Program-made: the position numbers and the translations under genes
From: a virus
IMG/VR virus record: IMGVR_UViG_3300036790_000198
Location: 3,426 to 67,425 of that record
DNA length: 64,000 nt
Direction: 5' to 3' (one strand)
In this document: piece after piece, positions 1 through 64,000 of the stretch
How positions within the stretch are numbered: the first letter of the stretch is position 1
Layout of the letters: each line of letters starts with the position of its first letter
Notes under the pieces: model-generated
What the model was told of the DNA's origin: nothing
Databases searched by the model: none
Seen by the model: the letters and a program-made list of their open reading frames with translations, nothing else

Positions 1-1
1 C

Positions 2-265
2 CTGCCGCGGGAGTACGTCCTGCGCACTCGCGGCGGCCGGCCGTACACGTCAGAGGGTTTCCGGGCCTGCTGGCAACGCACCATGCGCAAGGCCAGGAAG
101 CTCGGCATTGTCACGGAGCGCTGGACCTACCATGACCTCAGGGCAAAAACCGTAAGCGATTCTCAGAGTCTCGAGGCGGCTTTCGAGCGGGCGGGCCATA
201 CGACCATGGCCATGACCCGAGGCGTGTACGACCGAAACTTCCGCAAGGTCACGCCGCTGAAGTAA
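2..265 (+). CDS. int: Tyrosine integrase, C-terminal part (5' truncated by window)
   Basis: Open frame from base 2; HDLRAK (HxxR), AGH and VYDR catalytic motifs; directly followed by attP-like tRNA fragment. Confidence 0.9.
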   Translation: MPREYVLRTRGGRPYTSEGFRACWQRTMRKARKLGIVTERWTYHDLRAKTVSDSQSLEAAFERAGHTTMAMTRGVYDRNFRKVTPLK

Positions 266-280
266 GAAACAGTCGCGATA

Positions 281-503
281 GTTTCGCAACAGCCTGACGA
301 ATATCCAGTATGAATGTTGTTGAATTAATTGGGGCGTGCCAGGATCGAACTGGCGACCGGCGGATTAAAAGGCAGTTCTACGACAATGACTTAGCGCATT
401 GTTCGGTAAGGGCGAGCGGGCCGCCAAGGTGTTGCGAACGCGATCACGTTTTGAGCAATTCCGGCCCCTTCCTGCCGGTTTGCAGGTTCCGTTTCGCAAC
501 AGC
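281..503. repeat. Integrase arm-type sites flanking the att core
   Basis: GTTTCGCAACAGC exact at 281-293 and 491-503; inverted near-copy TGTTGCGAAC at 430-439. Confidence 0.75.
330..371 (-). other. attP: attP core: 3' half of tRNA-Lys(UUU)
   Basis: Minus strand reads CTTTTAA TCCGC CGGTC GCCAG TTCGATC CTGGC ACGCCCC A (anticodon loop, T-arm, acceptor 3' strand); no 5' half. Confidence 0.85.
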
Positions 504-830
504 TATGGTCCGGCCGGCGAGACCGCTCCCGCCTGCTCATGCCAGAGGCCTCGAGCAGTGGTGCATGCACCTCGCACGGGTACCCCTCGCCGCCCGGACC
601 GCCCATACCCATAGGGACTCATGCCGGGTAGCTCCCGGTGGCCAAGGCATAAACGATGTAGCGTCTGCCGGCGTCTGCATCCCCGAAGCGGACCCGAGGC
701 AGACGTGCCCGGACACCCGGTCTGCCGGCAGGGTCGAGTCCCGCCATAGCGAGAGCCGTCCCTCCGGGCGTGCGGTGTTCCGCCGCCCGGGGCCGGCGAG
801 CTCCGCTGGTTCCACATCCGAGCGACGTTC

Positions 831-2480
831 ATGAGGGAAATCGTAGTCGACAACTTCGCATGCGGCGGCGGCGCCTCCGAAGGCATCGAGACCGCCCTCG
901 GCCGCCCCGTCGACATCGCCATCAACCACAACGCGAAGGCGCTGGCGGTGCACCTAGCGAATCATCCGCGCACGCTCCACCTGCGCGAGGACATCCGCGA
1001 CCTCGATCCGCGCAAGGTCGGCGCCGGCCGGCCGGTGGGTCTCGGCTGGTTCTCGCCGGACTGTACGTTCCACTCCAAGGCCCGCGGCGGCAAGCCGTTC
1101 CGCGATACCGACCGGGCGCGCCGTGTCCGCGGCCTTGCGGGAACGGTGGTCTGGTGGGCGCGAGATCGGCGCCCGCGGGTCATCATGCTCGAAAATGTGG
1201 AGGAGTTCTCGGACTGGGGACCACTCCTCGAGAACGGCAAGCCCGACCCGGCCCGGCGCGGCCAGTCCTTCCGTCGCTGGCATCGGCGGCTCGAGAACCT
1301 GGGCTATCAGATCGACATGCGCCAGCTCCGCTGCTGCGACTACGGCGCGCCAACAAGCCGTCGACGTCTATTCGTCATCGCCCGCTGCGACGGCGAGGAG
1401 ATCGTCTTTCCAGAAGCGTCCCATGGCCCCTGGCAGGGCGCCGCACCTTACCGGACCGCTGCGGAATGCATCGACTGGTCCATCCCGTGTCCGAGCATCT
1501 TCCTCAGCCGGGAGGATGGCCGAGCACTCGGCGTGCGGCGTCCTCTAGCGGATGCCACGCTTCGGCGGATCGCCCGCGGAGTCATGCGGTATGTGGTCGA
1601 CAATCCGCAGCCGTTCATCGTGCCGCTCACCCATCATGGGGAACGTCGACTCCATCCGCTTGATGAGCCGGTACCGACCATTACGGCAGCGCATCGCGGT
1701 GAGCTGGCGGTCGTCACTCCATTCCTGACGGAGCATGCCAACGCCAGCACGCAGAGGAACTTCCGGGCCGATGAGCCGATGCGCACGCTTTGCGCTACGG
1801 TGAAGGGAGGCCATTTCGCCTTGGTCTCTCCGACCCTCATCAATACACGCAACGGCGAGCGAGAAGGGCAAGACCCGCGGGTGAGGGACATCCGACGCCC
1901 CTACCCTACGATCACCGCCCAGGGCTCACAGGGCGCGCTGGTAGCGGCCTTCCTGGCCCGGCACTACGGCGGGCACGAGAATGACGGCCATCCCGTCACG
2001 CAGCCCATGTCGACGATCACGACGCAGGACCATCACCATCTGGTCTCCTCGCACATCGTGAAGCTGAAAGGGACGTGCCGGGACGGCCAGCCGATCGACG
2101 AGCCCCTACACACGATCCAGGCGAGCGGGACACATTACGGCGAGGTCCGAGCGTTCCTCCTGAAATATTACGGGACCGACCAGGATCCGCGGCTCGAGCG
2201 ACCGCTCGGGACCGTCACCACGAAGGACCGCTTCGGCCTCGTGACCGTCCGCGGCGAGCCCTACGCCATTGTCGATATCGGTATGCGCATGCTCGCTCCG
2301 CGGGAACTCGCCCGGGCGACCAGTTTTCCAGATTCCTACATCCTGGACCCTATCTATCAGGGCAAGCCGCTCTCGAAGACCGATCAGGTCTGGATGATCG
2401 GAAACGCCGTGCCGCCGGTCGTCGCCGAGGCCCTGGTCCGTGCAAACCTCGTGGAGCAGCTCGAGGAGCGCGCCGCATGA
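831..2480 (+). CDS. DNA cytosine-5 methyltransferase (phage orphan type)
   Basis: DNFACGGG motif I, SPDC catalytic Cys, ENV, RRRLF, C-terminal IGNAV. Confidence 0.92.
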   Translation: MREIVVDNFACGGGASEGIETALGRPVDIAINHNAKALAVHLANHPRTLHLREDIRDLDPRKVGAGRPVGLGWFSPDCTFHSKARGGKPFRDTDRARRVRGLAGTVVWWARDRRPRVIMLENVEEFSDWGPLLENGKPDPARRGQSFRRWHRRLENLGYQIDMRQLRCCDYGAPTSRRRLFVIARCDGEEIVFPEASHGPWQGAAPYRTAAECIDWSIPCPSIFLSREDGRALGVRRPLADATLRRIARGVMRYVVDNPQPFIVPLTHHGERRLHPLDEPVPTITAAHRGELAVVTPFLTEHANASTQRNFRADEPMRTLCATVKGGHFALVSPTLINTRNGEREGQDPRVRDIRRPYPTITAQGSQGALVAAFLARHYGGHENDGHPVTQPMSTITTQDHHHLVSSHIVKLKGTCRDGQPIDEPLHTIQASGTHYGEVRAFLLKYYGTDQDPRLERPLGTVTTKDRFGLVTVRGEPYAIVDIGMRMLAPRELARATSFPDSYILDPIYQGKPLSKTDQVWMIGNAVPPVVAEALVRANLVEQLEERAA

Positions 2481-2514
2481 GAGCAGCCGTCTCGATAGCC
2501 GGTGAGCAACCGAA

Positions 2515-2832
2515 ATGACCCAAAAGACTTACGAGATCGCTTATGCCGCTATAGATGAGGTAGCCAAAATGGAAGAAGCCGCCCAAGCACTGCCGGTCTG
2601 TACACTGACGATGCCGTTCAACGTGGTCATGGCATCCTATTGCGCAATCGGGCTAGCGATACAGTGCATGGAGGATCGCATCAACAATGATCTCAGACGC
2701 GACCGCCGTCTGCCTGGAGAACGAGAGCGAATCGAGCTTGCCAATTTGCGAGCGGCCAGCAACGAGTTGCTGAGCGCTTTGCGAGCAGAGACATCGGATA
2801 CATCCACCCCACAACGTTCGGAGACACCATGA
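2515..2832 (+). CDS. Hypothetical phage protein
   Basis: 105 aa; ATGA-coupled chain. Confidence 0.6.
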   Translation: MTQKTYEIAYAAIDEVAKMEEAAQALPVCTLTMPFNVVMASYCAIGLAIQCMEDRINNDLRRDRRLPGERERIELANLRAASNELLSALRAETSDTSTPQRSETP

Positions 2833-3026
2833 AAAGCGAAGCCGAGAAGTACGCAGAGATCACCACGGCCAAGTGCGCCGGCAAGCTGCACCTCCCGCCG
2901 AACTGCACGGAACGAGCGTTGCTTGAGGCGATAATTGCGATGGCGTGGCAAGAGGGCTACGGGGCCGGCATTGACGGGACCAGAAAGGCTGTAGACGCCG
3001 CCTTCGCCGCGCATGCCTTCGGGTAG
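2829..3026 (+). CDS. Hypothetical phage protein
   Basis: 65 aa; GGAG RBS, ATGA overlap. Confidence 0.6.
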   Translation: MKSEAEKYAEITTAKCAGKLHLPPNCTERALLEAIIAMAWQEGYGAGIDGTRKAVDAAFAAHAFG

Positions 3027-3038
3027 TGCGACAGCGCC

Positions 3039-3182
3039 ATGAAAAAGATTCGTTTTTATCATTGGTGGCTCTATCGACTGTTCATCTTGGTCTGGAATCC
3101 GATCCTTCGGGACCGACCGGCAATGCTCACTGGATTGGTAGTGGCAATCAACGACTGGAGACGTTCTCACAATGGATCATGA
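3039..3182 (+). CDS. Small hydrophobic hypothetical protein (47 aa, not in ORF track)
   Basis: MKKIRFYHWWLYRLFILVWNP... fills the gap between neighbours. Confidence 0.4.
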   Translation: MKKIRFYHWWLYRLFILVWNPILRDRPAMLTGLVVAINDWRRSHNGS

Positions 3183-3369
3183 CGGCGTGACCAAGTACGG
3201 CTTCATCTGGGGTCCAGTGGAGGTCATGCGGGCTTTCGCCGATGGCCGCTACCACACGCTCCTGATCAAGACGGAACACCGGGAGGTGCAGATATCCATC
3301 TCGCCGACTGGCCGAAGCGTCAGGGTGCATCAGACAAAGCGAATCGCTCTCAGCGCAGACGCGCCATGA
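3172..3369 (+). CDS. Hypothetical phage protein
   Basis: 65 aa; GGAG RBS. Confidence 0.6.
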   Translation: MDHDGVTKYGFIWGPVEVMRAFADGRYHTLLIKTEHREVQISISPTGRSVRVHQTKRIALSADAP

Positions 3370-3535
3370 ATCTAAGGCGTATCCCGGCCAGCCGAAAGTC
3401 CGGGCGTTCAACACGGGGACTTTGCAGCCATGCAGATGTAGCCGCTAGAACCGGTCGCCGGCTCAGCCGGACGGCTATATTGGGGTCGGGGCCGGAATGG
3501 CTCCGACCCTCTCCAACCGCAGAAGCGAGTAAGCC

Positions 3536-3859
3536 ATGAGCACGATTCCCGATACCCCGTGGACTCGGCTCGACAAGCTCATCGAGGAATACGTCGATGG
3601 CTACGAAATGGTCGATTGCGAGGACGCGAATGGCAATACAGGGGATTACTGCCCCACCGAGACCGAGCGAGGCATGATCCTAGACGCCGGCCAGGGCCTC
3701 ATCGGCGACAAGGAGATCATCAACAAGCTGATCGAGGCGCACGAGTTCACGCGGGCCTATCGGCGCGCCAACGGCGAATGCGTGGACTGCGGACGAGTGC
3801 TTCCGGAGCATTGGGGCGCATGCTCCGCGTCAACCGTGTCCGGAGAGCAAAATGCTTGA
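3536..3859 (+). CDS. Hypothetical protein with CxxC-H-C Zn motif
   Basis: CVDCG...HWGAC at C-terminus. Confidence 0.6.
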   Translation: MSTIPDTPWTRLDKLIEEYVDGYEMVDCEDANGNTGDYCPTETERGMILDAGQGLIGDKEIINKLIEAHEFTRAYRRANGECVDCGRVLPEHWGACSASTVSGEQNA

Positions 3860-4031
3860 ATGCCCCCACGGCCAGCACCATTTCGTAAGCGATGGCACCG
3901 GCATTTGGTGCCGATTCTGTGGAGAGGCTATCGCGCTGGTCCGCAAGCGTCCCCGCGAGGAACTGCGGGAGGCGTACCCAATGCCTGCTGAACCACAGTC
4001 CGGTGAGCCTGAATTAAATACACCGAAATAG
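3852..4031 (+). CDS. Small Zn-ribbon-like protein (59 aa, not in ORF track)
   Basis: MLECPHGQHHF...WCRFCGE; GGAG RBS. Confidence 0.5.
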   Translation: MLECPHGQHHFVSDGTGIWCRFCGEAIALVRKRPREELREAYPMPAEPQSGEPELNTPK

Positions 4032-4059
4032 TTGACACGGCTGAATATCGGTGTATATT
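4018..4059 (+). promoter_or_regulatory. Sigma70-like promoter with inverted-repeat operator
   Basis: TTGACA 4032-4037, TATATT 4054-4059; ATACACCGA (4018-4026) and TCGGTGTAT (4048-4056) flank the -35. Confidence 0.7.
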
Positions 4060-4066
4060 AATACCC

Positions 4067-4258
4067 ATGGACGCAGCAAAATCGAATCGCAAATACCCCA
4101 GCTACACGCTGGCCCAGCTCGAAGCATTCGTTGCCGAGGGCCACGGGAATGACGTGATGGTGCAGGAGATTGTCGCTCGCAAGACCGGCCTCAGCACGGC
4201 GCTGGTGGTGCCTCAGCTCGACGGCGGCAAGGCGGTCGCGAAGGTGGGGCGCCTGTAA
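4067..4258 (+). CDS. Hypothetical protein, probably leaderless
   Basis: ATG 7 nt after the -10; no SD. Confidence 0.65.
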   Translation: MDAAKSNRKYPSYTLAQLEAFVAEGHGNDVMVQEIVARKTGLSTALVVPQLDGGKAVAKVGRL

Positions 4259-4425
4259 TGGCGACGGCCAAGCGTGGAAGGGGGCGGCCCTCCCTGACCG
4301 GCGAACCGGGACGGCGATATCAGGTGACGATCCCGCCATCTGTTGCGGACAAACTGCGGCGCGATGGGGGCGGGTCGCTCTCAGCGGGGATCATCAAGGC
4401 AGCGAAGCGGAGAGCGGACAAATGA
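4258..4425 (+). CDS. Small AT-hook/ribbon-helix-helix-like DNA-binding protein (55 aa, not in ORF track)
   Basis: MATAKRGRGRPSLTGEPGRRYQVTIPPSVADKLRRDGGGSLSAGIIKAAKRRADK; TAATG and ATGA overlaps. Confidence 0.7.
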   Translation: MATAKRGRGRPSLTGEPGRRYQVTIPPSVADKLRRDGGGSLSAGIIKAAKRRADK

Positions 4426-4619
4426 GCTTCAACAATGCGGTCAAAGATGGCTGGGGCCAGCCGGCAGGCTTTCGCTGTTTCGAGTGCGGCGGGGTCTTCC
4501 AGTCGATGTGGGGCGAGATTTGCAATGGGTGCCGCGAGAAAGATCGGCGACACCAAGATATTCTCGCGGCTATCAAAAGAGCAGCGGACAACCAATTCGA
4601 GCAACGCGATGACACTTGA
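4422..4619 (+). CDS. Small CxxC-CxxC protein
   Basis: CFECGG...ICNGCRE; ATGA overlap. Confidence 0.6.
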   Translation: MSFNNAVKDGWGQPAGFRCFECGGVFQSMWGEICNGCREKDRRHQDILAAIKRAADNQFEQRDDT

Positions 4620-4830
4620 CGCCAAATGGCTCCCGGCCAATACCGGGGACAAGCACGCTCGGCTGCACCTATTCCGGCCTGACGCCCGGCCGTGGGTGAT
4701 CGACCCCGATGCCCATTATCTGACGATGTGCGGCCGCGTCATGGGTATCGCAATTGCGCATATTGAGCCACCGCACCCGAAGTGCAGGCAGTGCGTGGCG
4801 TTCGAAACGCGAGCAGCGTCCCAACTATGA
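4609..4830 (+). CDS. Small Zn-binding hypothetical protein
   Basis: H...TMCG...CRQC. Confidence 0.6.
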   Translation: MTLDAKWLPANTGDKHARLHLFRPDARPWVIDPDAHYLTMCGRVMGIAIAHIEPPHPKCRQCVAFETRAASQL

Positions 4831-5039
4831 CCGACTCAGAACGAATCGCGGTATTGCGCGCCACTCTGGAAAAGGCGAAGCGTCCGCATCATTGGTGCGA
4901 CGATGCTTGGTACTCATGCCCGAAAGATCCAGAGGGCTGCTCAGATGAGGACCAGGGGACGGACTGCAACTGCGGCGCAGACAAATTCAACGCCGAGATT
5001 GATGCCGTTCTGAATCGCACTGCGGATCAACCGTCATGA
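4827..5039 (+). CDS. Cys-rich hypothetical protein
   Basis: HHWCDDAWYSCPK...CNCGAD; ATGA overlaps. Confidence 0.65.
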   Translation: MTDSERIAVLRATLEKAKRPHHWCDDAWYSCPKDPEGCSDEDQGTDCNCGADKFNAEIDAVLNRTADQPS

Positions 5040-5302
5040 AGTCTCGCAAGTCGCGCCAGAAAGCTGATGCGGAGATCGCCAGGAACCATGCAATGTTCCG
5101 CGACTGCGTGGCCGCTAGTTTCCCGAAGACATCAATAGATGGGCTGCTCCGGTGGTTCAGGATGGATGAGAGCGGCGAGAAGTACGCGCACATCGAGATA
5201 CAGGAAATGTGGACGGGCTGGAATCTCCATCGCGACTTCGCGAGCCGGCAAAAAGCAGCGGATCAACTAACGGCGACTCAAGAGAACAAAAATGGGCTGT
5301 GA
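5036..5302 (+). CDS. Hypothetical phage protein
   Basis: 88 aa; ATGA overlap. Confidence 0.6.
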   Translation: MKSRKSRQKADAEIARNHAMFRDCVAASFPKTSIDGLLRWFRMDESGEKYAHIEIQEMWTGWNLHRDFASRQKAADQLTATQENKNGL

Positions 5303-5756
5303 CATTCATTGCTATGCCGAGAAGCGATCCGGGACCGGGTGGGCTCAAGTCCAGACGACACCAAAATCCTTGGATGTTCGGTCCTACGGGATATTCGGCT
5401 TCCTGGCAGACGTTCGGAATTATTCGGCCGTGCCGCCTATCGCCGCGCCTCGCGGCTTCCCAGCCGATGCCAGCCCGGAAGTGATAAAGAGCTATGAGTA
5501 CTGGGGTGTGGACGCGCACACGCCCTCGTGGCTCACCATAGACGAGTTAGCGGCCTTCGACTACGAAGCGGAAGTTGAGGATCGCCGCTACACGCGGCAG
5601 GACGGCCCCAACTGCTTCAATGGTGGAGCAACCTGCGAGCCTGGCAGCGGAAAGAGAATGCCGTGGAGGGAGTTTTTGGGCGACCGGTTCATGGATGAAC
5701 TCAAGCGCCTGAGAGACGCCGGTGCTGAGCGGCTAGTGTTCTGGTTCGACAATTGA
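5292..5756 (+). CDS. Conserved phage hypothetical protein (MGCDIH...WFDN type)
   Basis: MGCDIHCYAE, FGFLADVRN, PRGFPADAS, RLVFWFDN motifs recalled from a widespread phage family. Confidence 0.75.
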   Translation: MGCDIHCYAEKRSGTGWAQVQTTPKSLDVRSYGIFGFLADVRNYSAVPPIAAPRGFPADASPEVIKSYEYWGVDAHTPSWLTIDELAAFDYEAEVEDRRYTRQDGPNCFNGGATCEPGSGKRMPWREFLGDRFMDELKRLRDAGAERLVFWFDN

Positions 5757-5783
5757 GCAGCGGATAACTCATCCGAGTGACGC

Positions 5784-6524
5784 ATGGGCAATCTTCCCTA
5801 CATCGTAAATGTGACGACTGCCGCGCCGGCGCCGATCGTCTACCCGCCGACTGGCGATGTCATTCCGCCCTTCGTGAGGCTCGAAGACTGTTTGCTGTCG
5901 CTGCGAGTTTGCCTCCTGCATGCCATGCCGCCCTACCTGAGTTTCAAGGCCGAGATGGAATCTAGCCACGGTCGCACCGATTACTTCATCATGCCGAGGC
6001 GACGCTGGCCGAGCCCGTCAGGGACGGTCGTCATTGATTACGACTGGCTGTTGGCCTTCTGCGATCCGGGCTTTCGGCTTCCCATTCGAGAAGCCCTTCT
6101 CGCGCGCATTCAATCGGCGACCGATCTGGTGGCTGCGCACATCGACGTCAGTGAGTTCGAGCAATTCCTTGGGCAGATGATCACTATGGCCAGCCTGCAT
6201 AATGCGGCGAGTTGCCTTCGGTATCAGGACACGCGCCGGCAGTCTGAGGGGCGTCCCGGCTTCGTGGCGCTCCTGAAGCACGGCATGGGGCTAGAGTCCG
6301 TGTTGCCCTTCGAGCACATCCATTGGAGCGGCACCATGAACGAGATCACCGCCGAGAGATTTACCGCCGCCGTGGGGCGCGCTCCTGAAGATGACGACCT
6401 AGACCGTTGCAACTGCCGGGATGCCGGCAAGATTGGTCATTCAGGCTGCGGCTGGTGTCAGGAGTGCGATAGGCCGCGCTTCATCTGCGGTCATCCGCTT
6501 GCAGCTCCGGAAACGTTGCGGTGA
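5784..6524 (+). CDS. Hypothetical protein; Cys-rich C-terminal module may start internally at ATG 6336
   Basis: GGAG-ATG at 6336 gives MNEITAERF...CNC...HSGCGWCQEC...CGH. Confidence 0.55.
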   Translation: MGNLPYIVNVTTAAPAPIVYPPTGDVIPPFVRLEDCLLSLRVCLLHAMPPYLSFKAEMESSHGRTDYFIMPRRRWPSPSGTVVIDYDWLLAFCDPGFRLPIREALLARIQSATDLVAAHIDVSEFEQFLGQMITMASLHNAASCLRYQDTRRQSEGRPGFVALLKHGMGLESVLPFEHIHWSGTMNEITAERFTAAVGRAPEDDDLDRCNCRDAGKIGHSGCGWCQECDRPRFICGHPLAAPETLR

Positions 6525-6532
6525 TATAACTC

Positions 6533-6700
6533 ATGACCGCAACGTCACAATCTGAACGCATTGAGCGGCTGAAAGAGCTGTTTGCAGAAATGTCAGAGAA
6601 AGAGCGTAGAGACGCTTTCTACGAGCTGAGTTCGCTTTGGTGCCGGTATTGCGGCAGCAAACAATCGCGCGGCGGCTGCCAATGCATGAACGACGAGTGA
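6533..6700 (+). CDS. Small Zn-finger protein (55 aa, not in ORF track)
   Basis: ...WCRYCGSKQSRGGCQCMNDE. Confidence 0.55.
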   Translation: MTATSQSERIERLKELFAEMSEKERRDAFYELSSLWCRYCGSKQSRGGCQCMNDE

Positions 6701-6792
6701 GATTTGCCAGAAACAACCGACAGGGCTAAAGTCGGTGGCAAGCGACGGTCGTCGCAGGGTGGGATTTTTAGAACAAGTCTAAAATTGAGCCG

Positions 6793-7842
6793 GTGGGCTC
6801 GGAGTGGGTTATGGTGGGAATAAGAAGAATTCCGTCTCTAGACGGTGCGCGCGCGCTGTCCATAGCTCTCGTCATTACAGGACACGCCAATTGGAACAAG
6901 GTGTATCCCATTATCTGGCGCTTCGAATATTGGAATCTCGGCGTGCGTATCTTCTTCGTGATCTCTGGATTTCTGATCACGACTTTGCTGCTTGAGGAGT
7001 ACAAGCGCACTGGACGTGTCAGCCTCCCGCAATTCTACGTGCGCCGGGCATTCCGTATTCTGCCTGCAGCCTATGTCTACGTAGCAGTCATTGTTGCCCT
7101 GATTCCGCTAGGCGTGCGCATGGAATACGGCGATGTTCTGCCCGTCGTTTTCTACTATGCGAACTATGTCGGGCATCATGGGATGTCGGACGTTGGCCAA
7201 TTTTGGTCTCTTTCGGTCGAGGAGCAGTTCTATTTCCTCTGGCCCGCAGCGCTGGCGTTTCTCGGCATTCGTCGCGGTCTCTACGGCTGCTTGGCGCTAC
7301 TTATCCTGGCCCCGGCATTTCGGTTGATATCTAGTGTAGGACTATTACCGCCAACTCCCGGTTCTTTCGAGACGGTTTGCGATGCACTGGCGACCGGATG
7401 CCTTCTCGCCATGCTCCGCGATGAACTCTGGAGCTTGAGCCTGTATCGCAGACTCATCGAAGGACCTGGCGCGCTGATAGTGGCGCTGAGCGGCATCATT
7501 CTGTCGTGCCGAGGCATCCCAACTCAGATTATCAGTGTCGCCGGTATTCCGATTCTCAACATGGGGGTAGCGATGCTGCTCGATCGCTACATGCGGATGC
7601 CACAGACCGTGACCGGACGTATATTGAATCTGGCCCCAATAGTGTGGATAGGAACAGTTAGCTATTCGCTTTATCTGTGGCAGCAACCTTGGATGTTCAG
7701 CAGGCTGCCCATGGTGATCAGAATCTCGGGCGCGTTCGTATGCGCAGCTCTTTCCTTATATCTAGTCGAGAAGCCAATGCTGCGGATGCGAAGAAGACTC
7801 CACGCCAGGTCTCAGTTGACCCCAATGCTGCCATCGGTATGA
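6793..7842 (+). CDS. Membrane O-acyltransferase (Acyl_transf_3 / OafA-like), lysogenic-conversion moron
   Basis: RIPSLDGARA, FFVISGFLIT, FYVRRAFRILP, WSLSVEEQFY, SYSLYLWQ, VEKP; multiple TM helices; start may be ATG 6811. Confidence 0.92.
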   Translation: MGSEWVMVGIRRIPSLDGARALSIALVITGHANWNKVYPIIWRFEYWNLGVRIFFVISGFLITTLLLEEYKRTGRVSLPQFYVRRAFRILPAAYVYVAVIVALIPLGVRMEYGDVLPVVFYYANYVGHHGMSDVGQFWSLSVEEQFYFLWPAALAFLGIRRGLYGCLALLILAPAFRLISSVGLLPPTPGSFETVCDALATGCLLAMLRDELWSLSLYRRLIEGPGALIVALSGIILSCRGIPTQIISVAGIPILNMGVAMLLDRYMRMPQTVTGRILNLAPIVWIGTVSYSLYLWQQPWMFSRLPMVIRISGAFVCAALSLYLVEKPMLRMRRRLHARSQLTPMLPSV

Positions 7843-8621
7843 AGGTAGCTTTTGGTCGAGCAATCCGGAGTGCCTAGCGTGCCGTTCGTCAGGCGGTAAG
7901 TCCCGCTGCTGCCATTGGGAATGCTGATCGCGCCTGCCGAGGTGATGCCCGAATGAGTGCATCCAGAAAGCGGCAAGAATGCAGCTACTACTGAAGCTGA
8001 GCTATTGGCGCTGCTTGAGGTCACCCCGCCGCTGATAGATGAGCCGGTCACGACAGACGCCCAAGTAGCCGTAGGGCCATTTGTGTTATACGAGTCCTGC
8101 TGCACAAAACTGTTGGTGAATGCCGAATAGGTTAACCCAGTACCGGCTTGGCTCACGCCAAATATAACTAGATCACTCGCGGCGGGACTGATTGAGGCGG
8201 TGGTAATCGATGTGTTGGCATGTGCGGCGATCGCTGAGACCGTATCGCATGCGCCGGTACCGCTCCACTCACTGATGAACAAGGTGAGGTTAGAGGTTGC
8301 CGACATTGTGACGGTAACCGTATGGCTGCCTCCTGAAGCCGCTTGAATGTAGTAGATACCAATCCCTGGATTATTAGTTCCGCTATACGCAGCGCAGGCG
8401 ACTACTGAATTTAAATTGTCGGTGATCGAACTCAGCGTCGTATTGTTGTTCGCATCAACCTGGATAATCAGGGTGTCATTGGCGGTGACGCTACTGACGG
8501 GTGAAATGGCGCAGCTCGTTGCAGAGGCGCAATAATTCTTTGTGTTCTGGATTTTTGCCGGAGTGGCGAATGCGAGTCCGCCCGCCAGCAGAATCAGGAG
8601 TGCGACTAGGATTTTCTTCAC
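7812..8621 (-). CDS. Exported Ser/Thr-rich beta protein with Sec signal peptide
   Basis: MKKILVALLILLAGGLAFA|TP signal; domain resembles N-terminus of 27455-29521. Confidence 0.8.
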   Translation of the reverse strand: MKKILVALLILLAGGLAFATPAKIQNTKNYCASATSCAISPVSSVTANDTLIIQVDANNNTTLSSITDNLNSVVACAAYSGTNNPGIGIYYIQAASGGSHTVTVTMSATSNLTLFISEWSGTGACDTVSAIAAHANTSITTASISPAASDLVIFGVSQAGTGLTYSAFTNSFVQQDSYNTNGPTATWASVVTGSSISGGVTSSSANSSASVVAAFLPLSGCTHSGITSAGAISIPNGSSGTYRLTNGTLGTPDCSTKSYLHTDGSIGVN

Positions 8622-10588
8622 TGAATTTGCGCTCCTGCCTTACCTAAATAACCACTAGCGCACGCGCCGGTCAAAAGATTGCTGCCATTGAAGATCCCGC
8701 CAGCCGCTTGGCACACGCCATCAGAAGTTGGCGTGGCCGAGCTAACGTTGCTCGGGAAAGTCCCTCCTACCCAACCGCTGCCGCTGTTGAAGCTGATTGC
8801 CTGCGTCAATCCGGAGCCGAATTGTACTGCATTGGAACTGAACCAGAATGGGCCGTTGCCGGTAGTGCTCGTTTGGCTTACGCCCTGACCAGTGCCGACC
8901 ACCGAATTGCGATAGACGAAAACATTGGTTGTCGTTTCTTGGGATTCATTGTAGGCCATTCCGGGGGTTGTCGGGTTGGCTCCAGTGCTGACAATAATAT
9001 TGTAACAATCCTCCATGTAGCTATTAGTGAGCCCATCGGCGACAAACCCTCCCTGCCAGAAGATGTAGTTTGACTCTCCACTGGAAAAATCATATCTGTC
9101 AGTCCAATAGGTGTCGTCCAGCTTCCGTCCGTAGGCCGATCCCCCGCCGGTCCCAGATCCCTCAAAAGTATCAAATTCGGCTATGCCATAGTTAGTTTTG
9201 AAGGCGTCGTATAATCCAATCCCTTGGAAGTTTCCGGGGCGATTCTGTTCATTGACTCCACGCAGGACGACATAAGAGCGCGTGATCGTGCTCCCGGGGT
9301 CCTCCAGATCAATGGTCGTAGAATTACCACTTCCGGTATTTGTCCCCGGATACGCATTGGGGATTGAGACATTGTCGTAAGTGAGACGCCCGTTGGAGTA
9401 GCCGTCCTCTAGGTAGCTGAAATTCGTTGTAGTTGGCGGATATCCAGTGGGGGTGCCAACTAGAGATATACCCTGAATGAAATTGTCACTTGCATCGTTG
9501 TAGAGGAACAGCGATTCGCCCTTGTCGGATACTGTGGCGGCAAGGTTGGTAATATCGATGCTCGGGGTATTCGGATCTCCCGGAAACCCTAAGATCGCGA
9601 TGGGATTATTCTTGCCGCTGAGCGTGATCCCTGGATGGGTGCCTTGGTCGTAATCCTCGTAGTTTGTGGCCGGGTTCAAGCCGCGCAGATATGCGATAGC
9701 TCCAGGATAAGTGGAGCAGCCACTAGGGAATGCGACGCAGCCGCTGCTGCCGTAGAGTTTCGAGAGTGAATTCCAAGGTGAGGTAACGGTCCCGGACCCG
9801 GTTGAATCGCAGCCCGAGCAGGTTGAATCGATGAATACGAAGCCAGCTTTGAGACTGCCGCTGACTGATTCTGTCGTCGATCCGGTGGCGGCATAAGCGA
9901 TTGTGTAGGTTCCGGCCCCTCCGGTGGTCCCGCTGACCTGAGCTGTGATCCAGTCATTGGCGGGGAGGTCGCCGCCTGATTCTGTGAGCACGGTCCCATA
10001 GGCGAGAGACCCTGCCGATACCGAATTGACTACAACGGTTGTCGTTCCGTTCAACGTTGCATTTGCAGTGGCCGTGCTCGTCGCATAGGAGGCGGCCGTG
10101 CTCAGGGTGAATGCGATGGTGGTCGATGCGAAATCTTGCCCGGTCACCAATACTGAAACAGTGCCCGTCCAGGCGCTAGTGATATTCCCTTGCGGAGTCC
10201 AGCAAAATTCGTCGTAGCCGGCCGCAAGCATCTGTGCTGGCGTGTCTCCCGGTATCCAATATGACTGAGCGATGTATGAACCCGGAGGTCCCGAGAGGAG
10301 CGTGAAGACGTAAGGGTACGCACCACCTTGCGCCTCGATAGGGATACAACCTTGGACAGAGTGCGTGCTGTCCCAGAAAAACCAGTGTTCCCGCGCGTAG
10401 CTCCTCGTCTCAGAGTCGGGACGCGGAAAGATCACGGTCATCGGTAGCTGCGCGGCTACCCAGTGACTCGCAGGGAGGAAGCCTGTCGGTAAGCCACCGG
10501 AGAATCCCAGACGCGGCGGGATCGCGCTCGCGGTGACCCATGCTATGAGCGCGAACGCTATGCCAGCGGCGCGAAGGAACTTCATCAT
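8618..10588 (-). CDS. Exported adhesin or beta-helix-like protein with Sec signal peptide
   Basis: MMKFLRAAGIAFALIAWVTASA|IP; Ig-like GGAYPYVF; FID...GSGT...PW motif preceding a probable beta-helix. Confidence 0.8.
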   Translation of the reverse strand: MMKFLRAAGIAFALIAWVTASAIPPRLGFSGGLPTGFLPASHWVAAQLPMTVIFPRPDSETRSYAREHWFFWDSTHSVQGCIPIEAQGGAYPYVFTLLSGPPGSYIAQSYWIPGDTPAQMLAAGYDEFCWTPQGNITSAWTGTVSVLVTGQDFASTTIAFTLSTAASYATSTATANATLNGTTTVVVNSVSAGSLAYGTVLTESGGDLPANDWITAQVSGTTGGAGTYTIAYAATGSTTESVSGSLKAGFVFIDSTCSGCDSTGSGTVTSPWNSLSKLYGSSGCVAFPSGCSTYPGAIAYLRGLNPATNYEDYDQGTHPGITLSGKNNPIAILGFPGDPNTPSIDITNLAATVSDKGESLFLYNDASDNFIQGISLVGTPTGYPPTTTNFSYLEDGYSNGRLTYDNVSIPNAYPGTNTGSGNSTTIDLEDPGSTITRSYVVLRGVNEQNRPGNFQGIGLYDAFKTNYGIAEFDTFEGSGTGGGSAYGRKLDDTYWTDRYDFSSGESNYIFWQGGFVADGLTNSYMEDCYNIIVSTGANPTTPGMAYNESQETTTNVFVYRNSVVGTGQGVSQTSTTGNGPFWFSSNAVQFGSGLTQAISFNSGSGWVGGTFPSNVSSATPTSDGVCQAAGGIFNGSNLLTGACASGYLGKAGAQIQ

Positions 10589-13500
10589 AGCGAGCGCGGA
10601 TGGCAGGCCCAGCTAATCCCATCCGTCCCGCCTGTGACAGCGGCGCCCGGTATCGGTATCGTCGCGGTGGTCGTCGTGTCCGCACTCGCGCCCCACTTCC
10701 CGAACCACGTCCCTGCGGCCTGCAGGGTCTCATCGTCCACCGAGCAGTCGAAGCCAAGCGGATCGGTGAAGCCCGTGGCTCCATTCATGGTGATCACGAT
10801 CGAGGTGCAGGGACCCGAGGCGAGATTGAACTTGCCGGCGAAGGGGCCGTTATTGACGCTCGTTGGCGTGCAGCCGGTGGCGACCATCGTCGCTGCCGTA
10901 TGGGCCGCGAGGTATGCCTGCATCTCAGACGGAATCGCGAGCGCCCGCAGTTGCTGGCCGACGGGGGTGTCCCAAGCGACGACATTCCAGGTATTAGTCG
11001 CGGTCTGCTGGATCTGGATGAAGCCGTACACCCCGCCCAGGGAATAGGTCTGAGTGGTCGATGAGCCGTAGGCCGCTGAGGTGAGCGTGACGCCGCTCCC
11101 TGAGCATCCCCCAGTACCGGCCGGGTCAAGGCTCGTGACGCCCGTGCTGACTTCCTGGACCGTCAGGAGCGTCCCGACGGGATAGGCCACGCTCGAATTC
11201 GGCGGTACGCAGACGATGTTCGATGAGGCGTTACCCATCGTCACGGAGATATTGGCGTCCCCGAGGACGAAGGTATAGGTCGTACCGGTCTGCGGATTCG
11301 ATGAGGCGGAGTTCAGGACGCCGATTTCCTGAGCCGGAGTGAGCCCGTTCGGCGCGCCGGTCGAGCCGGAATTATTGGCAAGCGTTGTATTGTTAGCGAT
11401 CGAGGGAGTACCACCGCTACACCCGCTTGTCGTCAACGCCCCTCCCGTACCATTGGGGCACACCGGAGAGGTGCCGGCAGTGAGGGCGGAATCGATGAGG
11501 CCAGCGAAAGTATTGGTGCCCGAGAAAGTCTGCGTGGCCGAGAGAGTGGGCAGGCTGACCGCGAGGGCGGTATTGAGATTGGCAAGAGTGGGGGTGGCGA
11601 GCCAAGTCCCTACGCCGCTTCCCAGGCCCGCGAGGCCGGAGATCGGGAGATTGGTGAGGTTTGCCGCGCTACCACTGGCAGGCGTCCCCAGGGCGCCTCC
11701 GTTGACCACAAAGGCCCCTGCACTGCCTACGTTCACCCCAAGGGCGGTCTCAACGCCGGTCCCGAATCCGGAGAGTCCGGTGAGCGGGATGGCAGAGAGG
11801 AAGTTCGCCGGGATCGTGAATGAGCTGCTGTAGCTCGTACCGTAGCTCGAGGAGCCGGTGTAATTTACGATGCCGGCGCCACCGGAGGGGTAGGTGGCAA
11901 GCGAAACCCCCAGGGCGGTATTGAGATTCGCAAGGGTCGGGGTGGTAAGCCAGGTCGGGATGCCGGTCCCGGGGGTAAGCGTCGCCAATGCGCCAAACGC
12001 AGTCCCGCCAGTCTTCGTGCAGGTAATGGCTCCCGCGCTTGTGAGTGCGCAGTCCCCTGACAACGTGACGGGCGCGTAGGCCGTGCCGCCGGAATTGCCG
12101 ACGGGGAGTTGTCCGGTGGTGGGTACGGTTGCAGAGCCTGTGCCCCCGCTCGTTGCGGCAAGCGTATTTGAGAGTGAGCCTGCGGAGCCGGTTGTATTTT
12201 GATTGAGTGTCGGGATATCCGCACTGACCAACGACCGCGGCGCGAGCGCCCCCGCCGAGCCATTGGGGCTCGCCAGCACCTCATTCGCCGGCTCCGAAGT
12301 GCCCGTCACGGTGAACGTGCCGGCGCCGGTGATCGGTGAGCCGCCGACGCTGAGCCATGGCGGCATCGTGAGCGCCACATTCGTAACCGTGCCCGATCCG
12401 GCTGGCGCCTGGCAGCTCCCGTCGCCACGGAGGTACGTCGAGCTATTGCAGGGGCCCGACCAAAGTCCAAGCACATCGCCAGAGGACGCGGCGCTATACG
12501 CACTGCCGGCATTGCCCTTCAAGATGCCGGTGACCGTGCCGGCCTCGCCAGACCCACCATAGGCCGGCGCCAGCACCGAGCCGTTCCAGACGCCGGAGGT
12601 GATGGTACCGACGGTCGCAAGTGCGGAAGCTGATGTGAGCGCATTCAGGATCGTCGGGATGTCAGCCGAGACGAGCGCGCGATATCCCGGGGTGCCGGAG
12701 GAGCCATTGGGGGAGACAAATACTTGGTTCGCGCTCTGAGATGCGAGCGAGACGGTGAAGCTACCGGCATCCGTGACCGGGGAGCCGGTGACGGTGAACA
12801 TCGACGGCATCGAGATCCCGACGCTCGTCACCGACCCGCCTCCACTGCCGCCGCCGGTCTGGCAGGTGCCATCAGCGCGCAGGAAAGTGGTTGAGTTACA
12901 GGGCCCCGACCAGAGGCTGATGATGGCCGATGAAGTCGCGGGCACGAAGCCGGCGCCAGTGCTCAAGGCAAGACCGGTAAAGGTCGGCACCAGAGTGATC
13001 ACCGGTGTCGTGGTGGGGCTTGAGACGGTGCCCGAGAGGCCATTCGCTGCGGCAACTGAGACTGTGGTGACAGTGCCGCCTCCGCCGCCCCCTCCACCCG
13101 CGCAATTCACCGTCTGATTGGGCCATGCGCCCGTAATCGTGCAATTGGCGCCGGCGATGAGGCCCGGGGTCTGCGTACCCGTACCGCCCGCGGCGATCGG
13201 CAACACGCCAAAGATCCCGCCATTGCCCGCGCCCGCGAGATTCACGGGCGGGATATCGGTCGCCACCAGAGCTCGCAACCCCACTGGCCCACTCGCCAGC
13301 GCCGGACTCGCCAGCACTTGGCCCGCTGGCTGTCCGCCCGCCGCGGTCACCCCGAGGATGCCAGCAGAGGTGATGGGGGAGCCCGAGACGGCGAGCCATG
13401 GGGGAAGCGTCAGCCCGACGCTCGTGACGGTGCCAAAGCCGCAGGGCTGCCAGAGGGCAGCCGTACCATTGTTTGAAAGGCAGGTACCATTCACCAGTGG

Positions 13501-13734
13501 CGGCAGAAGCTGAAGAAGGAAGCCGTTTGCGGCCAGGTACTGCGCAAGCTGAATGGGCTCAATATTGACAGCGACGCCAGCAGTGCTTTGCGCGGGGATG
13601 CGTTCACCACCGAGTACGGTAGCGATGGTCGGGAACACTCCGGGACCCGATCCGGGCCAGGTCTGGGCGGTGGCTGCGCAGGAAGTGAGCGCAAAGGAGG
13701 CCGCCGCCGCCAGTGTCAGGGCGAACTTTCGCAT
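10585..13734 (-). CDS. Long fibre-like repeat protein with signal peptide or lipobox
   Basis: MRKFALTLAAAASFALTSC (LTSC lipobox) or ATA|Q; repeated GTVTxVxL..GSPIT, GGTG and TYT..GD fibre motifs. Confidence 0.82.
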   Translation of the reverse strand: MRKFALTLAAAASFALTSCAATAQTWPGSGPGVFPTIATVLGGERIPAQSTAGVAVNIEPIQLAQYLAANGFLLQLLPPLVNGTCLSNNGTAALWQPCGFGTVTSVGLTLPPWLAVSGSPITSAGILGVTAAGGQPAGQVLASPALASGPVGLRALVATDIPPVNLAGAGNGGIFGVLPIAAGGTGTQTPGLIAGANCTITGAWPNQTVNCAGGGGGGGGTVTTVSVAAANGLSGTVSSPTTTPVITLVPTFTGLALSTGAGFVPATSSAIISLWSGPCNSTTFLRADGTCQTGGGSGGGSVTSVGISMPSMFTVTGSPVTDAGSFTVSLASQSANQVFVSPNGSSGTPGYRALVSADIPTILNALTSASALATVGTITSGVWNGSVLAPAYGGSGEAGTVTGILKGNAGSAYSAASSGDVLGLWSGPCNSSTYLRGDGSCQAPAGSGTVTNVALTMPPWLSVGGSPITGAGTFTVTGTSEPANEVLASPNGSAGALAPRSLVSADIPTLNQNTTGSAGSLSNTLAATSGGTGSATVPTTGQLPVGNSGGTAYAPVTLSGDCALTSAGAITCTKTGGTAFGALATLTPGTGIPTWLTTPTLANLNTALGVSLATYPSGGAGIVNYTGSSSYGTSYSSSFTIPANFLSAIPLTGLSGFGTGVETALGVNVGSAGAFVVNGGALGTPASGSAANLTNLPISGLAGLGSGVGTWLATPTLANLNTALAVSLPTLSATQTFSGTNTFAGLIDSALTAGTSPVCPNGTGGALTTSGCSGGTPSIANNTTLANNSGSTGAPNGLTPAQEIGVLNSASSNPQTGTTYTFVLGDANISVTMGNASSNIVCVPPNSSVAYPVGTLLTVQEVSTGVTSLDPAGTGGCSGSGVTLTSAAYGSSTTQTYSLGGVYGFIQIQQTATNTWNVVAWDTPVGQQLRALAIPSEMQAYLAAHTAATMVATGCTPTSVNNGPFAGKFNLASGPCTSIVITMNGATGFTDPLGFDCSVDDETLQAAGTWFGKWGASADTTTTATIPIPGAAVTGGTDGISWACHPRSL

Positions 13735-13753
13735 GGGAAATTCCTAAGAGGAG

Positions 13754-14359
13754 TTATTCGGTGAGAAGGCCGGCTGGTGTCGGGGCCTTGCGAGCGCCGA
13801 GTCCCCAATACATGCCGAGCACATCACCAGGATCGATGTTAGTGAACGGCACCAGCACGTCGTGGCCGAGGACGGCGCCCTTCCACATGATCCAACTACC
13901 GAGCGCCGAACAGAAAAAGTTCTGTGCGCGCTTCCAGGAGTTGTCGATCTGGTCGGTTACAAAATCCTCGATGCCGCGAAAATCGTATGGACGATTAAGA
14001 ACGGAGCGCGCCATCGCCTCAACTGCGCGAGCCTGTTCAGGCGTGCAGGGAATCTCGAGCCACAAACATTTTTCGCCCTTCAAGTACGAGATCGGGCGAA
14101 TTTGGACCCCGGCCGGTACGCCGCCGACAACATTCAGCCGCGCATCTATGACGTGCGTTCCACCAGGCAAGACGATGGCCACGCAATGCGCCCAGTCTGA
14201 CTTCGCGAGCCATCTGATCCACCAGGCGCCGAATCCCCCGCCCTTCGTCAGGCCGACGGTGATCACCGCTGTACGGGCTTCCTGGTGCGGTACAGACCCA
14301 GTCAGATCCGCGATCGTCTTCGCGACACTGCGGGGCTTGCGTTTGGTCGTGCGGATCAT
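13754..14359 (-). CDS. Permuted papain-like (NlpC/P60, YiiX-type) amidase
   Basis: His in WAHC precedes PYD and FFCS catalytic Cys. Confidence 0.75.
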   Translation of the reverse strand: MIRTTKRKPRSVAKTIADLTGSVPHQEARTAVITVGLTKGGGFGAWWIRWLAKSDWAHCVAIVLPGGTHVIDARLNVVGGVPAGVQIRPISYLKGEKCLWLEIPCTPEQARAVEAMARSVLNRPYDFRGIEDFVTDQIDNSWKRAQNFFCSALGSWIMWKGAVLGHDVLVPFTNIDPGDVLGMYWGLGARKAPTPAGLLTE

Positions 14360-15141
14360 GCGGCTTCCTGTGCCTCGACCTGCTGAACTGCAGCAAGCAT
14401 GGCATCGAGGCTAAAGCCGGCCGGCGAGGTCCCGCCAGCGCGAACGAATCCCGGATACACAGCCAAGTGAGCCTCGTCCAAAAACTGCGAGTTCATCACG
14501 AGCGGCCAGGCCACCGGCTGCAGCTTGCCCCACGTGACGATCCACGCGTAATCCCCGTCGTACTTGACGATCGGAACGTCATGCCCGCCGGCATTTGGAT
14601 CATTCGGATCTGCGGCCGTTTCCCACGGTTGCCCCGAGTCGAACTGCTGCTCCATCTGCTGGTCGACAATAATCCCCAAACGACACGCCCCGAATACCTG
14701 CACCGCCCAGCGAAGGTGCGCGGCATTCGTCGGGTCAACCGGTCCGGTCGCTGCGGACTTCTGTCCGCAGAGCCCGGTCGACATCATGTATTGCTCCATC
14801 GATGTCTCATCACATCCCTGGTCCGTCGCCGAATTTCCCGGCACGTATCCCCCGACCGCACTGTAGAGCGCCTGGATCTCATCCTTGGTTGGAATGACGA
14901 TGGCGCCAGCGTTGGCGCTGTGCACCATGACTTGATGCCCAGAGTCCTCGCAAACGCAGTCGCCCTCCGTATCGTTCCACCAGCAAATCCAGCCGTCCGG
15001 ACTCTGCGATGTGACCGCCGAAACATAGTCGTCACTTACGGTCGGCGGACTTCCAAGGGAAGCAAGCGCCTGATGCATGGCTAGCGCCAGGCGCATCGTC
15101 CTTCGCGTGTGGACTGCGGGGAGACGGCCGCGTTTGTACAT
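14356..15141 (-). CDS. Papain-like cysteine peptidase
   Basis: ND.EGDC...GGHDV..VKYD...IVTWG. Confidence 0.7.
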   Translation of the reverse strand: MYKRGRLPAVHTRRTMRLALAMHQALASLGSPPTVSDDYVSAVTSQSPDGWICWWNDTEGDCVCEDSGHQVMVHSANAGAIVIPTKDEIQALYSAVGGYVPGNSATDQGCDETSMEQYMMSTGLCGQKSAATGPVDPTNAAHLRWAVQVFGACRLGIIVDQQMEQQFDSGQPWETAADPNDPNAGGHDVPIVKYDGDYAWIVTWGKLQPVAWPLVMNSQFLDEAHLAVYPGFVRAGGTSPAGFSLDAMLAAVQQVEAQEAA

Positions 15142-15143
15142 GC

Positions 15144-15401
15144 TCACGACAGAGCGCTCGCGACGTAGGTGTACTCGCCGCCACTCGTATCCAGCCCGCA
15201 CGTTGTGGTGAACGTGTGCGGAGGCTGGTAGTACGGAATGGATGGCTGTACGTACGGCACCAAAACCGGCTGCGGCTGCACGTAGATCGGCGGGTATACG
15301 ATCTGCGGCGGTCGCGCCTCCAGTTCGCGAACCCGCCGCTCCAGCTCTCCGATGCGATCAATGAGATCCTCGGTTCCCTTGCGCAGACGTTTTGCGGCCA
15401 T
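15144..15401 (-). CDS. Hypothetical coiled-coil/Pro-rich protein
   Basis: RIGELERRVRELEARPP; tightly packed with neighbours. Confidence 0.6.
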   Translation of the reverse strand: MAAKRLRKGTEDLIDRIGELERRVRELEARPPQIVYPPIYVQPQPVLVPYVQPSIPYYQPPHTFTTTCGLDTSGGEYTYVASALS

Positions 15402-15403
15402 GG

Positions 15404-15787
15404 CTACTTCGTCGCCACGCTGTACTGCGTGATTGCAGCGCCGGCCGACGCCGAGATGCCAGCACCAGTATCGGTAGCGACCTGTTCCAATGTCGGAAGC
15501 CACGCGGCGGCGCCGGCCTGAATCTGGAGCCACGGCTGCGCGAGCGACCAGAGATTGGTGGCGAACTGCGCCATGGCGGCATCACTCAGCTTGGAGATTG
15601 CCGTCTGCACCTGAGCGCTGATCTCGGTGAAGTTGCCGGTGCCCACGGCTGAAAAGTACGCCCCGATGGAGGCGGCAGTCTGTGCGCGCGCCAGCTTGTC
15701 AGCGTTCGTCGTGCCTTTGCTGATCTCAACGGCAGTAGCTGCTTCGGCGATGAGATAGACGGGAGAGTTGGTAGCCATAACTGTCAT
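15404..15787 (-). CDS. Ala-rich hypothetical protein of the lysis region
   Basis: ATGA overlap with 15784-16047. Confidence 0.6.
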   Translation of the reverse strand: MTVMATNSPVYLIAEAATAVEISKGTTNADKLARAQTAASIGAYFSAVGTGNFTEISAQVQTAISKLSDAAMAQFATNLWSLAQPWLQIQAGAAAWLPTLEQVATDTGAGISASAGAAITQYSVATK

Positions 15788-16047
15788 GCCTTCGGTTGCG
15801 CCGGCTGAGCCGGCTGTGGAGGGTTTGAGGCCAGGACCGCCTTCGCCTGGACGTAGGTCTGCGCTGTCACGTGGCCCCGCCAATAGGTCAGTACGGCGAT
15901 GGCACCCAAGCAGCCCTTGGTGTATTTGTCGGGAATGAAGCCGCCCTCAGCGAGCACCGCTAAAGTGCCGCCGGTGACCGCGATGATGCGCGTCCAGCTA
16001 TTGTTGAGCGCGTCCCAAATATTGGTCGCGAAATCCCAGAAAGTCAT
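15784..16047 (-). CDS. Holin-like 2-TM membrane protein
   Basis: Two hydrophobic segments, 87 aa, in lysis cluster. Confidence 0.55.
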   Translation of the reverse strand: MTFWDFATNIWDALNNSWTRIIAVTGGTLAVLAEGGFIPDKYTKGCLGAIAVLTYWRGHVTAQTYVQAKAVLASNPPQPAQPAQPKA

Positions 16048-16505
16048 TGCGCCCCCGCCGTGACACCCGTCACGATAAGTGGAGTCTGTTGAGTGACGAT
16101 CGGTGGCGCCGATGCGACCACGTAGCTGATCTCGGCCGATACCGGCCCCGATACCCCGCCAGCGACAGCCGTCACTTCGATGACGACCGTAGCGCCGATG
16201 GTGTACCCCGGAAGCGTCACCCTCGTGCCCGTCACATTCTGTTCAAGCGCGGGTGAGCCCTCGGACCCCGGGCCGTTCGTGCCGATCGCAACGTTGTAGG
16301 TGACCGGATTTGAGCAGGTAACTGTGACCGTGCCGGCCGTACACTGCGTGACAGGATTCCAGCGCACGACGACATTGGCAGTGGTCGGCGTCTGCGCATG
16401 CGCCACCGACACGAGTAGCGCCGCGAGCGCCAGCAACGGCGCGTAGCGCTTCTTGACCACGATGTGCCCGCGAAGGATGAGCCAGCAGAATTTCAGGTAT
16501 TTCAT
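16044..16505 (-). CDS. Exported fibronectin-III-like protein
   Basis: KKRYAPLLALAALLVSVAHA|Q signal; V.W.P...Y.V...V.AV...G..S pattern. Confidence 0.65.
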   Translation of the reverse strand: MKYLKFCWLILRGHIVVKKRYAPLLALAALLVSVAHAQTPTTANVVVRWNPVTQCTAGTVTVTCSNPVTYNVAIGTNGPGSEGSPALEQNVTGTRVTLPGYTIGATVVIEVTAVAGGVSGPVSAEISYVVASAPPIVTQQTPLIVTGVTAGAQ

Positions 16506-16673
16506 GAATACATCCTCACCTGCATGAGTTTCCATCGCCCGCGGCGCTTACGTACCGCCTCATCGCTCAGCACCGGAGCCGCAGCCGGCGAGAGGATCTG
16601 CGGCAGTAGAGCGTGATGCGTTGCGCGCCACGCGAAGGCGATCGGGTCAATGAGGGGGGCTTTCTTTCGCACT

Positions 16674-17126
16674 TTAGATAGTCTGTTGAATGATGAGCGA
16701 GTGCGCCATGATGTTTCCAAGCAGCGCTCGCAGCTTCGTCATGGCGTCCTGCGACTCCAGGACCGCCGGCTCAAGACGCCCTGTTTTGGGATTGAGCAAC
16801 TCACCGAGCGATAAACCAACCAAAATGCAGCCCAGTGAGTCCGTCGTCCAGTTTCCAGGATGCATCTCTATCGCCGACCGGGCGCCTTCTGGCACAAGGC
16901 CGTGGCCGTAGACGCCAAGTGCCGGATTGTGTAAACGATAGACCAAGCCCTTCTCGGGCGACTCGTAGGCACTCAACTCGTATTCGCCCGCCGGCACGCA
17001 CGACTCATCAGCCGCGCCATCTAGCCACGGTAATTCCATCGTATGCATCGTCTCGCCGGCGACAAGAAGGGTGCCTTCCGTGTGGGCGCCATCCTGTAGG
17101 ATGCGCTGCAGCGTCAATAACATCAC
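16674..17126 (-). CDS. DUF5675-like putative peptidoglycan hydrolase (endolysin candidate)
   Basis: T.G.L, TMELPW, SCVPAGEY, IEMHPGN...SLGCILVG. Confidence 0.75.
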   Translation of the reverse strand: MMLLTLQRILQDGAHTEGTLLVAGETMHTMELPWLDGAADESCVPAGEYELSAYESPEKGLVYRLHNPALGVYGHGLVPEGARSAIEMHPGNWTTDSLGCILVGLSLGELLNPKTGRLEPAVLESQDAMTKLRALLGNIMAHSLIIQQTI

Positions 17127-17437
17127 TTGTCCTCTAACTTATCGACGCGCTCTTTCAACACCTCGACCGCGCGTATGTAAGGTTCGACCTGCTCGTGCTT
17201 CCATCCGCGTAGATCCAGAATGTCCTTCTCATTACGCACTACGCGTATCAATAGGCCAGTCTTCGTCACCGCATCTTCCATCTGATCAAGCCTCACGCCC
17301 AACCCCTTGCGCCATTCCTCGCTCGAGCGCTTCCACTCCCCGAATGCACCAAGGAAAAACTTCGATGATCCCCACCACGCGAGGATCGGGCTCGCAATGG
17401 CGACCGCAACCGCAACGATGGTAATCCACAGTTCCAT
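17123..17437 (-). CDS. Single-TM plus coiled-coil holin/antiholin-like protein
   Basis: N-terminal TM; directly upstream of endolysin candidate. Confidence 0.55.
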   Translation of the reverse strand: MELWITIVAVAVAIASPILAWWGSSKFFLGAFGEWKRSSEEWRKGLGVRLDQMEDAVTKTGLLIRVVRNEKDILDLRGWKHEQVEPYIRAVEVLKERVDKLEDK

Positions 17438-17779
17438 TCACTGACGTCCTCGGCGAGTGTTGATAATCTCGCGGCTCTTCAGCACCGCGATGTCAGAGCC
17501 GATGGAGCCTAATGCCGCCGCCATGGCGCCGCGATGCGATTCCGAGCGATCATCCTGGCGCTCAAGGTGTGCTTTCAGCTCATCGAGCGTGCCTTGGATT
17601 GATTTCTGGCGCACCTCGCACGATTCCTCGTGGGCATGGATTTGCGTGGCGTTGCGGGCCACGCGGCCCTCCAAATGCCGAAACCACGCAATTGCACCGG
17701 CCGCCTGTGTCACAAGAAAACCCGCGATGCCGGTGACGAGCCAGCGGATATAGGCATAGATGACAGTCGAGTCGTTCAC
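17438..17779 (-). CDS. Single-TM plus coiled-coil holin-like protein
   Basis: TM WLVTGIAGFLV...; GTGA overlap with the fibre gene. Confidence 0.55.
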   Translation of the reverse strand: MNDSTVIYAYIRWLVTGIAGFLVTQAAGAIAWFRHLEGRVARNATQIHAHEESCEVRQKSIQGTLDELKAHLERQDDRSESHRGAMAAALGSIGSDIAVLKSREIINTRRGRQ

Positions 17780-18864
17780 GCCGTTCGCCTCCACATCCTC
17801 ACCACCCGGTAAGGCTGCAGATTGTTGTGGGGCGAGGCAGGCCCTGTTCCATTCAACGCAGCGCCGCTCAGTGTGGTCGAGTTGACATACGGCGCGAGCG
17901 TGTTGTCGTAATCGGTACTCTCGGAGCCTATGTTGCCGTTGAGACTACCGAGGTTCTTATATTGCGTCGCCACCGGCGCCACGACGCTCGACTTTTCTAT
18001 GTAGTAGCAGTCCTGAAAGGCTAAGGGCGGGATCTGCTGCGCCACCAATGTGCAGGTGTCAGCGCCGCCAGTTTGTCCAGTCGTCGCGAAATTTGTATCG
18101 GAAGGATTACGCCCTACCAACACGACGCCTTGAACTTCAGTCCAAGTCTGCCAGGTGAACACGGCGCCCGGGCTCGTCGTGTCGCTCTCCCACATCACAT
18201 AGGCGCCGATCGGGTAGATGAGGTTGGTAATCGCCTGCTCGAGCCCTGTGATATTGGTCGGCAGTTCCGTGATCTGAAACCCAGTGCCGTCGTAGACGAA
18301 TGTCGCAATGCCGGTGGCAAGGAGCGCCCCGACCGCTGGTGCCGCCCCGCCAGGAAGGTAGGCCGAGAGTGCCCCGACACCATCATTGAATGTCACCGTT
18401 CCGGAGGTGTTCGTGTTGGCGATCTTGACCCGCAGCGGCGTGCCGACGCTGTGGGCGGTGAGCGCGGGCGTGAAGACGGCCGAGTAGGCATTGGCGCTAC
18501 CTGTGTCGGCCGCATAATTCCCCGCCTGCTGCTGCACATCCTCGGCCTGGGCGGCATCTGTCATTCCAAGTGCCGTCGGGAAGAGGTTTACGAAATCACC
18601 CGCACTCCAGGCAAGTGCGGTCGTACCTTCCTGGCCCCGGACTATCGTCGTGAAGGTATCGGTGCTGCGAGCCTTGCACGTGCAGGTCTCGTAGATGGAA
18701 GAGTTTCCATTCTTGACGAGCGTGAACTGGAACGAGTCTCCAGCACTGACTGGATTGGGGAATAGCGCGCCGCCGCCAGACACTACCGAGAGGCTCGTCG
18801 CGCTCGATGAGATCGAGGCGGCGAGCGTTGTCGAGGCATTGTTGGAATAGAGTTTGCGACCCAT
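17776..18864 (-). CDS. Tail fibre / collar-domain protein
   Basis: NNASTTLA, RGQEGT, YPIG...GQTGG...HNNLQPY..VRMWRRTA. Confidence 0.8.
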   Translation of the reverse strand: MGRKLYSNNASTTLAASISSSATSLSVVSGGGALFPNPVSAGDSFQFTLVKNGNSSIYETCTCKARSTDTFTTIVRGQEGTTALAWSAGDFVNLFPTALGMTDAAQAEDVQQQAGNYAADTGSANAYSAVFTPALTAHSVGTPLRVKIANTNTSGTVTFNDGVGALSAYLPGGAAPAVGALLATGIATFVYDGTGFQITELPTNITGLEQAITNLIYPIGAYVMWESDTTSPGAVFTWQTWTEVQGVVLVGRNPSDTNFATTGQTGGADTCTLVAQQIPPLAFQDCYYIEKSSVVAPVATQYKNLGSLNGNIGSESTDYDNTLAPYVNSTTLSGAALNGTGPASPHNNLQPYRVVRMWRRTA

Positions 18865-18877
18865 TCTATGTGACCTT

Positions 18878-21022
18878 TTATGGGACGTAAGAGAAGTAGA
18901 AACTGATTATTCCGATGCCGCCCGCTACGCCGGCGCCGACTCCAAGGCCGCCATTGCCGCCAGCGCCCTCACTTGAGATGTGCACTCCGGTCTGCCCCGT
19001 CCCGCCGGATCCGCGTGAGTTAAGTCCGCCCGCGGTGCCGGAGTTGAATGCCGTGTTGGCCTGATTGCCGCCCGACGGCGCATTCCCTGTATTGCCTCCC
19101 GGTGCGGTCATCGTCGTAATGCTGAGGGTGCCAGAGGAGATCGAAGCCGTGCCCCCGGCTCCGGGGGCGCCGAAGTTATCGCCCGGGCCACCAGCGCCTG
19201 GAGAGCCAATGGACCAATTTAAGGTCTGGCCGGCGTGACACGAATAGAGCGAGCGGCAATAGGTCCCACTGTCCCCGCCCTCACCGCCAAAGCTCTGGCG
19301 AGTCGAGCTATCGAAAAATCCGCCCTCGCCACCCCCGCCTGGGCTTGCCACTTCCAGGAGGACGGTGTTATAGCCAGACGGGACCGTCTGCGTGCCACTG
19401 CCAGAAGTGTGCGTCGCTTGAGTTGGCGATGGCGGACTGTACGCAAACGATACCGGCACATTTACTGTCGTCTGTTGCCCCAACGAATCAGTGACGGTGC
19501 ATTTGCCCGTTCCAGTATCCGTATTCCCTGCGCTCATACCGGAAGCGGTAAATGTCGTCGTCGCGGAGGACGGCGAATTGATCGACTCCGTGGCGCCGTC
19601 GGTATGTGAGATCCAGGTGAACGTCCAGGCATAGCGGTATGGCGATACACCGCCGCTGGCGGTCACAGTGACCGCGCCTGTCGTTAGGGGCGTCGAGCTG
19701 CTCGTCACCGAGAGCGATGTCGGACTCGCCGAGGCTGATGGCAGGCTCGCGCGCGCCACGCTCACCGCGCAGGTTTCCGTAGCATGCTGCCCATACGCAT
19801 CGGTCACGGTGCAAAGAAGTGTGCCGGAATCAGTCGCGCCGGCGGAAATGCTCGCGATCGATAGTTTCGTTTCACTCGCCGCGGGGCTTGCGATGGTGAT
19901 GCCGGCCCCGCCAGATTGCCATGTCCAGGCAGTCGTAAATGGCGCGCCGCCTCCTGAGATTGTCGGCACGATCTCGACACTTGCCCACGTCGAGGTTGCA
20001 ATCGTCGTCGAGATGGAACTCGGGGCGAGGCTCACCGATGGCACTGAGACATTCCTGATCGTGACACTGACAGTCGCCATGGCGGTCTGCGAGGTCGAGG
20101 TGTCGGTCACCGTGCAGAGCGCGATTCCAGTCAACGTCGCGCCGCGGCTCATGCCGGTAGCGGTCCAGGTTGTCGACTGCGCTGAAGGTGAATTAGTCGT
20201 GATACCAGTGCCACCAGATGCCCAAGTCCATGCGAAGGTGTACGCACCTGAGCCGCCGTAGACCGAGACATCAGCCGCGCCAGTGGAAAGCGTCGTCGCG
20301 ATGCCGGTCACCGATTCGGAGCTCGGATTAACCGTCGCTGTCAGGTGCGTGACGACATTGCCTGCATAGGTGTACTGCAACGGCAATTCGAGCACGCCGC
20401 CTGTGAATGCCGCGTTGAATATCTCAATGATGCCCGGCGCCAACTGTACGAGGCTCGAGATGTACGGCTGATTGATCGAGACTGTGAGCACGCCGCTTGC
20501 GACCTGAACGCCGATCGCCTGAGTGTTCTCGGTTCCGATGACGAAAGAAGGATCGTTCGGGTTGACATCAAGTCCGTTGGCCCCAAGCAAAAACCGCATG
20601 ATCCGGCGTTTAAGCCACATCATATTGAAGCGCTTGCCATCGCCCTTGTAGAAATTCCACGTCAGGATGCGCTTGAAGACGTCATCTGTCAGCGTGTAGT
20701 ACGTGATCGAGGGCGGCGTAAACGAGTTCAGTGTCGCGGTGTTCAGCTCCTCAGTGTTGAGCGGACCCAGTGCGCCACTGGTTGTTTGCGCGAGGCTCAT
20801 ACGCGGCAGGCCGTAAAGTCCCTCTGCCACCCAGTCGAGAAGGTCGCCCGTCAGAGCCGGATAAAACGGCAGATTGACCGAGCTGAACCAATCGACATAG
20901 GTCTGCGTCGCCGCGTTGTAGGCGGCGAAGAACGCCTGAATGTCATCATCATCAGCATACTGCTTGTAGACATAGGCCGGGATCGTCGCCGACAGGAGCG
21001 GCTGCGGAGGATTGTCGGCCAT
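18878..21022 (-). CDS. Baseplate wedge (gpI/DUF2612-like) fused to Ig-like repeats and a Gly-rich domain
   Basis: G.LLDWV..GLYG, L.DD.FKRIL.W in first 220 aa; follows J-like gene. Confidence 0.75.
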   Translation of the reverse strand: MADNPPQPLLSATIPAYVYKQYADDDDIQAFFAAYNAATQTYVDWFSSVNLPFYPALTGDLLDWVAEGLYGLPRMSLAQTTSGALGPLNTEELNTATLNSFTPPSITYYTLTDDVFKRILTWNFYKGDGKRFNMMWLKRRIMRFLLGANGLDVNPNDPSFVIGTENTQAIGVQVASGVLTVSINQPYISSLVQLAPGIIEIFNAAFTGGVLELPLQYTYAGNVVTHLTATVNPSSESVTGIATTLSTGAADVSVYGGSGAYTFAWTWASGGTGITTNSPSAQSTTWTATGMSRGATLTGIALCTVTDTSTSQTAMATVSVTIRNVSVPSVSLAPSSISTTIATSTWASVEIVPTISGGGAPFTTAWTWQSGGAGITIASPAASETKLSIASISAGATDSGTLLCTVTDAYGQHATETCAVSVARASLPSASASPTSLSVTSSSTPLTTGAVTVTASGGVSPYRYAWTFTWISHTDGATESINSPSSATTTFTASGMSAGNTDTGTGKCTVTDSLGQQTTVNVPVSFAYSPPSPTQATHTSGSGTQTVPSGYNTVLLEVASPGGGGEGGFFDSSTRQSFGGEGGDSGTYCRSLYSCHAGQTLNWSIGSPGAGGPGDNFGAPGAGGTASISSGTLSITTMTAPGGNTGNAPSGGNQANTAFNSGTAGGLNSRGSGGTGQTGVHISSEGAGGNGGLGVGAGVAGGIGIISFYFSYVP

Positions 21023-22239
21023 CAGCCCTGCACCACTGTGATTGCGGTCGCCGCACAGGTGAAGTAGCTCTCAGGATCCCCGGCAATGCTGGAATACCCA
21101 GTAGCGGGCGGTGTCAACGTGCTGTTGATGAAGACCGAGAACACAAGCCTCGTGAGCAGGTTCGGATCGAGTACGGCGGCAATCGACTGCTGAAATATCG
21201 CGGTGAGCTCAAGTAAGTTGATCGGCTGGCTGACCGAGAGCGCATTGATGTAGGCCGCCATGGGCGCGATTGTGAGACTGGGGAATGCCGCCCCGCCTGA
21301 GAAACTCGACGCCGAGGTATTCCATGTCACAGTCATCGTGACGACCTGCGCGGGAGGCGAGACCCATTCGACGGTGTAGATATCCGGGTAATCGATGACG
21401 TTCGCTGTGACATTGCGCCCTGAACTCACCGCCGAGCCCACGAGTTCACTCGGATCAGCCACCGATTGCAGGATCGCGAGCGCCATCACATAGGGGTCGA
21501 ACGTGCCCCCGATGATGACCCGGATGCCCGGGCTTGCCTGCTGCACATTGATGAGCCGCGGCACGATGCCCGGTACCTGCCCGGACAATGTCTTGATAAA
21601 CCGCGCGGTCCCGACGCAGGCGGCGAGCCCCCCTTGCAGCACCCGCGCGCGGTAGGACTGCCACGACTCTACCGCGGTCGCGGGATTGCCGGCGGACGGG
21701 TTGGTCACGGTGAGCGTGTAGGAGCCCGGCACCGAGGTTCGGATCGCAGTCACCGTACTCGCGCCCGGAACCACGGTCTGGCTCGAATTGACCGCAATGG
21801 CCGTGACAACTGCCGAGGGGCCCGATGAGGGCACGATCACCGGCGCGTTGGTCGAGTAGGTGTAGGTGCCATCCGAGACCAGCGTCCCCTGCGTCACGAG
21901 GTAGCCCGGCGTCCCCGTGAACGTCACCCCGACATTGACGAATGTCGGCGTTCCCATCGGGATTCCAGCGACCGTACCCAATTGCAGCAGTAGCGGCTGA
22001 TTCGATCCGTTTGGCGACAGTGAGTTACCGAGGTCGATCTGCGCTTGATTGCAAAGCGCGATGGCCGCGACGTCGGTGCTGGAAACGTCCTCGATGAGCG
22101 AACCCGGGAGGTTATTCGTGTAGCCGGGATTGGTGAGCGCGACGTTCGCTGTCAACTGCGTGAGAATGTTGGCGGGAGCCACGGGCTGCAGCCCCTGCGC
22201 CGTGATGAGCACAGGGAAGTTGTACGAGTACGTCGCCAT
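21022..22239 (-). CDS. Baseplate J-like protein
   Basis: TFTGTPG..V..GT.V, ES...YRARV; synteny. Confidence 0.8.
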   Translation of the reverse strand: MATYSYNFPVLITAQGLQPVAPANILTQLTANVALTNPGYTNNLPGSLIEDVSSTDVAAIALCNQAQIDLGNSLSPNGSNQPLLLQLGTVAGIPMGTPTFVNVGVTFTGTPGYLVTQGTLVSDGTYTYSTNAPVIVPSSGPSAVVTAIAVNSSQTVVPGASTVTAIRTSVPGSYTLTVTNPSAGNPATAVESWQSYRARVLQGGLAACVGTARFIKTLSGQVPGIVPRLINVQQASPGIRVIIGGTFDPYVMALAILQSVADPSELVGSAVSSGRNVTANVIDYPDIYTVEWVSPPAQVVTMTVTWNTSASSFSGGAAFPSLTIAPMAAYINALSVSQPINLLELTAIFQQSIAAVLDPNLLTRLVFSVFINSTLTPPATGYSSIAGDPESYFTCAATAITVVQG

Positions 22240-22601
22240 CAGTATGCGACCTCATTGCCCAGCACGACGCCCTGAAAAGTGATGCAACTCACGGTGTAGG
22301 CCGGCGTCGGGTTTGTCGGCGTACCACTTCCAGCTACCCGACTCGTGGTGAGAGATGCGAAGAACGGCGCGAACTGCTGCTGCGTGACGGTCATATAGTA
22401 ATCAGGGGCGACTTGCTGCATGACGGACTTGCGTGCGGGGATTCCATAATTGCCGAATGTGGGGGATTCGCCGAGGCCGAGTAAAAGCACTTGGCAGAAC
22501 GTCGCCAACATAATGAGCGAGTTGTCGCCGTTGGCTGCCGTGACGAGGACGACCCACGTCTTGGAGTCGTCCGGGTTGGTAATGCGGCCATACGATCTCA
22601 T
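22239..22601 (-). CDS. Baseplate gp25/gp46-like sheath initiator
   Basis: L.LGESP.FGNYGIP; located between spike and J. Confidence 0.65.
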   Translation of the reverse strand: MRSYGRITNPDDSKTWVVLVTAANGDNSLIMLATFCQVLLLGLGESPTFGNYGIPARKSVMQQVAPDYYMTVTQQQFAPFFASLTTSRVAGSGTPTNPTPAYTVSCITFQGVVLGNEVAY

Positions 22602-23215
22602 CAGACCACCGCTCCCGAATCACCGGCGATAAGGCCGCCGCCGCTTGGGGCGGTGTACGTTCCGGCACCAGAGCCGCCCGGCGTATTGTTGTGTAGATGA
22701 TCCAGAAACACGCGGCTATTGATGATGACCTGGCCTGACGTATTGATCTGAAGCAACGTGGTACCGCTGTGGCTCATCGTAATTCCGGCATTGCCGACGC
22801 TGACGACGAACTGCCCATTGACCGAGGTCATGACGCTGGCCGTGTCGTCAGGGGTCTCCCATCCCTTGTTGCCCAATGGCACCCAGACCAGCATCGAAAG
22901 ATTGCCGCGCGGCGTGCTATCGGCGGTGCCGCCGCCCAAGCCGGTGACGCCACCAAGGTAAGCATCGGCAGTGGTGGCATATCCCAAGTCGCCGATCTGG
23001 ATCGGCGCGCGCATGTACTTCGACATCTGCGCGGCCATCGTGACGTTTGGAAGCGTGATTCCTTCGACGTCGAAAGAGACCTCGACGATGGCGCCTTCGA
23101 CTGAGACGACACGGCCCGGCAATCGCAGGCCGAGCTTCTGAATCTCATTCAACGCCTGCTGCGTTGCGAGATTGGAGAGCGTCCGCGAAAGCGGAGTTTT
23201 CTGGACGTCAGACAT
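22601..23215 (-). CDS. Baseplate central spike (gpV/Gp138-like)
   Basis: OB-fold-like N-terminus, C-terminal HLH metal-binding tip. Confidence 0.75.
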   Translation of the reverse strand: MSDVQKTPLSRTLSNLATQQALNEIQKLGLRLPGRVVSVEGAIVEVSFDVEGITLPNVTMAAQMSKYMRAPIQIGDLGYATTADAYLGGVTGLGGGTADSTPRGNLSMLVWVPLGNKGWETPDDTASVMTSVNGQFVVSVGNAGITMSHSGTTLLQINTSGQVIINSRVFLDHLHNNTPGGSGAGTYTAPSGGGLIAGDSGAVV

Positions 23216-23216
23216 C

Positions 23217-24275
23217 TCAATTTGCCTGCGGTTGCGACGCGGCGGTAAAGGCAGTCACCCAAGCGCCGGCATCCGGGCTGCGGAACTCGCCAAAATGGTG
23301 GACTTCGTTCACCAAGAATGTTCCTTGAAATGCGATCCGGTTGTTCACCGGGGTCACATTGCCCGGCGCCGCCGCAGCCGGACTCGTGAGCGCGTAGGGT
23401 GCCAGAATGCCGGTCGGGAAAGTCACCCGATTGCCGACGCCTATGTTGGCCCGCAGCACCGTGTTGAACTGCACCTGCGTCGGTGATATCCACGTCGGCT
23501 GGCCCACCAGGTCCTGAAACGCAAGCGCCACTGGAGTCTGCGCGGGACCCGCCAAGGTATTGGTCCCGTCGTAGACGATAATGGCGCTTCCGCTGTAGGT
23601 GATCTGCACGCCTGAGTAGTTCTGATGAGTCTGGCTACCGAGCTTCAACGTCAGGGCCGCCAAGTAGCTCGCGAACTGCGACAGGTTCTCGTAAAAGCCC
23701 GCTTCATCGTTCGTCAGTGTCAGGCTGGCGTCGATGAAGACCTGGACCTTAAAGCCCGGGAATGCGGCGGCGAGTGTCGCGGCAATCGCATCATCGAGCG
23801 ATGAGCCGGCGAGCCACTGGAACGAAACTGGCGTGCCAAATAGGTTCTGCGGCGCACCGGGATTGACGAGCAGGTCCAATGTCTGATTCGTGCCTTCCCA
23901 GTTGCCGTAGCTGGCAAGGATAGTACCTACGGCAATTATTCCGGCCTGCACCGGATTCGCGAGCGGGAGCCCGGCCGACATGCCGGCGCTCATCGTCAAA
24001 TGCGTGCCGGCGAGCTGAGCGGCCTGCCCGAGCATCTGAAGCGACGGGCCGGATATCTTCACCCTGAATCCGCCCTGTGGGGTCGCGAGCTGCGTGACGG
24101 GGATGTCGAAGTTGATGTCGAGTGCGCCCGGGTCGACCACGATCTGCCCGGTCATCGGCAATCTTGCGAGGCTTGAGAACGTGGGTCCGGTGCCGGTCGT
24201 GAAGCCGCCCGTGGGGCTCTGCACGAGGGAGTGCCCGCCGATGCCGCGGCTGAGCGTCAGTGAGTAGTACCGCAT
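23217..24275 (-). CDS. Baseplate hub protein
   Basis: 352 aa; G.F.V..V.H.G.FR....W.T C-terminus; synteny. Confidence 0.7.
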   Translation of the reverse strand: MRYYSLTLSRGIGGHSLVQSPTGGFTTGTGPTFSSLARLPMTGQIVVDPGALDINFDIPVTQLATPQGGFRVKISGPSLQMLGQAAQLAGTHLTMSAGMSAGLPLANPVQAGIIAVGTILASYGNWEGTNQTLDLLVNPGAPQNLFGTPVSFQWLAGSSLDDAIAATLAAAFPGFKVQVFIDASLTLTNDEAGFYENLSQFASYLAALTLKLGSQTHQNYSGVQITYSGSAIIVYDGTNTLAGPAQTPVALAFQDLVGQPTWISPTQVQFNTVLRANIGVGNRVTFPTGILAPYALTSPAAAAPGNVTPVNNRIAFQGTFLVNEVHHFGEFRSPDAGAWVTAFTAASQPQAN

Positions 24276-24803
24276 TTACGGCGATACCTCGAATTGCTGC
24301 TGCCCAAATCTGAACACCAGCGACGACGAAAAGAACGTCAGCGGATTGCCATTGCTGTCGTAGCTACTTGGCGTATTCGCAATCAAGTTCACGTCCTGAC
24401 TCACATTCCCGGTGATGCCGTACTGCCCCGGATCGGTCTGCAGCGTAAAGGCCAATGTCATCGCATCTACAGCCCACGCACTCCACGTCCCGTCATACGT
24501 GAGCCCGGTGTCTGACACCTCGATATTGGCGACCGCGCCGATGGGGATATTGTGCGCGGCATCAAGGCTCGCGACCGCCAGCCAGTCCGCCCAGGTAATG
24601 GACGCCTGAATCTTAGTCGGCGAGCCCACCATCGGCCGCGCTAGGATCAAATTCCCCGAGAGGTCTGAGACGTTGATGTACCAGCGGTTGCCGAAGATGT
24701 TGAACGTCGTCGTTACAACGTACTGCGCGCCATCCAACGTCGGCTGAAACTGAAATGGCGGATTCGCCGTCGCCGACGGCGAGAATACGGTGATCGTGGT
24801 CAT
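24276..24803 (-). CDS. Baseplate plug-like protein
   Basis: FQFQPTLDG.QY...RWYINV.D. Confidence 0.6.
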   Translation of the reverse strand: MTTITVFSPSATANPPFQFQPTLDGAQYVVTTTFNIFGNRWYINVSDLSGNLILARPMVGSPTKIQASITWADWLAVASLDAAHNIPIGAVANIEVSDTGLTYDGTWSAWAVDAMTLAFTLQTDPGQYGITGNVSQDVNLIANTPSSYDSNGNPLTFFSSSLVFRFGQQQFEVSP

Positions 24804-25531
24804 GAGAGGCTCGGTGTCAGGCCAGTCGCAACGCCGGCCGGATTGCCTACCGGAAGCCCTGCAGCCGGCGTCGAGACGCCTGAGATCGGCGAGCCGTTCG
24901 TCAACTGCTGCATGAGACTGTTCTGGGCCTGCTGCGCGGAAGCCAATGACACCAGCGGTTGGATGAAGTCAAACCGCCACGACACCTGCTGCTGCGTATC
25001 CTGCCCGTCGCTCGCATCGGCCAACGCACTCAAAAGACAGTTCGTATAGATGTAGCTCGGCGTGATGACGCTGTAGGTGCCGCCGGTGAAGTTGTGCTGC
25101 TTCAACGAACTCTGCAGCGCCGTCATCGTCGCGAGCTTAACCGCAAAGCCGTAAGCCGGCGTTGCGGGTACTTGCATCAGGACCGAAACCGAAAGCGGCT
25201 GCGAGATCACGGCATTGGCCGCCACTGCCTGATTGGCGAACGGGTACATGCCAAACTGGTTGTCGGCAATCGTAGCTCCAGGGAGCACGATGAAATTCGC
25301 GAACGGCGGCTGATTCAAGGCGCCGGATGCAATGGAGTCGAGCGCCGCGGCGCCGCCGACGAGAAGCGACAAAGTGCTGCCGCCGGATAGTGCGGTGCCG
25401 AGTAAGCCGCCGGCCTCGGTCAACGCCATGATGGGCAGGGCGCCGCCGACCTGGACGGCGATGCCGCCGGTCAAAATTATTGGCGAAAATTGTAGGGCAC
25501 TTTGCTCGACAGTTTGCGCAGCGCCGCTCAT
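24800..25531 (-). CDS. Tail tube initiator / Dit-like protein
   Basis: Follows tape measure; V.TP...Y.NC.L...W.FDF.QP. Confidence 0.6.
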   Translation of the reverse strand: MSGAAQTVEQSALQFSPIILTGGIAVQVGGALPIMALTEAGGLLGTALSGGSTLSLLVGGAAALDSIASGALNQPPFANFIVLPGATIADNQFGMYPFANQAVAANAVISQPLSVSVLMQVPATPAYGFAVKLATMTALQSSLKQHNFTGGTYSVITPSYIYTNCLLSALADASDGQDTQQQVSWRFDFIQPLVSLASAQQAQNSLMQQLTNGSPISGVSTPAAGLPVGNPAGVATGLTPSLS

Positions 25532-27153
25532 GTGCCCGGGACCGCAGCTAGGCCGGCACCGGCGAGCACGGCAGAGGCGCCGGTCTTCGGTCGCACGATG
25601 ATCGACATGTGCGGATCGGGCGAGGTCGCCGTCACGTAGGAAGCCACCCCGTGCGGCAGATGCGACCGCCACGCCGCGGGGTACCGGCGCATCAGAGCAT
25701 CGAGCTTGCCCGGCCCCCAGTTGTAGGCCGATAGCGCGGCCGTCATGTTGCCTTGGTAGCGCTTCAGGAGCTGCGCGAGATAAAGTCCCGCCCCGTAACC
25801 GGCGGACTCGGGATCGGAGGGATCAACGCCGAGCCCCTGCGCGGTTTTGGGCATCAGTCCCATCGGCCCCACCGCACCGGCGCTCGAGACCGGCGGATTG
25901 AAGCGATTGCTCGATTCGCGCTTCCAGAGCCGCTCCAGCGTCCCGGACGGCAATCCGAAGTATTGATCCGTCGCGGCGAGATAACTGGTGTACGAGCCTT
26001 TGTTGAGGCCCAACATCGGCGCCATGCCGCCCGGATGCGTCAGTCGATAGGAAAGCGGCAACTCGGCGCCGCCCCTGAAGCCACCATGAGCGCCATTTCG
26101 AGGAAAGAGGTAGCCCAAATCGGTCGCGAGCATATGGAGCGCCGAGGCGATCTTGCCGGTATCCGAAACGAGTCCTGACACGGCATTCTCGAACTTTTTC
26201 GAGGTCATCTCGACTGAGAACTTATTCAGCCAATCCGCTAACTTGTTGATGCCGTCTTTCAGCAGTGGGCCGTTCATGAGACGAGTCAGGAAGCCGGCAA
26301 AGGCTGCCGAGAGCTTGGTCAGGGGTCCTGCGAGTGGCGCCAGACCTTTGACAAACACGGTGAATATCTCACCTCCGGCGAGCTGCAACTGCGTGGTGAA
26401 GTTCTGCCACGCGAGCGCAGTTTTCGGCGAGATGCCGAGCGGTCCTTTGTCGGCCGCGTTTCCGGCGAGGAGCTGGGAAAATTCCTTGTTGCCCATGCCC
26501 TGGAGCAGCATCAACTTTTCAAGGCCGCCGAAAGGCCCCAGGCCGTAAGCATCGCTCATCAGACCGAGCTCGCCACGGGGTGTGCTCTTCGCCAACTGCC
26601 ACATGGCCTTCAGCATCGCGACGGAGGTCTGCGCGGTAGAGCCTGTTGGATTCACGCCGAGCGCGTAGAGCGGACCCTGCAACGCAGGATTCGAGATGGC
26701 CTGATTGATCGCCGATAGGAAGCCGCCCGGATCACCGAGTCGGCCGAAGTTAACACCGAAGCTGCGGTAACCGCCGATCGACATGCCGAGGCCCATGGCG
26801 CGCTGGCGATAACTTGCAACATCGCCAGCCATGCGTGAGATGCCGAAGAGCGAGCCGCCGACCAGGCCACCGCCGATGATCGTGCCCCACTTCAACAGCT
26901 CGCCGGTAATCCGCATGGTGGTGGAAAGTGCGCCGCCGGCAAAACCGGCAATGCTGCGCCACATGTTCACCGCGCCTTTGTTCTCCCCGAGCTGCCGCAG
27001 AGCATTGTTCTGGGCGAAAATGGCCTCGTTAGTCCGATGCCAAAGTGTCGGGGTTTTCTCCAGCGTTTCGTGGTACGCGCCAAAAGTCTCTGCGAACTTT
27101 TTGAAGGCGCCGTCTGAGATGGGTATCTCAATTATGGGAAGCTTGAGCGGCAT
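25528..27153 (-). CDS. Tape measure protein with C-terminal lytic transglycosylase (SLT) domain
   Basis: Ala/Gly-rich helical body; RESS...SSAGAVGPMGLMP...AYNWGPG. Confidence 0.85.
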   Translation of the reverse strand: MPLKLPIIEIPISDGAFKKFAETFGAYHETLEKTPTLWHRTNEAIFAQNNALRQLGENKGAVNMWRSIAGFAGGALSTTMRITGELLKWGTIIGGGLVGGSLFGISRMAGDVASYRQRAMGLGMSIGGYRSFGVNFGRLGDPGGFLSAINQAISNPALQGPLYALGVNPTGSTAQTSVAMLKAMWQLAKSTPRGELGLMSDAYGLGPFGGLEKLMLLQGMGNKEFSQLLAGNAADKGPLGISPKTALAWQNFTTQLQLAGGEIFTVFVKGLAPLAGPLTKLSAAFAGFLTRLMNGPLLKDGINKLADWLNKFSVEMTSKKFENAVSGLVSDTGKIASALHMLATDLGYLFPRNGAHGGFRGGAELPLSYRLTHPGGMAPMLGLNKGSYTSYLAATDQYFGLPSGTLERLWKRESSNRFNPPVSSAGAVGPMGLMPKTAQGLGVDPSDPESAGYGAGLYLAQLLKRYQGNMTAALSAYNWGPGKLDALMRRYPAAWRSHLPHGVASYVTATSPDPHMSIIVRPKTGASAVLAGAGLAAVPGT

Positions 27154-27206
27154 TTCACATGACCGTGTTGACGTTATGGCTTGTTCTGTGGTAAGGAATT
27201 CGACCC

Positions 27207-27458
27207 ATGCTGATCTACGCCATATTCCTCTGTATGCAGGGCGCGCAGTCATGCGAGCCGCAACCGGCATTCACCGACATTGACGGCTCTCAAACGCCGG
27301 CTATTTATGAGTCACTCGCGGACTGTCAAACTGCGGTGGCGCAGCGTGTCCCTGGCGGCGCCGTCAAGCCTGACAATGGGCGCTTCTACTGGGATACTTC
27401 AAAGAGCATCTGGTATGTCTGCCTTGCGCGCCACGCCGACACCTGGCAGCAGCCCTAG
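27207..27458 (+). CDS. Small Cys-containing envelope-type protein, antisense moron
   Basis: 83 aa, hydrophobic N-terminus, four Cys; opposite strand within the tail module. Confidence 0.6.
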   Translation: MLIYAIFLCMQGAQSCEPQPAFTDIDGSQTPAIYESLADCQTAVAQRVPGGAVKPDNGRFYWDTSKSIWYVCLARHADTWQQP

Positions 27459-29521
27459 TTGAGCCCTGCCACCCTGATAAGATCAAACAGCACGCGCGCG
27501 TACCTCACGCCGCCGCTTAGATCCACGATCTGAAACAGCGCCTCATGCGTCTCACGGTGTCGCGTGACGTTCACCATCGCGTTCTCACCCGAGGTGATAG
27601 CGAGGGTGAGTGAGACGGCGGGCGTCAGGCCCCTCCACGGCAGAAGCACAATGCGGCTCTCGACATCGATCAGGCTGTAATTCAACTTCGCCGGCAGCCA
27701 CGGCAGGCGCGTATCGTCATAGAACGCGGCCTCGATGATGCAGGTCGTGCGCTCCAGGTACTCAGAACGGCCAAAGCGGACCCTACCCTGCGGCTCGGCG
27801 ATGATGATCGCGTAGCCATAGGGCGACTCGACGGGCGGCGGCAGCGTTCCGGTGAGCGCGGCAATGCCGGTCGACGCCGAGACCGCGGCCATCGTGATCG
27901 TTCCTGGCACTAGGAGCGCGCCGCCCGCCATCCCGGCAGTGAGGCCGGCGCCCGAGAGTGAGATTTGGGCGGCGCCATTCGGCTGTACGCGGCCCGCCGA
28001 GTTCGTCTCGCCCAGGGCGCCCGTCGTCCCGGCGCCGGCGGTCTGCGCCCTCGCGACCGATACAGATGCGCCCTCGCCATGCATCACCCCGGCCGCCGCC
28101 ATCAAGACGCTGGCTACGGATGGGACGGAGCCAAAGACTGAGATCGATGCCGGGATGCCCTCTTGAGCCGCGCCGACTGAGGTGCTGGCTGCGGATACCT
28201 GCAACCCCCCGGCGCCGATCGTTGGGGCCGCTGCAGCGCTGCCAGAGGCTCCACGGACCGCGCTCGAGCCCGCCCCTTTGACCAAGACGCACGCCCAGGT
28301 CGCAGCCGTAGCGAGGATCCTCAGCGCGCCCATGGCGGTAAGCTGGATCATGGCGGCGGTCGACATGCCACCCAAGGCGCCAATCTGGTCCGTGACGGGC
28401 TGGATCGGCTGCTCGGTGCCTGCGGTCATGGAGACAGCGAGGAAGCCGGAAGCGACCGCAGCGATGGGAGCGACTTTCGCGGTGCTCACTGCGGCCCCGG
28501 GCGCGCTCACTTGATCTGTGACTGGCGGTGTCGGCTGCTCAGCGTTTGCGGTGAGAGAGACGCCGATAAAGCCCGTGGCATTGGGATTTACCGGAGCGGC
28601 GATACCGGTGGCGAGCGCGCCGCCAGTGACGGCAGGGGAGAATGCGCCCCCTAGAGGGATGGCCCCAGAACTGTCGGCGACGCCCAGTCCCCGCACGGCC
28701 GCAGGGGCGCCTGTTTGTACTTGACCGACGGCGAGACTCGCGCCTGATGCCACGGGCGAGGCGGTCCCCGGCATCGGCGCGCTACCACTGGTGGCTGCGG
28801 CACCCGCCATCGCCAGTGCGCCAGCGCCGGTGAGTGCGGCATCAGCGGCAGAGGCGGCGGCTCCAAATGAGGTCATCGCGCCGGGGCTGGCGGCTGGCGT
28901 CAGCAGCCACTGAATAACGACGAAACCGTCCGTTCCATCCGCTGAAGTGGTGTAGGCCGGAGTGATCGATCCGCCGCTACCGGCATAGCCACTCCAGCAG
29001 TAGGCCATGTCGAAGTCATCAGATCCGGTGCCGCTCCCCAGGTTGGTTCCGGAGGTTGTGATCGTGTCGGTGCCTGAACTGGCGTTGTAGCAAAACGACA
29101 GGAGCGTCGAGCCGGAAGGCACCGTGACTGCGGTGCCGATGATGGCATTGGCACCGGTCCCGGGAGCGCTTCGGTTCACTACGGTCGGAGCGCCTACGGA
29201 AGAGACGCCCGAGTAGTCGATGCCCTGAGCGACGAGCCCGTCTCCGGATGTGGCTGTGCACGTCGTCGTCTGCGAGCTGCCACTCGCGCTTAACAGGTAC
29301 CCGGTGGCGGTCTCGTCAGAAACTGGATCAGTCCACGGGAAGCTGCCGCCGGAGGTCGTATAAGTGCCCCCGGTGCCGCTGAATGTACAGACGACGTTGC
29401 TTGAGAAGTCGACCGAAACAAATATCAGCGTGTCACTGGCGGCACTTGGGGTAAAGGCCGGTGACGTGAGCGGCGAGTTGCCCGAGAACGCCGTGATCAG
29501 CTTTTGGAAGGTGATCGCCAT
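27455..29521 (-). CDS. Accessory fibre-like protein (beta domain, Ala/Gly stalk, C-terminal domain paralogous to 45093-45473)
   Basis: Composition and internal paralogy; no signal peptide. Confidence 0.75.
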   Translation of the reverse strand: MAITFQKLITAFSGNSPLTSPAFTPSAASDTLIFVSVDFSSNVVCTFSGTGGTYTTSGGSFPWTDPVSDETATGYLLSASGSSQTTTCTATSGDGLVAQGIDYSGVSSVGAPTVVNRSAPGTGANAIIGTAVTVPSGSTLLSFCYNASSGTDTITTSGTNLGSGTGSDDFDMAYCWSGYAGSGGSITPAYTTSADGTDGFVVIQWLLTPAASPGAMTSFGAAASAADAALTGAGALAMAGAAATSGSAPMPGTASPVASGASLAVGQVQTGAPAAVRGLGVADSSGAIPLGGAFSPAVTGGALATGIAAPVNPNATGFIGVSLTANAEQPTPPVTDQVSAPGAAVSTAKVAPIAAVASGFLAVSMTAGTEQPIQPVTDQIGALGGMSTAAMIQLTAMGALRILATAATWACVLVKGAGSSAVRGASGSAAAAPTIGAGGLQVSAASTSVGAAQEGIPASISVFGSVPSVASVLMAAAGVMHGEGASVSVARAQTAGAGTTGALGETNSAGRVQPNGAAQISLSGAGLTAGMAGGALLVPGTITMAAVSASTGIAALTGTLPPPVESPYGYAIIIAEPQGRVRFGRSEYLERTTCIIEAAFYDDTRLPWLPAKLNYSLIDVESRIVLLPWRGLTPAVSLTLAITSGENAMVNVTRHRETHEALFQIVDLSGGVRYARVLFDLIRVAGLN

Positions 29522-29522
29522 G

Positions 29523-31496
29523 CTACTGCACGGTCCAGTTCGTCACGCTCTGGACCGTGGAGTGGTTGTAGTCCGAGGCGCCAAAGCCTACGTAAGCGGC
29601 GCTCCCGTTGACCACCGTCGGAATGTTCACCGTCCAGCTAAAATTCTGAGTGGTCGAAGTGACGGTATCTTTCAGAGTCAGCGACAGCGTGGTCGTTGAA
29701 TTGTTGTAGGAGAGCGTCCCCTGCATCAAATGCCCGCTCGTGAGTGAAATGCCCGAGAGGCTCGTATCAGAGCCGTGCGGGACGGCGCCCCCCGTATACA
29801 TCCCTACGGTGCCGTTCCAGGCGTCGAACTTGACGCACAGGCTGGAGGGGATACCGGAATACCCAGCACAGGGAGCACTCTGCGAATAGTTCGGGAACCC
29901 GACGGCGTAAGGTCCTCCACCCCCGCTCATGCAGACGCCGGTCGAGGTATCGTCAGAGGCAGGGAGCGGATTGTTGATAATGAAGGTGAGCGCGTTTTGG
30001 CTCGGCGAGCCGGTCATCGAGAACTCGAACACAGTCGAGAGCGCGGTGATATCGACTGGCGCCAGATAGAAGGCGGTGCCGGTCTGCGACCCGCCGTCAC
30101 TTGAGCTCGGGGTGAGTTCGATATAACCCGAACCGTTCACGGTGGCGACGGCATTCGTTGCAATGCGCCCGGCGGAGCTGGCGAAGCCGCTCGGGTAATT
30201 GATCGTGGGGGTGCCGGATGACTGGATCTGGTAATCCGCCTGGGCTTGGAAACTATCAGTGAAGTTCGCCTGCACCGCTATCGCATTGACAATGGTGCTC
30301 GCGCTGACCGTAAACGAGCCGGTATAGAGCGTTGAGGCTTCGGTTGCCGGGCTGCCGTTGATCGTGTAATAGATCGATGCACCCGATGGGCCTGAGATCG
30401 TGATCATCTGGCCGCTCGAATATTGGCCTGCGGCGGGACTGATCGTCGGGGTAGCGAGGCGCGAGTTATACCCTGAATACTGCGCCCAGGACTTGCAGTA
30501 GACGTTGGCGGGGTTGATGACGCCGCCCGTCACCCCGAGGCGAGCAGTGCTCGCGCCAACAATCGTCGGAATGTCTACCGGCCATTCAAAGTACGCCTTA
30601 TTGCCCGTCCCCACGTCCGTGAAGACGACCGAGAGGATAGCGCCGTCGTAGACGATGTGGGCCGAGAATGTGTTGCCACTCTGCCCATAAAGCCCTTGCG
30701 GGGCCATATCCAAGGTCGCGGAAACGCCGTTATCGATGTAAGGAAGACAGTTGGCGTAAAGGCCTGCCATGGTGGGCGACACGCCGAAATTGCCCGCTCC
30801 TGTGCCCACGGGAGGCGTGGTATTGAACGCCACGCACACACTCGTCAGCGGCCCATAGCCCGCAGGATTCGTAGGGGGGGCATACTGGAAGTACCCCAAG
30901 CCATTGGAGTCGCCCTGCGCGACCGAACCCTTGACATCGTTCTGCATCACGAAGCAGAAGCCATAGCCGACGTTGGTCAGTGCATCGATCGTCGAGCCGG
31001 AGGCTATCGACAGGGAAGAACTGAGCGTGTAGGTGCCTGGTCCTCCGGTGCCGGTGCCAAAGGCCTTGACGTAGACTTCCTGTCCGCCAAAGTTCTGTAG
31101 CGTCGTGCCCACATAGATCGTCCCCGAGATCATGCTCGCGACCGTCATCGTCGTCCCTGAACTGCCTCCTACGAAAGAACACGTCCCATAGGGGCTGTCT
31201 CCAACTGAGAACGAGATGTCGGTTGTGAAGGAGGTGACGTCGTAGGTAGCGTGCGTGTACGCCTGGCCGGCATCGTGGATGCCGTCATTCGTCGTGACGA
31301 CGTAGAGATTATTGCCGCTATACCCGGTGCCAGCGTTGGTGGTGTCGATCGTTGCGGGCCGGGATGAGAAGTTGGCGTAATTGAAGATCGGTGTCGCGCC
31401 ACCCCCGCCACCGCTTCCTACGGCCGTGACAACTGCGCGACTAGCCGATACTCCTGAGAATGAGATCGCGCCAGCGCCGGTCAGTGGTGTGCCCAC
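29523..31496 (-). CDS. Carbohydrate-binding protein: two legume-lectin-like domains around a chitobiase/FN3-associated domain
   Basis: FTTDISF..., GF.F, VDIPTIVG..TA..GVTG and VNIPTVV..AYVGF; ATPTISPAAG.Y...IYYT.NGS...YT. Confidence 0.75.
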   Translation of the reverse strand: MGTPLTGAGAISFSGVSASRAVVTAVGSGGGGGATPIFNYANFSSRPATIDTTNAGTGYSGNNLYVVTTNDGIHDAGQAYTHATYDVTSFTTDISFSVGDSPYGTCSFVGGSSGTTMTVASMISGTIYVGTTLQNFGGQEVYVKAFGTGTGGPGTYTLSSSLSIASGSTIDALTNVGYGFCFVMQNDVKGSVAQGDSNGLGYFQYAPPTNPAGYGPLTSVCVAFNTTPPVGTGAGNFGVSPTMAGLYANCLPYIDNGVSATLDMAPQGLYGQSGNTFSAHIVYDGAILSVVFTDVGTGNKAYFEWPVDIPTIVGASTARLGVTGGVINPANVYCKSWAQYSGYNSRLATPTISPAAGQYSSGQMITISGPSGASIYYTINGSPATEASTLYTGSFTVSASTIVNAIAVQANFTDSFQAQADYQIQSSGTPTINYPSGFASSAGRIATNAVATVNGSGYIELTPSSSDGGSQTGTAFYLAPVDITALSTVFEFSMTGSPSQNALTFIINNPLPASDDTSTGVCMSGGGGPYAVGFPNYSQSAPCAGYSGIPSSLCVKFDAWNGTVGMYTGGAVPHGSDTSLSGISLTSGHLMQGTLSYNNSTTTLSLTLKDTVTSTTQNFSWTVNIPTVVNGSAAYVGFGASDYNHSTVQSVTNWTVQ

Positions 31497-31503
31497 TCAC
31501 GTA

Positions 31504-31794
31504 TCAGCCCAGCGCATCCACTCGCGCAACGAGGGCATCGGCGATCGCATTCGACTGCTCTCCGGTCAGCTCCGCAATCGCAACGCCGTCGAGCTCGCCC
31601 TGCCAGGACTGCACAAGCTGGCTATGAGCTTCGTCCGGCCAGCGCTTGCCGACTACGCGAAGGATGCGCAGTTTATGGCCCTTATGCTCGGCGACGTGAT
31701 GCTCGCCGGCGTGTGGCGTTTCCTGCAGAGTTGAATCGTGCGGGCCGATCAGGTTGATGGGCGTGGCGTCGTAGGACCAGTTGATTGTGGTCAT
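31504..31794 (-). CDS. Hypothetical protein
   Basis: 96 aa, tightly packed in operon. Confidence 0.55.
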   Translation of the reverse strand: MTTINWSYDATPINLIGPHDSTLQETPHAGEHHVAEHKGHKLRILRVVGKRWPDEAHSQLVQSWQGELDGVAIAELTGEQSNAIADALVARVDALG

Positions 31795-31804
31795 GTGTTG
31801 GTAC

Positions 31805-32527
31805 TCAACCTTTCTGGATCACGGCGGCCGAGGCGGCGATACTCGGCGTAATGCCCGAGGAAATGACTAGCGGTGTTGCCTTGTAGAGTATACCGGAACC
31901 GACTGCCGACGTGTTGACGGGACTGCCGTTTGAGGTCGTCGTCGAGAGCGTAATCGTGGATCCTGAGACGGTGCCGACATAGTAAAGCGTGCCACCGGTG
32001 ATGCCTGTGGGCAAGCTCTCAGTCCCTGGAACCGGATAGACCACAACCTGATCATTCACGGTCGCCGAGTAACCATAGACCGTCAACACGCCGGGGCTTG
32101 CCAGCGTGCAGGCGAACGGCACAACGGGGCCTGCGGTCGGGCCAAGAGCGCCGTGCGCAAGCAAAGTACCCGTTCCGGTCGATGAGAGGCCCAGGCCCCA
32201 GAACGCGGCAGTGCCGCCGGTCGCCCCGCAGGCGGCAAAGGAGATCTGCGCGGCATTGACGACGTTTGAGAACGTCGTGCCAGATCCTAGCGTCGCGGTA
32301 AAGCCGGACGTCGAGCGCGCTGAAGCCACACGCGCATAGTTGGTGTACGCGATCTCGCTTGTCGTCTGCGAGCCGGCATCGCCGGGGTCCGCTGTATGAA
32401 GCGACCAATAAAGACTCGTCACCGGACTACCGGCGTTTTGCGCGACCGCGCTCCAGGCGCCGGAGAAAGTCGCGGTGTAAAGCGCCTGAAGCTCCGCGAA
32501 CGATTGTGCGAAAGTTTGGATAGCCAT
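31805..32527 (-). CDS. Virion fibre-associated structural protein
   Basis: LY.SLHTADPG...E..Y..YAR, N...ISF, GTGTLL..G, I.SGITP motifs. Confidence 0.7.
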   Translation of the reverse strand: MAIQTFAQSFAELQALYTATFSGAWSAVAQNAGSPVTSLYWSLHTADPGDAGSQTTSEIAYTNYARVASARSTSGFTATLGSGTTFSNVVNAAQISFAACGATGGTAAFWGLGLSSTGTGTLLAHGALGPTAGPVVPFACTLASPGVLTVYGYSATVNDQVVVYPVPGTESLPTGITGGTLYYVGTVSGSTITLSTTTSNGSPVNTSAVGSGILYKATPLVISSGITPSIAASAAVIQKG

Positions 32528-32626
32528 GAATGATGTCTCTCTAAAGTTACTTGACTTGCAGAATCGTGCGCAGACCTCGCGCCCGGTACTCCGCGATATC
32601 CAACGCCCAGTCGGGGTAGAACAATT

Positions 32627-33256
32627 TCAGGACTTGGGTGAATCTGTCGCCGGTGGCGATGGACTCGAGAACTTGTCCCACCAAGCCGCCGCCGTCGCGC
32701 CAGAATTCTCGCCCGCGGTCAATGTCGGTAAGGAAAGATTGAATTCCGACGCATTCAAGTATGTAACTTGCGCACCGATCCGACCCGAGCAAATCTGTAG
32801 GAACTCCTTCAGGTTCTGGCGCGGAAAATTTCGCGACGCACACGTAAAATACACGGCGCCGGCCTGCACCTCCCTGGCCTCACGCGCCGACAATACGTCC
32901 CGGTTGACGCACTCATCGAGCGGCACCGCTTCCCACTTCGTTCCCGTGGGTGCGAATACGTTGGTCAGTCGGCGGATTTCACCGAGCAGACCGCGCTCGA
33001 CTCCGACGCTCTTCGTCTGCGGATCATCCTTCCAGACGCCGATACGCTCGGAGACCTCTTTCAGGATCAGGTCGGCATTGCGGATACCGCCGCTACGGAT
33101 GAGCCCATCGGCATCCATCTGCGCGTAGGTCATGTTGAGCGGACGGTGGTAAGCGAGGAAGGTCGCCTCCTCTATCGGCGTCGAATGCGCGAACAGCACT
33201 ACGCCATCGTCGCGCTCGATCGGGAGCACCAGATTTAAGGCCTTATCGATGCGCAT
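32627..33256 (-). CDS. Tail assembly chaperone
   Basis: Directly after tube gene; overlapping -1 frame continues to 32547. Confidence 0.65.
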   Translation of the reverse strand: MRIDKALNLVLPIERDDGVVLFAHSTPIEEATFLAYHRPLNMTYAQMDADGLIRSGGIRNADLILKEVSERIGVWKDDPQTKSVGVERGLLGEIRRLTNVFAPTGTKWEAVPLDECVNRDVLSAREAREVQAGAVYFTCASRNFPRQNLKEFLQICSGRIGAQVTYLNASEFNLSLPTLTAGENSGATAAAWWDKFSSPSPPATDSPKS

Positions 33257-33259
33257 TTG

Positions 33260-33697
33260 CTATGGGAACAGGGCGCTGTTGGTCGGGTACGCGCCCCTCA
33301 ACGTCACCGTAATGTCAGGCTTGTCCCCGTTGAAGTCCATGCCGTCGGGATTGACGATCGCGACCTGGTAGAGGTCGAACGCCGGGAAGTTGCTCGAATC
33401 CGAGCGAACGGTGACGGCGCCGAGCAGCGTGTTGGTTTCCCACTGACTTTTATAAAGCGCCGCGATGTTCATGGCTTTATTGATGTCAACGGCCAGCGTC
33501 GCCATCACGTAGAACTGGGGCGAGGTCACAACTCCCAAGGCGACAGGCAGATGGCGCGTCATCTCGCCATCGAAGGTCAAGCGGGCCATCGCCTTGCCCA
33601 TGACGGAGGGCGTCAGGTTGAGCGAGAGGAATGAGGGAATGGAGACGCTCGTCAGGGCGAGGTTGATCGTGCCCAATTGCGGGCTAGGATTGGCCAC
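33260..33697 (-). CDS. Tail tube protein
   Basis: 145 aa, follows sheath. Confidence 0.7.
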   Translation of the reverse strand: MANPSPQLGTINLALTSVSIPSFLSLNLTPSVMGKAMARLTFDGEMTRHLPVALGVVTSPQFYVMATLAVDINKAMNIAALYKSQWETNTLLGAVTVRSDSSNFPAFDLYQVAIVNPDGMDFNGDKPDITVTLRGAYPTNSALFP

Positions 33698-33707
33698 CGT
33701 TTACTCC

Positions 33708-35093
33708 TCAGCCTGCCACTGTGTTGTTACTGACCAAGACCGCGATCAGGATGTGCCTGAAGAACTGCGGCGCCCAGAACGCGATCGTTATGCCGCCGTA
33801 GGTGTTCGCAGCGTAGAGACTCGGGTTCTGCGTGATGTACGTGATGTACGGCACGGCGTTGATGACGTTTTGCCCGACATAGTCGCCATCGTTGAGATTG
33901 TTTACGAAAGTCTGCTGGTCCAAGCTCGTGCGGGTGACCGAGCCTTGCGAAAGCGCATATGCAACTGAGTTCACGAGCAACTGGTATTCGGAGTCCTGAA
34001 GGGTGTTGATGCCGGCTTGGCTGTACCAGAGGGGCGCCAAAGAATTGTTCGAGCCCTGGATGACGACGTTCGCCGCAGTCTGCTGCGCGTTGATGGCAAG
34101 ATTATCGATCGCATACCACCAGGATGCGTCGTTGCCGTCCATCAGGGTGCCGGCGGATACCATCGACTGCGTCGGGAAGCCGCCCTCGGCGGCAGTCGCG
34201 ACGTAGTTGACGTTGGCGCTCGTCAGTGTCGCAAGGAGCGCTGAGTTGCCGAGCACCGGATACGGCGTCGCATCATTCAGATATTTGTACGCGAATGGGG
34301 TCAACTGATTGGTCGAGGACGGTGCGTAGGAGAGGAACGCCTGGAAAGCCTCTGCCGCATCGAACTCGGTGAGATAGACGCCCGGCGCCTCGACCCATGT
34401 CTGAATCGACTTGATGCCGGCGTAGGCGGAATACGTGCCGGTCGTTGTCGTGGTCCAGAAATAGGTCTTGGAGGTATCGGTATTGAACTGATTGGCGAGC
34501 GCGATGAAATTCGCCGAGCCGTCCCAGGTCTTCGGGATAAGGTAGACGTAGAACACCTGGCTCGTCGCGTTGACCGCGATGAATGTGCCAAGAGCAGTGG
34601 GACCGGTGGAAGCATCCGACGGCCCGAGCTCGAGCACGTACACGCCCTTGCTCGTCCCTTGCGCAAAGAAGTCCGTCACCGCCAACTGCAGCAGTACCTG
34701 ACTCGGAGGCGTATACGTGCCGGCCGCGGTCTCGCTCCCGGGATTGCCTGCGAGCGCGTAAGTGAACGTCGCCGGACCGGTAACAGCCGCGATGACCGTG
34801 CCATTGAAGCCTACGGGTGAGGCATTGGCGATCGTGGTCTCGAAGGTGTCGCCGGTTGTGAGCCCGGGGATATTGGCCGCAGCGGTCGCCGTGACCGTCC
34901 CGGCGCTCCAGGTTAGGCTCGAGAGTGTGAGGGGCGGGGCAATGAGTGGGGTGAGGTCGGACTCTTGCGTGAGGAGCGAATACGCCCCCGAGGCAAGGGA
35001 GGTCCCGCCTTGGGAGATTATGGCACCAGTACCCTGAAGGGTATTGGGCGTCGCTCCGAGTAAGGTCGAGACGGTGAGACTGACAATTGACAC
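33708..35093 (-). CDS. Tail sheath protein (DUF3383-like)
   Basis: FFAQG...VYVLELG, WY..D, PL.Y.Q.GIN.L. Confidence 0.8.
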   Translation of the reverse strand: MSIVSLTVSTLLGATPNTLQGTGAIISQGGTSLASGAYSLLTQESDLTPLIAPPLTLSSLTWSAGTVTATAAANIPGLTTGDTFETTIANASPVGFNGTVIAAVTGPATFTYALAGNPGSETAAGTYTPPSQVLLQLAVTDFFAQGTSKGVYVLELGPSDASTGPTALGTFIAVNATSQVFYVYLIPKTWDGSANFIALANQFNTDTSKTYFWTTTTTGTYSAYAGIKSIQTWVEAPGVYLTEFDAAEAFQAFLSYAPSSTNQLTPFAYKYLNDATPYPVLGNSALLATLTSANVNYVATAAEGGFPTQSMVSAGTLMDGNDASWWYAIDNLAINAQQTAANVVIQGSNNSLAPLWYSQAGINTLQDSEYQLLVNSVAYALSQGSVTRTSLDQQTFVNNLNDGDYVGQNVINAVPYITYITQNPSLYAANTYGGITIAFWAPQFFRHILIAVLVSNNTVAG

Positions 35094-35111
35094 TGGTTAG
35101 GCTCCGGTCAA

Positions 35112-36053
35112 TTACGCGGGCAATTTGTTGAGGAGAATGGTAGGCACGGCTTTGAGAATCAGTTTCTGCGCCACCGTGTTGACGCGTGATTGGGTGTAGG
35201 AGACTCTCACATCGATCATTTTCTGCATGGCGATGGCTTGCAGTTCCTGCTGCGGGCGCTTGCCGTCCACGACTGTCGTGGCTTTCATGATGCCAAAGTT
35301 GTTAGTATCCAGGGTGTACTGAAACATGGCGTTCAAAAAGTCGATGGCCTCGTTGCTCTGCAGGCCATAGAGCACAATCCGCACGTTGTCTGCTACCAAC
35401 TGCGTGCTGGAGGAGTTCGCATCTAGGCCCGGCATCACGGTCAGTGGCTCTGGCCCGCTGATGATGACTGCCCCATAAGGAGGGGTCAGATTAGGTTCCA
35501 CCAGATCCGCCGGATAAAGAGTCAAGTTCGGCTTGAAGCCGTAGAGAGGCTTGTACCGAGCGAAATCGAGCCAAAGCGGCATGCTGTTGGAGACCACCGC
35601 TCGGGTGGGATCGATGAGCCCTGGCGTATCGAGTAAGAGCGAAGCCAGCGCCGGGTAAATCGACTTGCACTCGTAGTGCCAGATACCGGCCTGCTCATAG
35701 CGACCCATCTGACGCGAGAAGGCGAAACGGAACTCCTCGACCGTGGCCACGAAGATCGTGTTGGGCGGCGCGCTCTCGAAATCGGTGATCCGACTGTCGG
35801 CCGTAAACCAGATATGCGCGAGGCCCACCGTCTCGTCCTCATTCTGTTCCCAGTCCTGGGAGAAGTGCAGCGACCCGCCGATCGGCTGCGTCTTCACCGT
35901 CGGCTGCCAATAGACGTACTTGTCATACGGCAACACGACGCGCGAGTAGCATTGAAAGACGAGTTCGCGGTGGCCGCTCAATTGATCTTTGGCGGCGCGC
36001 AGCAGCCCTGCCTCTTGGCCCGAGGCATCGGCGCCTTCGTCGAGAAGGCCCAT
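35112..36053 (-). CDS. Head closure / tail completion protein
   Basis: Position upstream of sheath; TGATG overlap. Confidence 0.55.
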   Translation of the reverse strand: MGLLDEGADASGQEAGLLRAAKDQLSGHRELVFQCYSRVVLPYDKYVYWQPTVKTQPIGGSLHFSQDWEQNEDETVGLAHIWFTADSRITDFESAPPNTIFVATVEEFRFAFSRQMGRYEQAGIWHYECKSIYPALASLLLDTPGLIDPTRAVVSNSMPLWLDFARYKPLYGFKPNLTLYPADLVEPNLTPPYGAVIISGPEPLTVMPGLDANSSSTQLVADNVRIVLYGLQSNEAIDFLNAMFQYTLDTNNFGIMKATTVVDGKRPQQELQAIAMQKMIDVRVSYTQSRVNTVAQKLILKAVPTILLNKLPA

Positions 36054-36556
36054 CAGGACACCCACGCCGCGAACGAAGACATATACGTGCCGGTGTCACG
36101 GAACGACACCCGCCGCGGATTGCTTCGCCGGTACGGGTGAGCAAGGCGGTGACTGACGCCCCGCATCGCCGCCCCGGTCGGCGTCCCCGGTATCCCGGCC
36201 CGCTCCGCCGCGCCCGATGAGATCCAACGCTTGAAGTCCGACTGAATCGCCGACATGCCGCGGGCGAATGGGCTGACTCGCCGGCCCGTGATCAACGCCT
36301 CGAGCGCGCCCTCGACCGAGTCCGCCAGCGCGTTCTCGATGACCTTGCCGCGCACGCGCGCGTAGGTCTCCATGATCCCGTAGCGGTGCTCGAGCCACTG
36401 CGCCACATCCCCGGTGGTCACAGCGCCCACCTTGGCGGTCGCGGTGCGGTAGGGAACGACCATGACGCCCAAATTCAATGTCGGGCCCTTGCCCGAACTG
36501 ACCGCAGGGGCTGCCCCACCGCCGCCGTAGGCACCGGTGGTGTCGCGAAAGAGCAT
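36053..36556 (-). CDS. Neck / tail completion protein
   Basis: VA.WLE..YG, R.SF.DTG.Y..S. Confidence 0.6.
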   Translation of the reverse strand: MLFRDTTGAYGGGGAAPAVSSGKGPTLNLGVMVVPYRTATAKVGAVTTGDVAQWLEHRYGIMETYARVRGKVIENALADSVEGALEALITGRRVSPFARGMSAIQSDFKRWISSGAAERAGIPGTPTGAAMRGVSHRLAHPYRRSNPRRVSFRDTGTYMSSFAAWVS

Positions 36557-36591
36557 GGGGCGGCTTGGCTAGGCTTACGCCGTGGAGTGGC

Positions 36592-36840
36592 TCAGACGAG
36601 CTTCAGGGCCGCGGCGGCCCCGGAGCCTGCGACCTGGATGCCGCCGAACTGCGCCGCGACGAACGCCTGGAACTGGTTCGCCACCTCGCGCAGCGCCTCC
36701 GGGCTCATGGCCTCGTACTCAACGGTGCCGAGGTAATCGCCAGCGGTGGTGGTGAAAAGCACCTTGCCGCCCGCGGGCGGGCGCGGAATAAAGGACATCT
36801 TCACTTGCGCGGCTGTGCCGTTGATGCCGTTTTGGGTCAC
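36592..36840 (-). CDS. Hypothetical protein
   Basis: 82 aa; GTGA overlap. Confidence 0.5.
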   Translation of the reverse strand: MTQNGINGTAAQVKMSFIPRPPAGGKVLFTTTAGDYLGTVEYEAMSPEALREVANQFQAFVAAQFGGIQVAGSGAAAALKLV

Positions 36841-37148
36841 GCGAACGACACCGCTAGTGTCTGGCCGGTACCCGGCGCCACGACGATGCCGGTGCCGCAG
36901 GGCCAGTTAAAAATGTACGTGCCGACGGTATTCGGGATGGTGCCGAACTGATTGGCGGCAGCGGCGGCACCGGTGGTAGCGATATCGTTCACCGTGCCCA
37001 CCGCGCTGCCGGCGACGACGACGGAGACGGCGACGCAGATGCCTGGGGTGGCCTTGAGCGCCGTAGCGGCCGTCACATTGAGAGCGGCCCGGTTACCGCC
37101 AGGCAAGCCGGCAGAGACGGTGACCGGGCCGACGAGGGTGGCGGCCAT
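36837..37148 (-). CDS. Small beta-rich virion decoration protein
   Basis: LNVTA...K..PG...G...D...GI.V.PG. Confidence 0.6.
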   Translation of the reverse strand: MAATLVGPVTVSAGLPGGNRAALNVTAATALKATPGICVAVSVVVAGSAVGTVNDIATTGAAAAANQFGTIPNTVGTYIFNWPCGTGIVVAPGTGQTLAVSFA

Positions 37149-37151
37149 GGC

Positions 37152-37583
37152 TTACGAGTAGGTCCCGGTACCGACGTTCTGCAGCGTCACGGTTGTCACC
37201 GTGGCGATAGTCACCACGAACTCGCGCCAGGTGTTTTGCGCAATCGTCGCGGTGCCCGTGACCGTGACGCCCGTTCCGCCCGCGACCGTCCAGGCGAAGG
37301 CGCCCGAAGATTCGTTGATGATGCATGCCTTATAGGTGAACCCGACATAGCGCTGCGCCTGGGGAATGGCGGCGATGATGTTCACGGCCGTGTCGGTAGT
37401 GGCGATACGGGCCGCGGTCAGAACGCCGGTCAATGCCAGGTCGACCTCGACCGCGCCGCCAGTCAGATTCGCAGCGGTAACGACGTGGGCAACGGCAGAG
37501 GAATCGGCATTGAATGCGATATTGGGCTGCGCGGCCTCTCGCAAACCGTTCGGATTGTTCCAAGGCAAAACATTCTGTGGCAT
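37152..37583 (-). CDS. Putative head decoration/fibre protein
   Basis: T.TA..I.AA.P, GGTGVT..G; start at MPQNVLP. Confidence 0.6.
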   Translation of the reverse strand: MPQNVLPWNNPNGLREAAQPNIAFNADSSAVAHVVTAANLTGGAVEVDLALTGVLTAARIATTDTAVNIIAAIPQAQRYVGFTYKACIINESSGAFAWTVAGGTGVTVTGTATIAQNTWREFVVTIATVTTVTLQNVGTGTYS

Positions 37584-37603
37584 GAGTGAGAATCTCCGAA
37601 AGC

Positions 37604-38272
37604 TTAAGAGACGCCGTAGAGGTTGGGGCCGTAGCTCATCGCAATATCGAGATAGGCCCTGCCAAATGGAGTTTTGAGGCTCTGCAGATCGCCGAGCGTG
37701 AAATTCTTCATCGCTTCCAAGTTCAAATATGCGCCCGAGGTCCCCTGATCCGATGCCGCCTGAATGACGCCAACCGTGGGATCGAGTAGCTTGTACTTCG
37801 TCCGTATGTCCCTGAAGAACGTCTGGCCTGGCAGGTCCGTTGCATAGTTGAGCAGGCGGTCGGCCGCGAGGTTGTATACCGCGAACGTGTAGAGCTGCGG
37901 CGCCACCAGGAGTGTCGCGTTCACGGTTTCGAGCGCGATATCCAAACTCGCGGGCACGATCGCCGGCACGACGAGATAGGAATCCCCCGGCGCCGCAGTG
38001 AGTCCTGCCGGATTGCCCGCAGGCGTTATGACAAAATCGATCTCGGTTGCGGTATTCGAGATGACGCTGCCGCTCCAGCACTGCGTCACATCAAAGATGA
38101 CGCAGTTGGCCCACTGATTTGGCGTCCAATCTGCCGAGATGTCCGTCAGGCTCCACGCCGTGCCGGCACTGACTGTGCCGGCGGCGCTAGGGAAGACTCC
38201 GGGCGCATCCGACGGCGGGATGCCTACCGAGAGCAGGAAGGCTCGGTAGGCATTGACGTTTGGACAGGACAC
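37604..38272 (-). CDS. Head-tail adaptor (DUF4054-like)
   Basis: AVYNLAAD.L, T.FGR.YL. Confidence 0.65.
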   Translation of the reverse strand: MSCPNVNAYRAFLLSVGIPPSDAPGVFPSAAGTVSAGTAWSLTDISADWTPNQWANCVIFDVTQCWSGSVISNTATEIDFVITPAGNPAGLTAAPGDSYLVVPAIVPASLDIALETVNATLLVAPQLYTFAVYNLAADRLLNYATDLPGQTFFRDIRTKYKLLDPTVGVIQAASDQGTSGAYLNLEAMKNFTLGDLQSLKTPFGRAYLDIAMSYGPNLYGVS

Positions 38273-38274
38273 TG

Positions 38275-38823
38275 TCAGAGACGTGCGCTACGACGCTCGC
38301 CCCTATTGCGCGGTTGGATTCCGGCCTGCGTGGCTTCCGAGCCCTTACCGCCCACATCCGCATCCTTTGACCTGTAGGCCGCCATTTCGAGCTCTACGCG
38401 CTCAGGGGCCGGGGAGCCGGATTCCTGCGCCCGCTCGCTCTGCTTGACGAGAGAGGCCGCCGCAGTGGCGTTCAGCATCGTGTCGCTACGCTCTTCGGCT
38501 GCATGGCGATTTTGCTCGACCGCATTTTCGATCCTATCCACCTTGATCGGCTTGTCGTCCCAGATCGTACCGACGAAACCGCGGGCGAGATCGCCATTGC
38601 GGCGAACGCCGTAATTAGCCCCTTGATGATCAAAAATGTGCTTGACATCTAACTCCGAGAAGTCCCGGCCCCCGCCCAGAGTGATCTGGCCGCCCGCCGG
38701 AATCCTCTCGACGTAAAGACGCTCGCTCCACATCATCCGGCCGGTCTTCGGATTGACCTCGGTCGGCATGCGGTAGTTGAACTCCATGTTCTGCACGGTC
38801 GTGTTGGCAAGGTAAATTTTCAT
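38275..38823 (-). CDS. Hypothetical virion protein downstream of capsid
   Basis: AGGGG RBS; MKIYLANTT.Q. Confidence 0.6.
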   Translation of the reverse strand: MKIYLANTTVQNMEFNYRMPTEVNPKTGRMMWSERLYVERIPAGGQITLGGGRDFSELDVKHIFDHQGANYGVRRNGDLARGFVGTIWDDKPIKVDRIENAVEQNRHAAEERSDTMLNATAAASLVKQSERAQESGSPAPERVELEMAAYRSKDADVGGKGSEATQAGIQPRNRGERRSARL

Positions 38824-38863
38824 CTAGTCCCCTATGGTTATCTGGCAGGTTTGCCAGCGCTAC

Positions 38864-39883
38864 CTAGTAGATAATGCTCAGCAGCGAAGTGGTCTCCGGG
38901 CGGACCGGCCATCCGCACGTCGCGCGAATCTCATACAGCGTGTCGACGGCTCCGAGCGCCAAGGGCACGGTGATCTCAAGCGGCGCCGCCATATCGGCGT
39001 ACTGGAACGAACAGCCAGCCAGATTCGGCTGCAGCTTCGCGAACTCGTTGGTATCCCACTCAGGACCATTGGGCTCTTCGACCTCGGGCATCTGCAGGAT
39101 CACCATGTCGGACCCGCCAGCTCCCTGACCGATCAGGGTGTCGTCATAGCAGAACTCGATGACATCGCCCTGTGTCTCCTTGGCGACCTGTTTCACCATT
39201 TCGGCGGTCGTCGCGCTGCCAGAGCCCAGACGCTGATAGCTCGTCAACTGCACGACGTTGACCAGTTCAAACTGGCCAATGATGCGCTGGGGCCCAAGGA
39301 ACACGAAGCGATGGGGCTTGCCAAGCTGGTACGTGCGAGCCTTGAGATTCAGAAGCTGCTGCAGGAGCCATAGCGCCATCTGGCCCGAATCGTAGGTCAG
39401 GACCGTCGTATTTCCGAATGTGTCTGGGGGGAGCGAAACGGCAGTGCCTCCGCCGTTGAGAAATCCCTCGCCATTGGCGGCATTGACGCCGTAGAGCTGC
39501 ATGTTTCGCAGGACCTGGAAGATCGTCTGGCGATTGGCGAGCCGATATCCCTGAGCGATGTTGACGCCCCAGCGGCTCATGTTCGCCGCATCGTGATGAT
39601 CCCACTCGGCGTGAGCCCTGATGCGGTACGTCGGGGTGCTGATGTACTTCGGAATGAGCGTGGCGCCCGGCAAGAGATTGCCTGCCGTCTGGCCCACCTG
39701 GGCCTGACCGTTCATCCCAAGCGTACGCATGTACACGTAGAGATCCTCGGGATCGAGCATGATGCGTGGTTTGCCATCCGCAAGTAGGCGCTGCGCCTGC
39801 GATGCCTGCGAGATCTGCATGAGCACGCCCGGCTCGATGCGAGACGGGTGAACCTGTGCCCAGGAAGTGCCTAAAGTAGCCAT
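38864..39883 (-). CDS. Major capsid protein (DUF2184/encapsulin-like HK97 fold)
   Basis: 339 aa; LYG....GEG.LN, R.T.GW.VRP; synteny. Confidence 0.8.
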   Translation of the reverse strand: MATLGTSWAQVHPSRIEPGVLMQISQASQAQRLLADGKPRIMLDPEDLYVYMRTLGMNGQAQVGQTAGNLLPGATLIPKYISTPTYRIRAHAEWDHHDAANMSRWGVNIAQGYRLANRQTIFQVLRNMQLYGVNAANGEGFLNGGGTAVSLPPDTFGNTTVLTYDSGQMALWLLQQLLNLKARTYQLGKPHRFVFLGPQRIIGQFELVNVVQLTSYQRLGSGSATTAEMVKQVAKETQGDVIEFCYDDTLIGQGAGGSDMVILQMPEVEEPNGPEWDTNEFAKLQPNLAGCSFQYADMAAPLEITVPLALGAVDTLYEIRATCGWPVRPETTSLLSIIY

Positions 39884-39905
39884 GTTTCGTTAGCTCCGAA
39901 AGAAA

Positions 39906-40523
39906 TTAGATCTGCAGCACCACGACGGCGCCGCCTTCGTTCCACGTCGCCTGGCCTGCAGAGGGCGAGTTCGGCGTGACAACCCAGGAGTTGCCGATCT
40001 GCACGTCGATGATCTTCGCCGGCAGGCTGGAGGGGCCAGGAATCTGGCCGCTCGTGAAGGGCAGCAGCACTTGGTTGGTGTAGTCCCAGGTGAGCTGTGT
40101 CGTATCAGCCACGTTCAGCAGGTTCGCCGCGTTGGCCGCCGACATCGGCAGCGCAATGCAGTGTCCTAAGCCAAACTCCACGAAGCTGAAACCCATGCCG
40201 GGTGAGGCCAGGGCGACATTGGACTGTGGCGTCTGAACTGGAGCTGCGGACTGGTCCCACACGAGAAAGCCGCTCAGGTTCCCGATCGCGGTGGCGATCG
40301 AAAGTTGCGGCCCGAGCATCGGGGATGCGGCCGCCTGAGTGCTCACCGTCACGCCAACTCCGCCATACATCAGTCCGGTGACGGATGAGGCGACGAAGCC
40401 GGTACGGATGAGGTTGCGCGTTGAGGCGTTCGGATAGAGCGACCCGGCCGTGTAAGCGACCGTGTTGACGTTGAAAGTACCGCTTGCGAATGTGGTCTGC
40501 AGCGGGTTCAGAGCGATAGACAT
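39906..40523 (-). CDS. Capsid cement/decoration protein
   Basis: Between scaffold and capsid; M.GGVG, WD...Q.L. Confidence 0.65.
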   Translation of the reverse strand: MSIALNPLQTTFASGTFNVNTVAYTAGSLYPNASTRNLIRTGFVASSVTGLMYGGVGVTVSTQAAASPMLGPQLSIATAIGNLSGFLVWDQSAAPVQTPQSNVALASPGMGFSFVEFGLGHCIALPMSAANAANLLNVADTTQLTWDYTNQVLLPFTSGQIPGPSSLPAKIIDVQIGNSWVVTPNSPSAGQATWNEGGAVVVLQI

Positions 40524-40550
40524 GAATATCTCCTGGTGAAAACGCTGCGA

Positions 40551-41363
40551 TTAGCGACCAACGTCTCGGTTGATCCTGCCGAACTTCGTGGCGCCTCCCA
40601 TGAAAGCCCCCCACGTAACGGCCGGATCACCGATAAACTTGCGCACAGTGTGGCCCGAGTCGTTGCGCGTGACCAGCTCGCGAAGCGGCGCGCCGATGGT
40701 GACCTGACTCGATGATGCCTCTACGGCATCAGTTACGATCGCGTTCTCAACTACCGAGAATGCAGCCGAGTCGTTGACCAGAATCCCGAGGTTGGAATCC
40801 TTGTAGACCTTGCTGTGGGACTTCAGCTTTGCGAGCAGGCGCACGCGGTAGTCGTTGAAAGTCTCGCCCTGAAGCGCGTGCGGGGCCTGGCCGTAGTTCC
40901 ATGCCTGATACGCCGCATCGCAGCGCATCTGGACTTCGGCGAACCTCGCCTTGTCATCGTCCGAGAGAATCGCCGGCATGCGGCGCTCCATCTCGGCGAG
41001 TTTCTTGGCGAGCTCGGAGTTGTTACCGGCGCGCAGAGCGGCGTCGGCCTTTTCTTTCTCATCGCCCTCCTTCTCTTCGGCGTCTTTTCTGGCCTTGTCG
41101 GCCTTCTCCTTTTCCTCCTTCTCTTTCGCCTCGGCATCGGCGCACATCTTGTCGGCCTTCTCCTTCTCCTCCTTCTCTTTGGCCTCGGCGTCAGTGCGGG
41201 CCTTGTCGGACCGATCCTTCTCCGCCGCAGCCGCATCCGCACGCGCCTTCCACTCGGCGGCATCGGCGCGGTCCTTCTTGTGCTCCGCATCGATCGAATC
41301 GATCTTCGTGTGCAGCGCGTCGAGATGGTTCAGGACTTTGTCCAGCTTGTCTTCATCAGCCAT
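40551..41363 (-). CDS. Scaffolding protein
   Basis: Charged coiled coil (EKEEKEKADK repeats); P..GE...YR.RL. Confidence 0.75.
   Translation of the reverse strand: MADEDKLDKVLNHLDALHTKIDSIDAEHKKDRADAAEWKARADAAAAEKDRSDKARTDAEAKEKEEKEKADKMCADAEAKEKEEKEKADKARKDAEEKEGDEKEKADAALRAGNNSELAKKLAEMERRMPAILSDDDKARFAEVQMRCDAAYQAWNYGQAPHALQGETFNDYRVRLLAKLKSHSKVYKDSNLGILVNDSAAFSVVENAIVTDAVEASSSQVTIGAPLRELVTRNDSGHTVRKFIGDPAVTWGAFMGGATKFGRINRDVGR
41094..41193 (-). repeat. 54-nt-period tandem duplication in scaffold gene
   Basis: DAEAKEKEEKEKADK encoded twice. Confidence 0.7.
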
Positions 41364-41451
41364 GGTCAGTTGACTCCGAAAAATGCGGCAACGCCGCTGT
41401 AAGGGCGCACGCCGCATTGGTGTGCACGCCGGGGAAAGGAGAGAAACTTGA

Positions 41452-42483
41452 TTAGCAGCGCGAAGATATTTCGCGCGCGTAGACTTTTTCGATGATCTGA
41501 TCGAGAGAGTTGGTCCGTGAATCCAGCACGACATCGACTCCGCTCGCAGGGCCTGATTTGTCCCAGACCCCGAGGGTGCAAACTGCGATGTGATCCAACA
41601 GGCGGATGTCACCCTCTAGCAGTAACTTCGAGCCGTCCTCAAGCTTTTGAGAAATGCTCGTCTTGAGCTTCACGCCGGGAGAAGTCGACCATTGTTCGGT
41701 GGAGAGCGCATCGACCGCTTCTCCGTCATACACTTTGGCAATGCCCCACACCTCGCGCTCTTCTGGCTTGATGTATGGAATCATGACCGAGCCGATAACG
41801 CGCCTATTAAACTCCTTGGAGTTCATCATGCGTTTCGTCGGGTGCTCCCAGATGACCGTGAGACCCTGGCATCGCTCAAGAAACTCATCGTTCAGATATA
41901 GCGACGGATCGCGCCAGACATACTCGTCAATTCCTGCGCGATATGCAGCGCCTGTACCGGTAATGCGCAGCGCCACGAGCAGCAAGTTTTCATACCGCTG
42001 CGGGCTTACTAGGTCGCCAGCGACCATCGCCTTGGCGATTCCGAGCTCGTCCATGTCGAATCTCTGCAGCGCCACCGCGGCTCCCGCATGCAGCGGCAGC
42101 GTCGCGAGCGCGGTCTCAGGTCGCGCCCAGGTGAAGATGTCGTGCTCTTCGTTGAGTCGCGGGACGAACTGCTCGGACTCGCCGATGAACGTCGTGAAGT
42201 CGACGCCGTCTTTGATGCGGCGCGTCCAGGGCGAGAGCTTGCCGGCGTAGCGCTGCGCCGTTTCCTCGAACGTCTCGCGGCGCGCGCAGCCCTCTGGAGA
42301 TTCGCTTTCTTCAACGCCGCCACCCGGGAACGCCCATTCTCCCGCGTGATCGCGACCAGTACGGCGCATGAGCAGGACTCGGCCGTCATCCGCCATGAGC
42401 ATGACGCCGGCGGCGCGCAAGGGCTCGCCATCGGCCGGAGGAGGCGAGGGAGACAGGTCTCCGGGTTGTCCGATGTCGGCCAT
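41452..42483 (-). CDS. Nudix hydrolase fused to prohead protease (DUF2213-like)
   Basis: GGVEESESPEGCARRETFEET Nudix box; RITGTG, HP, STSP, LDHIAV..GVWD. Confidence 0.85.
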   Translation of the reverse strand: MADIGQPGDLSPSPPPADGEPLRAAGVMLMADDGRVLLMRRTGRDHAGEWAFPGGGVEESESPEGCARRETFEETAQRYAGKLSPWTRRIKDGVDFTTFIGESEQFVPRLNEEHDIFTWARPETALATLPLHAGAAVALQRFDMDELGIAKAMVAGDLVSPQRYENLLLVALRITGTGAAYRAGIDEYVWRDPSLYLNDEFLERCQGLTVIWEHPTKRMMNSKEFNRRVIGSVMIPYIKPEEREVWGIAKVYDGEAVDALSTEQWSTSPGVKLKTSISQKLEDGSKLLLEGDIRLLDHIAVCTLGVWDKSGPASGVDVVLDSRTNSLDQIIEKVYAREISSRC

Positions 42484-42486
42484 GGC

Positions 42487-42678
42487 TTATTTCTTCTCGC
42501 GTCTCTCGAAGCTATCGCACGCTTCCAGTATGGCGTCGAGCTTGGAACAATCCCGCTTACTCTCTCCGGCTTCACGGAAGGCGGCGGCTATCGCTTGCTT
42601 TTCGGGGTGACCGGACTTGCGCATCTCGGAAATGTTGTGCGAGATCGCGGCTTTGCTCGATCCCTTCTCAAGCGGCAT
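42487..42678 (-). CDS. Small head-region protein (MPL.KG.S...QAIA type)
   Basis: [19 protein letters not shown]...KQAIAAAF. Confidence 0.7.
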
Positions 42679-43525
42679 GGATCATTGCTCCAGAAAATGC
42701 GGCCGTTTGCTTGCGCGCTTCAATGAGTTTCTCGCGCCCCTTCTCCGTCAGCATGTCTGACTCCAGGTCGCGCAGCGTATACAGCGCCTCCACCCAACAC
42801 CGGCAGTTCGGTTCCTCGGCGGCGGCCGTGATTTGATCGTAGTACTGGCGCCCGGCGAGCTTCATGAGCCCGGCCTTCAACGCCCAGTTGTCGCGCAGGA
42901 CGAATATCTTGCCGGCTCGCGCGACGTGATTGGGCCTTGAATCGTAAGCCGGCGGACCTTCATCGACGTGATGCCAGATGAAGGCAATGGCCCCGCCGTC
43001 CTCGGCAACGATCTGATTGACCGCAGCGGTGAGTTTATGGCCCTGATCCGTGATGACAAACCGCTCACGGTACGGAAGTCCGGCGATACCGCGGCGAACT
43101 TCCTCCCGCACCTGCTGGTGCTTGGCGACTTCGGTTCCACCAGCGGGGACCGATGTCGCCCATCCGGCGAACCGCCGCATCGTGTTGGATATCGCCTCTT
43201 CACGATTCAACTTGATTAGGTTCGCGCTCGCCCGTATGCGGCGGTCGAGCTCGGCGCGCAACCTCGGCTGAACCTGTTGCAGTGTGAACTCGCTAACGCC
43301 ATTGTGAACTCGTACGAGCTTCTCACGCTTGACGGAGCGAGCGAATACCGCGGTTAGCAACTGCTGTAGATGCCGGTCCAATATCTCGGTCGGTACCAGA
43401 GACTCACGCGCCGCCCTGGAAAGCCGCGCCACCCAATCGGTGATGCGCTGCTCGGAATCAAATCCGTGCTCGAGAATGTCGTTGATCGCCTCAGTGACGA
43501 TCCGATAGAAGCCGCCGCGCGGCAC
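42668..43525 (-). CDS. Head morphogenesis protein (SPP1 gp7/MuF-like)
   Basis: DQ..KL, W.H....R..H...GK, EPNCRC. Confidence 0.8.
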
Positions 43526-43527
43526 TG

Positions 43528-45093
43528 CTAGGCCCGCACTGACGCCACGCGCGGGCGCAGTGCATCCACCGCCGTACGCAGCTTCGTGAAGTCCGTGGCA
43601 GAATCGAAGCGACCGAACTTCTTGGCTTCCGGACCGACGTCCTCGGTTCCGCCTTCGGAATTCTGGCTGGCTTCCTGCGATTTATCCTGCTGCTTCTGCT
43701 GTTTCTCGTAGAAGCCGATCAACTCCTCGATATCGAGATCGAGCGCATAAGCGAATAGGCGTTTGTTCTCGCCCGCATTGTCGATCGCCCACTGGATGAG
43801 TCGGGCCTTGTTCTGCGGATCAATCTCCGGCAGCAGCGTTTGCAGCAATGCGACGGTTGCCTCGAGCCGAACCGAATCGAATTTAACGTTCTCCGACTCC
43901 GGTTCAATCAGGAACGACGGCCAGGTCGAGGCGAACGAACGGCACCACTCCATGAACGCAGCCTCGTGCGGCATCGACTTGTATTTCGCGGGATACAATC
44001 CTTGAATGCGTTTATAAAACGCCGGCGCCATCCACGCTCGGTAACGGACGATGTTATCGAACCAATCGTAATCTGGCTTTAAGTCCACGCGCACGCCATC
44101 GATGTACTTGGCGATCTGCTTGGCGTCCTCGGTGCCCTCGGCCATGCCGCCGATCATCGTCTCGTTTTCGAGTAGCTTGGCGGGCATATCGGCAGCCGTC
44201 GACGCGTTCTTCAGGATATTGGTGCGCGCAAAGGTGCCGGCGCCATCGACGTTCTGCATGTTGAGCGTCGCGACGTCCTCATCGACGCCAATGGTCATTA
44301 CCTGGCCCACATGAGCGGCCTTCAACAGGAACCGCTTCATGGCCGCGGCAGCCTGCATGATCTTATTGACGACGCTGCCAGGGGACTGCAGCTTCTGAAC
44401 GAGCAGCCCGTTCTTCGTCGCGATCATGTCATCCGCGATCATCGTCTTGATGAACGACTTCAGCGGGAAGAGCGCGCGCTGGTAGACGCTGCGGCCAGTG
44501 AAGCCAAAGCCAGAGTCCACATATGCGATGTAAATCGGCTCCTCGTTCATCGCGATACGATAGCGGGAGCGATGGTAGGTCTCACCTGCGGCGACGACGC
44601 GCGTCACCCGGTTGAAATCCGGTGTATTCGGCGCCTGATTCATGATGACAGAGCCCGAAATGTTCAACGGATCAAACACGTTGAAGTAGATCGGCAGATC
44701 CCAGAGCTTCGTCATGTCGAGCGGTTTCTCGCTCGGTACGCCCTCGCAACCGATAACGAGAGCCGAGACTCCGTAGACCCGAGCCAGGCGGCGAAGGTTA
44801 AGAATATTCGCGTCGGCGCGCAGTTCCGTCCAGACCTGCTGAAACTCGTCGACAATCTCTTTCTCGGCGCCCTGCACCGTGACGGCCCGAGGTTGCGACT
44901 GCGCCATCTTGATCGGCGCCTCGGCCATTTTTGCTCCCAATGGATGAAAAAGCAAAATCTCCTTACATGTTTCATAAGATGGCTGTGCTCCAGGCACAAT
45001 ATCGTCAGCCATCAAAATCCGCATCAACGCGGATTTCTTCCACTCATCATCAGGCACCGGGCCGTTGAGTTGAGTGATCGCCGCGAACGCCAT
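43528..45093 (-). CDS. Portal protein (DUF1073-like)
   Basis: R.YG..A, H.SR, G.SV, AADMP..L, GTED...; synteny. Confidence 0.85.
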   Translation of the reverse strand: MAFAAITQLNGPVPDDEWKKSALMRILMADDIVPGAQPSYETCKEILLFHPLGAKMAEAPIKMAQSQPRAVTVQGAEKEIVDEFQQVWTELRADANILNLRRLARVYGVSALVIGCEGVPSEKPLDMTKLWDLPIYFNVFDPLNISGSVIMNQAPNTPDFNRVTRVVAAGETYHRSRYRIAMNEEPIYIAYVDSGFGFTGRSVYQRALFPLKSFIKTMIADDMIATKNGLLVQKLQSPGSVVNKIMQAAAAMKRFLLKAAHVGQVMTIGVDEDVATLNMQNVDGAGTFARTNILKNASTAADMPAKLLENETMIGGMAEGTEDAKQIAKYIDGVRVDLKPDYDWFDNIVRYRAWMAPAFYKRIQGLYPAKYKSMPHEAAFMEWCRSFASTWPSFLIEPESENVKFDSVRLEATVALLQTLLPEIDPQNKARLIQWAIDNAGENKRLFAYALDLDIEELIGFYEKQQKQQDKSQEASQNSEGGTEDVGPEAKKFGRFDSATDFTKLRTAVDALRPRVASVRA

Positions 45094-45473
45094 TATGGCA
45101 CCGCGCGTATGATCTTGAACGTCGTGCGCGCGTAGCTCACGTTGTTATCCTGACCCGTCACCTGAAAGAGCGCCTGGTGCGTTTCGGACTCGCGTGTCAG
45201 ATTGATCATGGCATTTTGTGCTGAGGTGACAGTGATCAGGTTGACGATTACGGGCGCGATCGAAGTCCAGCCGAGAATCTGCTCAAGCTCCCTACTGGCA
45301 CACACCAAATCCAGGCGATAGCTGATCGCAAGCGGCTGGTACTCGTTGCCGTACACGTCGAACCAGGACGCTTGAAGCTGGCAGGCGGAACCGGCGAGAT
45401 ATGCCGAGTCGGCGGCCTGAATGCTGGTCTGCGACAAAGCCAGGATCTGCGCTGATCCGAACGCGAGCGCCAT
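45093..45473 (-). CDS. Small protein, standalone copy of the domain at the C-terminus of 27455-29521
   Basis: NAMINLTRESETHQALFQ versus NAMVNVTRHRETHEALFQ. Confidence 0.7.
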   Translation of the reverse strand: MALAFGSAQILALSQTSIQAADSAYLAGSACQLQASWFDVYGNEYQPLAISYRLDLVCASRELEQILGWTSIAPVIVNLITVTSAQNAMINLTRESETHQALFQVTGQDNNVSYARTTFKIIRAVP

Positions 45474-46070
45474 TTACTTCGCGCCCTTGGCCTTAGCACG
45501 CGGCGAAGTATCCAACGCGAGAATAACCCCCACACTCCACGCGCTGAAAAGCTCGCAGCATTCAGGATCCTCTCCGGTAATGCTGACGGAGGTGATCTGG
45601 CTCATGAGGTGATTCCGTGTCACGTCCTGGAACGTGGATTCTTTCTCGTAAGCCGGGCGACTCATAATCACAAGGCTGCGGGCAACATATGCAGTGCTCG
45701 CAATGGCGCGTTCCTGAAGCGTGAGAGCCGCGAATGGCTCAGGCACTTCCTCGACCGAGGTGTGGCCTGACTCGTATAGCGCCGCGGCCAGCGATGAGCC
45801 TATGCCATCGGGCTCGACGAAAATGGTGTCCGTTGGATTGAGTGCGCCACATTCGACGGTGAGGCGCCTAACCTGCTGACTGAGGTCTCGTGCCCAAGCG
45901 GTCACCCCATCAAAACAGGCGAGCGACCAATCGAGCACGACGAGCGGCCAAGCGTTGATCTGCAGTTCATCGTAGCCGAAGATCACCGCCCCAATCGCAT
46001 TACGCAATGGCGTCGAGCCGATGACGGCGAACACCGTTGAGAGATGCTTCGGAAGCTCCGGTCGGTTCAA
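45474..46070 (-). CDS. Probable inactive terminase-nuclease-like (RNase H fold) domain
   Basis: VFAVIG, LVVLDW, IFVEPDGIG..L, ERA, NHLMSQI; acidic catalytic residues appear lost. Confidence 0.55.
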   Translation of the reverse strand: MNRPELPKHLSTVFAVIGSTPLRNAIGAVIFGYDELQINAWPLVVLDWSLACFDGVTAWARDLSQQVRRLTVECGALNPTDTIFVEPDGIGSSLAAALYESGHTSVEEVPEPFAALTLQERAIASTAYVARSLVIMSRPAYEKESTFQDVTRNHLMSQITSVSITGEDPECCELFSAWSVGVILALDTSPRAKAKGAK

Positions 46071-47413
46071 AGGAGTTCCTTGCGAAAGAATCCGCCGACG
46101 GGCTCGGTCAGCATGAGTTCTGTTATGGCCCAGACTGCGGCGTCTAGGCGGTCGGGCGAGTACCCCATGACGGCCGTGTCAAAATCCACCGTCATCTCGC
46201 AGAGCTGGTCCTCGAGCTGAGGGTGATTACCGACATGATGGACGCGGCCCTGCTCATAAAGCGCCGCGACCGGTTCCGCACGCCGCGCCTTACCCCGGCT
46301 CGCATGCACGGCCTTGTACGGGACTGATGGGTCAACGGTGCGCAGGGTTGCCTCGACCATATCCCCGCCGTTATTCACCTCGGCGACGATTCGGTCGGCC
46401 TTGTACTTGCGGTAGAGACCGATGGCCTTTCTCGCCCACTCAAGCGGTTGGTAGCGACCGGAGAGATCCTCCAGCACGAACGCTTCCTGAGTCCCTGACA
46501 TGCCAGCGACTACGATGCCGGTCTCATCGGATTTTTCCTCGCTCGAAACGGCGGGATCAATCGCAATCACGATGCGCTGTAATGCCGGGACACCAAAGAC
46601 GCGCAGTTCTTCAATTCTCGAACGTCGCCAGAGCGCGCCGGGAACATCCTCGAGCAGCTCGGCCAGCAACTCTTGGCGCCCGAGTCTCGTGCCTTCGTAC
46701 TTGCGCACAATGGACGAGAGAAACGACGGCGCCAAGTTGGAGCGATTCTCGTACGTACTGCCGCGCGTGACGACAACGCCGTCGCCTTCGCGTGCAAGCA
46801 AATCCTTCAGAAGCTTTACCGGCTTCGGGGTTGTGGCTACAACGCAGCGCGGGTTATTCCCCTGGCGCAGCCCGAACTGAAGCATGTCGTACGACTCAGG
46901 ATAGGACCACGCGGCGAGCTCATCGCAGACTGCGGCATCATGCTGCGGGCCTCTTAATCGCTCGGGCTCATCCGCTGAGTACGTCGTGGCCATGGCGCCA
47001 TTGGGCCATGTGAGCCTGCGCTTTGACGGTTCATAGAGCGGTCGATTCCAAGGCGGGCTCACGGCTAAAATGCCGGCAGGTCCCTCCACGAGCACCTCGC
47101 GGGCATCCGCAGCAGTAGGCGCAACGAGTGCGATGCGGCCGGCGCGGGCCGCTTGGACCTCTCCGCGGACCCACTCCGACAAAGTCATGGTCTTGCCGAA
47201 CCCGCGGCCCGCCAAAATGAGCCAGACATTCCAATCGCCAAGTGGCGCTAACTGATTCGGACGCGCCCACCAGCCCGTCCAGTCCCACTGAAAATTACGT
47301 GCTTCCTGTGCTGTCAGCCGGCTCAGAACTTGCTCTTGCTGCTCCTGCGGCAGCGCCGCCAGCAATTCGACTGGAGACCGATTGGAGGAGGGCAAGATTT
47401 CGTTCACGGGCAT
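46067..47413 (-). CDS. terL: Terminase large subunit
   Basis: AGRGFGKT Walker A, CDELAAW Walker B, IAIDPA, DETG, SPDRLDA nuclease motifs. Confidence 0.95.
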   Translation of the reverse strand: MPVNEILPSSNRSPVELLAALPQEQQEQVLSRLTAQEARNFQWDWTGWWARPNQLAPLGDWNVWLILAGRGFGKTMTLSEWVRGEVQAARAGRIALVAPTAADAREVLVEGPAGILAVSPPWNRPLYEPSKRRLTWPNGAMATTYSADEPERLRGPQHDAAVCDELAAWSYPESYDMLQFGLRQGNNPRCVVATTPKPVKLLKDLLAREGDGVVVTRGSTYENRSNLAPSFLSSIVRKYEGTRLGRQELLAELLEDVPGALWRRSRIEELRVFGVPALQRIVIAIDPAVSSEEKSDETGIVVAGMSGTQEAFVLEDLSGRYQPLEWARKAIGLYRKYKADRIVAEVNNGGDMVEATLRTVDPSVPYKAVHASRGKARRAEPVAALYEQGRVHHVGNHPQLEDQLCEMTVDFDTAVMGYSPDRLDAAVWAITELMLTEPVGGFFRKELL

Positions 47414-47864
47414 TGTCGATCTCGATCGGGCCGCCGTCCGGCCCGCTGATCTCTTGCGAGACCTTCTCGCCGTACCTCTTGGCGTTCATCCGCGCGAGAC
47501 GCCACTTCATGGTGTCTACCCGAAGCCTGGAACGCTGAATGTGCTCTCCGTTGACGCGATAGCCGGCATTCTCTGGGTCGTTGACCGACATCCAGTCGTT
47601 GATGCCGTTGTCGGCCACTTCCTGGATGTCATCAAAGCCAAGCTCGGCTCTCGTTTCCTGTGCTATCGCGTACTGTGCGGAAAATTCGGGATGCTGCGCG
47701 CGCCACAATGAAATAGTAGACGCGCAAGGCATTGATTCGTCGCGGCATATTGACCGTAGCGACTCTCCCTCAACCATCCGCTCGCAGAATCGAGTCGCAA
47801 GCTCGGTGGTATAAAGGCTCGGCCTGCCGACTGAACGGCTTGCCGGCCGCTCAGTGTCGGTCAT
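47295..47864 (-). CDS. terS: Terminase small subunit
   Basis: GRPSLYT.E...GESLRSIC...P, RSRLRVDTMKW...K.YG.K..QEISGPDGGPI. Confidence 0.88.
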   Translation of the reverse strand: MTDTERPASRSVGRPSLYTTELATRFCERMVEGESLRSICRDESMPCASTISLWRAQHPEFSAQYAIAQETRAELGFDDIQEVADNGINDWMSVNDPENAGYRVNGEHIQRSRLRVDTMKWRLARMNAKRYGEKVSQEISGPDGGPIEIDNARERNLALLQSVSSRIAGGAAAGAARASSEPADSTGST

Positions 47865-48131
47865 GGGAATCTCCGGATTATGTGCTCGGTCTGTTGAAAC
47901 GAAAATCAATGCCCCTCGCCGGCAGGCCCACTGGCTTTTCTAGGATGGAGCCGCAAGCCCGCGTATGCCTCGGCCGCACAACCGTAGGCGCCGTGTCAGG
48001 GGCGCTCGCTCGTCACGGGAAGCGCAGGCAATGCATCGTATGGGGCGGACCCTGATCCAGGACCACTGGTAGGCGTAAGCCTTTACGGCCCAACCGCCTC
48101 GGCAAGCGATATTTATACGTCCACGAAGCGC

Positions 48132-48344
48132 TCACCCATGCTCCCACCACCGCACCGCCCGGCAGACTTGGTGAATCGCGAACGTCACGAGGAGTCCGAC
48201 GAACCAGTGCACCGTACTCATGTCCGGCTCGCCGAACGAATACACCATGCCGAGGAGGCTGACGAGAAAGGCGCTACCGGTGAGCGCAAGCGCCAGTTTC
48301 AGCGGCTTGCTGGTGAGTTCGATCTGGGTGATTTCGCGGCTCAT
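48132..48344 (-). CDS. Small 2-TM membrane protein, first late gene
   Basis: TQIELTSK.LK, two TM segments, RWWEHG. Confidence 0.6.
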   Translation of the reverse strand: MSREITQIELTSKPLKLALALTGSAFLVSLLGMVYSFGEPDMSTVHWFVGLLVTFAIHQVCRAVRWWEHG

Positions 48345-48457
48345 CGGCTTATTTTGGGCGCGCGCAGAGGACGGAGCAGTCGGGGTGCATGCTGGCAGCC
48401 TTCAAGGGGCTGGCGTTCAAGATTGTCGGGCCTCACAGACAAGCCCATAAGCGCGAA

Positions 48458-48486
48458 ACGCTAAGCCACAGCCGCGGGTTTGTCAA
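48458..48486 (-). promoter_or_regulatory. Late promoter (pR'-like)
   Basis: TTGACA-N17-TAGCGT on minus strand, overlapping the stop of the Q-like gene and pointing into terS. Confidence 0.7.
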
Positions 48487-49214
48487 GCACCCTCCTTCGC
48501 GTGTGATGTCGCAACGTCCTCGCCTTCGTGCAGGTAGTCGTAAATCCGGTGATCGATGTAGCCGCGCGCGCGGGCCAACCATCGCTCATACCGCCCCTGG
48601 GTCGCCGTGTACGGACTCATGAGCTTGGCCCGCCAGACCTCCTCGGTAACGCCGAGGTAGATCGCGTAGAGCCCGGGAATGCGCGTAAAGATGGGCTGAC
48701 ACCAGTCATGCACCAGGACCAACTGGCAAAGCTCATCGCCGTAGTGTGTCGGTTCGCCAGAGAGGCCGACAATCTGCACTGGCCAGCGGTCGGTTTCAGC
48801 GAGCTCGGCCATGGCACGGCGCAACGTGCGGTGGAGATCCTCGTACACCGAGCCATCAAGGCCGAAGCTGTACATGGCGGCAAGGTAGGCGGGCCCCTCA
48901 AGTCCTCCCTGTGGTGGCCGGCCTGGCTCGCGGATCTGCCCCGCCAGTGCTTGGCCTAATTCCGCGTGCGAATGGAGCCTGGGACGCGCCACCCGACTCT
49001 GCTTGCCCTTGACGCTCTCGGGGAGACGTTCGCGGTTCTCATGGCGCTCGCGTTTCTCGCGCTCTTCCGGGGTGTCGAGACCGGCTAGCGCGCGCATGAG
49101 TTGGCGGCGCCGGGGAGCGCCGGGACCGTAGAGGGCAGCAGATTCTCCGGCGGCTTGTTTGAGATCGATGCCGTGAGCGCTTGCGGCGGAGAAGAGGCGC
49201 TCGATTGCTTTCAT
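48483..49214 (-). CDS. Putative late-gene regulator (Q-like, by position)
   Basis: Last early gene before the late promoter; helical C-terminus with HTH-like YAIYLGVTEEVW. Confidence 0.5.
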   Translation of the reverse strand: MKAIERLFSAASAHGIDLKQAAGESAALYGPGAPRRRQLMRALAGLDTPEEREKRERHENRERLPESVKGKQSRVARPRLHSHAELGQALAGQIREPGRPPQGGLEGPAYLAAMYSFGLDGSVYEDLHRTLRRAMAELAETDRWPVQIVGLSGEPTHYGDELCQLVLVHDWCQPIFTRIPGLYAIYLGVTEEVWRAKLMSPYTATQGRYERWLARARGYIDHRIYDYLHEGEDVATSHAKEGA

Positions 49215-49516
49215 GGTGTGCGATTGCTCCGGAAGTTTTTGATAAGAGCCTGCGGCAAGTGAGCTGTGTAATATTCAGCCGCGCGCTCATCACGCTTGCG
49301 TCTGGCAGAATCGTGCGCTCTGTGCTCCGGACAACAGTAATTACGCTGCGCCGGGCCACCATTTGGGTTTTTCTTTGGGACGAACGATTCACCACACCAT
49401 TTGCAGCGAAGGAGATTGCCGCCCCCAAGCGGTTGCTCGCTGATACGGCCCGCTACGCGCTGGCGCCCCATCAACTCTACGATTCCCCATGCCTCAAACT
49501 TCTCAGCCATGTTCAT
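49211..49516 (-). CDS. Hypothetical protein with Zn ribbon
   Basis: W.IVELMG..RVAG, CKWCG...YCCPEH. Confidence 0.6.
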   Translation of the reverse strand: MNMAEKFEAWGIVELMGRQRVAGRISEQPLGGGNLLRCKWCGESFVPKKNPNGGPAQRNYCCPEHRAHDSARRKRDERAAEYYTAHLPQALIKNFRSNRTP

Positions 49517-49847
49517 TTCTCCGATGATTCGCAATCTCAAGCAGGACGGCCGCATGGCATATGTCAGGCTCGCCAGGTTTCGGGAGCGGACACCAGCACG
49601 CGAGATTCTTGCCGCCCAGATCCGCTCGTAGCCGGTCGTCGGTAAAGACGAAATATCGGTTGTTCAGTCCATTGAACTGCCGCCGTAGTAGCGCGCGAAA
49701 CAGTCGCACGGCAGTCTCGGCATCGGGCACGCCCTCATCGTCGATCCTGTACGGATTGCCCCAGCGGCTCTGGCGACTCACGATGATGGTGTTCGGCGGC
49801 TTACGCCAGCCCTTAGCCCGACGTAACTGAATGCGCTCGGGTTTCAT
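49503..49847 (-). CDS. DUF4326-family protein
   Basis: RIQLRR.KGWR.P, SRWGNPY, L.GKNLACWC, CHA.VL. Confidence 0.8.
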   Translation of the reverse strand: MKPERIQLRRAKGWRKPPNTIIVSRQSRWGNPYRIDDEGVPDAETAVRLFRALLRRQFNGLNNRYFVFTDDRLRADLGGKNLACWCPLPKPGEPDICHAAVLLEIANHRRNEHG

Positions 49848-50347
49848 CGCGGCGGCCAAATCGTCACAGTAATTCCGTATCTGGCATTGAGCTGTTTCAG
49901 TTTGTTGATTTTCGTCTGCGTCAATTTCCCCGTCGCATCGATGAGTTCGATGTAGGGCGGACCGGCCAGTGCGGCGAGAAAATCGACTCTGTACACGATT
50001 CCACCTTCGAGACGAAACGGCACTTGTCGCGTTACCCAAAGAATCTCTCCAGCCGCGCGTCGCAGCTCGAGCCATTGCCAGCAGCGAGCCTCCAGGCGAC
50101 TGTCAAAGCGAACGCCGTCGGCCACGATGGGATCGTTGTGGTACTTCCTGGCCTCACCTCGTGGCTTGAGAGCGGCGCTCTGCGTTGACCCGCCATCGGT
50201 GTATGGTGTTGCGGCCCCCATCGGCGCCACCATGCCGGCGGGGAGTTTTGCGAGGTCTAATGAAGTCCAGCGTTTCATAACAGCGGTTGAGATTCTAACA
50301 TCATCACTGCGTATCATTTCAGAGTCTCTCTTCTCAGTACCATGCAC
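49844..50347 (-). CDS. DUF1064-like PD-(D/E)XK nuclease
   Basis: KYHN...DG.RFDSRLEAR, RQVPF.L, YRVDF; start uncertain. Confidence 0.75.
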   Translation of the reverse strand: MHGTEKRDSEMIRSDDVRISTAVMKRWTSLDLAKLPAGMVAPMGAATPYTDGGSTQSAALKPRGEARKYHNDPIVADGVRFDSRLEARCWQWLELRRAAGEILWVTRQVPFRLEGGIVYRVDFLAALAGPPYIELIDATGKLTQTKINKLKQLNARYGITVTIWPPR

Positions 50348-50536
50348 CCGGAGGGTTCCGAATAAGACCCCCTAACCCCCAGCGAGATTTTCGCTGAAAG
50401 CCGGGGGCCTTCGGTTCTGCACCCATCAGGCCCTTACGGGATACCCAGACGTTATTTCAGTTCGCGTCCGGGTCACCCGACAGACCCCACGAACCGACAG
50501 ATTTGATAACGCGCCGTGTCGAGGGCGCGCAGAACA

Positions 50537-51373
50537 TCAACTCGCTTGGCGAAGACATTCCACGACATGAATCAGTCCGAGACGCTGATGCATGTCGTTG
50601 AAGTCCTCTGAAATTTCAGGCGGCATTACCCACCGAAGTCCTGTTGCTTTTGCTGCTTGCTCGCCGGCCTTCGAGACATCGTTATCTGCGCACACGATCG
50701 CCTCGGAGAACTGCGGCGCGACGGCGGTGAGGTTTGCGGCGCTGAAACAGACCACAATCATCCATGGACCTGGCAGGAGATCGAATGCAGCCTTGAGCGT
50801 CAATCCCGTCGCGTAGCCCTCACAGAGCGCCGTACGGCGGGCTCGGGGAGGTCCCAGTCGATGGATGCCCCCTTTCGTGCGCCCGCCCGTCAGAAACCGT
50901 TTGGTGCCGTCCTGGGCGATAGTCTGCATGCTGATGAGGCGCGAGTAATCCTCCGCAGCGCGGATCGGAATGAGGAGGAGTCCGTCATGGACGAGGCCCA
51001 ATGTGTGCTTGAAGCCTTTGCTCGTGAGATAGGGGTGCGTATTCGCTTTGGCCGCGCAGAGCATGCGCATCGCTTCCCGTTCAACGGTCTTTGCCCGTCG
51101 CGCTTGTTCACGGGCAAACTGTTTCTCGCGTTCTCTTGCCTCTCGCAGGAGCTGCCGCGATTCGGCATCGTCCCGGTGAGTCTCGTCGTGCCAGAGAGCA
51201 GAAAGATTGCTCGACCAGTCGCCATAGAGTGCAAGCGTCGGGCTGATGACTCGGCACCAACCGGAACGGTTGGATCTGCCTTTCCCGATGCCGGGGAAGC
51301 GCAGCCAGCGGCCGGGCGTGAATTCTTTTGGCGGCGTCATACCGGCGGCGAGCAGGGTTTCCTGCAGCGTCAA
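50537..51373 (-). CDS. Toprim-domain DNA primase
   Basis: HPYL..KG, CEGYATG, CADND, DFND. Confidence 0.88.
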   Translation of the reverse strand: MTLQETLLAAGMTPPKEFTPGRWLRFPGIGKGRSNRSGWCRVISPTLALYGDWSSNLSALWHDETHRDDAESRQLLREAREREKQFAREQARRAKTVEREAMRMLCAAKANTHPYLTSKGFKHTLGLVHDGLLLIPIRAAEDYSRLISMQTIAQDGTKRFLTGGRTKGGIHRLGPPRARRTALCEGYATGLTLKAAFDLLPGPWMIVVCFSAANLTAVAPQFSEAIVCADNDVSKAGEQAAKATGLRWVMPPEISEDFNDMHQRLGLIHVVECLRQAS

Positions 51374-52911
51374 GCGGACGCTCTTTTGCGAAATGCGATA
51401 TTGAGCGAGCGCACCTTATTTTCGGTCGCGCGAGTCGGGACCTCGGCCTGTGTGAAATCGAAGATCCAATCACGCTGCGGCCAATCTCCGGTTATATCCT
51501 TGAAAAGGTGCGATGCCCGTCCCTGCGGTTTCTTGGATGTCTTGGCAATCCAACACAGTTGTCGCCAAAGATGGTGGGAGTCGTGGGCAGCGACTTGCTT
51601 GCCGATCTTGATTTCGAGCATCTCGCCGGCTGATTCGGCGGCATTCGCCCGCGTCTGTTTCTCAAACCCGCAGGACATGCACCGACGAGTGAAGGGTTGA
51701 AATCCGCACTGCGGACAGCCGTGAGACTCGCTGCCCTCCTCGTCCTTCCTGATGACCTTATCGAGCTTCTCGGCCATATCGAGCGTAGCGAATCCTTCAT
51801 GATAGACGCGTTCGAAATCTTCGCGGAATCGCCTAAAATTTCCACTGTGATCGAGAAAAATGCAGTTGACCTTTCCGGTTTCCGGCGAGCACCTAAGTCC
51901 TCGTCCCCACATCTGGATAGCAGTCGAAAGCGACTTTCGTAATGGCCGAGCGTCAATCACGCATCCGATATCCTGGACATCAAAGCCCTTAGCTAACGCC
52001 TCCACTGACACCAGAACGCGAATCTGAGAATCTGGCTTACGGAATTCCCGGAGCAATTCCTGTCGTTCCGCATCCTTGGTCTCACTTGTATAGCTTGATG
52101 CGAAGATGCCGGCTTGGTTGAAACGGCCGACCAACTCTGTGCAGTAGGCAATGTCGGGACCAAATGAGATGGTCTTTCGACCCTCCCCATGTTTGACCCA
52201 TTCCGCTACTACATCGCCAATGATCTGCAGCTCTCGCTCGGAAGCTGCGCCAGCAGCCCATTCGCCATTGCTATTCGTCTTGGCGTCCGCCATGTCCGGC
52301 GTAACGCAGGTGAGAATGTGCATCGGAACGAGAATGCCCTGATCGGTCAATTCCTTCATGGTGGCCGCATTCACCATGTGATCGAAATAGAGCCCCAGTC
52401 CCTTGGTGCAGGGTGTCGCAGTAAGGCCGACAACGGCAACTCCAGGATGCAGACCAGACAATTTCTCTTTTGTAGCTGTGAATTGTGTATGCGCCTCATC
52501 GATCACGATCACATCGGCCGGCGGCCAATACCCGCGCGCCTGGATTGTCTGAATCGAGCAGATTTGAAACGGCAGCGCATTGTTTCGGCGAGGATGATTC
52601 GCCTGGATCACGCCATGCTCCGTGAGGCCATACTCATCCGCCCGGGCGGACGTCTGGTCAATCAATGCCGTACGATCACAGACAAAGATGGCGGTTTTGT
52701 TCTTCTTCAGCGCCTCATTAATGACGCGTAAACCGAGGAACGTTTTGCCAGCGCCAGTGGGCGCCACGAGCAACTGTCGAAAATGGCGTGCGCGCAGCCC
52801 TTCTCGGAGCTTCTCATGGGCGGTTTCCTGAAACGGACGTGGCGCCGGAAAGCATGCGCTGACGGCGCGAAGTCCTTCATACCCAAACATCGAAGACGGC
52901 TGCGCGTTCAC
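51370..52911 (-). CDS. SF2 DEAH helicase with Zn ribbon
   Basis: APTGAGKT, DEAH, GLTATP, QMWGRGLR, CPQC/CMSC. Confidence 0.92.
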   Translation of the reverse strand: MNAQPSSMFGYEGLRAVSACFPAPRPFQETAHEKLREGLRARHFRQLLVAPTGAGKTFLGLRVINEALKKNKTAIFVCDRTALIDQTSARADEYGLTEHGVIQANHPRRNNALPFQICSIQTIQARGYWPPADVIVIDEAHTQFTATKEKLSGLHPGVAVVGLTATPCTKGLGLYFDHMVNAATMKELTDQGILVPMHILTCVTPDMADAKTNSNGEWAAGAASERELQIIGDVVAEWVKHGEGRKTISFGPDIAYCTELVGRFNQAGIFASSYTSETKDAERQELLREFRKPDSQIRVLVSVEALAKGFDVQDIGCVIDARPLRKSLSTAIQMWGRGLRCSPETGKVNCIFLDHSGNFRRFREDFERVYHEGFATLDMAEKLDKVIRKDEEGSESHGCPQCGFQPFTRRCMSCGFEKQTRANAAESAGEMLEIKIGKQVAAHDSHHLWRQLCWIAKTSKKPQGRASHLFKDITGDWPQRDWIFDFTQAEVPTRATENKVRSLNIAFRKRASA

Positions 52912-53654
52912 GCGGCTTTCTTTCCCAACTGTTTCTCGAGTTCCGCGACGCGCTTTTCAAGTCTTGCAGTCTTCCGCTGCTCGCTCGCCAACAGCTTCTC
53001 CACGGAAGCTTTGCCATTCATGAAACCATTTCGGCTCACTTTAAGAGCCGCAATCTCGGCCGCCTGGCGCTTGATTTCAGCAGCGGCGGCGGCTAACTTG
53101 TCATCGGCTCCCAACACTTTGGCGAGTGAGGCTTCGCGCTCCTTCGCGGCGAGTTCGAGGACGGCTTCCTCGTTATCGTCGGGCTCTGAGCCGTCCGATT
53201 CTGGTTCCGGCTTCGCGGTGGCGGCCTTGAGCTGTTCGGCCTTTGGAAGATCAACGACGGCGGCAGCTTTTTCTGGGGTGCGCTGCCCGATGGTCTGCGC
53301 GTCCGACTTTTGGGTATCTTTTTCTTTCTTATCAGTGGCTTGCGGACCCGCCCGGCCAGGCGGATTGTTAGGTTGTCGGGGTGTGGCAAGCTTCAAAAGC
53401 GCTTCGCCGATGCTCTTTGCCTCGATCTGTGGCTGCCGCGCAATCTGCATATATTTCTGCGCAGTACGTTCGGCGATTGCCGAGCAATTCTCCGACATCC
53501 ATGTGAGCCATTTCCCCTCGCATCGCTCCCGAGCTTCTAGTAGCAACTTCCCCGCTGCTCGGGCGTGTCCAATGGCGGACTCTGCATTGGTCAATGCAGC
53601 CTCGTGTTCGCGAAGAATCCGGCCGGCCAATGATTCGAGAGAAGGGAGGCTCAC
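52908..53654 (-). CDS. DUF3102-like protein with coiled coil
   Basis: AGKLLLEA...G.W..W...ERTAQKYMQIA. Confidence 0.75.
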   Translation of the reverse strand: MSLPSLESLAGRILREHEAALTNAESAIGHARAAGKLLLEARERCEGKWLTWMSENCSAIAERTAQKYMQIARQPQIEAKSIGEALLKLATPRQPNNPPGRAGPQATDKKEKDTQKSDAQTIGQRTPEKAAAVVDLPKAEQLKAATAKPEPESDGSEPDDNEEAVLELAAKEREASLAKVLGADDKLAAAAAEIKRQAAEIAALKVSRNGFMNGKASVEKLLASEQRKTARLEKRVAELEKQLGKKAA

Positions 53655-54205
53655 GTTGATTTCCTTTCTCGGACATATTGGAGAATGTCGCTATGGGCAT
53701 GGAACCATTCTCGGCTCGCACGATGGACAGCGAAGCGCCGATGTAGCTCGCTTTCCAGCTTTTGCGGACCCGGGACGGTTCCGATCAACTCAATCTCGTA
53801 GGGACAGCCAGTTTTGAGATCAGCGATACGTGCCTGCGGCGGTCCGGCGGTGAAACCGATTTTCACGAATGGACCTGCCTTCAGGAAATACACCAATGGG
53901 AGCTTGGAACGGTGTTGCGGCAACTGCTTCAGCGCATCCTCCTCTGCGAGATCTGCCATCCATTGGGCTGGTGTTGGTGGAACATGCCAATGCTCGCTCA
54001 GGACGTAAGCCACAAACGCCTTGCGGGCCGGGCGCTTGAATGATTCGAGTCCTTTGGCGCTCGTTCTATCGCAATGCCAATAACCGGGATGCTGACTAGA
54101 GGGCCAGACCCTAATTAGTTGAAAAGCCATTCCTCGCGCCCGATATGTCATCTCGGAGTTGCAGAAGATATGGTCATACTCAGGGCGCGCGGCTAACGGG
54201 TTCAT
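53651..54205 (-). CDS. GIY-YIG (T5orf172-like) domain protein
   Basis: VYFL...VKIGFT...RI..L.TG.P...E..LH.RF...EWF. Confidence 0.8.
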   Translation of the reverse strand: MNPLAARPEYDHIFCNSEMTYRARGMAFQLIRVWPSSQHPGYWHCDRTSAKGLESFKRPARKAFVAYVLSEHWHVPPTPAQWMADLAEEDALKQLPQHRSKLPLVYFLKAGPFVKIGFTAGPPQARIADLKTGCPYEIELIGTVPGPQKLESELHRRFAVHRASREWFHAHSDILQYVRERKST

Positions 54206-54444
54206 GATGTTTTCTTTCTCCGCTGAAACTCACCGCACCGAAAAGGCACAAACGGCCACGCCTCGATTTGATGGTGGGCACAATGCCCCAGCCCTGAAGG
54301 CTCAGGCCCGAATGCAAATTGGTTACACTGAAAGCACACGACGAGCGCGCCAGTCTGCAGGGCCTGTTGGAAGTCGCGAAGGAATGGCATGGCCGAATCC
54401 TTCGCGCTTTGAATGCGAGCGGCTTTAGCGGTGGGCGCAATCAA
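54202..54444 (-). CDS. Cys-rich hypothetical protein
   Basis: CFQC..F...C...C. Confidence 0.55.
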   Translation of the reverse strand: MIAPTAKAARIQSAKDSAMPFLRDFQQALQTGALVVCFQCNQFAFGPEPSGLGHCAHHQIEAWPFVPFRCGEFQRRKKTS

Positions 54445-54647
54445 CGTGCGAGCCTCATCACTCGCTCCATCCGCCTCACAGTATCCGGCGTCCTCTCCCC
54501 CACCAACGTCGCCATCAGCTTAAAGGCCTGCTGCCGCGCCTCCCGGGAATGACGCGGATCGATGCCGATTCGCCGGCAGACCTCGATCCGCTCCTCGAGC
54601 TCGAAAACTTGGGGAGCGGGAATAAGTCCAAGCGCTTGAGTGTTCAT
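54441..54647 (-). CDS. Hypothetical protein
   Basis: 68 aa; overlapping chain. Confidence 0.6.
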   Translation of the reverse strand: MNTQALGLIPAPQVFELEERIEVCRRIGIDPRHSREARQQAFKLMATLVGERTPDTVRRMERVMRLAR

Positions 54648-54750
54648 CTATGTCCCTTCCGCCAACACGTATGGCAAAATCTAGGGCAAATTCCGTGGCC
54701 TTCGGGCCAGTAGTAGGCATGCCAGCGAGCAAACGCGAAGTCGGCGCCGT

Positions 54751-54882
54751 TCACTTCAGCACCCATCCGCAGACGATCCACGCGATGAGCGCGGCGATGG
54801 TGATCACCATCCAAACGCGCTGGCTTTTGGACAGCGCCGGCTCTTTGTGAAGAGCGGCATTGGGGTCGTGAAAATGCTTCAT
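54751..54882 (-). CDS. Small single-TM protein
   Basis: GGAGG RBS; VWMVITIAALIAWIVCGW. Confidence 0.55.
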   Translation of the reverse strand: MKHFHDPNAALHKEPALSKSQRVWMVITIAALIAWIVCGWVLK

Positions 54883-55073
54883 GCCATCCTCCGAATCGAG
54901 GTGATTCCGTGAGCGTGCGAGAGTGAGAATTTCCAGCCGCGCCGGTCGGCGTATTTGTGCGCCGCCTGCCGTACTCGCTCGTAGCCTTCGGCATCCCAGG
55001 AGCGCCACTCGATCGTCTCCCCGATGGTTTCGGGGAAGGTGTACTTTCTGGTACCGCTGTCGGAGTTGCCCAT
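54879..55073 (-). CDS. Small putative DNA-binding protein
   Basis: KY.F...R.AA..Y..R.G.KF...I.R.A pattern. Confidence 0.6.
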   Translation of the reverse strand: MGNSDSGTRKYTFPETIGETIEWRSWDAEGYERVRQAAHKYADRRGWKFSLSHAHGITSIRRMA

Positions 55074-55362
55074 CAGAACAATCTCGCGATCAGGTAAACG
55101 AGGCCGCTCAGACAGAGCAGCCCGAGGATGGTCCCGGCCAACGCCTCATCGGCGGTGAGGGGATGGCGTCTGTGATGCGGGAGCCCTGGAGCTCGGGGCC
55201 GCAACGTCAGCTCCTGCGCGGTGAGTTCGGAGCAGAAACGACGCTGCGGACTTTCGCTACGGGCTTGCGGGTGGAATAGAAACCCTGACCAGAATTTGCC
55301 GATCAGGTTGCGCCAGGACGCGAGGGGAATCGCGGAGCGGGGTAGCGCTCGAAAGCGGCGCG

Positions 55363-55403
55363 AAAGAGAAAGGCCGTCGGACACTGGCATGTCGCGACGG
55401 CCT
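55363..55403 (-). terminator. Intrinsic terminator (tR1-like)
   Basis: AGGCCGTCG...CGACGGCCT stem followed by TTCTCTTT. Confidence 0.6.
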
Positions 55404-55597
55404 GGTGTCTCCCTAGGATGGGATGACGAGGGAGACACAGGGAGGCTCGCAAGATTCGGACCTGCGTAGGATTTGCTATTTCGATACACCTTCGACCCAT
55501 CCTTTCCCGGTCGCAATGGACCGGGACCCGTCAAACGCGCCGTCCTGCCAGGGATCGGTGCGCCATCAAACTCACGCCCGTGCGGGGGCGCGGAAAA

Positions 55598-55849
55598 TCA
55601 ACTCAACCGCTGAGCGCGCTTCACGCGAAGTTTTCCACCCTTCGGGCGCGGCTTCGTTGCCGCCAACAGCTCGTCAGCAGTCAACTTCCGACCTCGCTTT
55701 TCTGCCGCAGCTATCACCGCCGGCCAAACATCAACAGGGATGCGTCCACAGTGAAGCCACTTTCGGGCGCGATCAAATGGCGCGCCAACTTCTCTGGCCA
55801 TCACCGTCACGCTCGGCCAAATCTGGAATATGTCCTGAATCGCTTGCAT
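55598..55849 (-). CDS. Cro-like HTH protein
   Basis: I..W.S...MA.EVG......KW...GRIP...W..VI.AA; divergent from repressor. Confidence 0.8.
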   Translation of the reverse strand: MQAIQDIFQIWPSVTVMAREVGAPFDRARKWLHCGRIPVDVWPAVIAAAEKRGRKLTADELLAATKPRPKGGKLRVKRAQRLS

Positions 55850-55865
55850 AGAACCCTTTTACAGC

Positions 55866-55922
55866 GGAATACTATTCCGGTCAAGTACCGGATTACCTCG
55901 CCAGTGACGGGAAACGTATTCC
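55866..55922. promoter_or_regulatory. OR-like operators
   Basis: GGAATACTATTCC 55866-55878 and GGAAACGTATTCC 55910-55922; minus-strand TTGACC-N17-TAAAAG brackets the first. Confidence 0.8.
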
Positions 55923-55939
55923 ATCTGACGCTTGGGGCC

Positions 55940-56296
55940 GTGAAGAAGCCGCCCTTGAAGCACCGCCCTCCGGGTACCCCGGGCCGAAAGCCTGGCGGCA
56001 TACCCGCGCCTCGCAGTGCGTTCAATCTCGAATTGGCCGCGCGCATCGCTCGCGCTCGTGAGCAGTACGGTGAGCGGCTTGGCCATCAAGTGACACAAGA
56101 AGAAATGGCGCGGCGCTTATCGCAGGCGGTCGGCTATAAAATCACGGCCGATAAGTACCGAAAGTACGAAGGCGGCCCGAAGCCATCGCCGATGCCTCAC
56201 GATCTGCTATTCCACTTCGCCGAGATCACCGGGGTAAGCACCGGAGTGCTCCTGGCCCCCCTCCCTTTTTCCGGGCAGCGATCCCGAGCCGCCTGA
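55940..56296 (+). CDS. CI-like XRE HTH repressor without S24 peptidase domain
   Basis: RIARARE...TQEEMARRL...YRKYE.G...P...L..FA..TGV; GTG start 55940 inferred. Confidence 0.78.
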   Translation: MKKPPLKHRPPGTPGRKPGGIPAPRSAFNLELAARIARAREQYGERLGHQVTQEEMARRLSQAVGYKITADKYRKYEGGPKPSPMPHDLLFHFAEITGVSTGVLLAPLPFSGQRSRAA

Positions 56297-56356
56297 ACTT
56301 TCCTCCGCCGAGGTCTTGAGACTGCTCGGTGCGTAAATTTCCGCTCGAATGCTAAC

Positions 56357-56398
56357 GGAAAACTTTTCCTTGACAGCAGGAAAAGTATTCCATAGACT
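56357..56398 (+). promoter_or_regulatory. pL-like promoter with two operators
   Basis: TTGACA 56370-56375, N17, TAGACT 56393-56398; GGAAAACTTTTCC 56357-56369 and GGAAAAGTATTCC 56379-56391. Confidence 0.88.
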
Positions 56399-56428
56399 TG
56401 CGCCCATTGATTCGGGAGGTCCAGTCAA

Positions 56429-56536
56429 ATGCACCAGCAGAAACGCGCACTCCGCGCCCGCCGCAAAGCGAAGGCGAATCGTCTCGCACGCCAAGGCGTG
56501 CCGAAGGCCGACAGCAAGTCAAAGGTGCTTCGATGA
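56429..56536 (+). CDS. 35-aa arginine-rich peptide (not in ORF track)
   Basis: GGAGG RBS; MHQQKRALRARRKAKANRLARQGVPKADSKSKVLR; ATGA overlap with next gene. Confidence 0.7.
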   Translation: MHQQKRALRARRKAKANRLARQGVPKADSKSKVLR

Positions 56537-56643
56537 CCCGCCCCCGCAGCGCCGTCCTCTACTACCTCCTAGTCGGCCTCGGCATCTTCGTGCTCTGCGC
56601 CCTTGCGGATTTGGCCGTTGAGTTCCTGCGAAGGGTGCTGTGA
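56533..56643 (+). CDS. Small single-TM peptide
   Basis: MTRPRSAVLYYLLVGLGIFVLCAL... Confidence 0.6.
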   Translation: MTRPRSAVLYYLLVGLGIFVLCALADLAVEFLRRVL

Positions 56644-56822
56644 CCACCTTCGACGTTGAGGTGCGTGCTGGCGGCCGTGAAGATCGCAGCCGAGGGGAAA
56701 TTGTGAACGACAGCACTTACCGGCCCGAAGCCGCTGCCGCCTACACCGTCGCCGCTCTCCTTATCGTCATGGTTGTGTGCGCGGTGATGGCCGTGCTTAC
56801 CGCCATCGGAGTGATTCGATGA
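56640..56822 (+). CDS. Small membrane protein
   Basis: C-terminal TM; overlaps neighbours. Confidence 0.55.
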   Translation: MTTFDVEVRAGGREDRSRGEIVNDSTYRPEAAAAYTVAALLIVMVVCAVMAVLTAIGVIR

Positions 56823-57205
56823 ACACTCAGTCCGCCGCATATCAGGTTCTCGTATCGAGCATCTGTGACCAGCAGCCACCGTACGGCTGGATGTCGGCAC
56901 TTGAACTGCCGCGCCTTTCCGCCAGTGATGTTGCGCTCATCTGCGAGGAGTGTCCGCAAGAAGTCACCGAGGGGGTGTGCGAGGAGTTCTCAGTCACGCC
57001 CTTAGTCGCGTCCATCAAGACCGGGGATGTCTGTCACGTGGGCCTCAAGGTCGCCGTCGCCATCTCCGAGTCTGCCCGCGATGTTATTTGGCAGGACGTA
57101 CAGAAAGAGTGCGACCGGCGCGAGCAGTACGCGGCGGATGACTGGGCCGAGTGCCATCCGGAAAGTCCCGAGAGTCTTCACGGGGTTGGGGGGTTATTCA
57201 AGTGA
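56819..57205 (+). CDS. Hypothetical protein
   Basis: GGAG RBS, ATGA overlap. Confidence 0.6.
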   Translation: MNTQSAAYQVLVSSICDQQPPYGWMSALELPRLSASDVALICEECPQEVTEGVCEEFSVTPLVASIKTGDVCHVGLKVAVAISESARDVIWQDVQKECDRREQYAADDWAECHPESPESLHGVGGLFK

Positions 57206-57390
57206 TCGACTTAAAGCGTCTGGAGCGCGCCACGAAAAGCGCCGTGTATCAAGCCTACGCGGGCATGGCTGGAGCGGCCCTCGCTGGCGCACTCTTAGCC
57301 CCTCGGGAAAAGCAGGCGGAGGCGATGCTGCGGGCGATAGAGCTACACAACAAGATGGCTGACGTGTTGCTTGAGGAGGCGCAGAAGTGA
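57202..57390 (+). CDS. Hypothetical protein
   Basis: GTGA overlaps at both ends. Confidence 0.55.
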   Translation: MIDLKRLERATKSAVYQAYAGMAGAALAGALLAPREKQAEAMLRAIELHNKMADVLLEEAQK

Positions 57391-57575
57391 CGCACCTTGC
57401 CGCCATCCGCATGCGCGATGCTGTCGCTCCCGAGTCTCGCTTCGATAGCGAGACGGTTGGCAACATGGCGTTCATCGACCGCCGCTGGCTTTTGGCCGAA
57501 CTTGACCGCGTGTCAGCCGAACTCGCCGCTGCGAACGTGGCGCCGAAAGCTGAATATTTCGGAGGTGAGCCGTAA
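57387..57575 (+). CDS. Hypothetical protein; stop codon supplied by IS end
   Basis: GGAGG RBS; DRRWLLAELDR motif. Confidence 0.6.
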   Translation: MTHLAAIRMRDAVAPESRFDSETVGNMAFIDRRWLLAELDRVSAELAAANVAPKAEYFGGEP

Positions 57576-58705
57576 TGCTTCTCCGCCCTAAAGGACGGAG
57601 CTTTCCGTCAACCGGAGGCCGGCATTCCGGCCCGAGACGAGGATGTTGATAGCTGAGTTGATGTCACGATCATGCTGAACACCGCACTCAATACAACTCC
57701 ACTCTCTTACTCCAAGGTGTGCGATACCTTTAGGGCCGCTGACTGCGCCGCAGCCAGAACACACCTGGGTCGTGAATCGCTCGTCAGCCTCAATGTATTC
57801 GGCCCCGTGCCTCATGGCTTTATAGCGGAGCTGGGATCGAAACTGCGACCAGGAAGCATCGAGAACGGACTTCGCCATCCTGGTCCTGGCGAGTCCCGCT
57901 GCGTTGACATTCCCGACGATGATGCGCCGGTTTTCGCGCGCGAGCCGCGCGGACTGCTCGTGCAGGAAATGTTTTCTGGCGTTGGCGATCTTGGCGTGAA
58001 TGGCGCGGGCGCGAGCCCTTCGGCCAGCACGCTGAGCCGTGGCGAGCTTCGCGGCATGCTTTGCCAAGTGTCGAGGATTCTCAATCTTCTCGCCCGTCGA
58101 GAGCGCGGCGAGCGTCTTGAGGCCCAGGTCAATCCCAACCTCGCCAGTGCCGCAGACTTGATCCTCGGCGACCTCGACGGCGAGATTCAAATACCAGCGG
58201 CCACGGGCATCCTGGGCAAAAGCACCGCTCTTGATCTGCCCGTCAATCGGGCGATGCAGCCAAAGTCTGTATCGTCGTTTGAGAAAGACAACGGCGTCGC
58301 CTTCCATTCGGATTGCGCGCGCAGCCTGGAATGGAATCCAACCGAGAGACTTCCGTCCGCGCCAGCGCGGCCGACGTTTGTGCGCATCGCGGGAAATGGC
58401 GAACTGCTTGCAAATCGCCGTTATCGTATCGGAATGCAGCCCCAGGTCCTTGGATGTTCCCTTGGTCAAGGCATCAAAGTCATAGCCGCCCGGCCATCGC
58501 TTCCCCCATTTGCGGGCAGCCTCTTGCGTCTCGCCGCAGAAGTTCCAGACGAAGTTGCAGGCTCGCGCCATCGCTTCGAGCGCGTTGAGAACGCCTCCGG
58601 TTTCTTTGATCCGATAACGATAGGTCAAAATCACATGCAAATCATAACACAGGAGCGGCGCTTCCTTCCCGGCATTCATGCCGGGACTTCCGCGCCGAAT
58701 ATCAG
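57572..58705 (-). mobile_element. tnpB-only IS200/IS605-family element (IS1341-like)
   Basis: LE hairpin 58667-58686 with GAAG guide and TCAC target; RE hairpin 57581-57600 with AAAG guide and TTAC end; no tnpA. Confidence 0.88.
57588..58634 (-). CDS. tnpB: RNA-guided endonuclease TnpB
   Basis: TYRYRI, CNFVWN, GIDLG, CSGCG/CIECG Zn finger, HDRDINSAINI; GTG start after TGTG-TATGAT. Confidence 0.93.
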   Translation of the reverse strand: MILTYRYRIKETGGVLNALEAMARACNFVWNFCGETQEAARKWGKRWPGGYDFDALTKGTSKDLGLHSDTITAICKQFAISRDAHKRRPRWRGRKSLGWIPFQAARAIRMEGDAVVFLKRRYRLWLHRPIDGQIKSGAFAQDARGRWYLNLAVEVAEDQVCGTGEVGIDLGLKTLAALSTGEKIENPRHLAKHAAKLATAQRAGRRARARAIHAKIANARKHFLHEQSARLARENRRIIVGNVNAAGLARTRMAKSVLDASWSQFRSQLRYKAMRHGAEYIEADERFTTQVCSGCGAVSGPKGIAHLGVREWSCIECGVQHDRDINSAINILVSGRNAGLRLTESSVL

Positions 58706-58954
58706 GTGATTCCGGGTACCTGGTCGCACGCCGCTCTCGTCACTTTACTCCTCGCCATCGCCGCAGGCTTGCTCACTTTGCGGCCGAAGAAGCGCGGGGC
58801 GAGCCGAGTGAAGCGCGTGCATCACATCGTCGATTACAGCGCCGCGCGGTCCAAGGCGATAGCGTGGCTTGGGGATGATTACCTGTTAGCTCGGCCGATC
58901 AACCGGCTATATCAGTCTGAACTGCCGGCGATGCTCAAACGACAAGCGGATTAG
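58706..58954 (+). CDS. Small membrane-anchored protein
   Basis: N-terminal TM; KAIAWLG..YLLA.P motif. Confidence 0.6.
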   Translation: MIPGTWSHAALVTLLLAIAAGLLTLRPKKRGASRVKRVHHIVDYSAARSKAIAWLGDDYLLARPINRLYQSELPAMLKRQAD

Positions 58955-58964
58955 GGGAAACAGA

Positions 58965-59741
58965 ATGAACGCAATAGTCCATGCCGAGCCTGTCGCGAAT
59001 GCGCCGGCCGATTCCCGCGCTTTGATGACACTCATCGAACGCGCCGCGACCAGTCCAGACTTCGACATGGACAAGTTGCAGAAGCTTCTCGATCTGAAAG
59101 AGAGATGGGACGCGAACGAGGCGCGCAAGGCTTACACCTCCGCCATGGCCGCTTTCAAAGCGAACGCGCCGGAGATCGTGAAGGACAAGCACGTCAAATT
59201 CCAGACCTCCAAGGGAGTCACGGAATACGATCACGAGACCCTTGGAAATGTCTGCAAGGAAGTTATCAAGGGCCTGGCTCAACACGGCATCAGTCACCGA
59301 TGGGAACTCGCGCAAAACGATGCGCGCGTCAAGGTGACGTGTATCCTCACTCATGCTCAAGGCCATAGTGAGAGCACGAGTCTTCATTCTGCACCGGATG
59401 ACTCTGGCGGCAAGAATTCCATTCAGGCCATTGGGTCGGTCGTAAAGTACCTCGAAAGATATACGCTCCTCGCCGCGACCGGACTCGCGCCGATGGATGC
59501 GGAGGATGATGACGGACGAGACTCCGGTCCGAAGGCCGAAACCATCACGGAGAAGCAAACAGCGGACCTCAAGGCGCTCATCACCGAAGGCGGCGGCGAC
59601 ATGGCGAAGGCGCTTCGATTCCTCCGCATCAATTCCCTCGCGGAGATTCCGGCCAAGAACTTCGAGCCGGTGGTCGCGCAGATCAAATCCGTGAACGCTG
59701 CGAGAGATCGCGAGGATCGCGCGCGAAGGGGAGCGAAATGA
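58965..59741 (+). CDS. erf: ERF-family ssDNA annealing protein
   Basis: HGISH, VTCILTH..GHSES, Q..GS...Y..RYTL.A..GL...DDDG. Confidence 0.88.
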   Translation: MNAIVHAEPVANAPADSRALMTLIERAATSPDFDMDKLQKLLDLKERWDANEARKAYTSAMAAFKANAPEIVKDKHVKFQTSKGVTEYDHETLGNVCKEVIKGLAQHGISHRWELAQNDARVKVTCILTHAQGHSESTSLHSAPDDSGGKNSIQAIGSVVKYLERYTLLAATGLAPMDAEDDDGRDSGPKAETITEKQTADLKALITEGGGDMAKALRFLRINSLAEIPAKNFEPVVAQIKSVNAARDREDRARRGAK

Positions 59742-60415
59742 CAATGACGGCGGCGGCCGTGACGGCCAGATACGCCTCGCGTATCGGCGAGCGCCATGGT
59801 GATCTTGTCCTACTGTCTATCTCCGATAAGCGTGGGGACGGCAATAGATTCTACGGCGTCTTCCGATGCTCCTGCGGAAACGAAGTTAATTTTGATCTCG
59901 GGCGCACTCTTCGCGGCTCAAAAAGAACTCATTGCGGATGTCAGACGGATCACGGCAAAGGTAGCCGAACGCATGGGATGCGAAGATCTACCGAGTATTC
60001 ATCTTGGCAGGCAATGAAGAGGCGCTGCCTAGATCAGAATGATAAGGACTATCCACGATACGGCGGCTCCGGAGTGACGGTTGACGCTGCGTGGGCCGAG
60101 TCTTTTGAGTTGTTCTATGCCCATATTGGCGCTCGTCCGCGCGGGACCACTCTGGATCGCAAAGACAATTCAAAAGGATACGAGGCGGGTAACGTTCGCT
60201 GGGCAACCGCAAGAGAGCAGCAATCAAATCGTCGTGATAGTTGGTTTGTCCAGATTGGAGATAAGATATTCCAATCCCAAGAAGAAGCCGCCGCAGCTTA
60301 TGGAATATCGGCAACGACAATTATTCGCTGGTGTGAGGGATATACCGATAGCCGCCGCATCAATTCCGGTTTTCGTCCTCCGCGAGATAACTGCCGCAGA
60401 TGGAGGAAATATTAA
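59738..60415 (+). CDS. Free-standing HNH-type homing endonuclease
   Basis: C.CGN, CGC, HG....Y.SW.AMK.RC, YGG.G, TLDR.DN..GY...NVRWAT. Confidence 0.85.
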   Translation: MTMTAAAVTARYASRIGERHGDLVLLSISDKRGDGNRFYGVFRCSCGNEVNFDLGRTLRGSKRTHCGCQTDHGKGSRTHGMRRSTEYSSWQAMKRRCLDQNDKDYPRYGGSGVTVDAAWAESFELFYAHIGARPRGTTLDRKDNSKGYEAGNVRWATAREQQSNRRDSWFVQIGDKIFQSQEEAAAAYGISATTIIRWCEGYTDSRRINSGFRPPRDNCRRWRKY

Positions 60416-61047
60416 TGACCGTGACAATTACAGACTGCGATCAAGGATCAGATGCGTGGTTTTCGGCCAGACTAGGCGTGCCCACGGCGTCGGAGTTTCA
60501 GACTCTCATCGCCAAGGGGCGTAGTGGCGGCGAGTCAGTCGGACGACGCAAGTACCTTCTCTCCAAGGCCGGGGAGATCCTAACTGGCGAGTCGGCCGAA
60601 CAATATGGATATTCAAACGGGCACATGGAACGCGGGAAAATCATGGAGGATGAAGCGCGCAATTGGTATGACTTCGCTACCGACATGACGCATCCGCCAC
60701 CGGTGCGCGTCGGGTTCATTCGCAACGACGAACTGCGCTGTGGGTGCAGTCCCGACGCCATTATTGGCGATGATGGTTTATTGGAGGTGAAAACGAAACT
60801 GCCGCACCTTCAGCTCGAAGTATTGGAAGCTGGCGTGCTGCCTTCTGAGCATAAGGCGCAGTGTCAGGGAGCACTTTTGGTAACAGGCCGACAGTGGATC
60901 AGCTTCGTGAGTTATTGGCCGCGTCTGCCCCCGTTTCATCTCGTCGTAAAGCGTGATGAGGCCTACATTGCCGTTCTCAAGATCGCGATTCAAGACTTCA
61001 ACTCTGAACTAGATTTCCTCGTCAGCAAGTACAAGGCGGCAGCATGA
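60415..61047 (+). CDS. Lambda-exonuclease (YqaJ) family protein
   Basis: QGS..W...R.G..TAS, G...E..AR, SPD, LEVK, Q.QG.L. Confidence 0.9.
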   Translation: MTVTITDCDQGSDAWFSARLGVPTASEFQTLIAKGRSGGESVGRRKYLLSKAGEILTGESAEQYGYSNGHMERGKIMEDEARNWYDFATDMTHPPPVRVGFIRNDELRCGCSPDAIIGDDGLLEVKTKLPHLQLEVLEAGVLPSEHKAQCQGALLVTGRQWISFVSYWPRLPPFHLVVKRDEAYIAVLKIAIQDFNSELDFLVSKYKAAA

Positions 61048-62180
61048 GCACAGAACTTCAGCAAGTCACCCAGGCCGTTGCCGAGTTTGATCGCGTCGCC
61101 GCAGGACTTGCGGCACTTCAGGAGCAGTACGGCGGCATCGTCTACGACGTCACGAGCGCTCCCGGCATGAAGGAGGCGAAGGAAGCGCGCGCTGCGATCC
61201 GAGAACCACGCTACGAAGTGGAACGGATACGCAAGGCTGCGAAGGCGCCGATCTTGGCTCTCGGCAAGAAGCTGGATTCCGAGGCCGCGCGGATCACCAC
61301 AGCATTGCTCAAGATCGAGGCCCCGATTGATACCGTCATTTCCGCAGAGGAAGCGCGCAAGGAGTCGGAGAAAGCCGCTCGAATTGCCGCCGAGTTGAAG
61401 CGCGCCCAGGACTTGCAAGAGAGAGTCGCGGAACTCCGCGGCAATCAGATGCTGAGCCCGACTTCCGGCTCCATCCTCATTTCCGATCACATCCAGGATT
61501 TGGAAGAGATCACGGTCGACGACTCTTTTCAGGAACTCCGCCAACAGGCCGAAGATGCGAAGGCGGCAGGGCTGAAACGCTTGGGCGACCTCCATGCAGC
61601 CGCCCTCGCCCACGAGGCCGAGCAGGCGCGTATCAAAGCCGAGCGCGAGGAACTCGCCCGGCTTCGCGCTGAGCAGATTACGCGCGAGGCAGAAGATCGC
61701 GCCCGACGAGAGGCAGAGGAAAGAATCGCCAGGGCAGCTCGGGACGAGGCCGACCGTAAGGCCCGTCTCGAGCGGGAGGCCGAAGCTCAAAGACAAGCCG
61801 AGGCCCTCCGTCTGGAACGGGCTGAGGCGGAACGTCAGGAGGCTATACGCCGGGAAGCGCGAGAGATCGAGGAAAGGTCAGCCCGAGAAGAGCGGCAGCG
61901 CCAAGAGGCTCTCCTTGCGGCACAGCGGGAGGAGTTGGCGCGACAGGAGCAGGAAGCGGCCGGCCGGCTCGCCGACGAGCGCGCCCAATTCGAGCGCGAG
62001 CAGGAGACGCTGAGGCGGGTTCAGCCACCGAAATCAGCCCCCAAACTCGCATTCTCCGTCCCGCCGCCCGCTGAAATGATCCGGGTATTGGCGGGGCACT
62101 ATCGAGCCCATCCCGATACCGTTCTCGATTGGCTCCAAGCAATCAACTGGCAAGAGCAGAAGTTCTCGGAGGTCGCGTGA
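61044..62180 (+). CDS. Long coiled-coil protein of the recombination module
   Basis: E/R/A-rich heptads. Confidence 0.7.
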   Translation: MSTELQQVTQAVAEFDRVAAGLAALQEQYGGIVYDVTSAPGMKEAKEARAAIREPRYEVERIRKAAKAPILALGKKLDSEAARITTALLKIEAPIDTVISAEEARKESEKAARIAAELKRAQDLQERVAELRGNQMLSPTSGSILISDHIQDLEEITVDDSFQELRQQAEDAKAAGLKRLGDLHAAALAHEAEQARIKAEREELARLRAEQITREAEDRARREAEERIARAARDEADRKARLEREAEAQRQAEALRLERAEAERQEAIRREAREIEERSAREERQRQEALLAAQREELARQEQEAAGRLADERAQFEREQETLRRVQPPKSAPKLAFSVPPPAEMIRVLAGHYRAHPDTVLDWLQAINWQEQKFSEVA

Positions 62181-62449
62181 GTCAACAATACGATAACCGG
62201 AGCAGGGGCGTCCTGTTCAAAAACGACCGCAAGGAAGGCGAGAAAGATCCGGACTACAAAGGCAACCTGACACTTCAGGACGGCACCGAATGCTGGCTGG
62301 ACGCATGGCTGCAGAAGTCGAAGAAGGACGGCAAGACGTTCATGTCGTTGCGCTACAAGCCGAAGATGGCGCGGGAACAAGGCGCGCCGCAGAATCCGCC
62401 GGCGCAGAAGGCCGCTCCGGAAGAATTCGACGACAGAATTCCCTTCTAG
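62177..62449 (+). CDS. SSB-like OB-fold protein
   Basis: GVLFKND.K....PDYKG, AW, acidic tail FDDRIPF. Confidence 0.75.
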   Translation: MSQQYDNRSRGVLFKNDRKEGEKDPDYKGNLTLQDGTECWLDAWLQKSKKDGKTFMSLRYKPKMAREQGAPQNPPAQKAAPEEFDDRIPF

Positions 62450-62451
62450 CC

Positions 62452-62892
62452 GTGGCGCGTCTCTACCTCAAAAAGACTCTTTCCGGCTTCCTGCCTGCAG
62501 ATGAACCGAGCGCGGAAGTCTGTAAGAAATTCCAGGTTGGAGAGGTTTATAGGGGCGATGTAGTCAAGCCGCGCTCGTACCAGCATCACAAGCTCATCAT
62601 GGCGTTGCTCAACCTAACCTACGAGAATCAAGAGCGGTATACGAGCTTTGAAGTATTCCGCAAGGCCGTTTCTTTTGCGGCCGGCCATGTCATTGAGTAC
62701 CCATCCCTGGATGGCGAGATCATCCGCGAGGCCGATAGCCTAAGTTACGACCGACTCGATGAAATTGAATTCACGCAAGTCGCTGGCGCCATGATGACAG
62801 TGTGCGCGCATATCCTCGGCGATATGGACTTGCAAGAGTTGGAAGGTGAAGTGTCTCGGTATGCGAACGAGCACTACGGAATGGCGGCATGA
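62452..62892 (+). CDS. DUF1367-like protein
   Basis: PR.Y.HHK...ALL, SLSY..LDE.EF. Confidence 0.7.
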   Translation: MARLYLKKTLSGFLPADEPSAEVCKKFQVGEVYRGDVVKPRSYQHHKLIMALLNLTYENQERYTSFEVFRKAVSFAAGHVIEYPSLDGEIIREADSLSYDRLDEIEFTQVAGAMMTVCAHILGDMDLQELEGEVSRYANEHYGMAA

Positions 62893-63188
62893 CCGACTTT
62901 CGCAAACTCGCTCGCGGGATGCCCTGTCAGGTGAGACTTCCCGGTGTATGTAATGGCAATCCGGAAACGACCGTGCTCGCGCACTATCGAATGATCCACC
63001 TGTCAGGGCTCGGCATGAAATCTCCCGACTGGTGCGCCGCGTGGTCCTGTAGCGCCTGTCATGACGCAATCGATCGACGGCGGTTCGCCAAAGAATTCAG
63101 CCGCGAGTACGTACAGCTTGCCCACCTGCAGGGCGTCTTGAGAACCCAAGCCGAATTGATGGCACTTGGAAAGGTAATATTCGCATGA
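62889..63188 (+). CDS. DUF1364 (YbcO-like) Zn nuclease-fold protein
   Basis: ARG..CQVRLPGVCN.NPETTVLAH, CSACHD.ID. Confidence 0.85.
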   Translation: MTDFRKLARGMPCQVRLPGVCNGNPETTVLAHYRMIHLSGLGMKSPDWCAAWSCSACHDAIDRRRFAKEFSREYVQLAHLQGVLRTQAELMALGKVIFA

Positions 63189-63324
63189 GACCCCTTAGCC
63201 GAAGATCCCGAGACAGGCGCCTTTGGGTCGCCTCAGTCCTTGACGCCTGGTCGAAATCGATCAAGAGACGGGTTGCGGCGCGCACGCCCAGACGCGGGCC
63301 GAGGAAGGCGAAGGAGCCGGCGAC

Positions 63325-63738
63325 GTGAGAGTCCTCCACGTCTGGTCCCGCCTGCACTGCCACTGGGTCCGCTGGCGCGGCACCTATGCCGCCTGGAAGC
63401 TGCTGCCGCACGCTCTCGTGATCGGCTGCACGTTCGCGCTGACGATGACGGTGATTCATGTTCACACCACGCCACCCGCGATCCCCACGCCCACTGGCGA
63501 TGTGCCGCAAACTGACGTGCCGACATCCGTCTACACCGCCGGCATTCCGCAAGGTGATACGCCTGAGTGGGTATGGGCCGACTACCCGAGCGACTACCTG
63601 GGGGCTGGTTATCGACATCACCGATGTCACAAGCATTGCAAGGGCGTGAAGTACACCGTACCCGAGCCCGCCACCTGGGCGCTGATGCTCGCGGGGGTGG
63701 GGATGGTCGGATGGAGGAGGCGTCGTGAGTTCTACTGA
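63325..63738 (+). CDS. PEP-CTERM (PEPxxWA-type) sorting-signal protein
   Basis: C-terminal VPEPATWALMLAGVGMVGWRRRR; Pro/Thr-rich linker; N-terminal hydrophobic segment. Confidence 0.85.
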   Translation: MRVLHVWSRLHCHWVRWRGTYAAWKLLPHALVIGCTFALTMTVIHVHTTPPAIPTPTGDVPQTDVPTSVYTAGIPQGDTPEWVWADYPSDYLGAGYRHHRCHKHCKGVKYTVPEPATWALMLAGVGMVGWRRRREFY

Positions 63739-63887
63739 ACGGCTGCTCGATCGGCCACACTTGGATGATGACGAGATGGAAGACTGCATAGAGCGGTTAG
63801 CCAAGATTATGCGGGACTACGGCACTTTGGGGATTGAATTGGCTATGAAGGAAATGGATCGCAGAGTCCGAGAGGAAGGGGAAGAGT

Positions 63888-64000
63888 ATGTCTTCTGACT
63901 CTCCGTCTGAAGAGCAGATGCTCTTGCCTGCGGTTCTGGATGCCTGCTGCGGACCCCGCATGATGTGGTTCGACCGGTCGGACCGGCGTGCCCTCTTTAT
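63888..64000 (+). CDS. SAM-dependent methyltransferase, N-terminal part (3' truncated)
   Basis: VLDACCGPRMMWFD motif I. Confidence 0.75.
   Translation, partial: MSSDSPSEEQMLLPAVLDACCGPRMMWFDRSDRRALF

Follow-up and report, generated by a model that had tools for sequence, protein, structure and literature searches.

Candidate Sec leaders on three coupled, cysteine-rich late proteins of a temperate soil phage: a recurrent, fibre-related cassette

Three consecutive late genes of a temperate tailed phage from soil encode proteins of 1049, 656 and 269 aa which all begin with a predicted Sec-type leader, and the same kind of leader-bearing cluster recurs in other viral contigs. The trio is probably a mobile cassette of accessory proteins of the receptor-binding type, which would be made together with the late genes, exported by Sec, oxidised in the periplasm, freed by lysis and active outside the cell. 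The window, i.e. the whole stretch of 64,000 nucleotides that was analysed, is most of a 67.4-kb phage contig on which a tyrosine integrase is encoded, in addition to the terminase, portal and baseplate genes of a tailed phage. The sequence was found in a single DNA run, probably that of the source sample, and no RNA run was listed.

The three open reading frames lie on the minus strand as the first-pass annotation had described them: the leader-bearing fibre protein of 1049 aa at 10585..13734 (leader residues 1-23, nt 13666-13734), the 656-aa protein at 8618..10588 (leader residues 1-22, nt 10523-10588) and the 269-aa protein at 7812..8621 (leader residues 1-19, nt 8565-8621). Their tight coupling was found as well. 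Upstream of the 1049-aa gene a TAA is followed by a gap of 19 nt, with a Shine-Dalgarno AGGA before the ATG, the 1049/656 junction is an ATGA overlap of 4 nt, and the 656/269 junction is a GTGA overlap of 4 nt with AGGAG upstream. Between the trio and the fibre gene at 17776-18864 lie about 4 kb of small minus-strand genes (13754..17794; products of 201, 281, 159, 87, 163, 150 and 118 aa), and the trio is thus situated outside the baseplate/fibre block. These small genes are a possible lysis cassette, and the earlier placement of the trio behind lysis genes is plausible to the extent that they encode a DUF5675 protein (150 aa, 16674-17126, minus strand), the sole product of the block to pass a curated cutoff, and small transmembrane proteins (for example the 118-aa one); however, no holin or spanin family match was obtained among them. 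Sequence searches of the PDB with the 201-aa, 281-aa and DUF5675 proteins returned nothing or chance-level integrase matches. One preprint places DUF5675 with C82 peptidase lysins.

The leaders have the n-h-c design ending in AxA and read MRK-FALTLAAAASFAL-TSCAATA↓Q in the 1049-aa protein (predicted signal peptidase I site ATA↓Q), MMKFLR-AAGIAFALIAWV-TASA↓I in the 656-aa protein (site ASA↓I) and MKK-ILVALLILLAGGL-AFA↓T in the 269-aa protein (site AFA↓T). They were called by a crude rule of our own, requiring a positive n-region, a hydrophobic h-region of some 8-15 uncharged residues and a small residue at both -3 and -1, which is positive for 7 of the 97 ORFs of the contig (the trio and four unconvincing ones) against a background of 26 positives among all 484 contig ORFs of at least 50 aa. 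The first-pass annotation had read all three leaders as export signal peptides and had proposed conservation in homologues as a check, and in the relatives of all three proteins leaders are indeed kept. For the 1049-aa protein they are present in 10 of 10 top relatives and, by the rule, in 56 of the 120 relatives listed; for the 269-aa protein in 107 of the 150 listed. The 656-aa relatives P0002, P0004 and P0007 have leaders, and the fusions P0003 and P0005 begin with one. Across dozens of relatives the n-h-c/AxA design is kept and the leader sequence itself varies. The same protein bodies also occur without leaders, and such leaderless relatives open with the motif located behind the predicted cleavage site of the leader-bearing ones, which is ISQLP for the fibres and LVQ for the 269 family. 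Because the leaders are kept in homologues and are coupled to cysteine content (see below), they look real and export is well supported, as judged from sequence.

It was considered whether the leaders are something other than export signals, the proteins being cytoplasmic virion fibres with hydrophobic helices of another purpose, or having their true starts downstream. Leaderless homologues are known for all three bodies, the leader calls rest on our own crude rule, and the public call of the 656-aa gene (P0001, 537 aa) begins at residue 120. Nevertheless this reading is very unlikely, being opposed by the start/stop overlaps at two of the genes and the Shine-Dalgarno sequence at the third, by the preserved leader design and by the strong coupling of leaders to cysteines. 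The N-terminal 120 residues of the 656-aa protein are conserved, residues 34-119 being kept in homologues, and therefore the long form is real.

The first-pass annotation had also pointed to paired cysteines, and behind its leader the 1049-aa protein does have 18 cysteines in 9 local pairs. Among its relatives the median is 12 cysteines in leader-bearing and 1 in leaderless proteins, and a cysteine-loop motif of the fibre family is found in 28 of 54 leader-bearing against 0 of 66 leaderless members. When leader-bearing and leaderless fibres were compared as disjoint nearest pairs, cysteine content was higher in the leader-bearing partner in 45 of 50 pairs, cysteine density being higher in the leaderless one in 5 of 50. 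Single-linkage N-terminal classes, tried as a redundancy control, merged 83 of 120 proteins through a shared repeat and left a remainder with p 0.27; the matched pairs were used instead. The 269 family behaves in the same way, with medians of 4 and 1 cysteines and a C-terminal cysteine module in 69 of 99 leader-bearing but 0 of 11 leaderless proteins. The presence of a predicted leader and the cysteine content thus go closely together in each of two unrelated families, and a strong coupling of this kind is the expectation for exported proteins. A leaderless 656-like protein (contig L001) has 8 cysteines, the same as the leader-bearing ones, and therefore the rule is not universal.

One further cysteine, C19, lies within the leader of the 1049-aa protein, where L-T-S-C fits a relaxed lipobox (pattern checked: [LVI][ASTVI][GAS]C, together with its conservation in close homologues). 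As a lipoprotein it would be cleaved by signal peptidase II at LTS↓C19 and anchored to a membrane instead of being soluble in the periplasm. This would agree with the relatives P0020 and P0025, in which a cysteine likewise lies close to where the h-region ends. Such an anchor is improbable, however, as P0019, 72% identical, is without a lipobox-like context (ALLCAPF) and has an A-x-A↓QTWPG site in common with P0018 and P0020; moreover, the 9 cysteine pairs are retained when C19 is left out.

The claim that the bodies are fibre-like held for two of the three proteins, for the 1049-aa protein by its repeats and for the 269-aa protein by its fold, whereas the 656-aa protein was not placed. Behind its leader the 1049-aa protein has a conserved N-terminal motif, then four units of the GTVTSV type, two LWSGxC...C loops and a distal domain. 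In tblastn searches the repeats match annotated tail fibre or minor tail genes of 25 phage records, over 10-25% of the query, and the distal domain is also common to proteins annotated in this way. Among 8000 candidates scored, 370 relatives were found at E<=1e-3, some of them with classical fibre N-termini. The N-terminal 100 aa of this protein and the 656-aa and 269-aa proteins had no match in 50,697 GenBank phage records, and no cultured phage carries them.

The 269-aa protein, with 182 cluster representatives at E<=1e-3, comprises a two-lobed beta-sandwich (residues 22-217) and a C-terminal cysteine module of about 50 aa (C221...C254). Its AF2 model (pLDDT 92.6, pTM 0.85) shows residues 2-12 as a detached helix of lower confidence ahead of the fold. 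The modelled fold resembles phage minor tail proteins: a Foldseek search of BFVD gave such proteins with probability 1.00 and TMq 0.55-0.64, with 74 matches at E<=1e-3, and comparison with the PDB gave generic matches only (best Z 6.6).

The 656-aa protein has 7 relatives, two of which (P0003 and P0005) are fusions behind a 269-like module, and no Pfam, NCBIfam or PHROG match. Its AF2 model, built from 7 sequences, is unusable (pLDDT 34.7). A large-database search with its profile gave no new relatives except one match of 11% coverage, profile scans gave 0 viral loci and 1 metagenome locus, a viral scan with profile A5 gave 0 loci, and scans of genome contigs for host assignment gave no relative. 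Designed armadillo repeats, met in a PDB profile search, matched one stretch of about 35 residues only and were taken as a repeat artefact. For a right-handed beta-helix of the depolymerase or tailspike kind, the sole pointers are Atlas look-alikes (He_PIG, Pel9A/DUF1565 beta-helix; mostly from Acidobacteriota), which are leads only, each with a score below 0.9.

It had been proposed that the two smaller proteins share domains with leaderless proteins of the virion module. Modest support was obtained for the 269-aa protein, to which the N-terminal ~210 aa of a 688-aa protein (27455..29521, minus strand) are weakly similar, with BLASTP E 0.062 and hhalign E 0.0039 over 179 columns; shuffling gave z 3.7 (0/300) and local shuffling z 2.8 (6/300). 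The other proposed pair, the 656-aa protein and a leaderless lectin-like protein of 657 aa (29523..31496, minus strand; Lectin_legB, CHB_HEX_C), is no better than chance: BLASTP E is 1.4, shuffle z 1.1-1.3, and the shuffles (41/300 and 30/300) are similar to those of the controls; only hhalign gave a match, with E 0.014 over 88 columns. The 657-aa protein has a full-length homologue in contig L044 which does carry a leader (38% identity over 651 aa, E 4e-93). The C-terminal 120 aa of the 688-aa protein are homologous to a stand-alone 144-aa gene in front of the leader-bearing cluster of contig L007.

In other viral contigs similar leader-bearing clusters are found at varying positions of the late operon, with pectate-lyase-like and lectin proteins among their products; the trio is a recurrent, position-shifting cassette. 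In L007, whose MCP is 70% identical, a run of leader-bearing genes lies between terminase and portal, inside the packaging/head operon, and includes a 717-aa protein with a PF12708 beta-helix; when this protein was aligned by hhalign with the 656-aa profile, the leaders alone aligned. In L002 the leader-bearing fibre comes after two leaderless tail-fibre genes, and in both L001 and L002 such fibres do sit in the tail block. A glycan theme runs through these clusters, given the beta-helix of L007, the lectin domains in a leader-bearing protein of L044 and the O-antigen-acetylase-like gene that neighbours the trio. The last (6793..7842, plus strand) encodes an Acyl_transf_3 protein (Pfam PF01757, E 6e-21; PHROG O-acetyltransferase / O-antigen acetylase), is convergent to the trio and shares the last 31 nt of its 3' end with the 269-aa gene. 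It forms a low-GC3 island (0.620) together with the 656-aa gene (0.615) and the 269-aa gene (0.600), against 0.731 +/- 0.042; along the 656-aa gene GC drops from 0.60 to 0.51. The shifts of position between relatives and the atypical GC3 of two trio genes beside a classic conversion-type acyltransferase are moron-like.

These features raise the question whether the trio, or its two smaller genes with the acyltransferase gene, are lysogenic-conversion morons, expressed by the prophage and remodelling the host surface as adhesin, receptor mask or superinfection barrier, with no relation to virions. The integrase, the operon-end location adjoining the acetylase-like gene, the low GC3 (0.60-0.62) and the variable position would suit such genes, as would P0139, which is 51% identical to the 269-aa protein and lies on a contig of 448,948 bp. 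We nevertheless consider this unlikely. The 19-nt gap and the 4-nt overlaps tie the trio to the late genes, no promoter-like site was found upstream of it, and promoter or terminator matches were not enriched over shuffles (with consensus motifs that may not fit the host). Furthermore, GC3 of the 1049-aa gene (0.752) is native-like, the L007 cluster is embedded among packaging and head genes, and the mature N-termini of leader-bearing proteins match leaderless fibres.

According to the preferred reading, that of an exported accessory cassette, each precursor would cross the inner membrane via Sec and be cut by signal peptidase I after AxA, i.e. after A23, A22 and A19 in the 1049-, 656- and 269-aa proteins. 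The mature proteins would then reach their fold under the oxidising conditions of the periplasm, with disulfides formed between the paired cysteines, until lysis frees them to act outside the cell on surface glycans or receptors. A basic tail does not need the trio, as leaderless genes for fibres and baseplate are already present. As for the destination within this reading, docking as extra fibres on cytoplasm-assembled virions, when the holin opens the membrane or after the burst, has somewhat less than an even chance; release at lysis as free glycan-binding or glycan-degrading factors is a tentative second option, and retention in the envelope, with receptors masked or destroyed, is rather doubtful. 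A more far-reaching proposal, which we put forward as speculative and expect to be wrong sooner than right, is a two-compartment assembly of virions, in which accessory fibres and glycan-binding modules are exported, gain a structure stabilised by disulfides through oxidation in the periplasm, and dock on cytoplasm-built particles only upon holin breach of the inner membrane or after the burst. To our knowledge no mechanism exists by which periplasmic proteins join tailed virions, and none was found in print. If such assembly takes place, leader-bearing and leaderless bodies would reach one and the same site of the virion by different routes.

In uncultured phages a sizeable share of the fibre-type proteins has predicted export signals, together with cysteines patterned as would suit an oxidising compartment. 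If that holds, either a step in the maturation of virions or a class of phage factors released by lysis would be new. Gene callers would miss or mis-start some receptor-binding proteins, as happened with the 656-aa gene here, host-range prediction from "tail fibre" genes would have to weigh the compartment, and host Dsb and Sec functions could affect phage infectivity.

Tailed-phage virions, fibres included, are generally understood to be built in the cytoplasm. The trio is like classical tail fibres and minor tail proteins in the repeats and distal domain of the 1049-aa protein, in the fold of the 269-aa protein and in mature N-termini that correspond to leaderless fibre starts; it is unlike them in that its families have Sec-type leaders, many paired cysteines and cysteine-loop inserts absent from leaderless relatives, and in that its genes lie apart from the baseplate and fibre genes. 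A literature search that covered openly accessible journal text, supplements aside, turned up no account of tail-fibre-like proteins with Sec leaders in tailed phages. PBSX XepA resembles the trio as a phage late protein of a lytic cassette that is found outside the cell, and is named in papers on non-classical secretion; its fold is only weakly similar to the 269-aa model (Foldseek E 0.022, TM 0.20; Z 4.4). In comparison with the spanins no likeness of size, architecture or sequence was seen, neither the size range (269-1049 aa) nor the fibre-like bodies fitting Rz/Rz1. Spanins are late, periplasm-targeted proteins with functionally important periplasmic disulfides, forming a small pair of membrane anchor and lipoprotein whose genes are often embedded or overlapping and adjoin those of holin and endolysin. 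Lom and Bor of phage lambda, Llp of T5 and Sp and Imm of T4 are exported phage proteins acting in the envelope, some encoded in or beside late or tail regions; they are small non-fibre proteins with roles in exclusion or host fitness, whereas the trio is fibre-like, reaches 1049 aa and is coupled to the late operon. The late, tail-like PblA and PblB of Streptococcus mitis phage SM1 end up outside the cell as well, on the host surface; like XepA, they are not known to have Sec leaders and depend on lysis. Filamentous-phage pIII, which binds the receptor, is exported by Sec, contains disulfide bonds and enters the virion outside the cytoplasm; inoviruses, however, assemble at the membrane without lysis, and the trio comes from a tailed phage that encodes terminase, portal and baseplate.

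All three open reading frames claimed by the first-pass annotation were found as described on the minus strand, encoding proteins of 1049 aa (10585-13734, -), 656 aa (8618-10588, -) and 269 aa (7812-8621, -), and the export leaders ascribed to them were well supported: each starts with a pair of basic residues, continues with an uncharged hydrophobic stretch of 12-13 residues and closes with A-x-A. A 19-nt gap separates the stop codon of a 201-aa gene from the start of the 1049-aa gene, whose ATG has AGGA 7 nt upstream; the 1049-aa gene is joined to the 656-aa gene by an ATGA overlap, and the latter to the 269-aa gene, which has AGGAG upstream, by a GTGA overlap. Leaders were called by a crude rule of our own, which was positive in 7 of 97 contig ORFs (the trio and four poor ones) and, as background, in 26 of 484 among all ORFs of at least 50 aa. 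Leaders are present on every one of the 10 top-ranking relatives of the 1049-aa protein, the rule was positive in 56/120 of its listed relatives and 107/150 of those listed for the 269-aa protein, and leaders are also found on the 656-aa relatives P0002, P0004 and P0007. In the public annotation of the contig the 656-aa gene is called from residue 120 (537 aa), which misses the leader and the conserved N-terminal region; since residues 34-119 are kept in homologues, the long form is considered the real one. Leaderless relatives start at the predicted cut point of leader-bearing ones: classical fibre starts (e.g. MADVKISQLP) are met again, just past the predicted site, in P0081, P0077, P0050, P0043 and P0054, and the LVQ motif opening leaderless 269-like proteins follows AxA in leader-bearing ones.

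In the fibre family (relatives of the 1049-aa protein) the median number of cysteines is 12 in leader-bearing versus 1 in leaderless members. Cys density was higher in the leader-bearing partner in 45 of 50 disjoint nearest leader/leaderless pairs (sign test p 4e-9), with the opposite direction in 5 of 50, and a W/F-S/T-G-x-C...C loop occurs in 28/54 leader-bearing versus 0/66 leaderless proteins. Medians in the unrelated 269-aa family are 4 and 1 respectively, and a C-terminal C[TS]...PDC module is present in 69/99 leader-bearing versus 0/11 leaderless members, this set being drawn from 124 stand-alone proteins with the 11 leaderless ones starting at LVQ kept and the other 14 dropped. The paired cysteines reported earlier are evident in the 1049-aa protein, which has 18 Cys downstream of the leader, in nine local pairs, and a single one within it. 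The leaderless 656-like protein of viral contig L001 is however a counter-example, having 8 Cys as in leader-bearing relatives, and a class-level control of the link was uninformative. Conservation, register and cysteines are three lines of evidence saying that the predicted leaders of the trio are real; they are very probably functional export signals, and the mature proteins look suited to an oxidising compartment.

Pfam, PHROG and NCBIfam gave no match for the 1049-aa protein. The 656-aa and 269-aa proteins and the first 100 aa of the 1049-aa protein have no match in GenBank phage records. The repeat units and distal domain of the 1049-aa protein are common to annotated tail fibre/minor tail proteins of 25 GenBank phage records, in which the leader is absent from both proteins checked. 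The 269-aa model (pLDDT 92.6, pTM 0.85) shows a beta-sandwich of two lobes, with a detached helix at the N-terminus and a small module at the C-terminus; Foldseek matched it to predicted minor tail proteins of Mycobacterium/Gordonia phages (prob 1.00, TMq <=0.64, 74 matches at E<=1e-3), and its PDB matches were generic (jelly-rolls, RBP heads, fibre tips; best Z 6.6). Its aa 217-269 (7812-7970, -) form a conserved module of about 50 residues with two Cys (consensus SCTHxGITSxGA..VPNGSSGSY..KNG.FGTPDCST), also seen as stand-alone small proteins (P0206, 61 aa; P0261, 95 aa). Two natural fusions place a leader-bearing 269-like module ahead of a 656-like body, which argues that the 656-aa and 269-aa proteins may work together.

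Two of the trio had been said to share domains with virion-module proteins. The likeness of the 269-like sandwich to the N-terminus of a 688-aa protein (27455-29521, -) held with modest support, whereas the motif common to the 656-aa protein and a 657-aa protein (29523-31496, -) did no better than chance when tested against shuffled sequences; their hhalign match is weak. A stronger case is the leader-bearing 706-aa protein of contig L044, a full-length homologue of the leaderless 657-aa one (38% over 651 aa, E 4e-93). Leaderless counterparts of the 656-aa and 269-aa proteins are found in a tail module of L001. The 657-aa protein has legume-lectin and chitobiase C-terminal domains, and its gene has an unusual location for a lectin, between tail-tube-side genes and the gene of a tape-measure-like 580-aa protein (25528-27270, -) with a lytic transglycosylase-type domain and PHROG matches to lytic tail proteins and endolysins. 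In the 688-aa protein the weakly 269-like sandwich is followed by a long Ala/Gly-rich linker and 120 C-terminal aa homologous to a stand-alone 144-aa gene (E 3e-15; L083 618-1052, -), which lies directly upstream of the leader-bearing cluster of L007.

Of the 80 IMG/VR loci retained for their fibre relatives, 75 contain a complete fibre ORF. The leader rule was positive for 17 of the 75, and 12 were accepted as convincing, L004, L022, L053, L069 and L080 being discounted. L007, a true relative of the window phage (MCP 70%, portal 57% identity), carries an uninterrupted run of six or more Cys-rich genes with leaders, one of whose products has a pectate-lyase-like domain; the run is located between terminase and portal and not at the operon end. 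An operon of L044 ends with a leader-bearing fibre, lectin protein and 269-like protein before opposite-strand genes, and in L002 the leader-bearing fibre has two leaderless fibre genes before it and a DUF5675 gene after it. The leader-bearing genes behave like a mobile cassette within late operons. The largest leader-bearing run observed is that of L061 (5891-18047, +; IMG/VR), where the gene for a leader-bearing protein of 2152 aa and 42 Cys is followed by four more genes with leaders (716, 616, 135 and 415 aa).

The window corresponds to bases 3426-67425 of one 67,425-bp contig (virus record) that has no terminal repeat and occurs in one public run only, a soil metagenome. A tyrosine integrase gene directly upstream of the window indicates a temperate phage; tRNA genes were not found. 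A unidirectional minus-strand block begins with the large terminase gene (46067-47413, -), continues with portal, MCP-like, baseplate hub and wedge genes, and ends at a fibre gene whose product has a Gp10_C domain (17776-18864, -). A phrog_6216-family protein (40551-42483, -) is split into two overlapping ORFs of 343 and 353 aa, matching profile positions 4-289 and 303-544, and its L007 counterpart is one 612-aa ORF (15029-16867); the split may stem from a frameshift, from a programmed shift or from an assembly error. Other genes include a C-5 cytosine DNA methylase (831-2480, +), a T5orf172/MUG113-domain protein (53651-54205, -) and, inside the early region, an IS605-type TnpB-like gene (57588-58679, -) with OrfB_IS605 and Cas12f1-like_TNB domains.

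The trio proteins may perhaps stay on the envelope or act in the lysogen, especially in view of the acyltransferase neighbour and of a composition island: a convergent Acyl_transf_3/O-antigen-acetylase-like gene shares 31 nt with the 269-aa gene at the latter's 3' end, and GC3 is 0.60-0.62 in this gene and the 656-aa and 269-aa genes, compared to 0.731 +/- 0.042 in 20 other genes and 0.752 in the 1049-aa gene. Because leader-bearing and leaderless versions of the same bodies exist, it is simplest to suppose that the two routes would lead to a common end use outside the cell once it has lysed. Attachment to virions seems the most sensible putative end use of a fibre that is long, non-enzymatic and still has the N-terminus of classical fibres; free release would be equally sensible for the lectin and beta-helix partners. 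Phage proteins with export signals are well known, and so are tail fibres; the combination of the two, its coupling to cysteine content and its recurrence were not found in the literature covered, which was the main texts of openly accessible papers.

Follow-up and report, generated by a model that had tools for sequence, protein, structure and literature searches.

A small domain stands alone as a 126-aa protein beside the portal gene and recurs at the extreme C-terminus of a 688-aa protein in the same 64,000-nucleotide stretch of viral DNA (the window). The two copies are diverged paralogues of one uncurated Ig-like family of tailed phages. We propose, with a probability of roughly one half, that the domain anchors a neck-fibre apparatus of the GP4/Bas63 type, composed of collar, rope and whiskers, to the virion as its collar module. 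The fusion would accordingly join rope and collar, and the standalone protein would be a collar subunit lacking the rope.

The standalone copy is encoded on the minus strand (45093..45473), and its stop codon overlaps the start of the 521-aa portal gene directly downstream (43528..45093, minus strand), the portal ATG sharing one base with the stop in the context ...CCA TAA TGG.... The portal assignment is based on PF06381 (E 7.8e-14) and phrog_146 (E 7.4e-45). The fused copy comprises residues 564-688 of the 688-aa protein (27458..27832 within the minus-strand ORF 27455-29521), about 17.3 kb from the standalone copy. In a BLASTP comparison of the two proteins, the alignment spans residues 5-123 of the shorter and 568-683 of the longer one (41/119 identities or 34%, 56% positives, 3 gaps; 73.2 bits, E 2e-20). 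Homologues of the 126-aa protein are 122-132 aa long and 41-78% identical to it. A domain profile built from 10 standalone homologues and the C-terminal copy of the 688-aa protein matched exactly these two places in the 67.4-kb virus record, with E-values of 3.8e-62 and 2.7e-55. The preliminary description of this DNA had noted a shared domain, a spacing of 17 kb and a TAATG coupling to the portal gene, and all three are borne out by these data, including the significance of the pairwise alignment that it had proposed to check. The C-terminal position of the fused copy is likewise seen; the designation of its carrier as an accessory fibre, on the other hand, is an interpretation and not an observation.

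A profile search returned 625 cluster representatives of the family (E<=0.001, 50% clustering), and all names seen among the sources read 'hypothetical protein'. For the survey of architectures that had been suggested at the outset, 160 family sequences were examined, 159 of which matched the domain profile locally. Standalone proteins of less than 200 aa prevail (107/159). In 51 of the 52 long proteins the domain ends at most 40 aa from the C-terminus; one is arranged otherwise. The parts preceding the domain have little in common: residues 1-560 of the 688-aa protein gave only the self-match in a BLASTP comparison with the other 50 fusions of at least 300 aa, and a Pfam scan of 10 other fusions found no family in any of them. 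An anchor would be expected to show just this combination of a conserved C-terminus with N-termini that vary. In a tree of the domain, standalone and fused forms are interspersed, with 22 changes between them, at least six of which are forced by well-supported branches, and the two window copies fall into different clades. When 401 genomes of the phylum of genome G007 were searched, the domain was present in G007 only. One candidate of 5311 aa with 18 partial matches (P0133) was dropped as a Big-type adhesin repeat that does not belong to the family.

According to the AF2 model of the 126-aa protein (pLDDT 76.7), the domain is a seven-strand, Ig-like beta-sandwich of the macroglobulin (MG)/FN3 type, and the structural similarity spans the whole domain. 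With MG and FN3 domains it shares 6-12% identity and no Pfam match, i.e. a common fold only. Pfam and PHROG scans assigned no family to the 126-aa and 688-aa proteins; among 49 family members, PHROG gave three weak matches to phrog_912 (best E 4.7e-4) and one to phrog_21056, and Pfam three single-member matches, all with E >0.001. No match was obtained with the domain model against the PDB by Foldseek (E<=0.001), no credible match with the domain profile against 177,635 distinct PDB sequences (the sole match at E<=10 being a lysozyme, E 0.07), and none with the 126-aa protein in a tblastn search of 50,697 phage records. A fold search of BFVD found one unnamed viral protein of 118 aa (A0A516LH03, E 9.5e-6), the ESM Atlas yielded nothing beyond MG2-like structures and viral clusters named 'hypothetical protein', and a phage collar chain was not found among the 50 matches listed in the VIA structural lists. 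Within the domain, one loop is strongly conserved, with N87 present in 137/138 and E97 in 138/138 sequences. As Ig-like folds are among the commonest beta-sandwiches, the fold itself is uninformative on the location in the virion.

The remainder of the 688-aa protein consists of two parts. The N-terminal region (approximately residues 1-204; 28910..29521, minus strand) is probably globular and shows no relationship to the corresponding parts of the other fusions. It is followed by a region rich in Ala, Gly, Ser and Thr (approximately residues 205-563; 27833..28909, minus strand), a candidate rope or shaft with periodic repeats of 20 and 40/42 aa, which covers about 355 aa and about 17 repeat units. 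Peaks occur at lags of 20, 40 and 60, and the best lag, 42, was reached by 0/200 shuffles. Arrays of this kind are common in the family. When up to 260 aa preceding the domain were scanned in all 51 fusions against 200 shuffles each, the best lag was 19-23 aa in 28/51, with none of the shuffles reaching it, and including the doubled period (39-45) raises the number of fusions with an array of 20-22-aa or doubled units directly before the domain to 36/51. In 12 control segments from six other window proteins, at least 6 of 200 shuffles always reached the observed value. The full-length AF2 model of the 688-aa protein has pLDDT values below 50 outside the domain (22-41 in the central region), and thus leaves undecided whether the repeats form a rope or a solenoid.

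For residues 348-551, AF2 gives a beta-helix-like model of low confidence, and it is conceivable, if unlikely, that the repeats build up a shaft, either a beta-solenoid or a trimer, whose C-terminal domain serves distal adhesion, for instance to glycans, or terminates the fibre, the standalone protein then being an unrelated use of the fold. Ordinary tail fibres do have their C-terminus at the distal end. Moreover, the Ig-like domain of A1002 terminates a rope and does not anchor it (PMC13730344). Yet a distal receptor-binding end is usually variable, whereas here the C-terminal domain is the conserved part and the N-termini are without similarity; the strongly conserved N87/E97 loop suggests one conserved partner; and a standalone protein of 105-130 aa could not reach the host surface unless it were itself bound to the virion.

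The reading of the domain as a collar gains from a neighbouring gene. Two genes upstream of the 688-aa gene lies the gene for a Gp80-like 'whisker / Fiber-1' protein of 240 aa (31805..32527, minus strand), which matches PF23140 (Gp80) with E 2.5e-10 and 41.2 bits at a cut-off of 27 (E 1.5e-12 in a six-frame family search) and has 217 relatives, most of them with PF23140. The gene between the two (29523..31496, minus strand) encodes a 657-aa protein with carbohydrate-binding-type domains (Lectin_legB, E 1.7e-16; CHB_HEX_C_1, E 1.2e-15; Fn3_assoc, E 1.8e-8) and no PHROG match. PF23140 was detected in 3/3 fusion-bearing virus records (G000, G004 and G005) and in 0/2 standalone-only records (G001 and G002, the latter called 100% complete). 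The whisker homologue of G004 matches gp80 of phage GP4 (PDB 8JOU chain a, E 4.5e-11), and on one MAG contig the locus tags of a fusion and a Gp80-like protein are four genes apart. To judge by the titles of such MAGs, the hosts of relatives are probably soil Proteobacteria or Acidobacteria. It follows from the standalone-only phages that the role of the standalone protein cannot depend on whiskers. A complex prediction with two Gp80-like copies and residues 209-308 of the 688-aa protein (score 0.00, mark 0.32) is neither support nor counter-evidence.

Gene neighbourhoods were compared in 16 loci (the window and 15 others) gathered with one IUPAC motif pattern, a small sample that favours relatives of the window copy. 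Of the 19 stretches that the pattern had yielded, 12 came from metagenomes, and four of these (L021, L022, L024 and L025) were dropped as they lack the domain. Fused or standalone, the domain gene lies directly upstream of the portal gene in 9/16 loci (the window and eight of the 15 others), which include three fusions (L015, L017 and L032). In two more loci it lies directly upstream of TerL and in L029 directly downstream of TerS; some family members adjoin TerS, TerL or a Holliday-junction resolvase gene and not the portal gene. The fused gene of the window is not at the portal; it belongs to the tail module, flanked by tube-associated genes and a tape-measure-like gene bearing SLT. Genes for connector proteins lie at 35112-38823. 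A small gene in the TerL-portal gap of phage JC1 (JC1_44) was considered as a relative and proved to be unrelated.

The position in the terminase-portal block also bears on an improbable alternative in which the domain binds the capsid shell in the manner of the capsid-binding domains of T4 Hoc or T5 pb10, the standalone form being a decoration protein and the fusions head fibres. Phage decoration proteins typically have an Ig-like fold, and the self-sufficient small form is the commonest architecture. In addition, the chain-like fibre of GP4 docks onto the capsid (PMC13730344). Against this stands the location of the standalone gene, which is coupled to the portal gene rather than placed beside the major capsid gene (38864-39883), and the solved Gp80-type whiskers, as far as they are described in PMC12609058 and PMC13730344, are all anchored at the neck or tail.

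The ORF immediately upstream of the standalone copy (198 aa; 45474..46070, minus strand) is related to the C-terminal portion of TerL, the large terminase, of related phages: BLASTP aligned it at 26% identity (E 1.5e-21) with the 525-aa TerL of G001, over residues 324-519 of the latter, and it matches four further TerLs. This ORF is in frame with the 126-aa ORF, one TAA lying between them. Its remnant-like character could suggest that the standalone gene, too, is what remains, as a 3' piece, of an earlier fusion gene at the TerL-portal junction, the fused gene being a separately acquired cassette without a functional link. In G004, G005 and L032 it is a fused form that occupies precisely the position before the portal gene, and the different clades of the window copies would fit as well. 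We nevertheless regard this scenario as distinctly improbable. Standalone forms are numerous and conserved, and eight of them form a well-supported clade with 70-80% identity. A close relative also appears to keep both forms, since P0003 and P0162 are both reported from one 69,664-base contig, with 55% identity between P0162 and the window fusion across 239 aa. Finally, the intact motif of the standalone forms and their tight coupling to the portal gene argue for selection. Conserved C-terminal domains behind variable shafts are also the pattern of intramolecular chaperones of fibres, and in G002 the standalone gene follows that for a 459-aa fibre-like protein with long repeats, but that the domain aids folding or oligomerisation of the repeats, may be cleaved off and acts in trans as the standalone protein is very improbable, given that Pfam found neither Peptidase_S74 (PF13884-type) nor another chaperone family in the 688-aa protein and 10 other fusions, that the standalone gene of G001 directly follows TerL with no fibre gene before it, and that an all-beta Ig fold is not known among such chaperones.

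From a comparative perspective, we return to the collar. By analogy with known collars, we infer a virion protein whose domain would serve as a self-sufficient collar module and form rings next to the portal, where head and tail connect. The fusion would use this domain to secure the proximal end of a long appendage, along whose array of 20-22-aa repeats, acting as a rope, Gp80-like whisker dimers may be strung, and the variable N-terminal domain would constitute the distal end. The standalone protein would occupy connector sites as a subunit without a rope, either alone, as in G001 and G002, or together with a rope-bearing paralogue, as presumably in the phage of the window. A more specific and rather unlikely version is a mixed connector ring of rope-less 126-aa and rope-bearing 688-aa subunits, whose ratio would set the number of long chain-like neck fibres per virion; in relatives, this socket would hold nothing but blank subunits (G001, G002) or nothing but fibre-bearing ones (G004, G005), and the near-invariant Asn87/Glu97 loop would be the conserved contact, possibly even a covalent lock, to the connector. 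As the window copies belong to different clades, their co-assembly in one ring is uncertain. An obligatory hetero-oligomer, on which the preliminary description had based its docking module, is contradicted by G004 and G002, both called 100% complete, of which the former has only a fusion and the latter only a standalone form. Since such genomes exist, hetero-oligomerisation would be optional. The proposed docking at the portal vertex fares better and is partly supported by the conserved C-terminus, the terminase-portal position of fused and standalone forms, the association with a whisker gene of the GP4 gp80 type and the precedents of GP4 and Bas63. As to a possibly undescribed plug-and-socket, the word 'undescribed' claims too much: the principle of collar, rope and whisker was published in 2023-2025, although this domain family is itself uncurated.

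Should the collar reading be true, a large and wholly unannotated domain family would show where accessory neck fibres attach in a group of mostly uncultured myophages. The collar-rope-whisker design, known from few cryo-EM structures, would extend to much longer ropes of about 17 repeat units and gain an extra distal domain as well as fused, split and blank collar variants. For annotation, a C-terminal copy of the domain, preceding 20-22-aa repeats and PF23140 together would suggest a neck-fibre cassette. The domain would also offer a natural site for the exchange or display of appendages on phage particles, and a mixed ring, if it existed, would provide a naturally modular way of exchanging neck appendages by plugging them in.

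Among known systems, the whiskers of GP4 and Bas63 attach via an Ig-like collar ring at the connector (PMC12609058, PMC11445570). The closest counterpart of the fusion is the collar of the myophage Bas63, a single protein with an N-terminal rope followed by an Ig-like domain, which forms a 12-mer ring at the interface of adaptor and head-completion proteins (PMC12609058; the Felixounavirus collar-whisker complex of Bas63, and Sf14, is PDB 9MT4). GP4-gp80-like whisker dimers are strung on its rope, and its collar and whisker genes adjoin the portal gene. However, they follow that gene, whereas those of the window family precede it; the Bas63 rope holds two dimers, compared with a repeat region of about 355 aa in the window; the family fusions have in addition a variable domain of about 200 aa at the N-terminus; and Bas63 lacks a rope-less paralogue. 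In Felix O1, ORF54 and ORF55 directly follow the portal gene, and ORF55 has a weak PF23140 match. Homology of the domain to the solved collars (GP4 gp77, Bas63) is not detectable at the sequence level: hhalign gave a probability of 0.2% with Felix O1 ORF54, whose assignment as collar gene is purely positional, and 0.8% with JC1_55, a GP4 collar homologue (9.3e-19 to 8JOU_D).

The standalone form finds its counterpart in the Ralstonia podophage GP4, where a 93-aa Ig-like adapter forms a 15-mer ring on the adaptor (PMC11445570) and gp80 dimers sit on a rope (adapter gp77, rope and Fiber-1 gp80, PDB 8JOU; Zheng et al. 2023, J Mol Biol 435:168258, as cited in PMC11445570, PMC12609058 and PMC13730344). 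The window cassette shares with it a true gp80 homologue; in GP4, rope and collar are separate proteins, and the window domain is larger (about 120 versus 93 aa). The gene order of the cassette, whisker followed by candidate rope and collar, is also that of the GP4-like phage JC1, in which a gp80 homologue precedes a 291-aa protein with a 22-aa periodicity (0/200 shuffles) and a 92-aa protein matching 8JOU chain D (E 9.3e-19). [quoted passage not shown] By arithmetic this amounts to about 20-24 aa per dimer, which fits the period of 20-22 aa found here, and that rope also carries an Ig-like domain, albeit at its distal end, the anchor being formed by nozzle domains. Ig-like or beta-domain collars have further been described for DEV (N-terminal domain of gp53, a 15-mer), XM1 (gp40) and A-1(L) (a gp5 pentadecamer with bead-chain neck fibres) (PMC11445570, PMC12609058, PMC10966104). 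Although the anchoring domain is N-terminal in DEV and XM1, in all of them small beta domains ring the connector and bear fibres, and fibre and anchor can share one polypeptide.

Pairwise alignment bears out the proposed likeness between the 126-aa protein encoded next to the portal gene and the C-terminus of the 688-aa protein (34% identity over 119 residues, E 2e-20). A family profile search located this Ig-like domain in exactly two places of the window's record, namely these two genes. The suggested coupling to the portal gene was also correct, as the TAA of the 126-aa gene overlaps the portal ATG. Neither protein had a match in Pfam or PHROGs, and across 49 diverse family members only stray weak matches to these collections were found. 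Since 625 proteins among 1.84 billion representatives matched the profile at E<=0.001, and the source names seen were all 'hypothetical protein', the family is real, sizeable and uncurated. For the databases searched, both the domain family and its variants (fused, standalone, tandem) are new. Conservation peaks in a loop between strands 5 and 6, whose motif is roughly [IV]T[SA]xQNxM..TRxxExHQ; among 138 sequences, Glu97 is invariant (138/138), Asn87 and Pro47 are each found in 137, and Cys31 in 99.

Of 160 family sequences, 159 gave a local domain match. The domain resides in proteins shorter than 200 aa in 107 cases, although some 'standalone' entries of 150-200 aa may represent fragments or ORFs extended too far, as proved to be so for L019 and L020. 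In 51 proteins of 235-1087 aa it lies within 40 residues of the C-terminus, and one sequence continues for 50 residues beyond it. The N-terminal parts of the fusions show no detectable similarity to one another, and none of ten scanned fusions carries a Pfam family. In a tree of 138 domains, fused and standalone forms are interspersed, with 22 changes, at least six of which are forced by well-supported branches. A Bryobacteraceae MAG contig (L032, 3554-6484) encodes two fusions in succession immediately ahead of the portal, both with the domain at their end, and in a metagenome contig (L027, 1-995) a fusion is immediately followed by a standalone copy.

According to whole-record profile searches, both forms occur independently: among related virus records, G004 (called 100% complete) has only the fusion, while G002 (100%) and G001 (81%) have only the standalone form. 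With these single-form records, the hetero-oligomerisation postulated in the preliminary description is not supported as an obligatory step, so that its interpretation is borne out in part. The best reading of the domain is still that it docks an appendage to the virion, with a probability of about 0.5, and we infer the presence of the domain proteins in the virion, their location, ring formation and rope function. That the domain instead decorates the capsid seems unlikely, and a role as chaperone is more doubtful still.

The gene neighbourhood was surveyed in 15 domain-bearing loci besides the window, retrieved by motif pattern (5 viral, 12 metagenomic and 2 MAG stretches, minus four domain-less metagenomic ones); a downstream neighbour could be assigned in 12 (all except L026, L027 and L029). 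In 8/15 loci the gene immediately downstream of the domain ORF is a phrog_146-type portal, the domain being standalone (L003, L016, L019, L020, L031) or fused (L015, L017, L032); in two (L008, L028) it is the large terminase (TerL). In L030 the next gene encodes a Holliday-junction resolvase, in L023 a small structural-like protein; in L029 a small terminase is the upstream gene. In the standalone-only record G002 (L016, 2599-9085), the gap between TerL and the domain holds three large genes (976, 737 and 459 aa); a PASTA domain (E 1.1e-6) lies at the end of the 737-aa protein, and three long 'KAKTDNLP...' repeats, of a kind typical of fibres, occur in the 459-aa protein.

The window derives from a 67.4-kb IMG/VR virus record with an estimated completeness of 83%, and the genes of interest here all lie on the minus strand. 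From the small terminase (47295-47909) the order runs through TerL (46067-47413, Terminase_6N/6C), a 198-aa ORF (45474-46070), the standalone gene (45093-45473) and the portal (43528-45093) to a MuF-like head protein and capsid genes. A gene at the myophage-sheath position (33708-35093) that matched no family and a tube-like gene (33260-33697) are followed by genes for 240 aa (31805-32527), 657 aa (29523-31496) and 688 aa (27455-29521). Next come a 580-aa protein at the tape-measure position (25528-27270; phrog_7694 match, C-terminal SLT lytic transglycosylase domain, E 8.4e-10) and, beyond it, baseplate and fibre genes. By major capsid protein, the nearest cultured relatives are Certevirus-like myophages (44-49% identity). 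As Pantoea phage PdC23 has the portal directly after TerL and the tape measure after the tube-associated genes, both the small genes ahead of the portal and the 240/657/688-aa block have been added to that backbone.

From its sequence, the 198-aa ORF looks like a 3' remnant left by terminase replacement. Its homologues are large terminases of the phrog_38 type in related phages, to whose C-terminal ~195 residues it corresponds (26% identity to G001 TerL residues 324-519, E 1.5e-21), whereas the window's complete TerL is of the Terminase_6 type; a single TAA separates the ORF from the 126-aa gene in the same frame. Elsewhere, phrog_6216 (545 positions) is spread over two ORFs overlapping by ~160 nt (41452-42483, profile 4-289; 40551-41612, profile 303-544; minus strand), the N-terminal part also matching NUDIX-hydrolase PHROG families. 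The counterpart is a single 553-aa 'nudix hydrolase' gene in PdC23 and two ORFs in G004, and gene splitting or a frameshift may account for the pair.

In G004 and G005, a further related record, the TerL-portal block comprises a protein like the whisker protein Gp80 (PF23140), one to three more proteins and the fusion. The window has the same block, relocated to the tail module: the Gp80-like 240-aa protein, the 657-aa protein with legume-lectin, chitobiase/hexosaminidase C-terminal and Fn3-associated domains, and the fusion. Within this appendage cassette, the 657-aa protein is likely the part that binds glycans. PF23140 occurs in 3/3 fusion-bearing and 0/2 standalone-only records, a small sample in which every case points in the same direction. 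The G004 protein matches GP4 gp80 (PDB 8JOU) with E 4.5e-11, and on one MAG contig a fusion and a Gp80-like gene are four locus tags apart.

In 51 fusions, the stretch preceding the domain (260 aa at most) was scanned for repeats by comparing self-similarity lags with 200 shuffles. In 28 the best lag was 19-23 aa with no shuffle reaching it, and in 36 it was 19-23 aa or the doubled period; a few have periods of 29-34 aa instead. None of 12 control segments, taken from six further proteins of the window, reached this level of periodicity. The repeat motifs vary from protein to protein; the 688-aa protein has lags of 20/40/60 across residues 201-565 and a 42-aa super-repeat at about residues 300-390. 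Instead of a rope, this region could form a beta-solenoid shaft, as residues 348-551 were modelled, with low confidence, in a shape similar to the beta-helices of SufD-type proteins.

The docking principle, presented earlier as possibly undescribed, has already been reported in other phages, as passages of three studies indicate (PMC12609058, PMC11445570, PMC13730344). In the Bas63 account, a ring of twelve Ig-like collar proteins surrounds the connector at the adaptor/head-completion interface, and each of them has an N-terminal rope on which two gp80-like whisker dimers are strung (PMC12609058). For GP4, the rope is described as a separate protein that carries five gp80 dimers and interlocks with a 15-mer of a 93-aa Ig-like adapter (PMC11445570, PMC12609058, PMC13730344), and for A1002, 11 dimers on a rope of ~226-268 residues are reported (PMC13730344). 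In Felix O1 the portal is followed by genes for 166 and 110 aa, the latter a weak PF23140 match. Because the domain has no detectable sequence relationship to the GP4 and Felix O1 collar proteins, it 'works like' a collar at best and on present evidence stands outside their family. In the GP4-like Burkholderia phage JC1, a gp80 homologue is followed by a 291-aa protein and a collar homologue. This protein (JC1_54, L018, 9413-10288), annotated as hypothetical and lacking a PDB sequence match at E<=0.01, is a candidate rope protein in view of its position and its 22-aa periodicity (0/200 shuffles). The standalone protein resembles the separate collar of GP4, whereas the fusions share the topology of the Bas63 protein, rope-like repeats followed by an Ig-like domain, albeit on a much larger scale.
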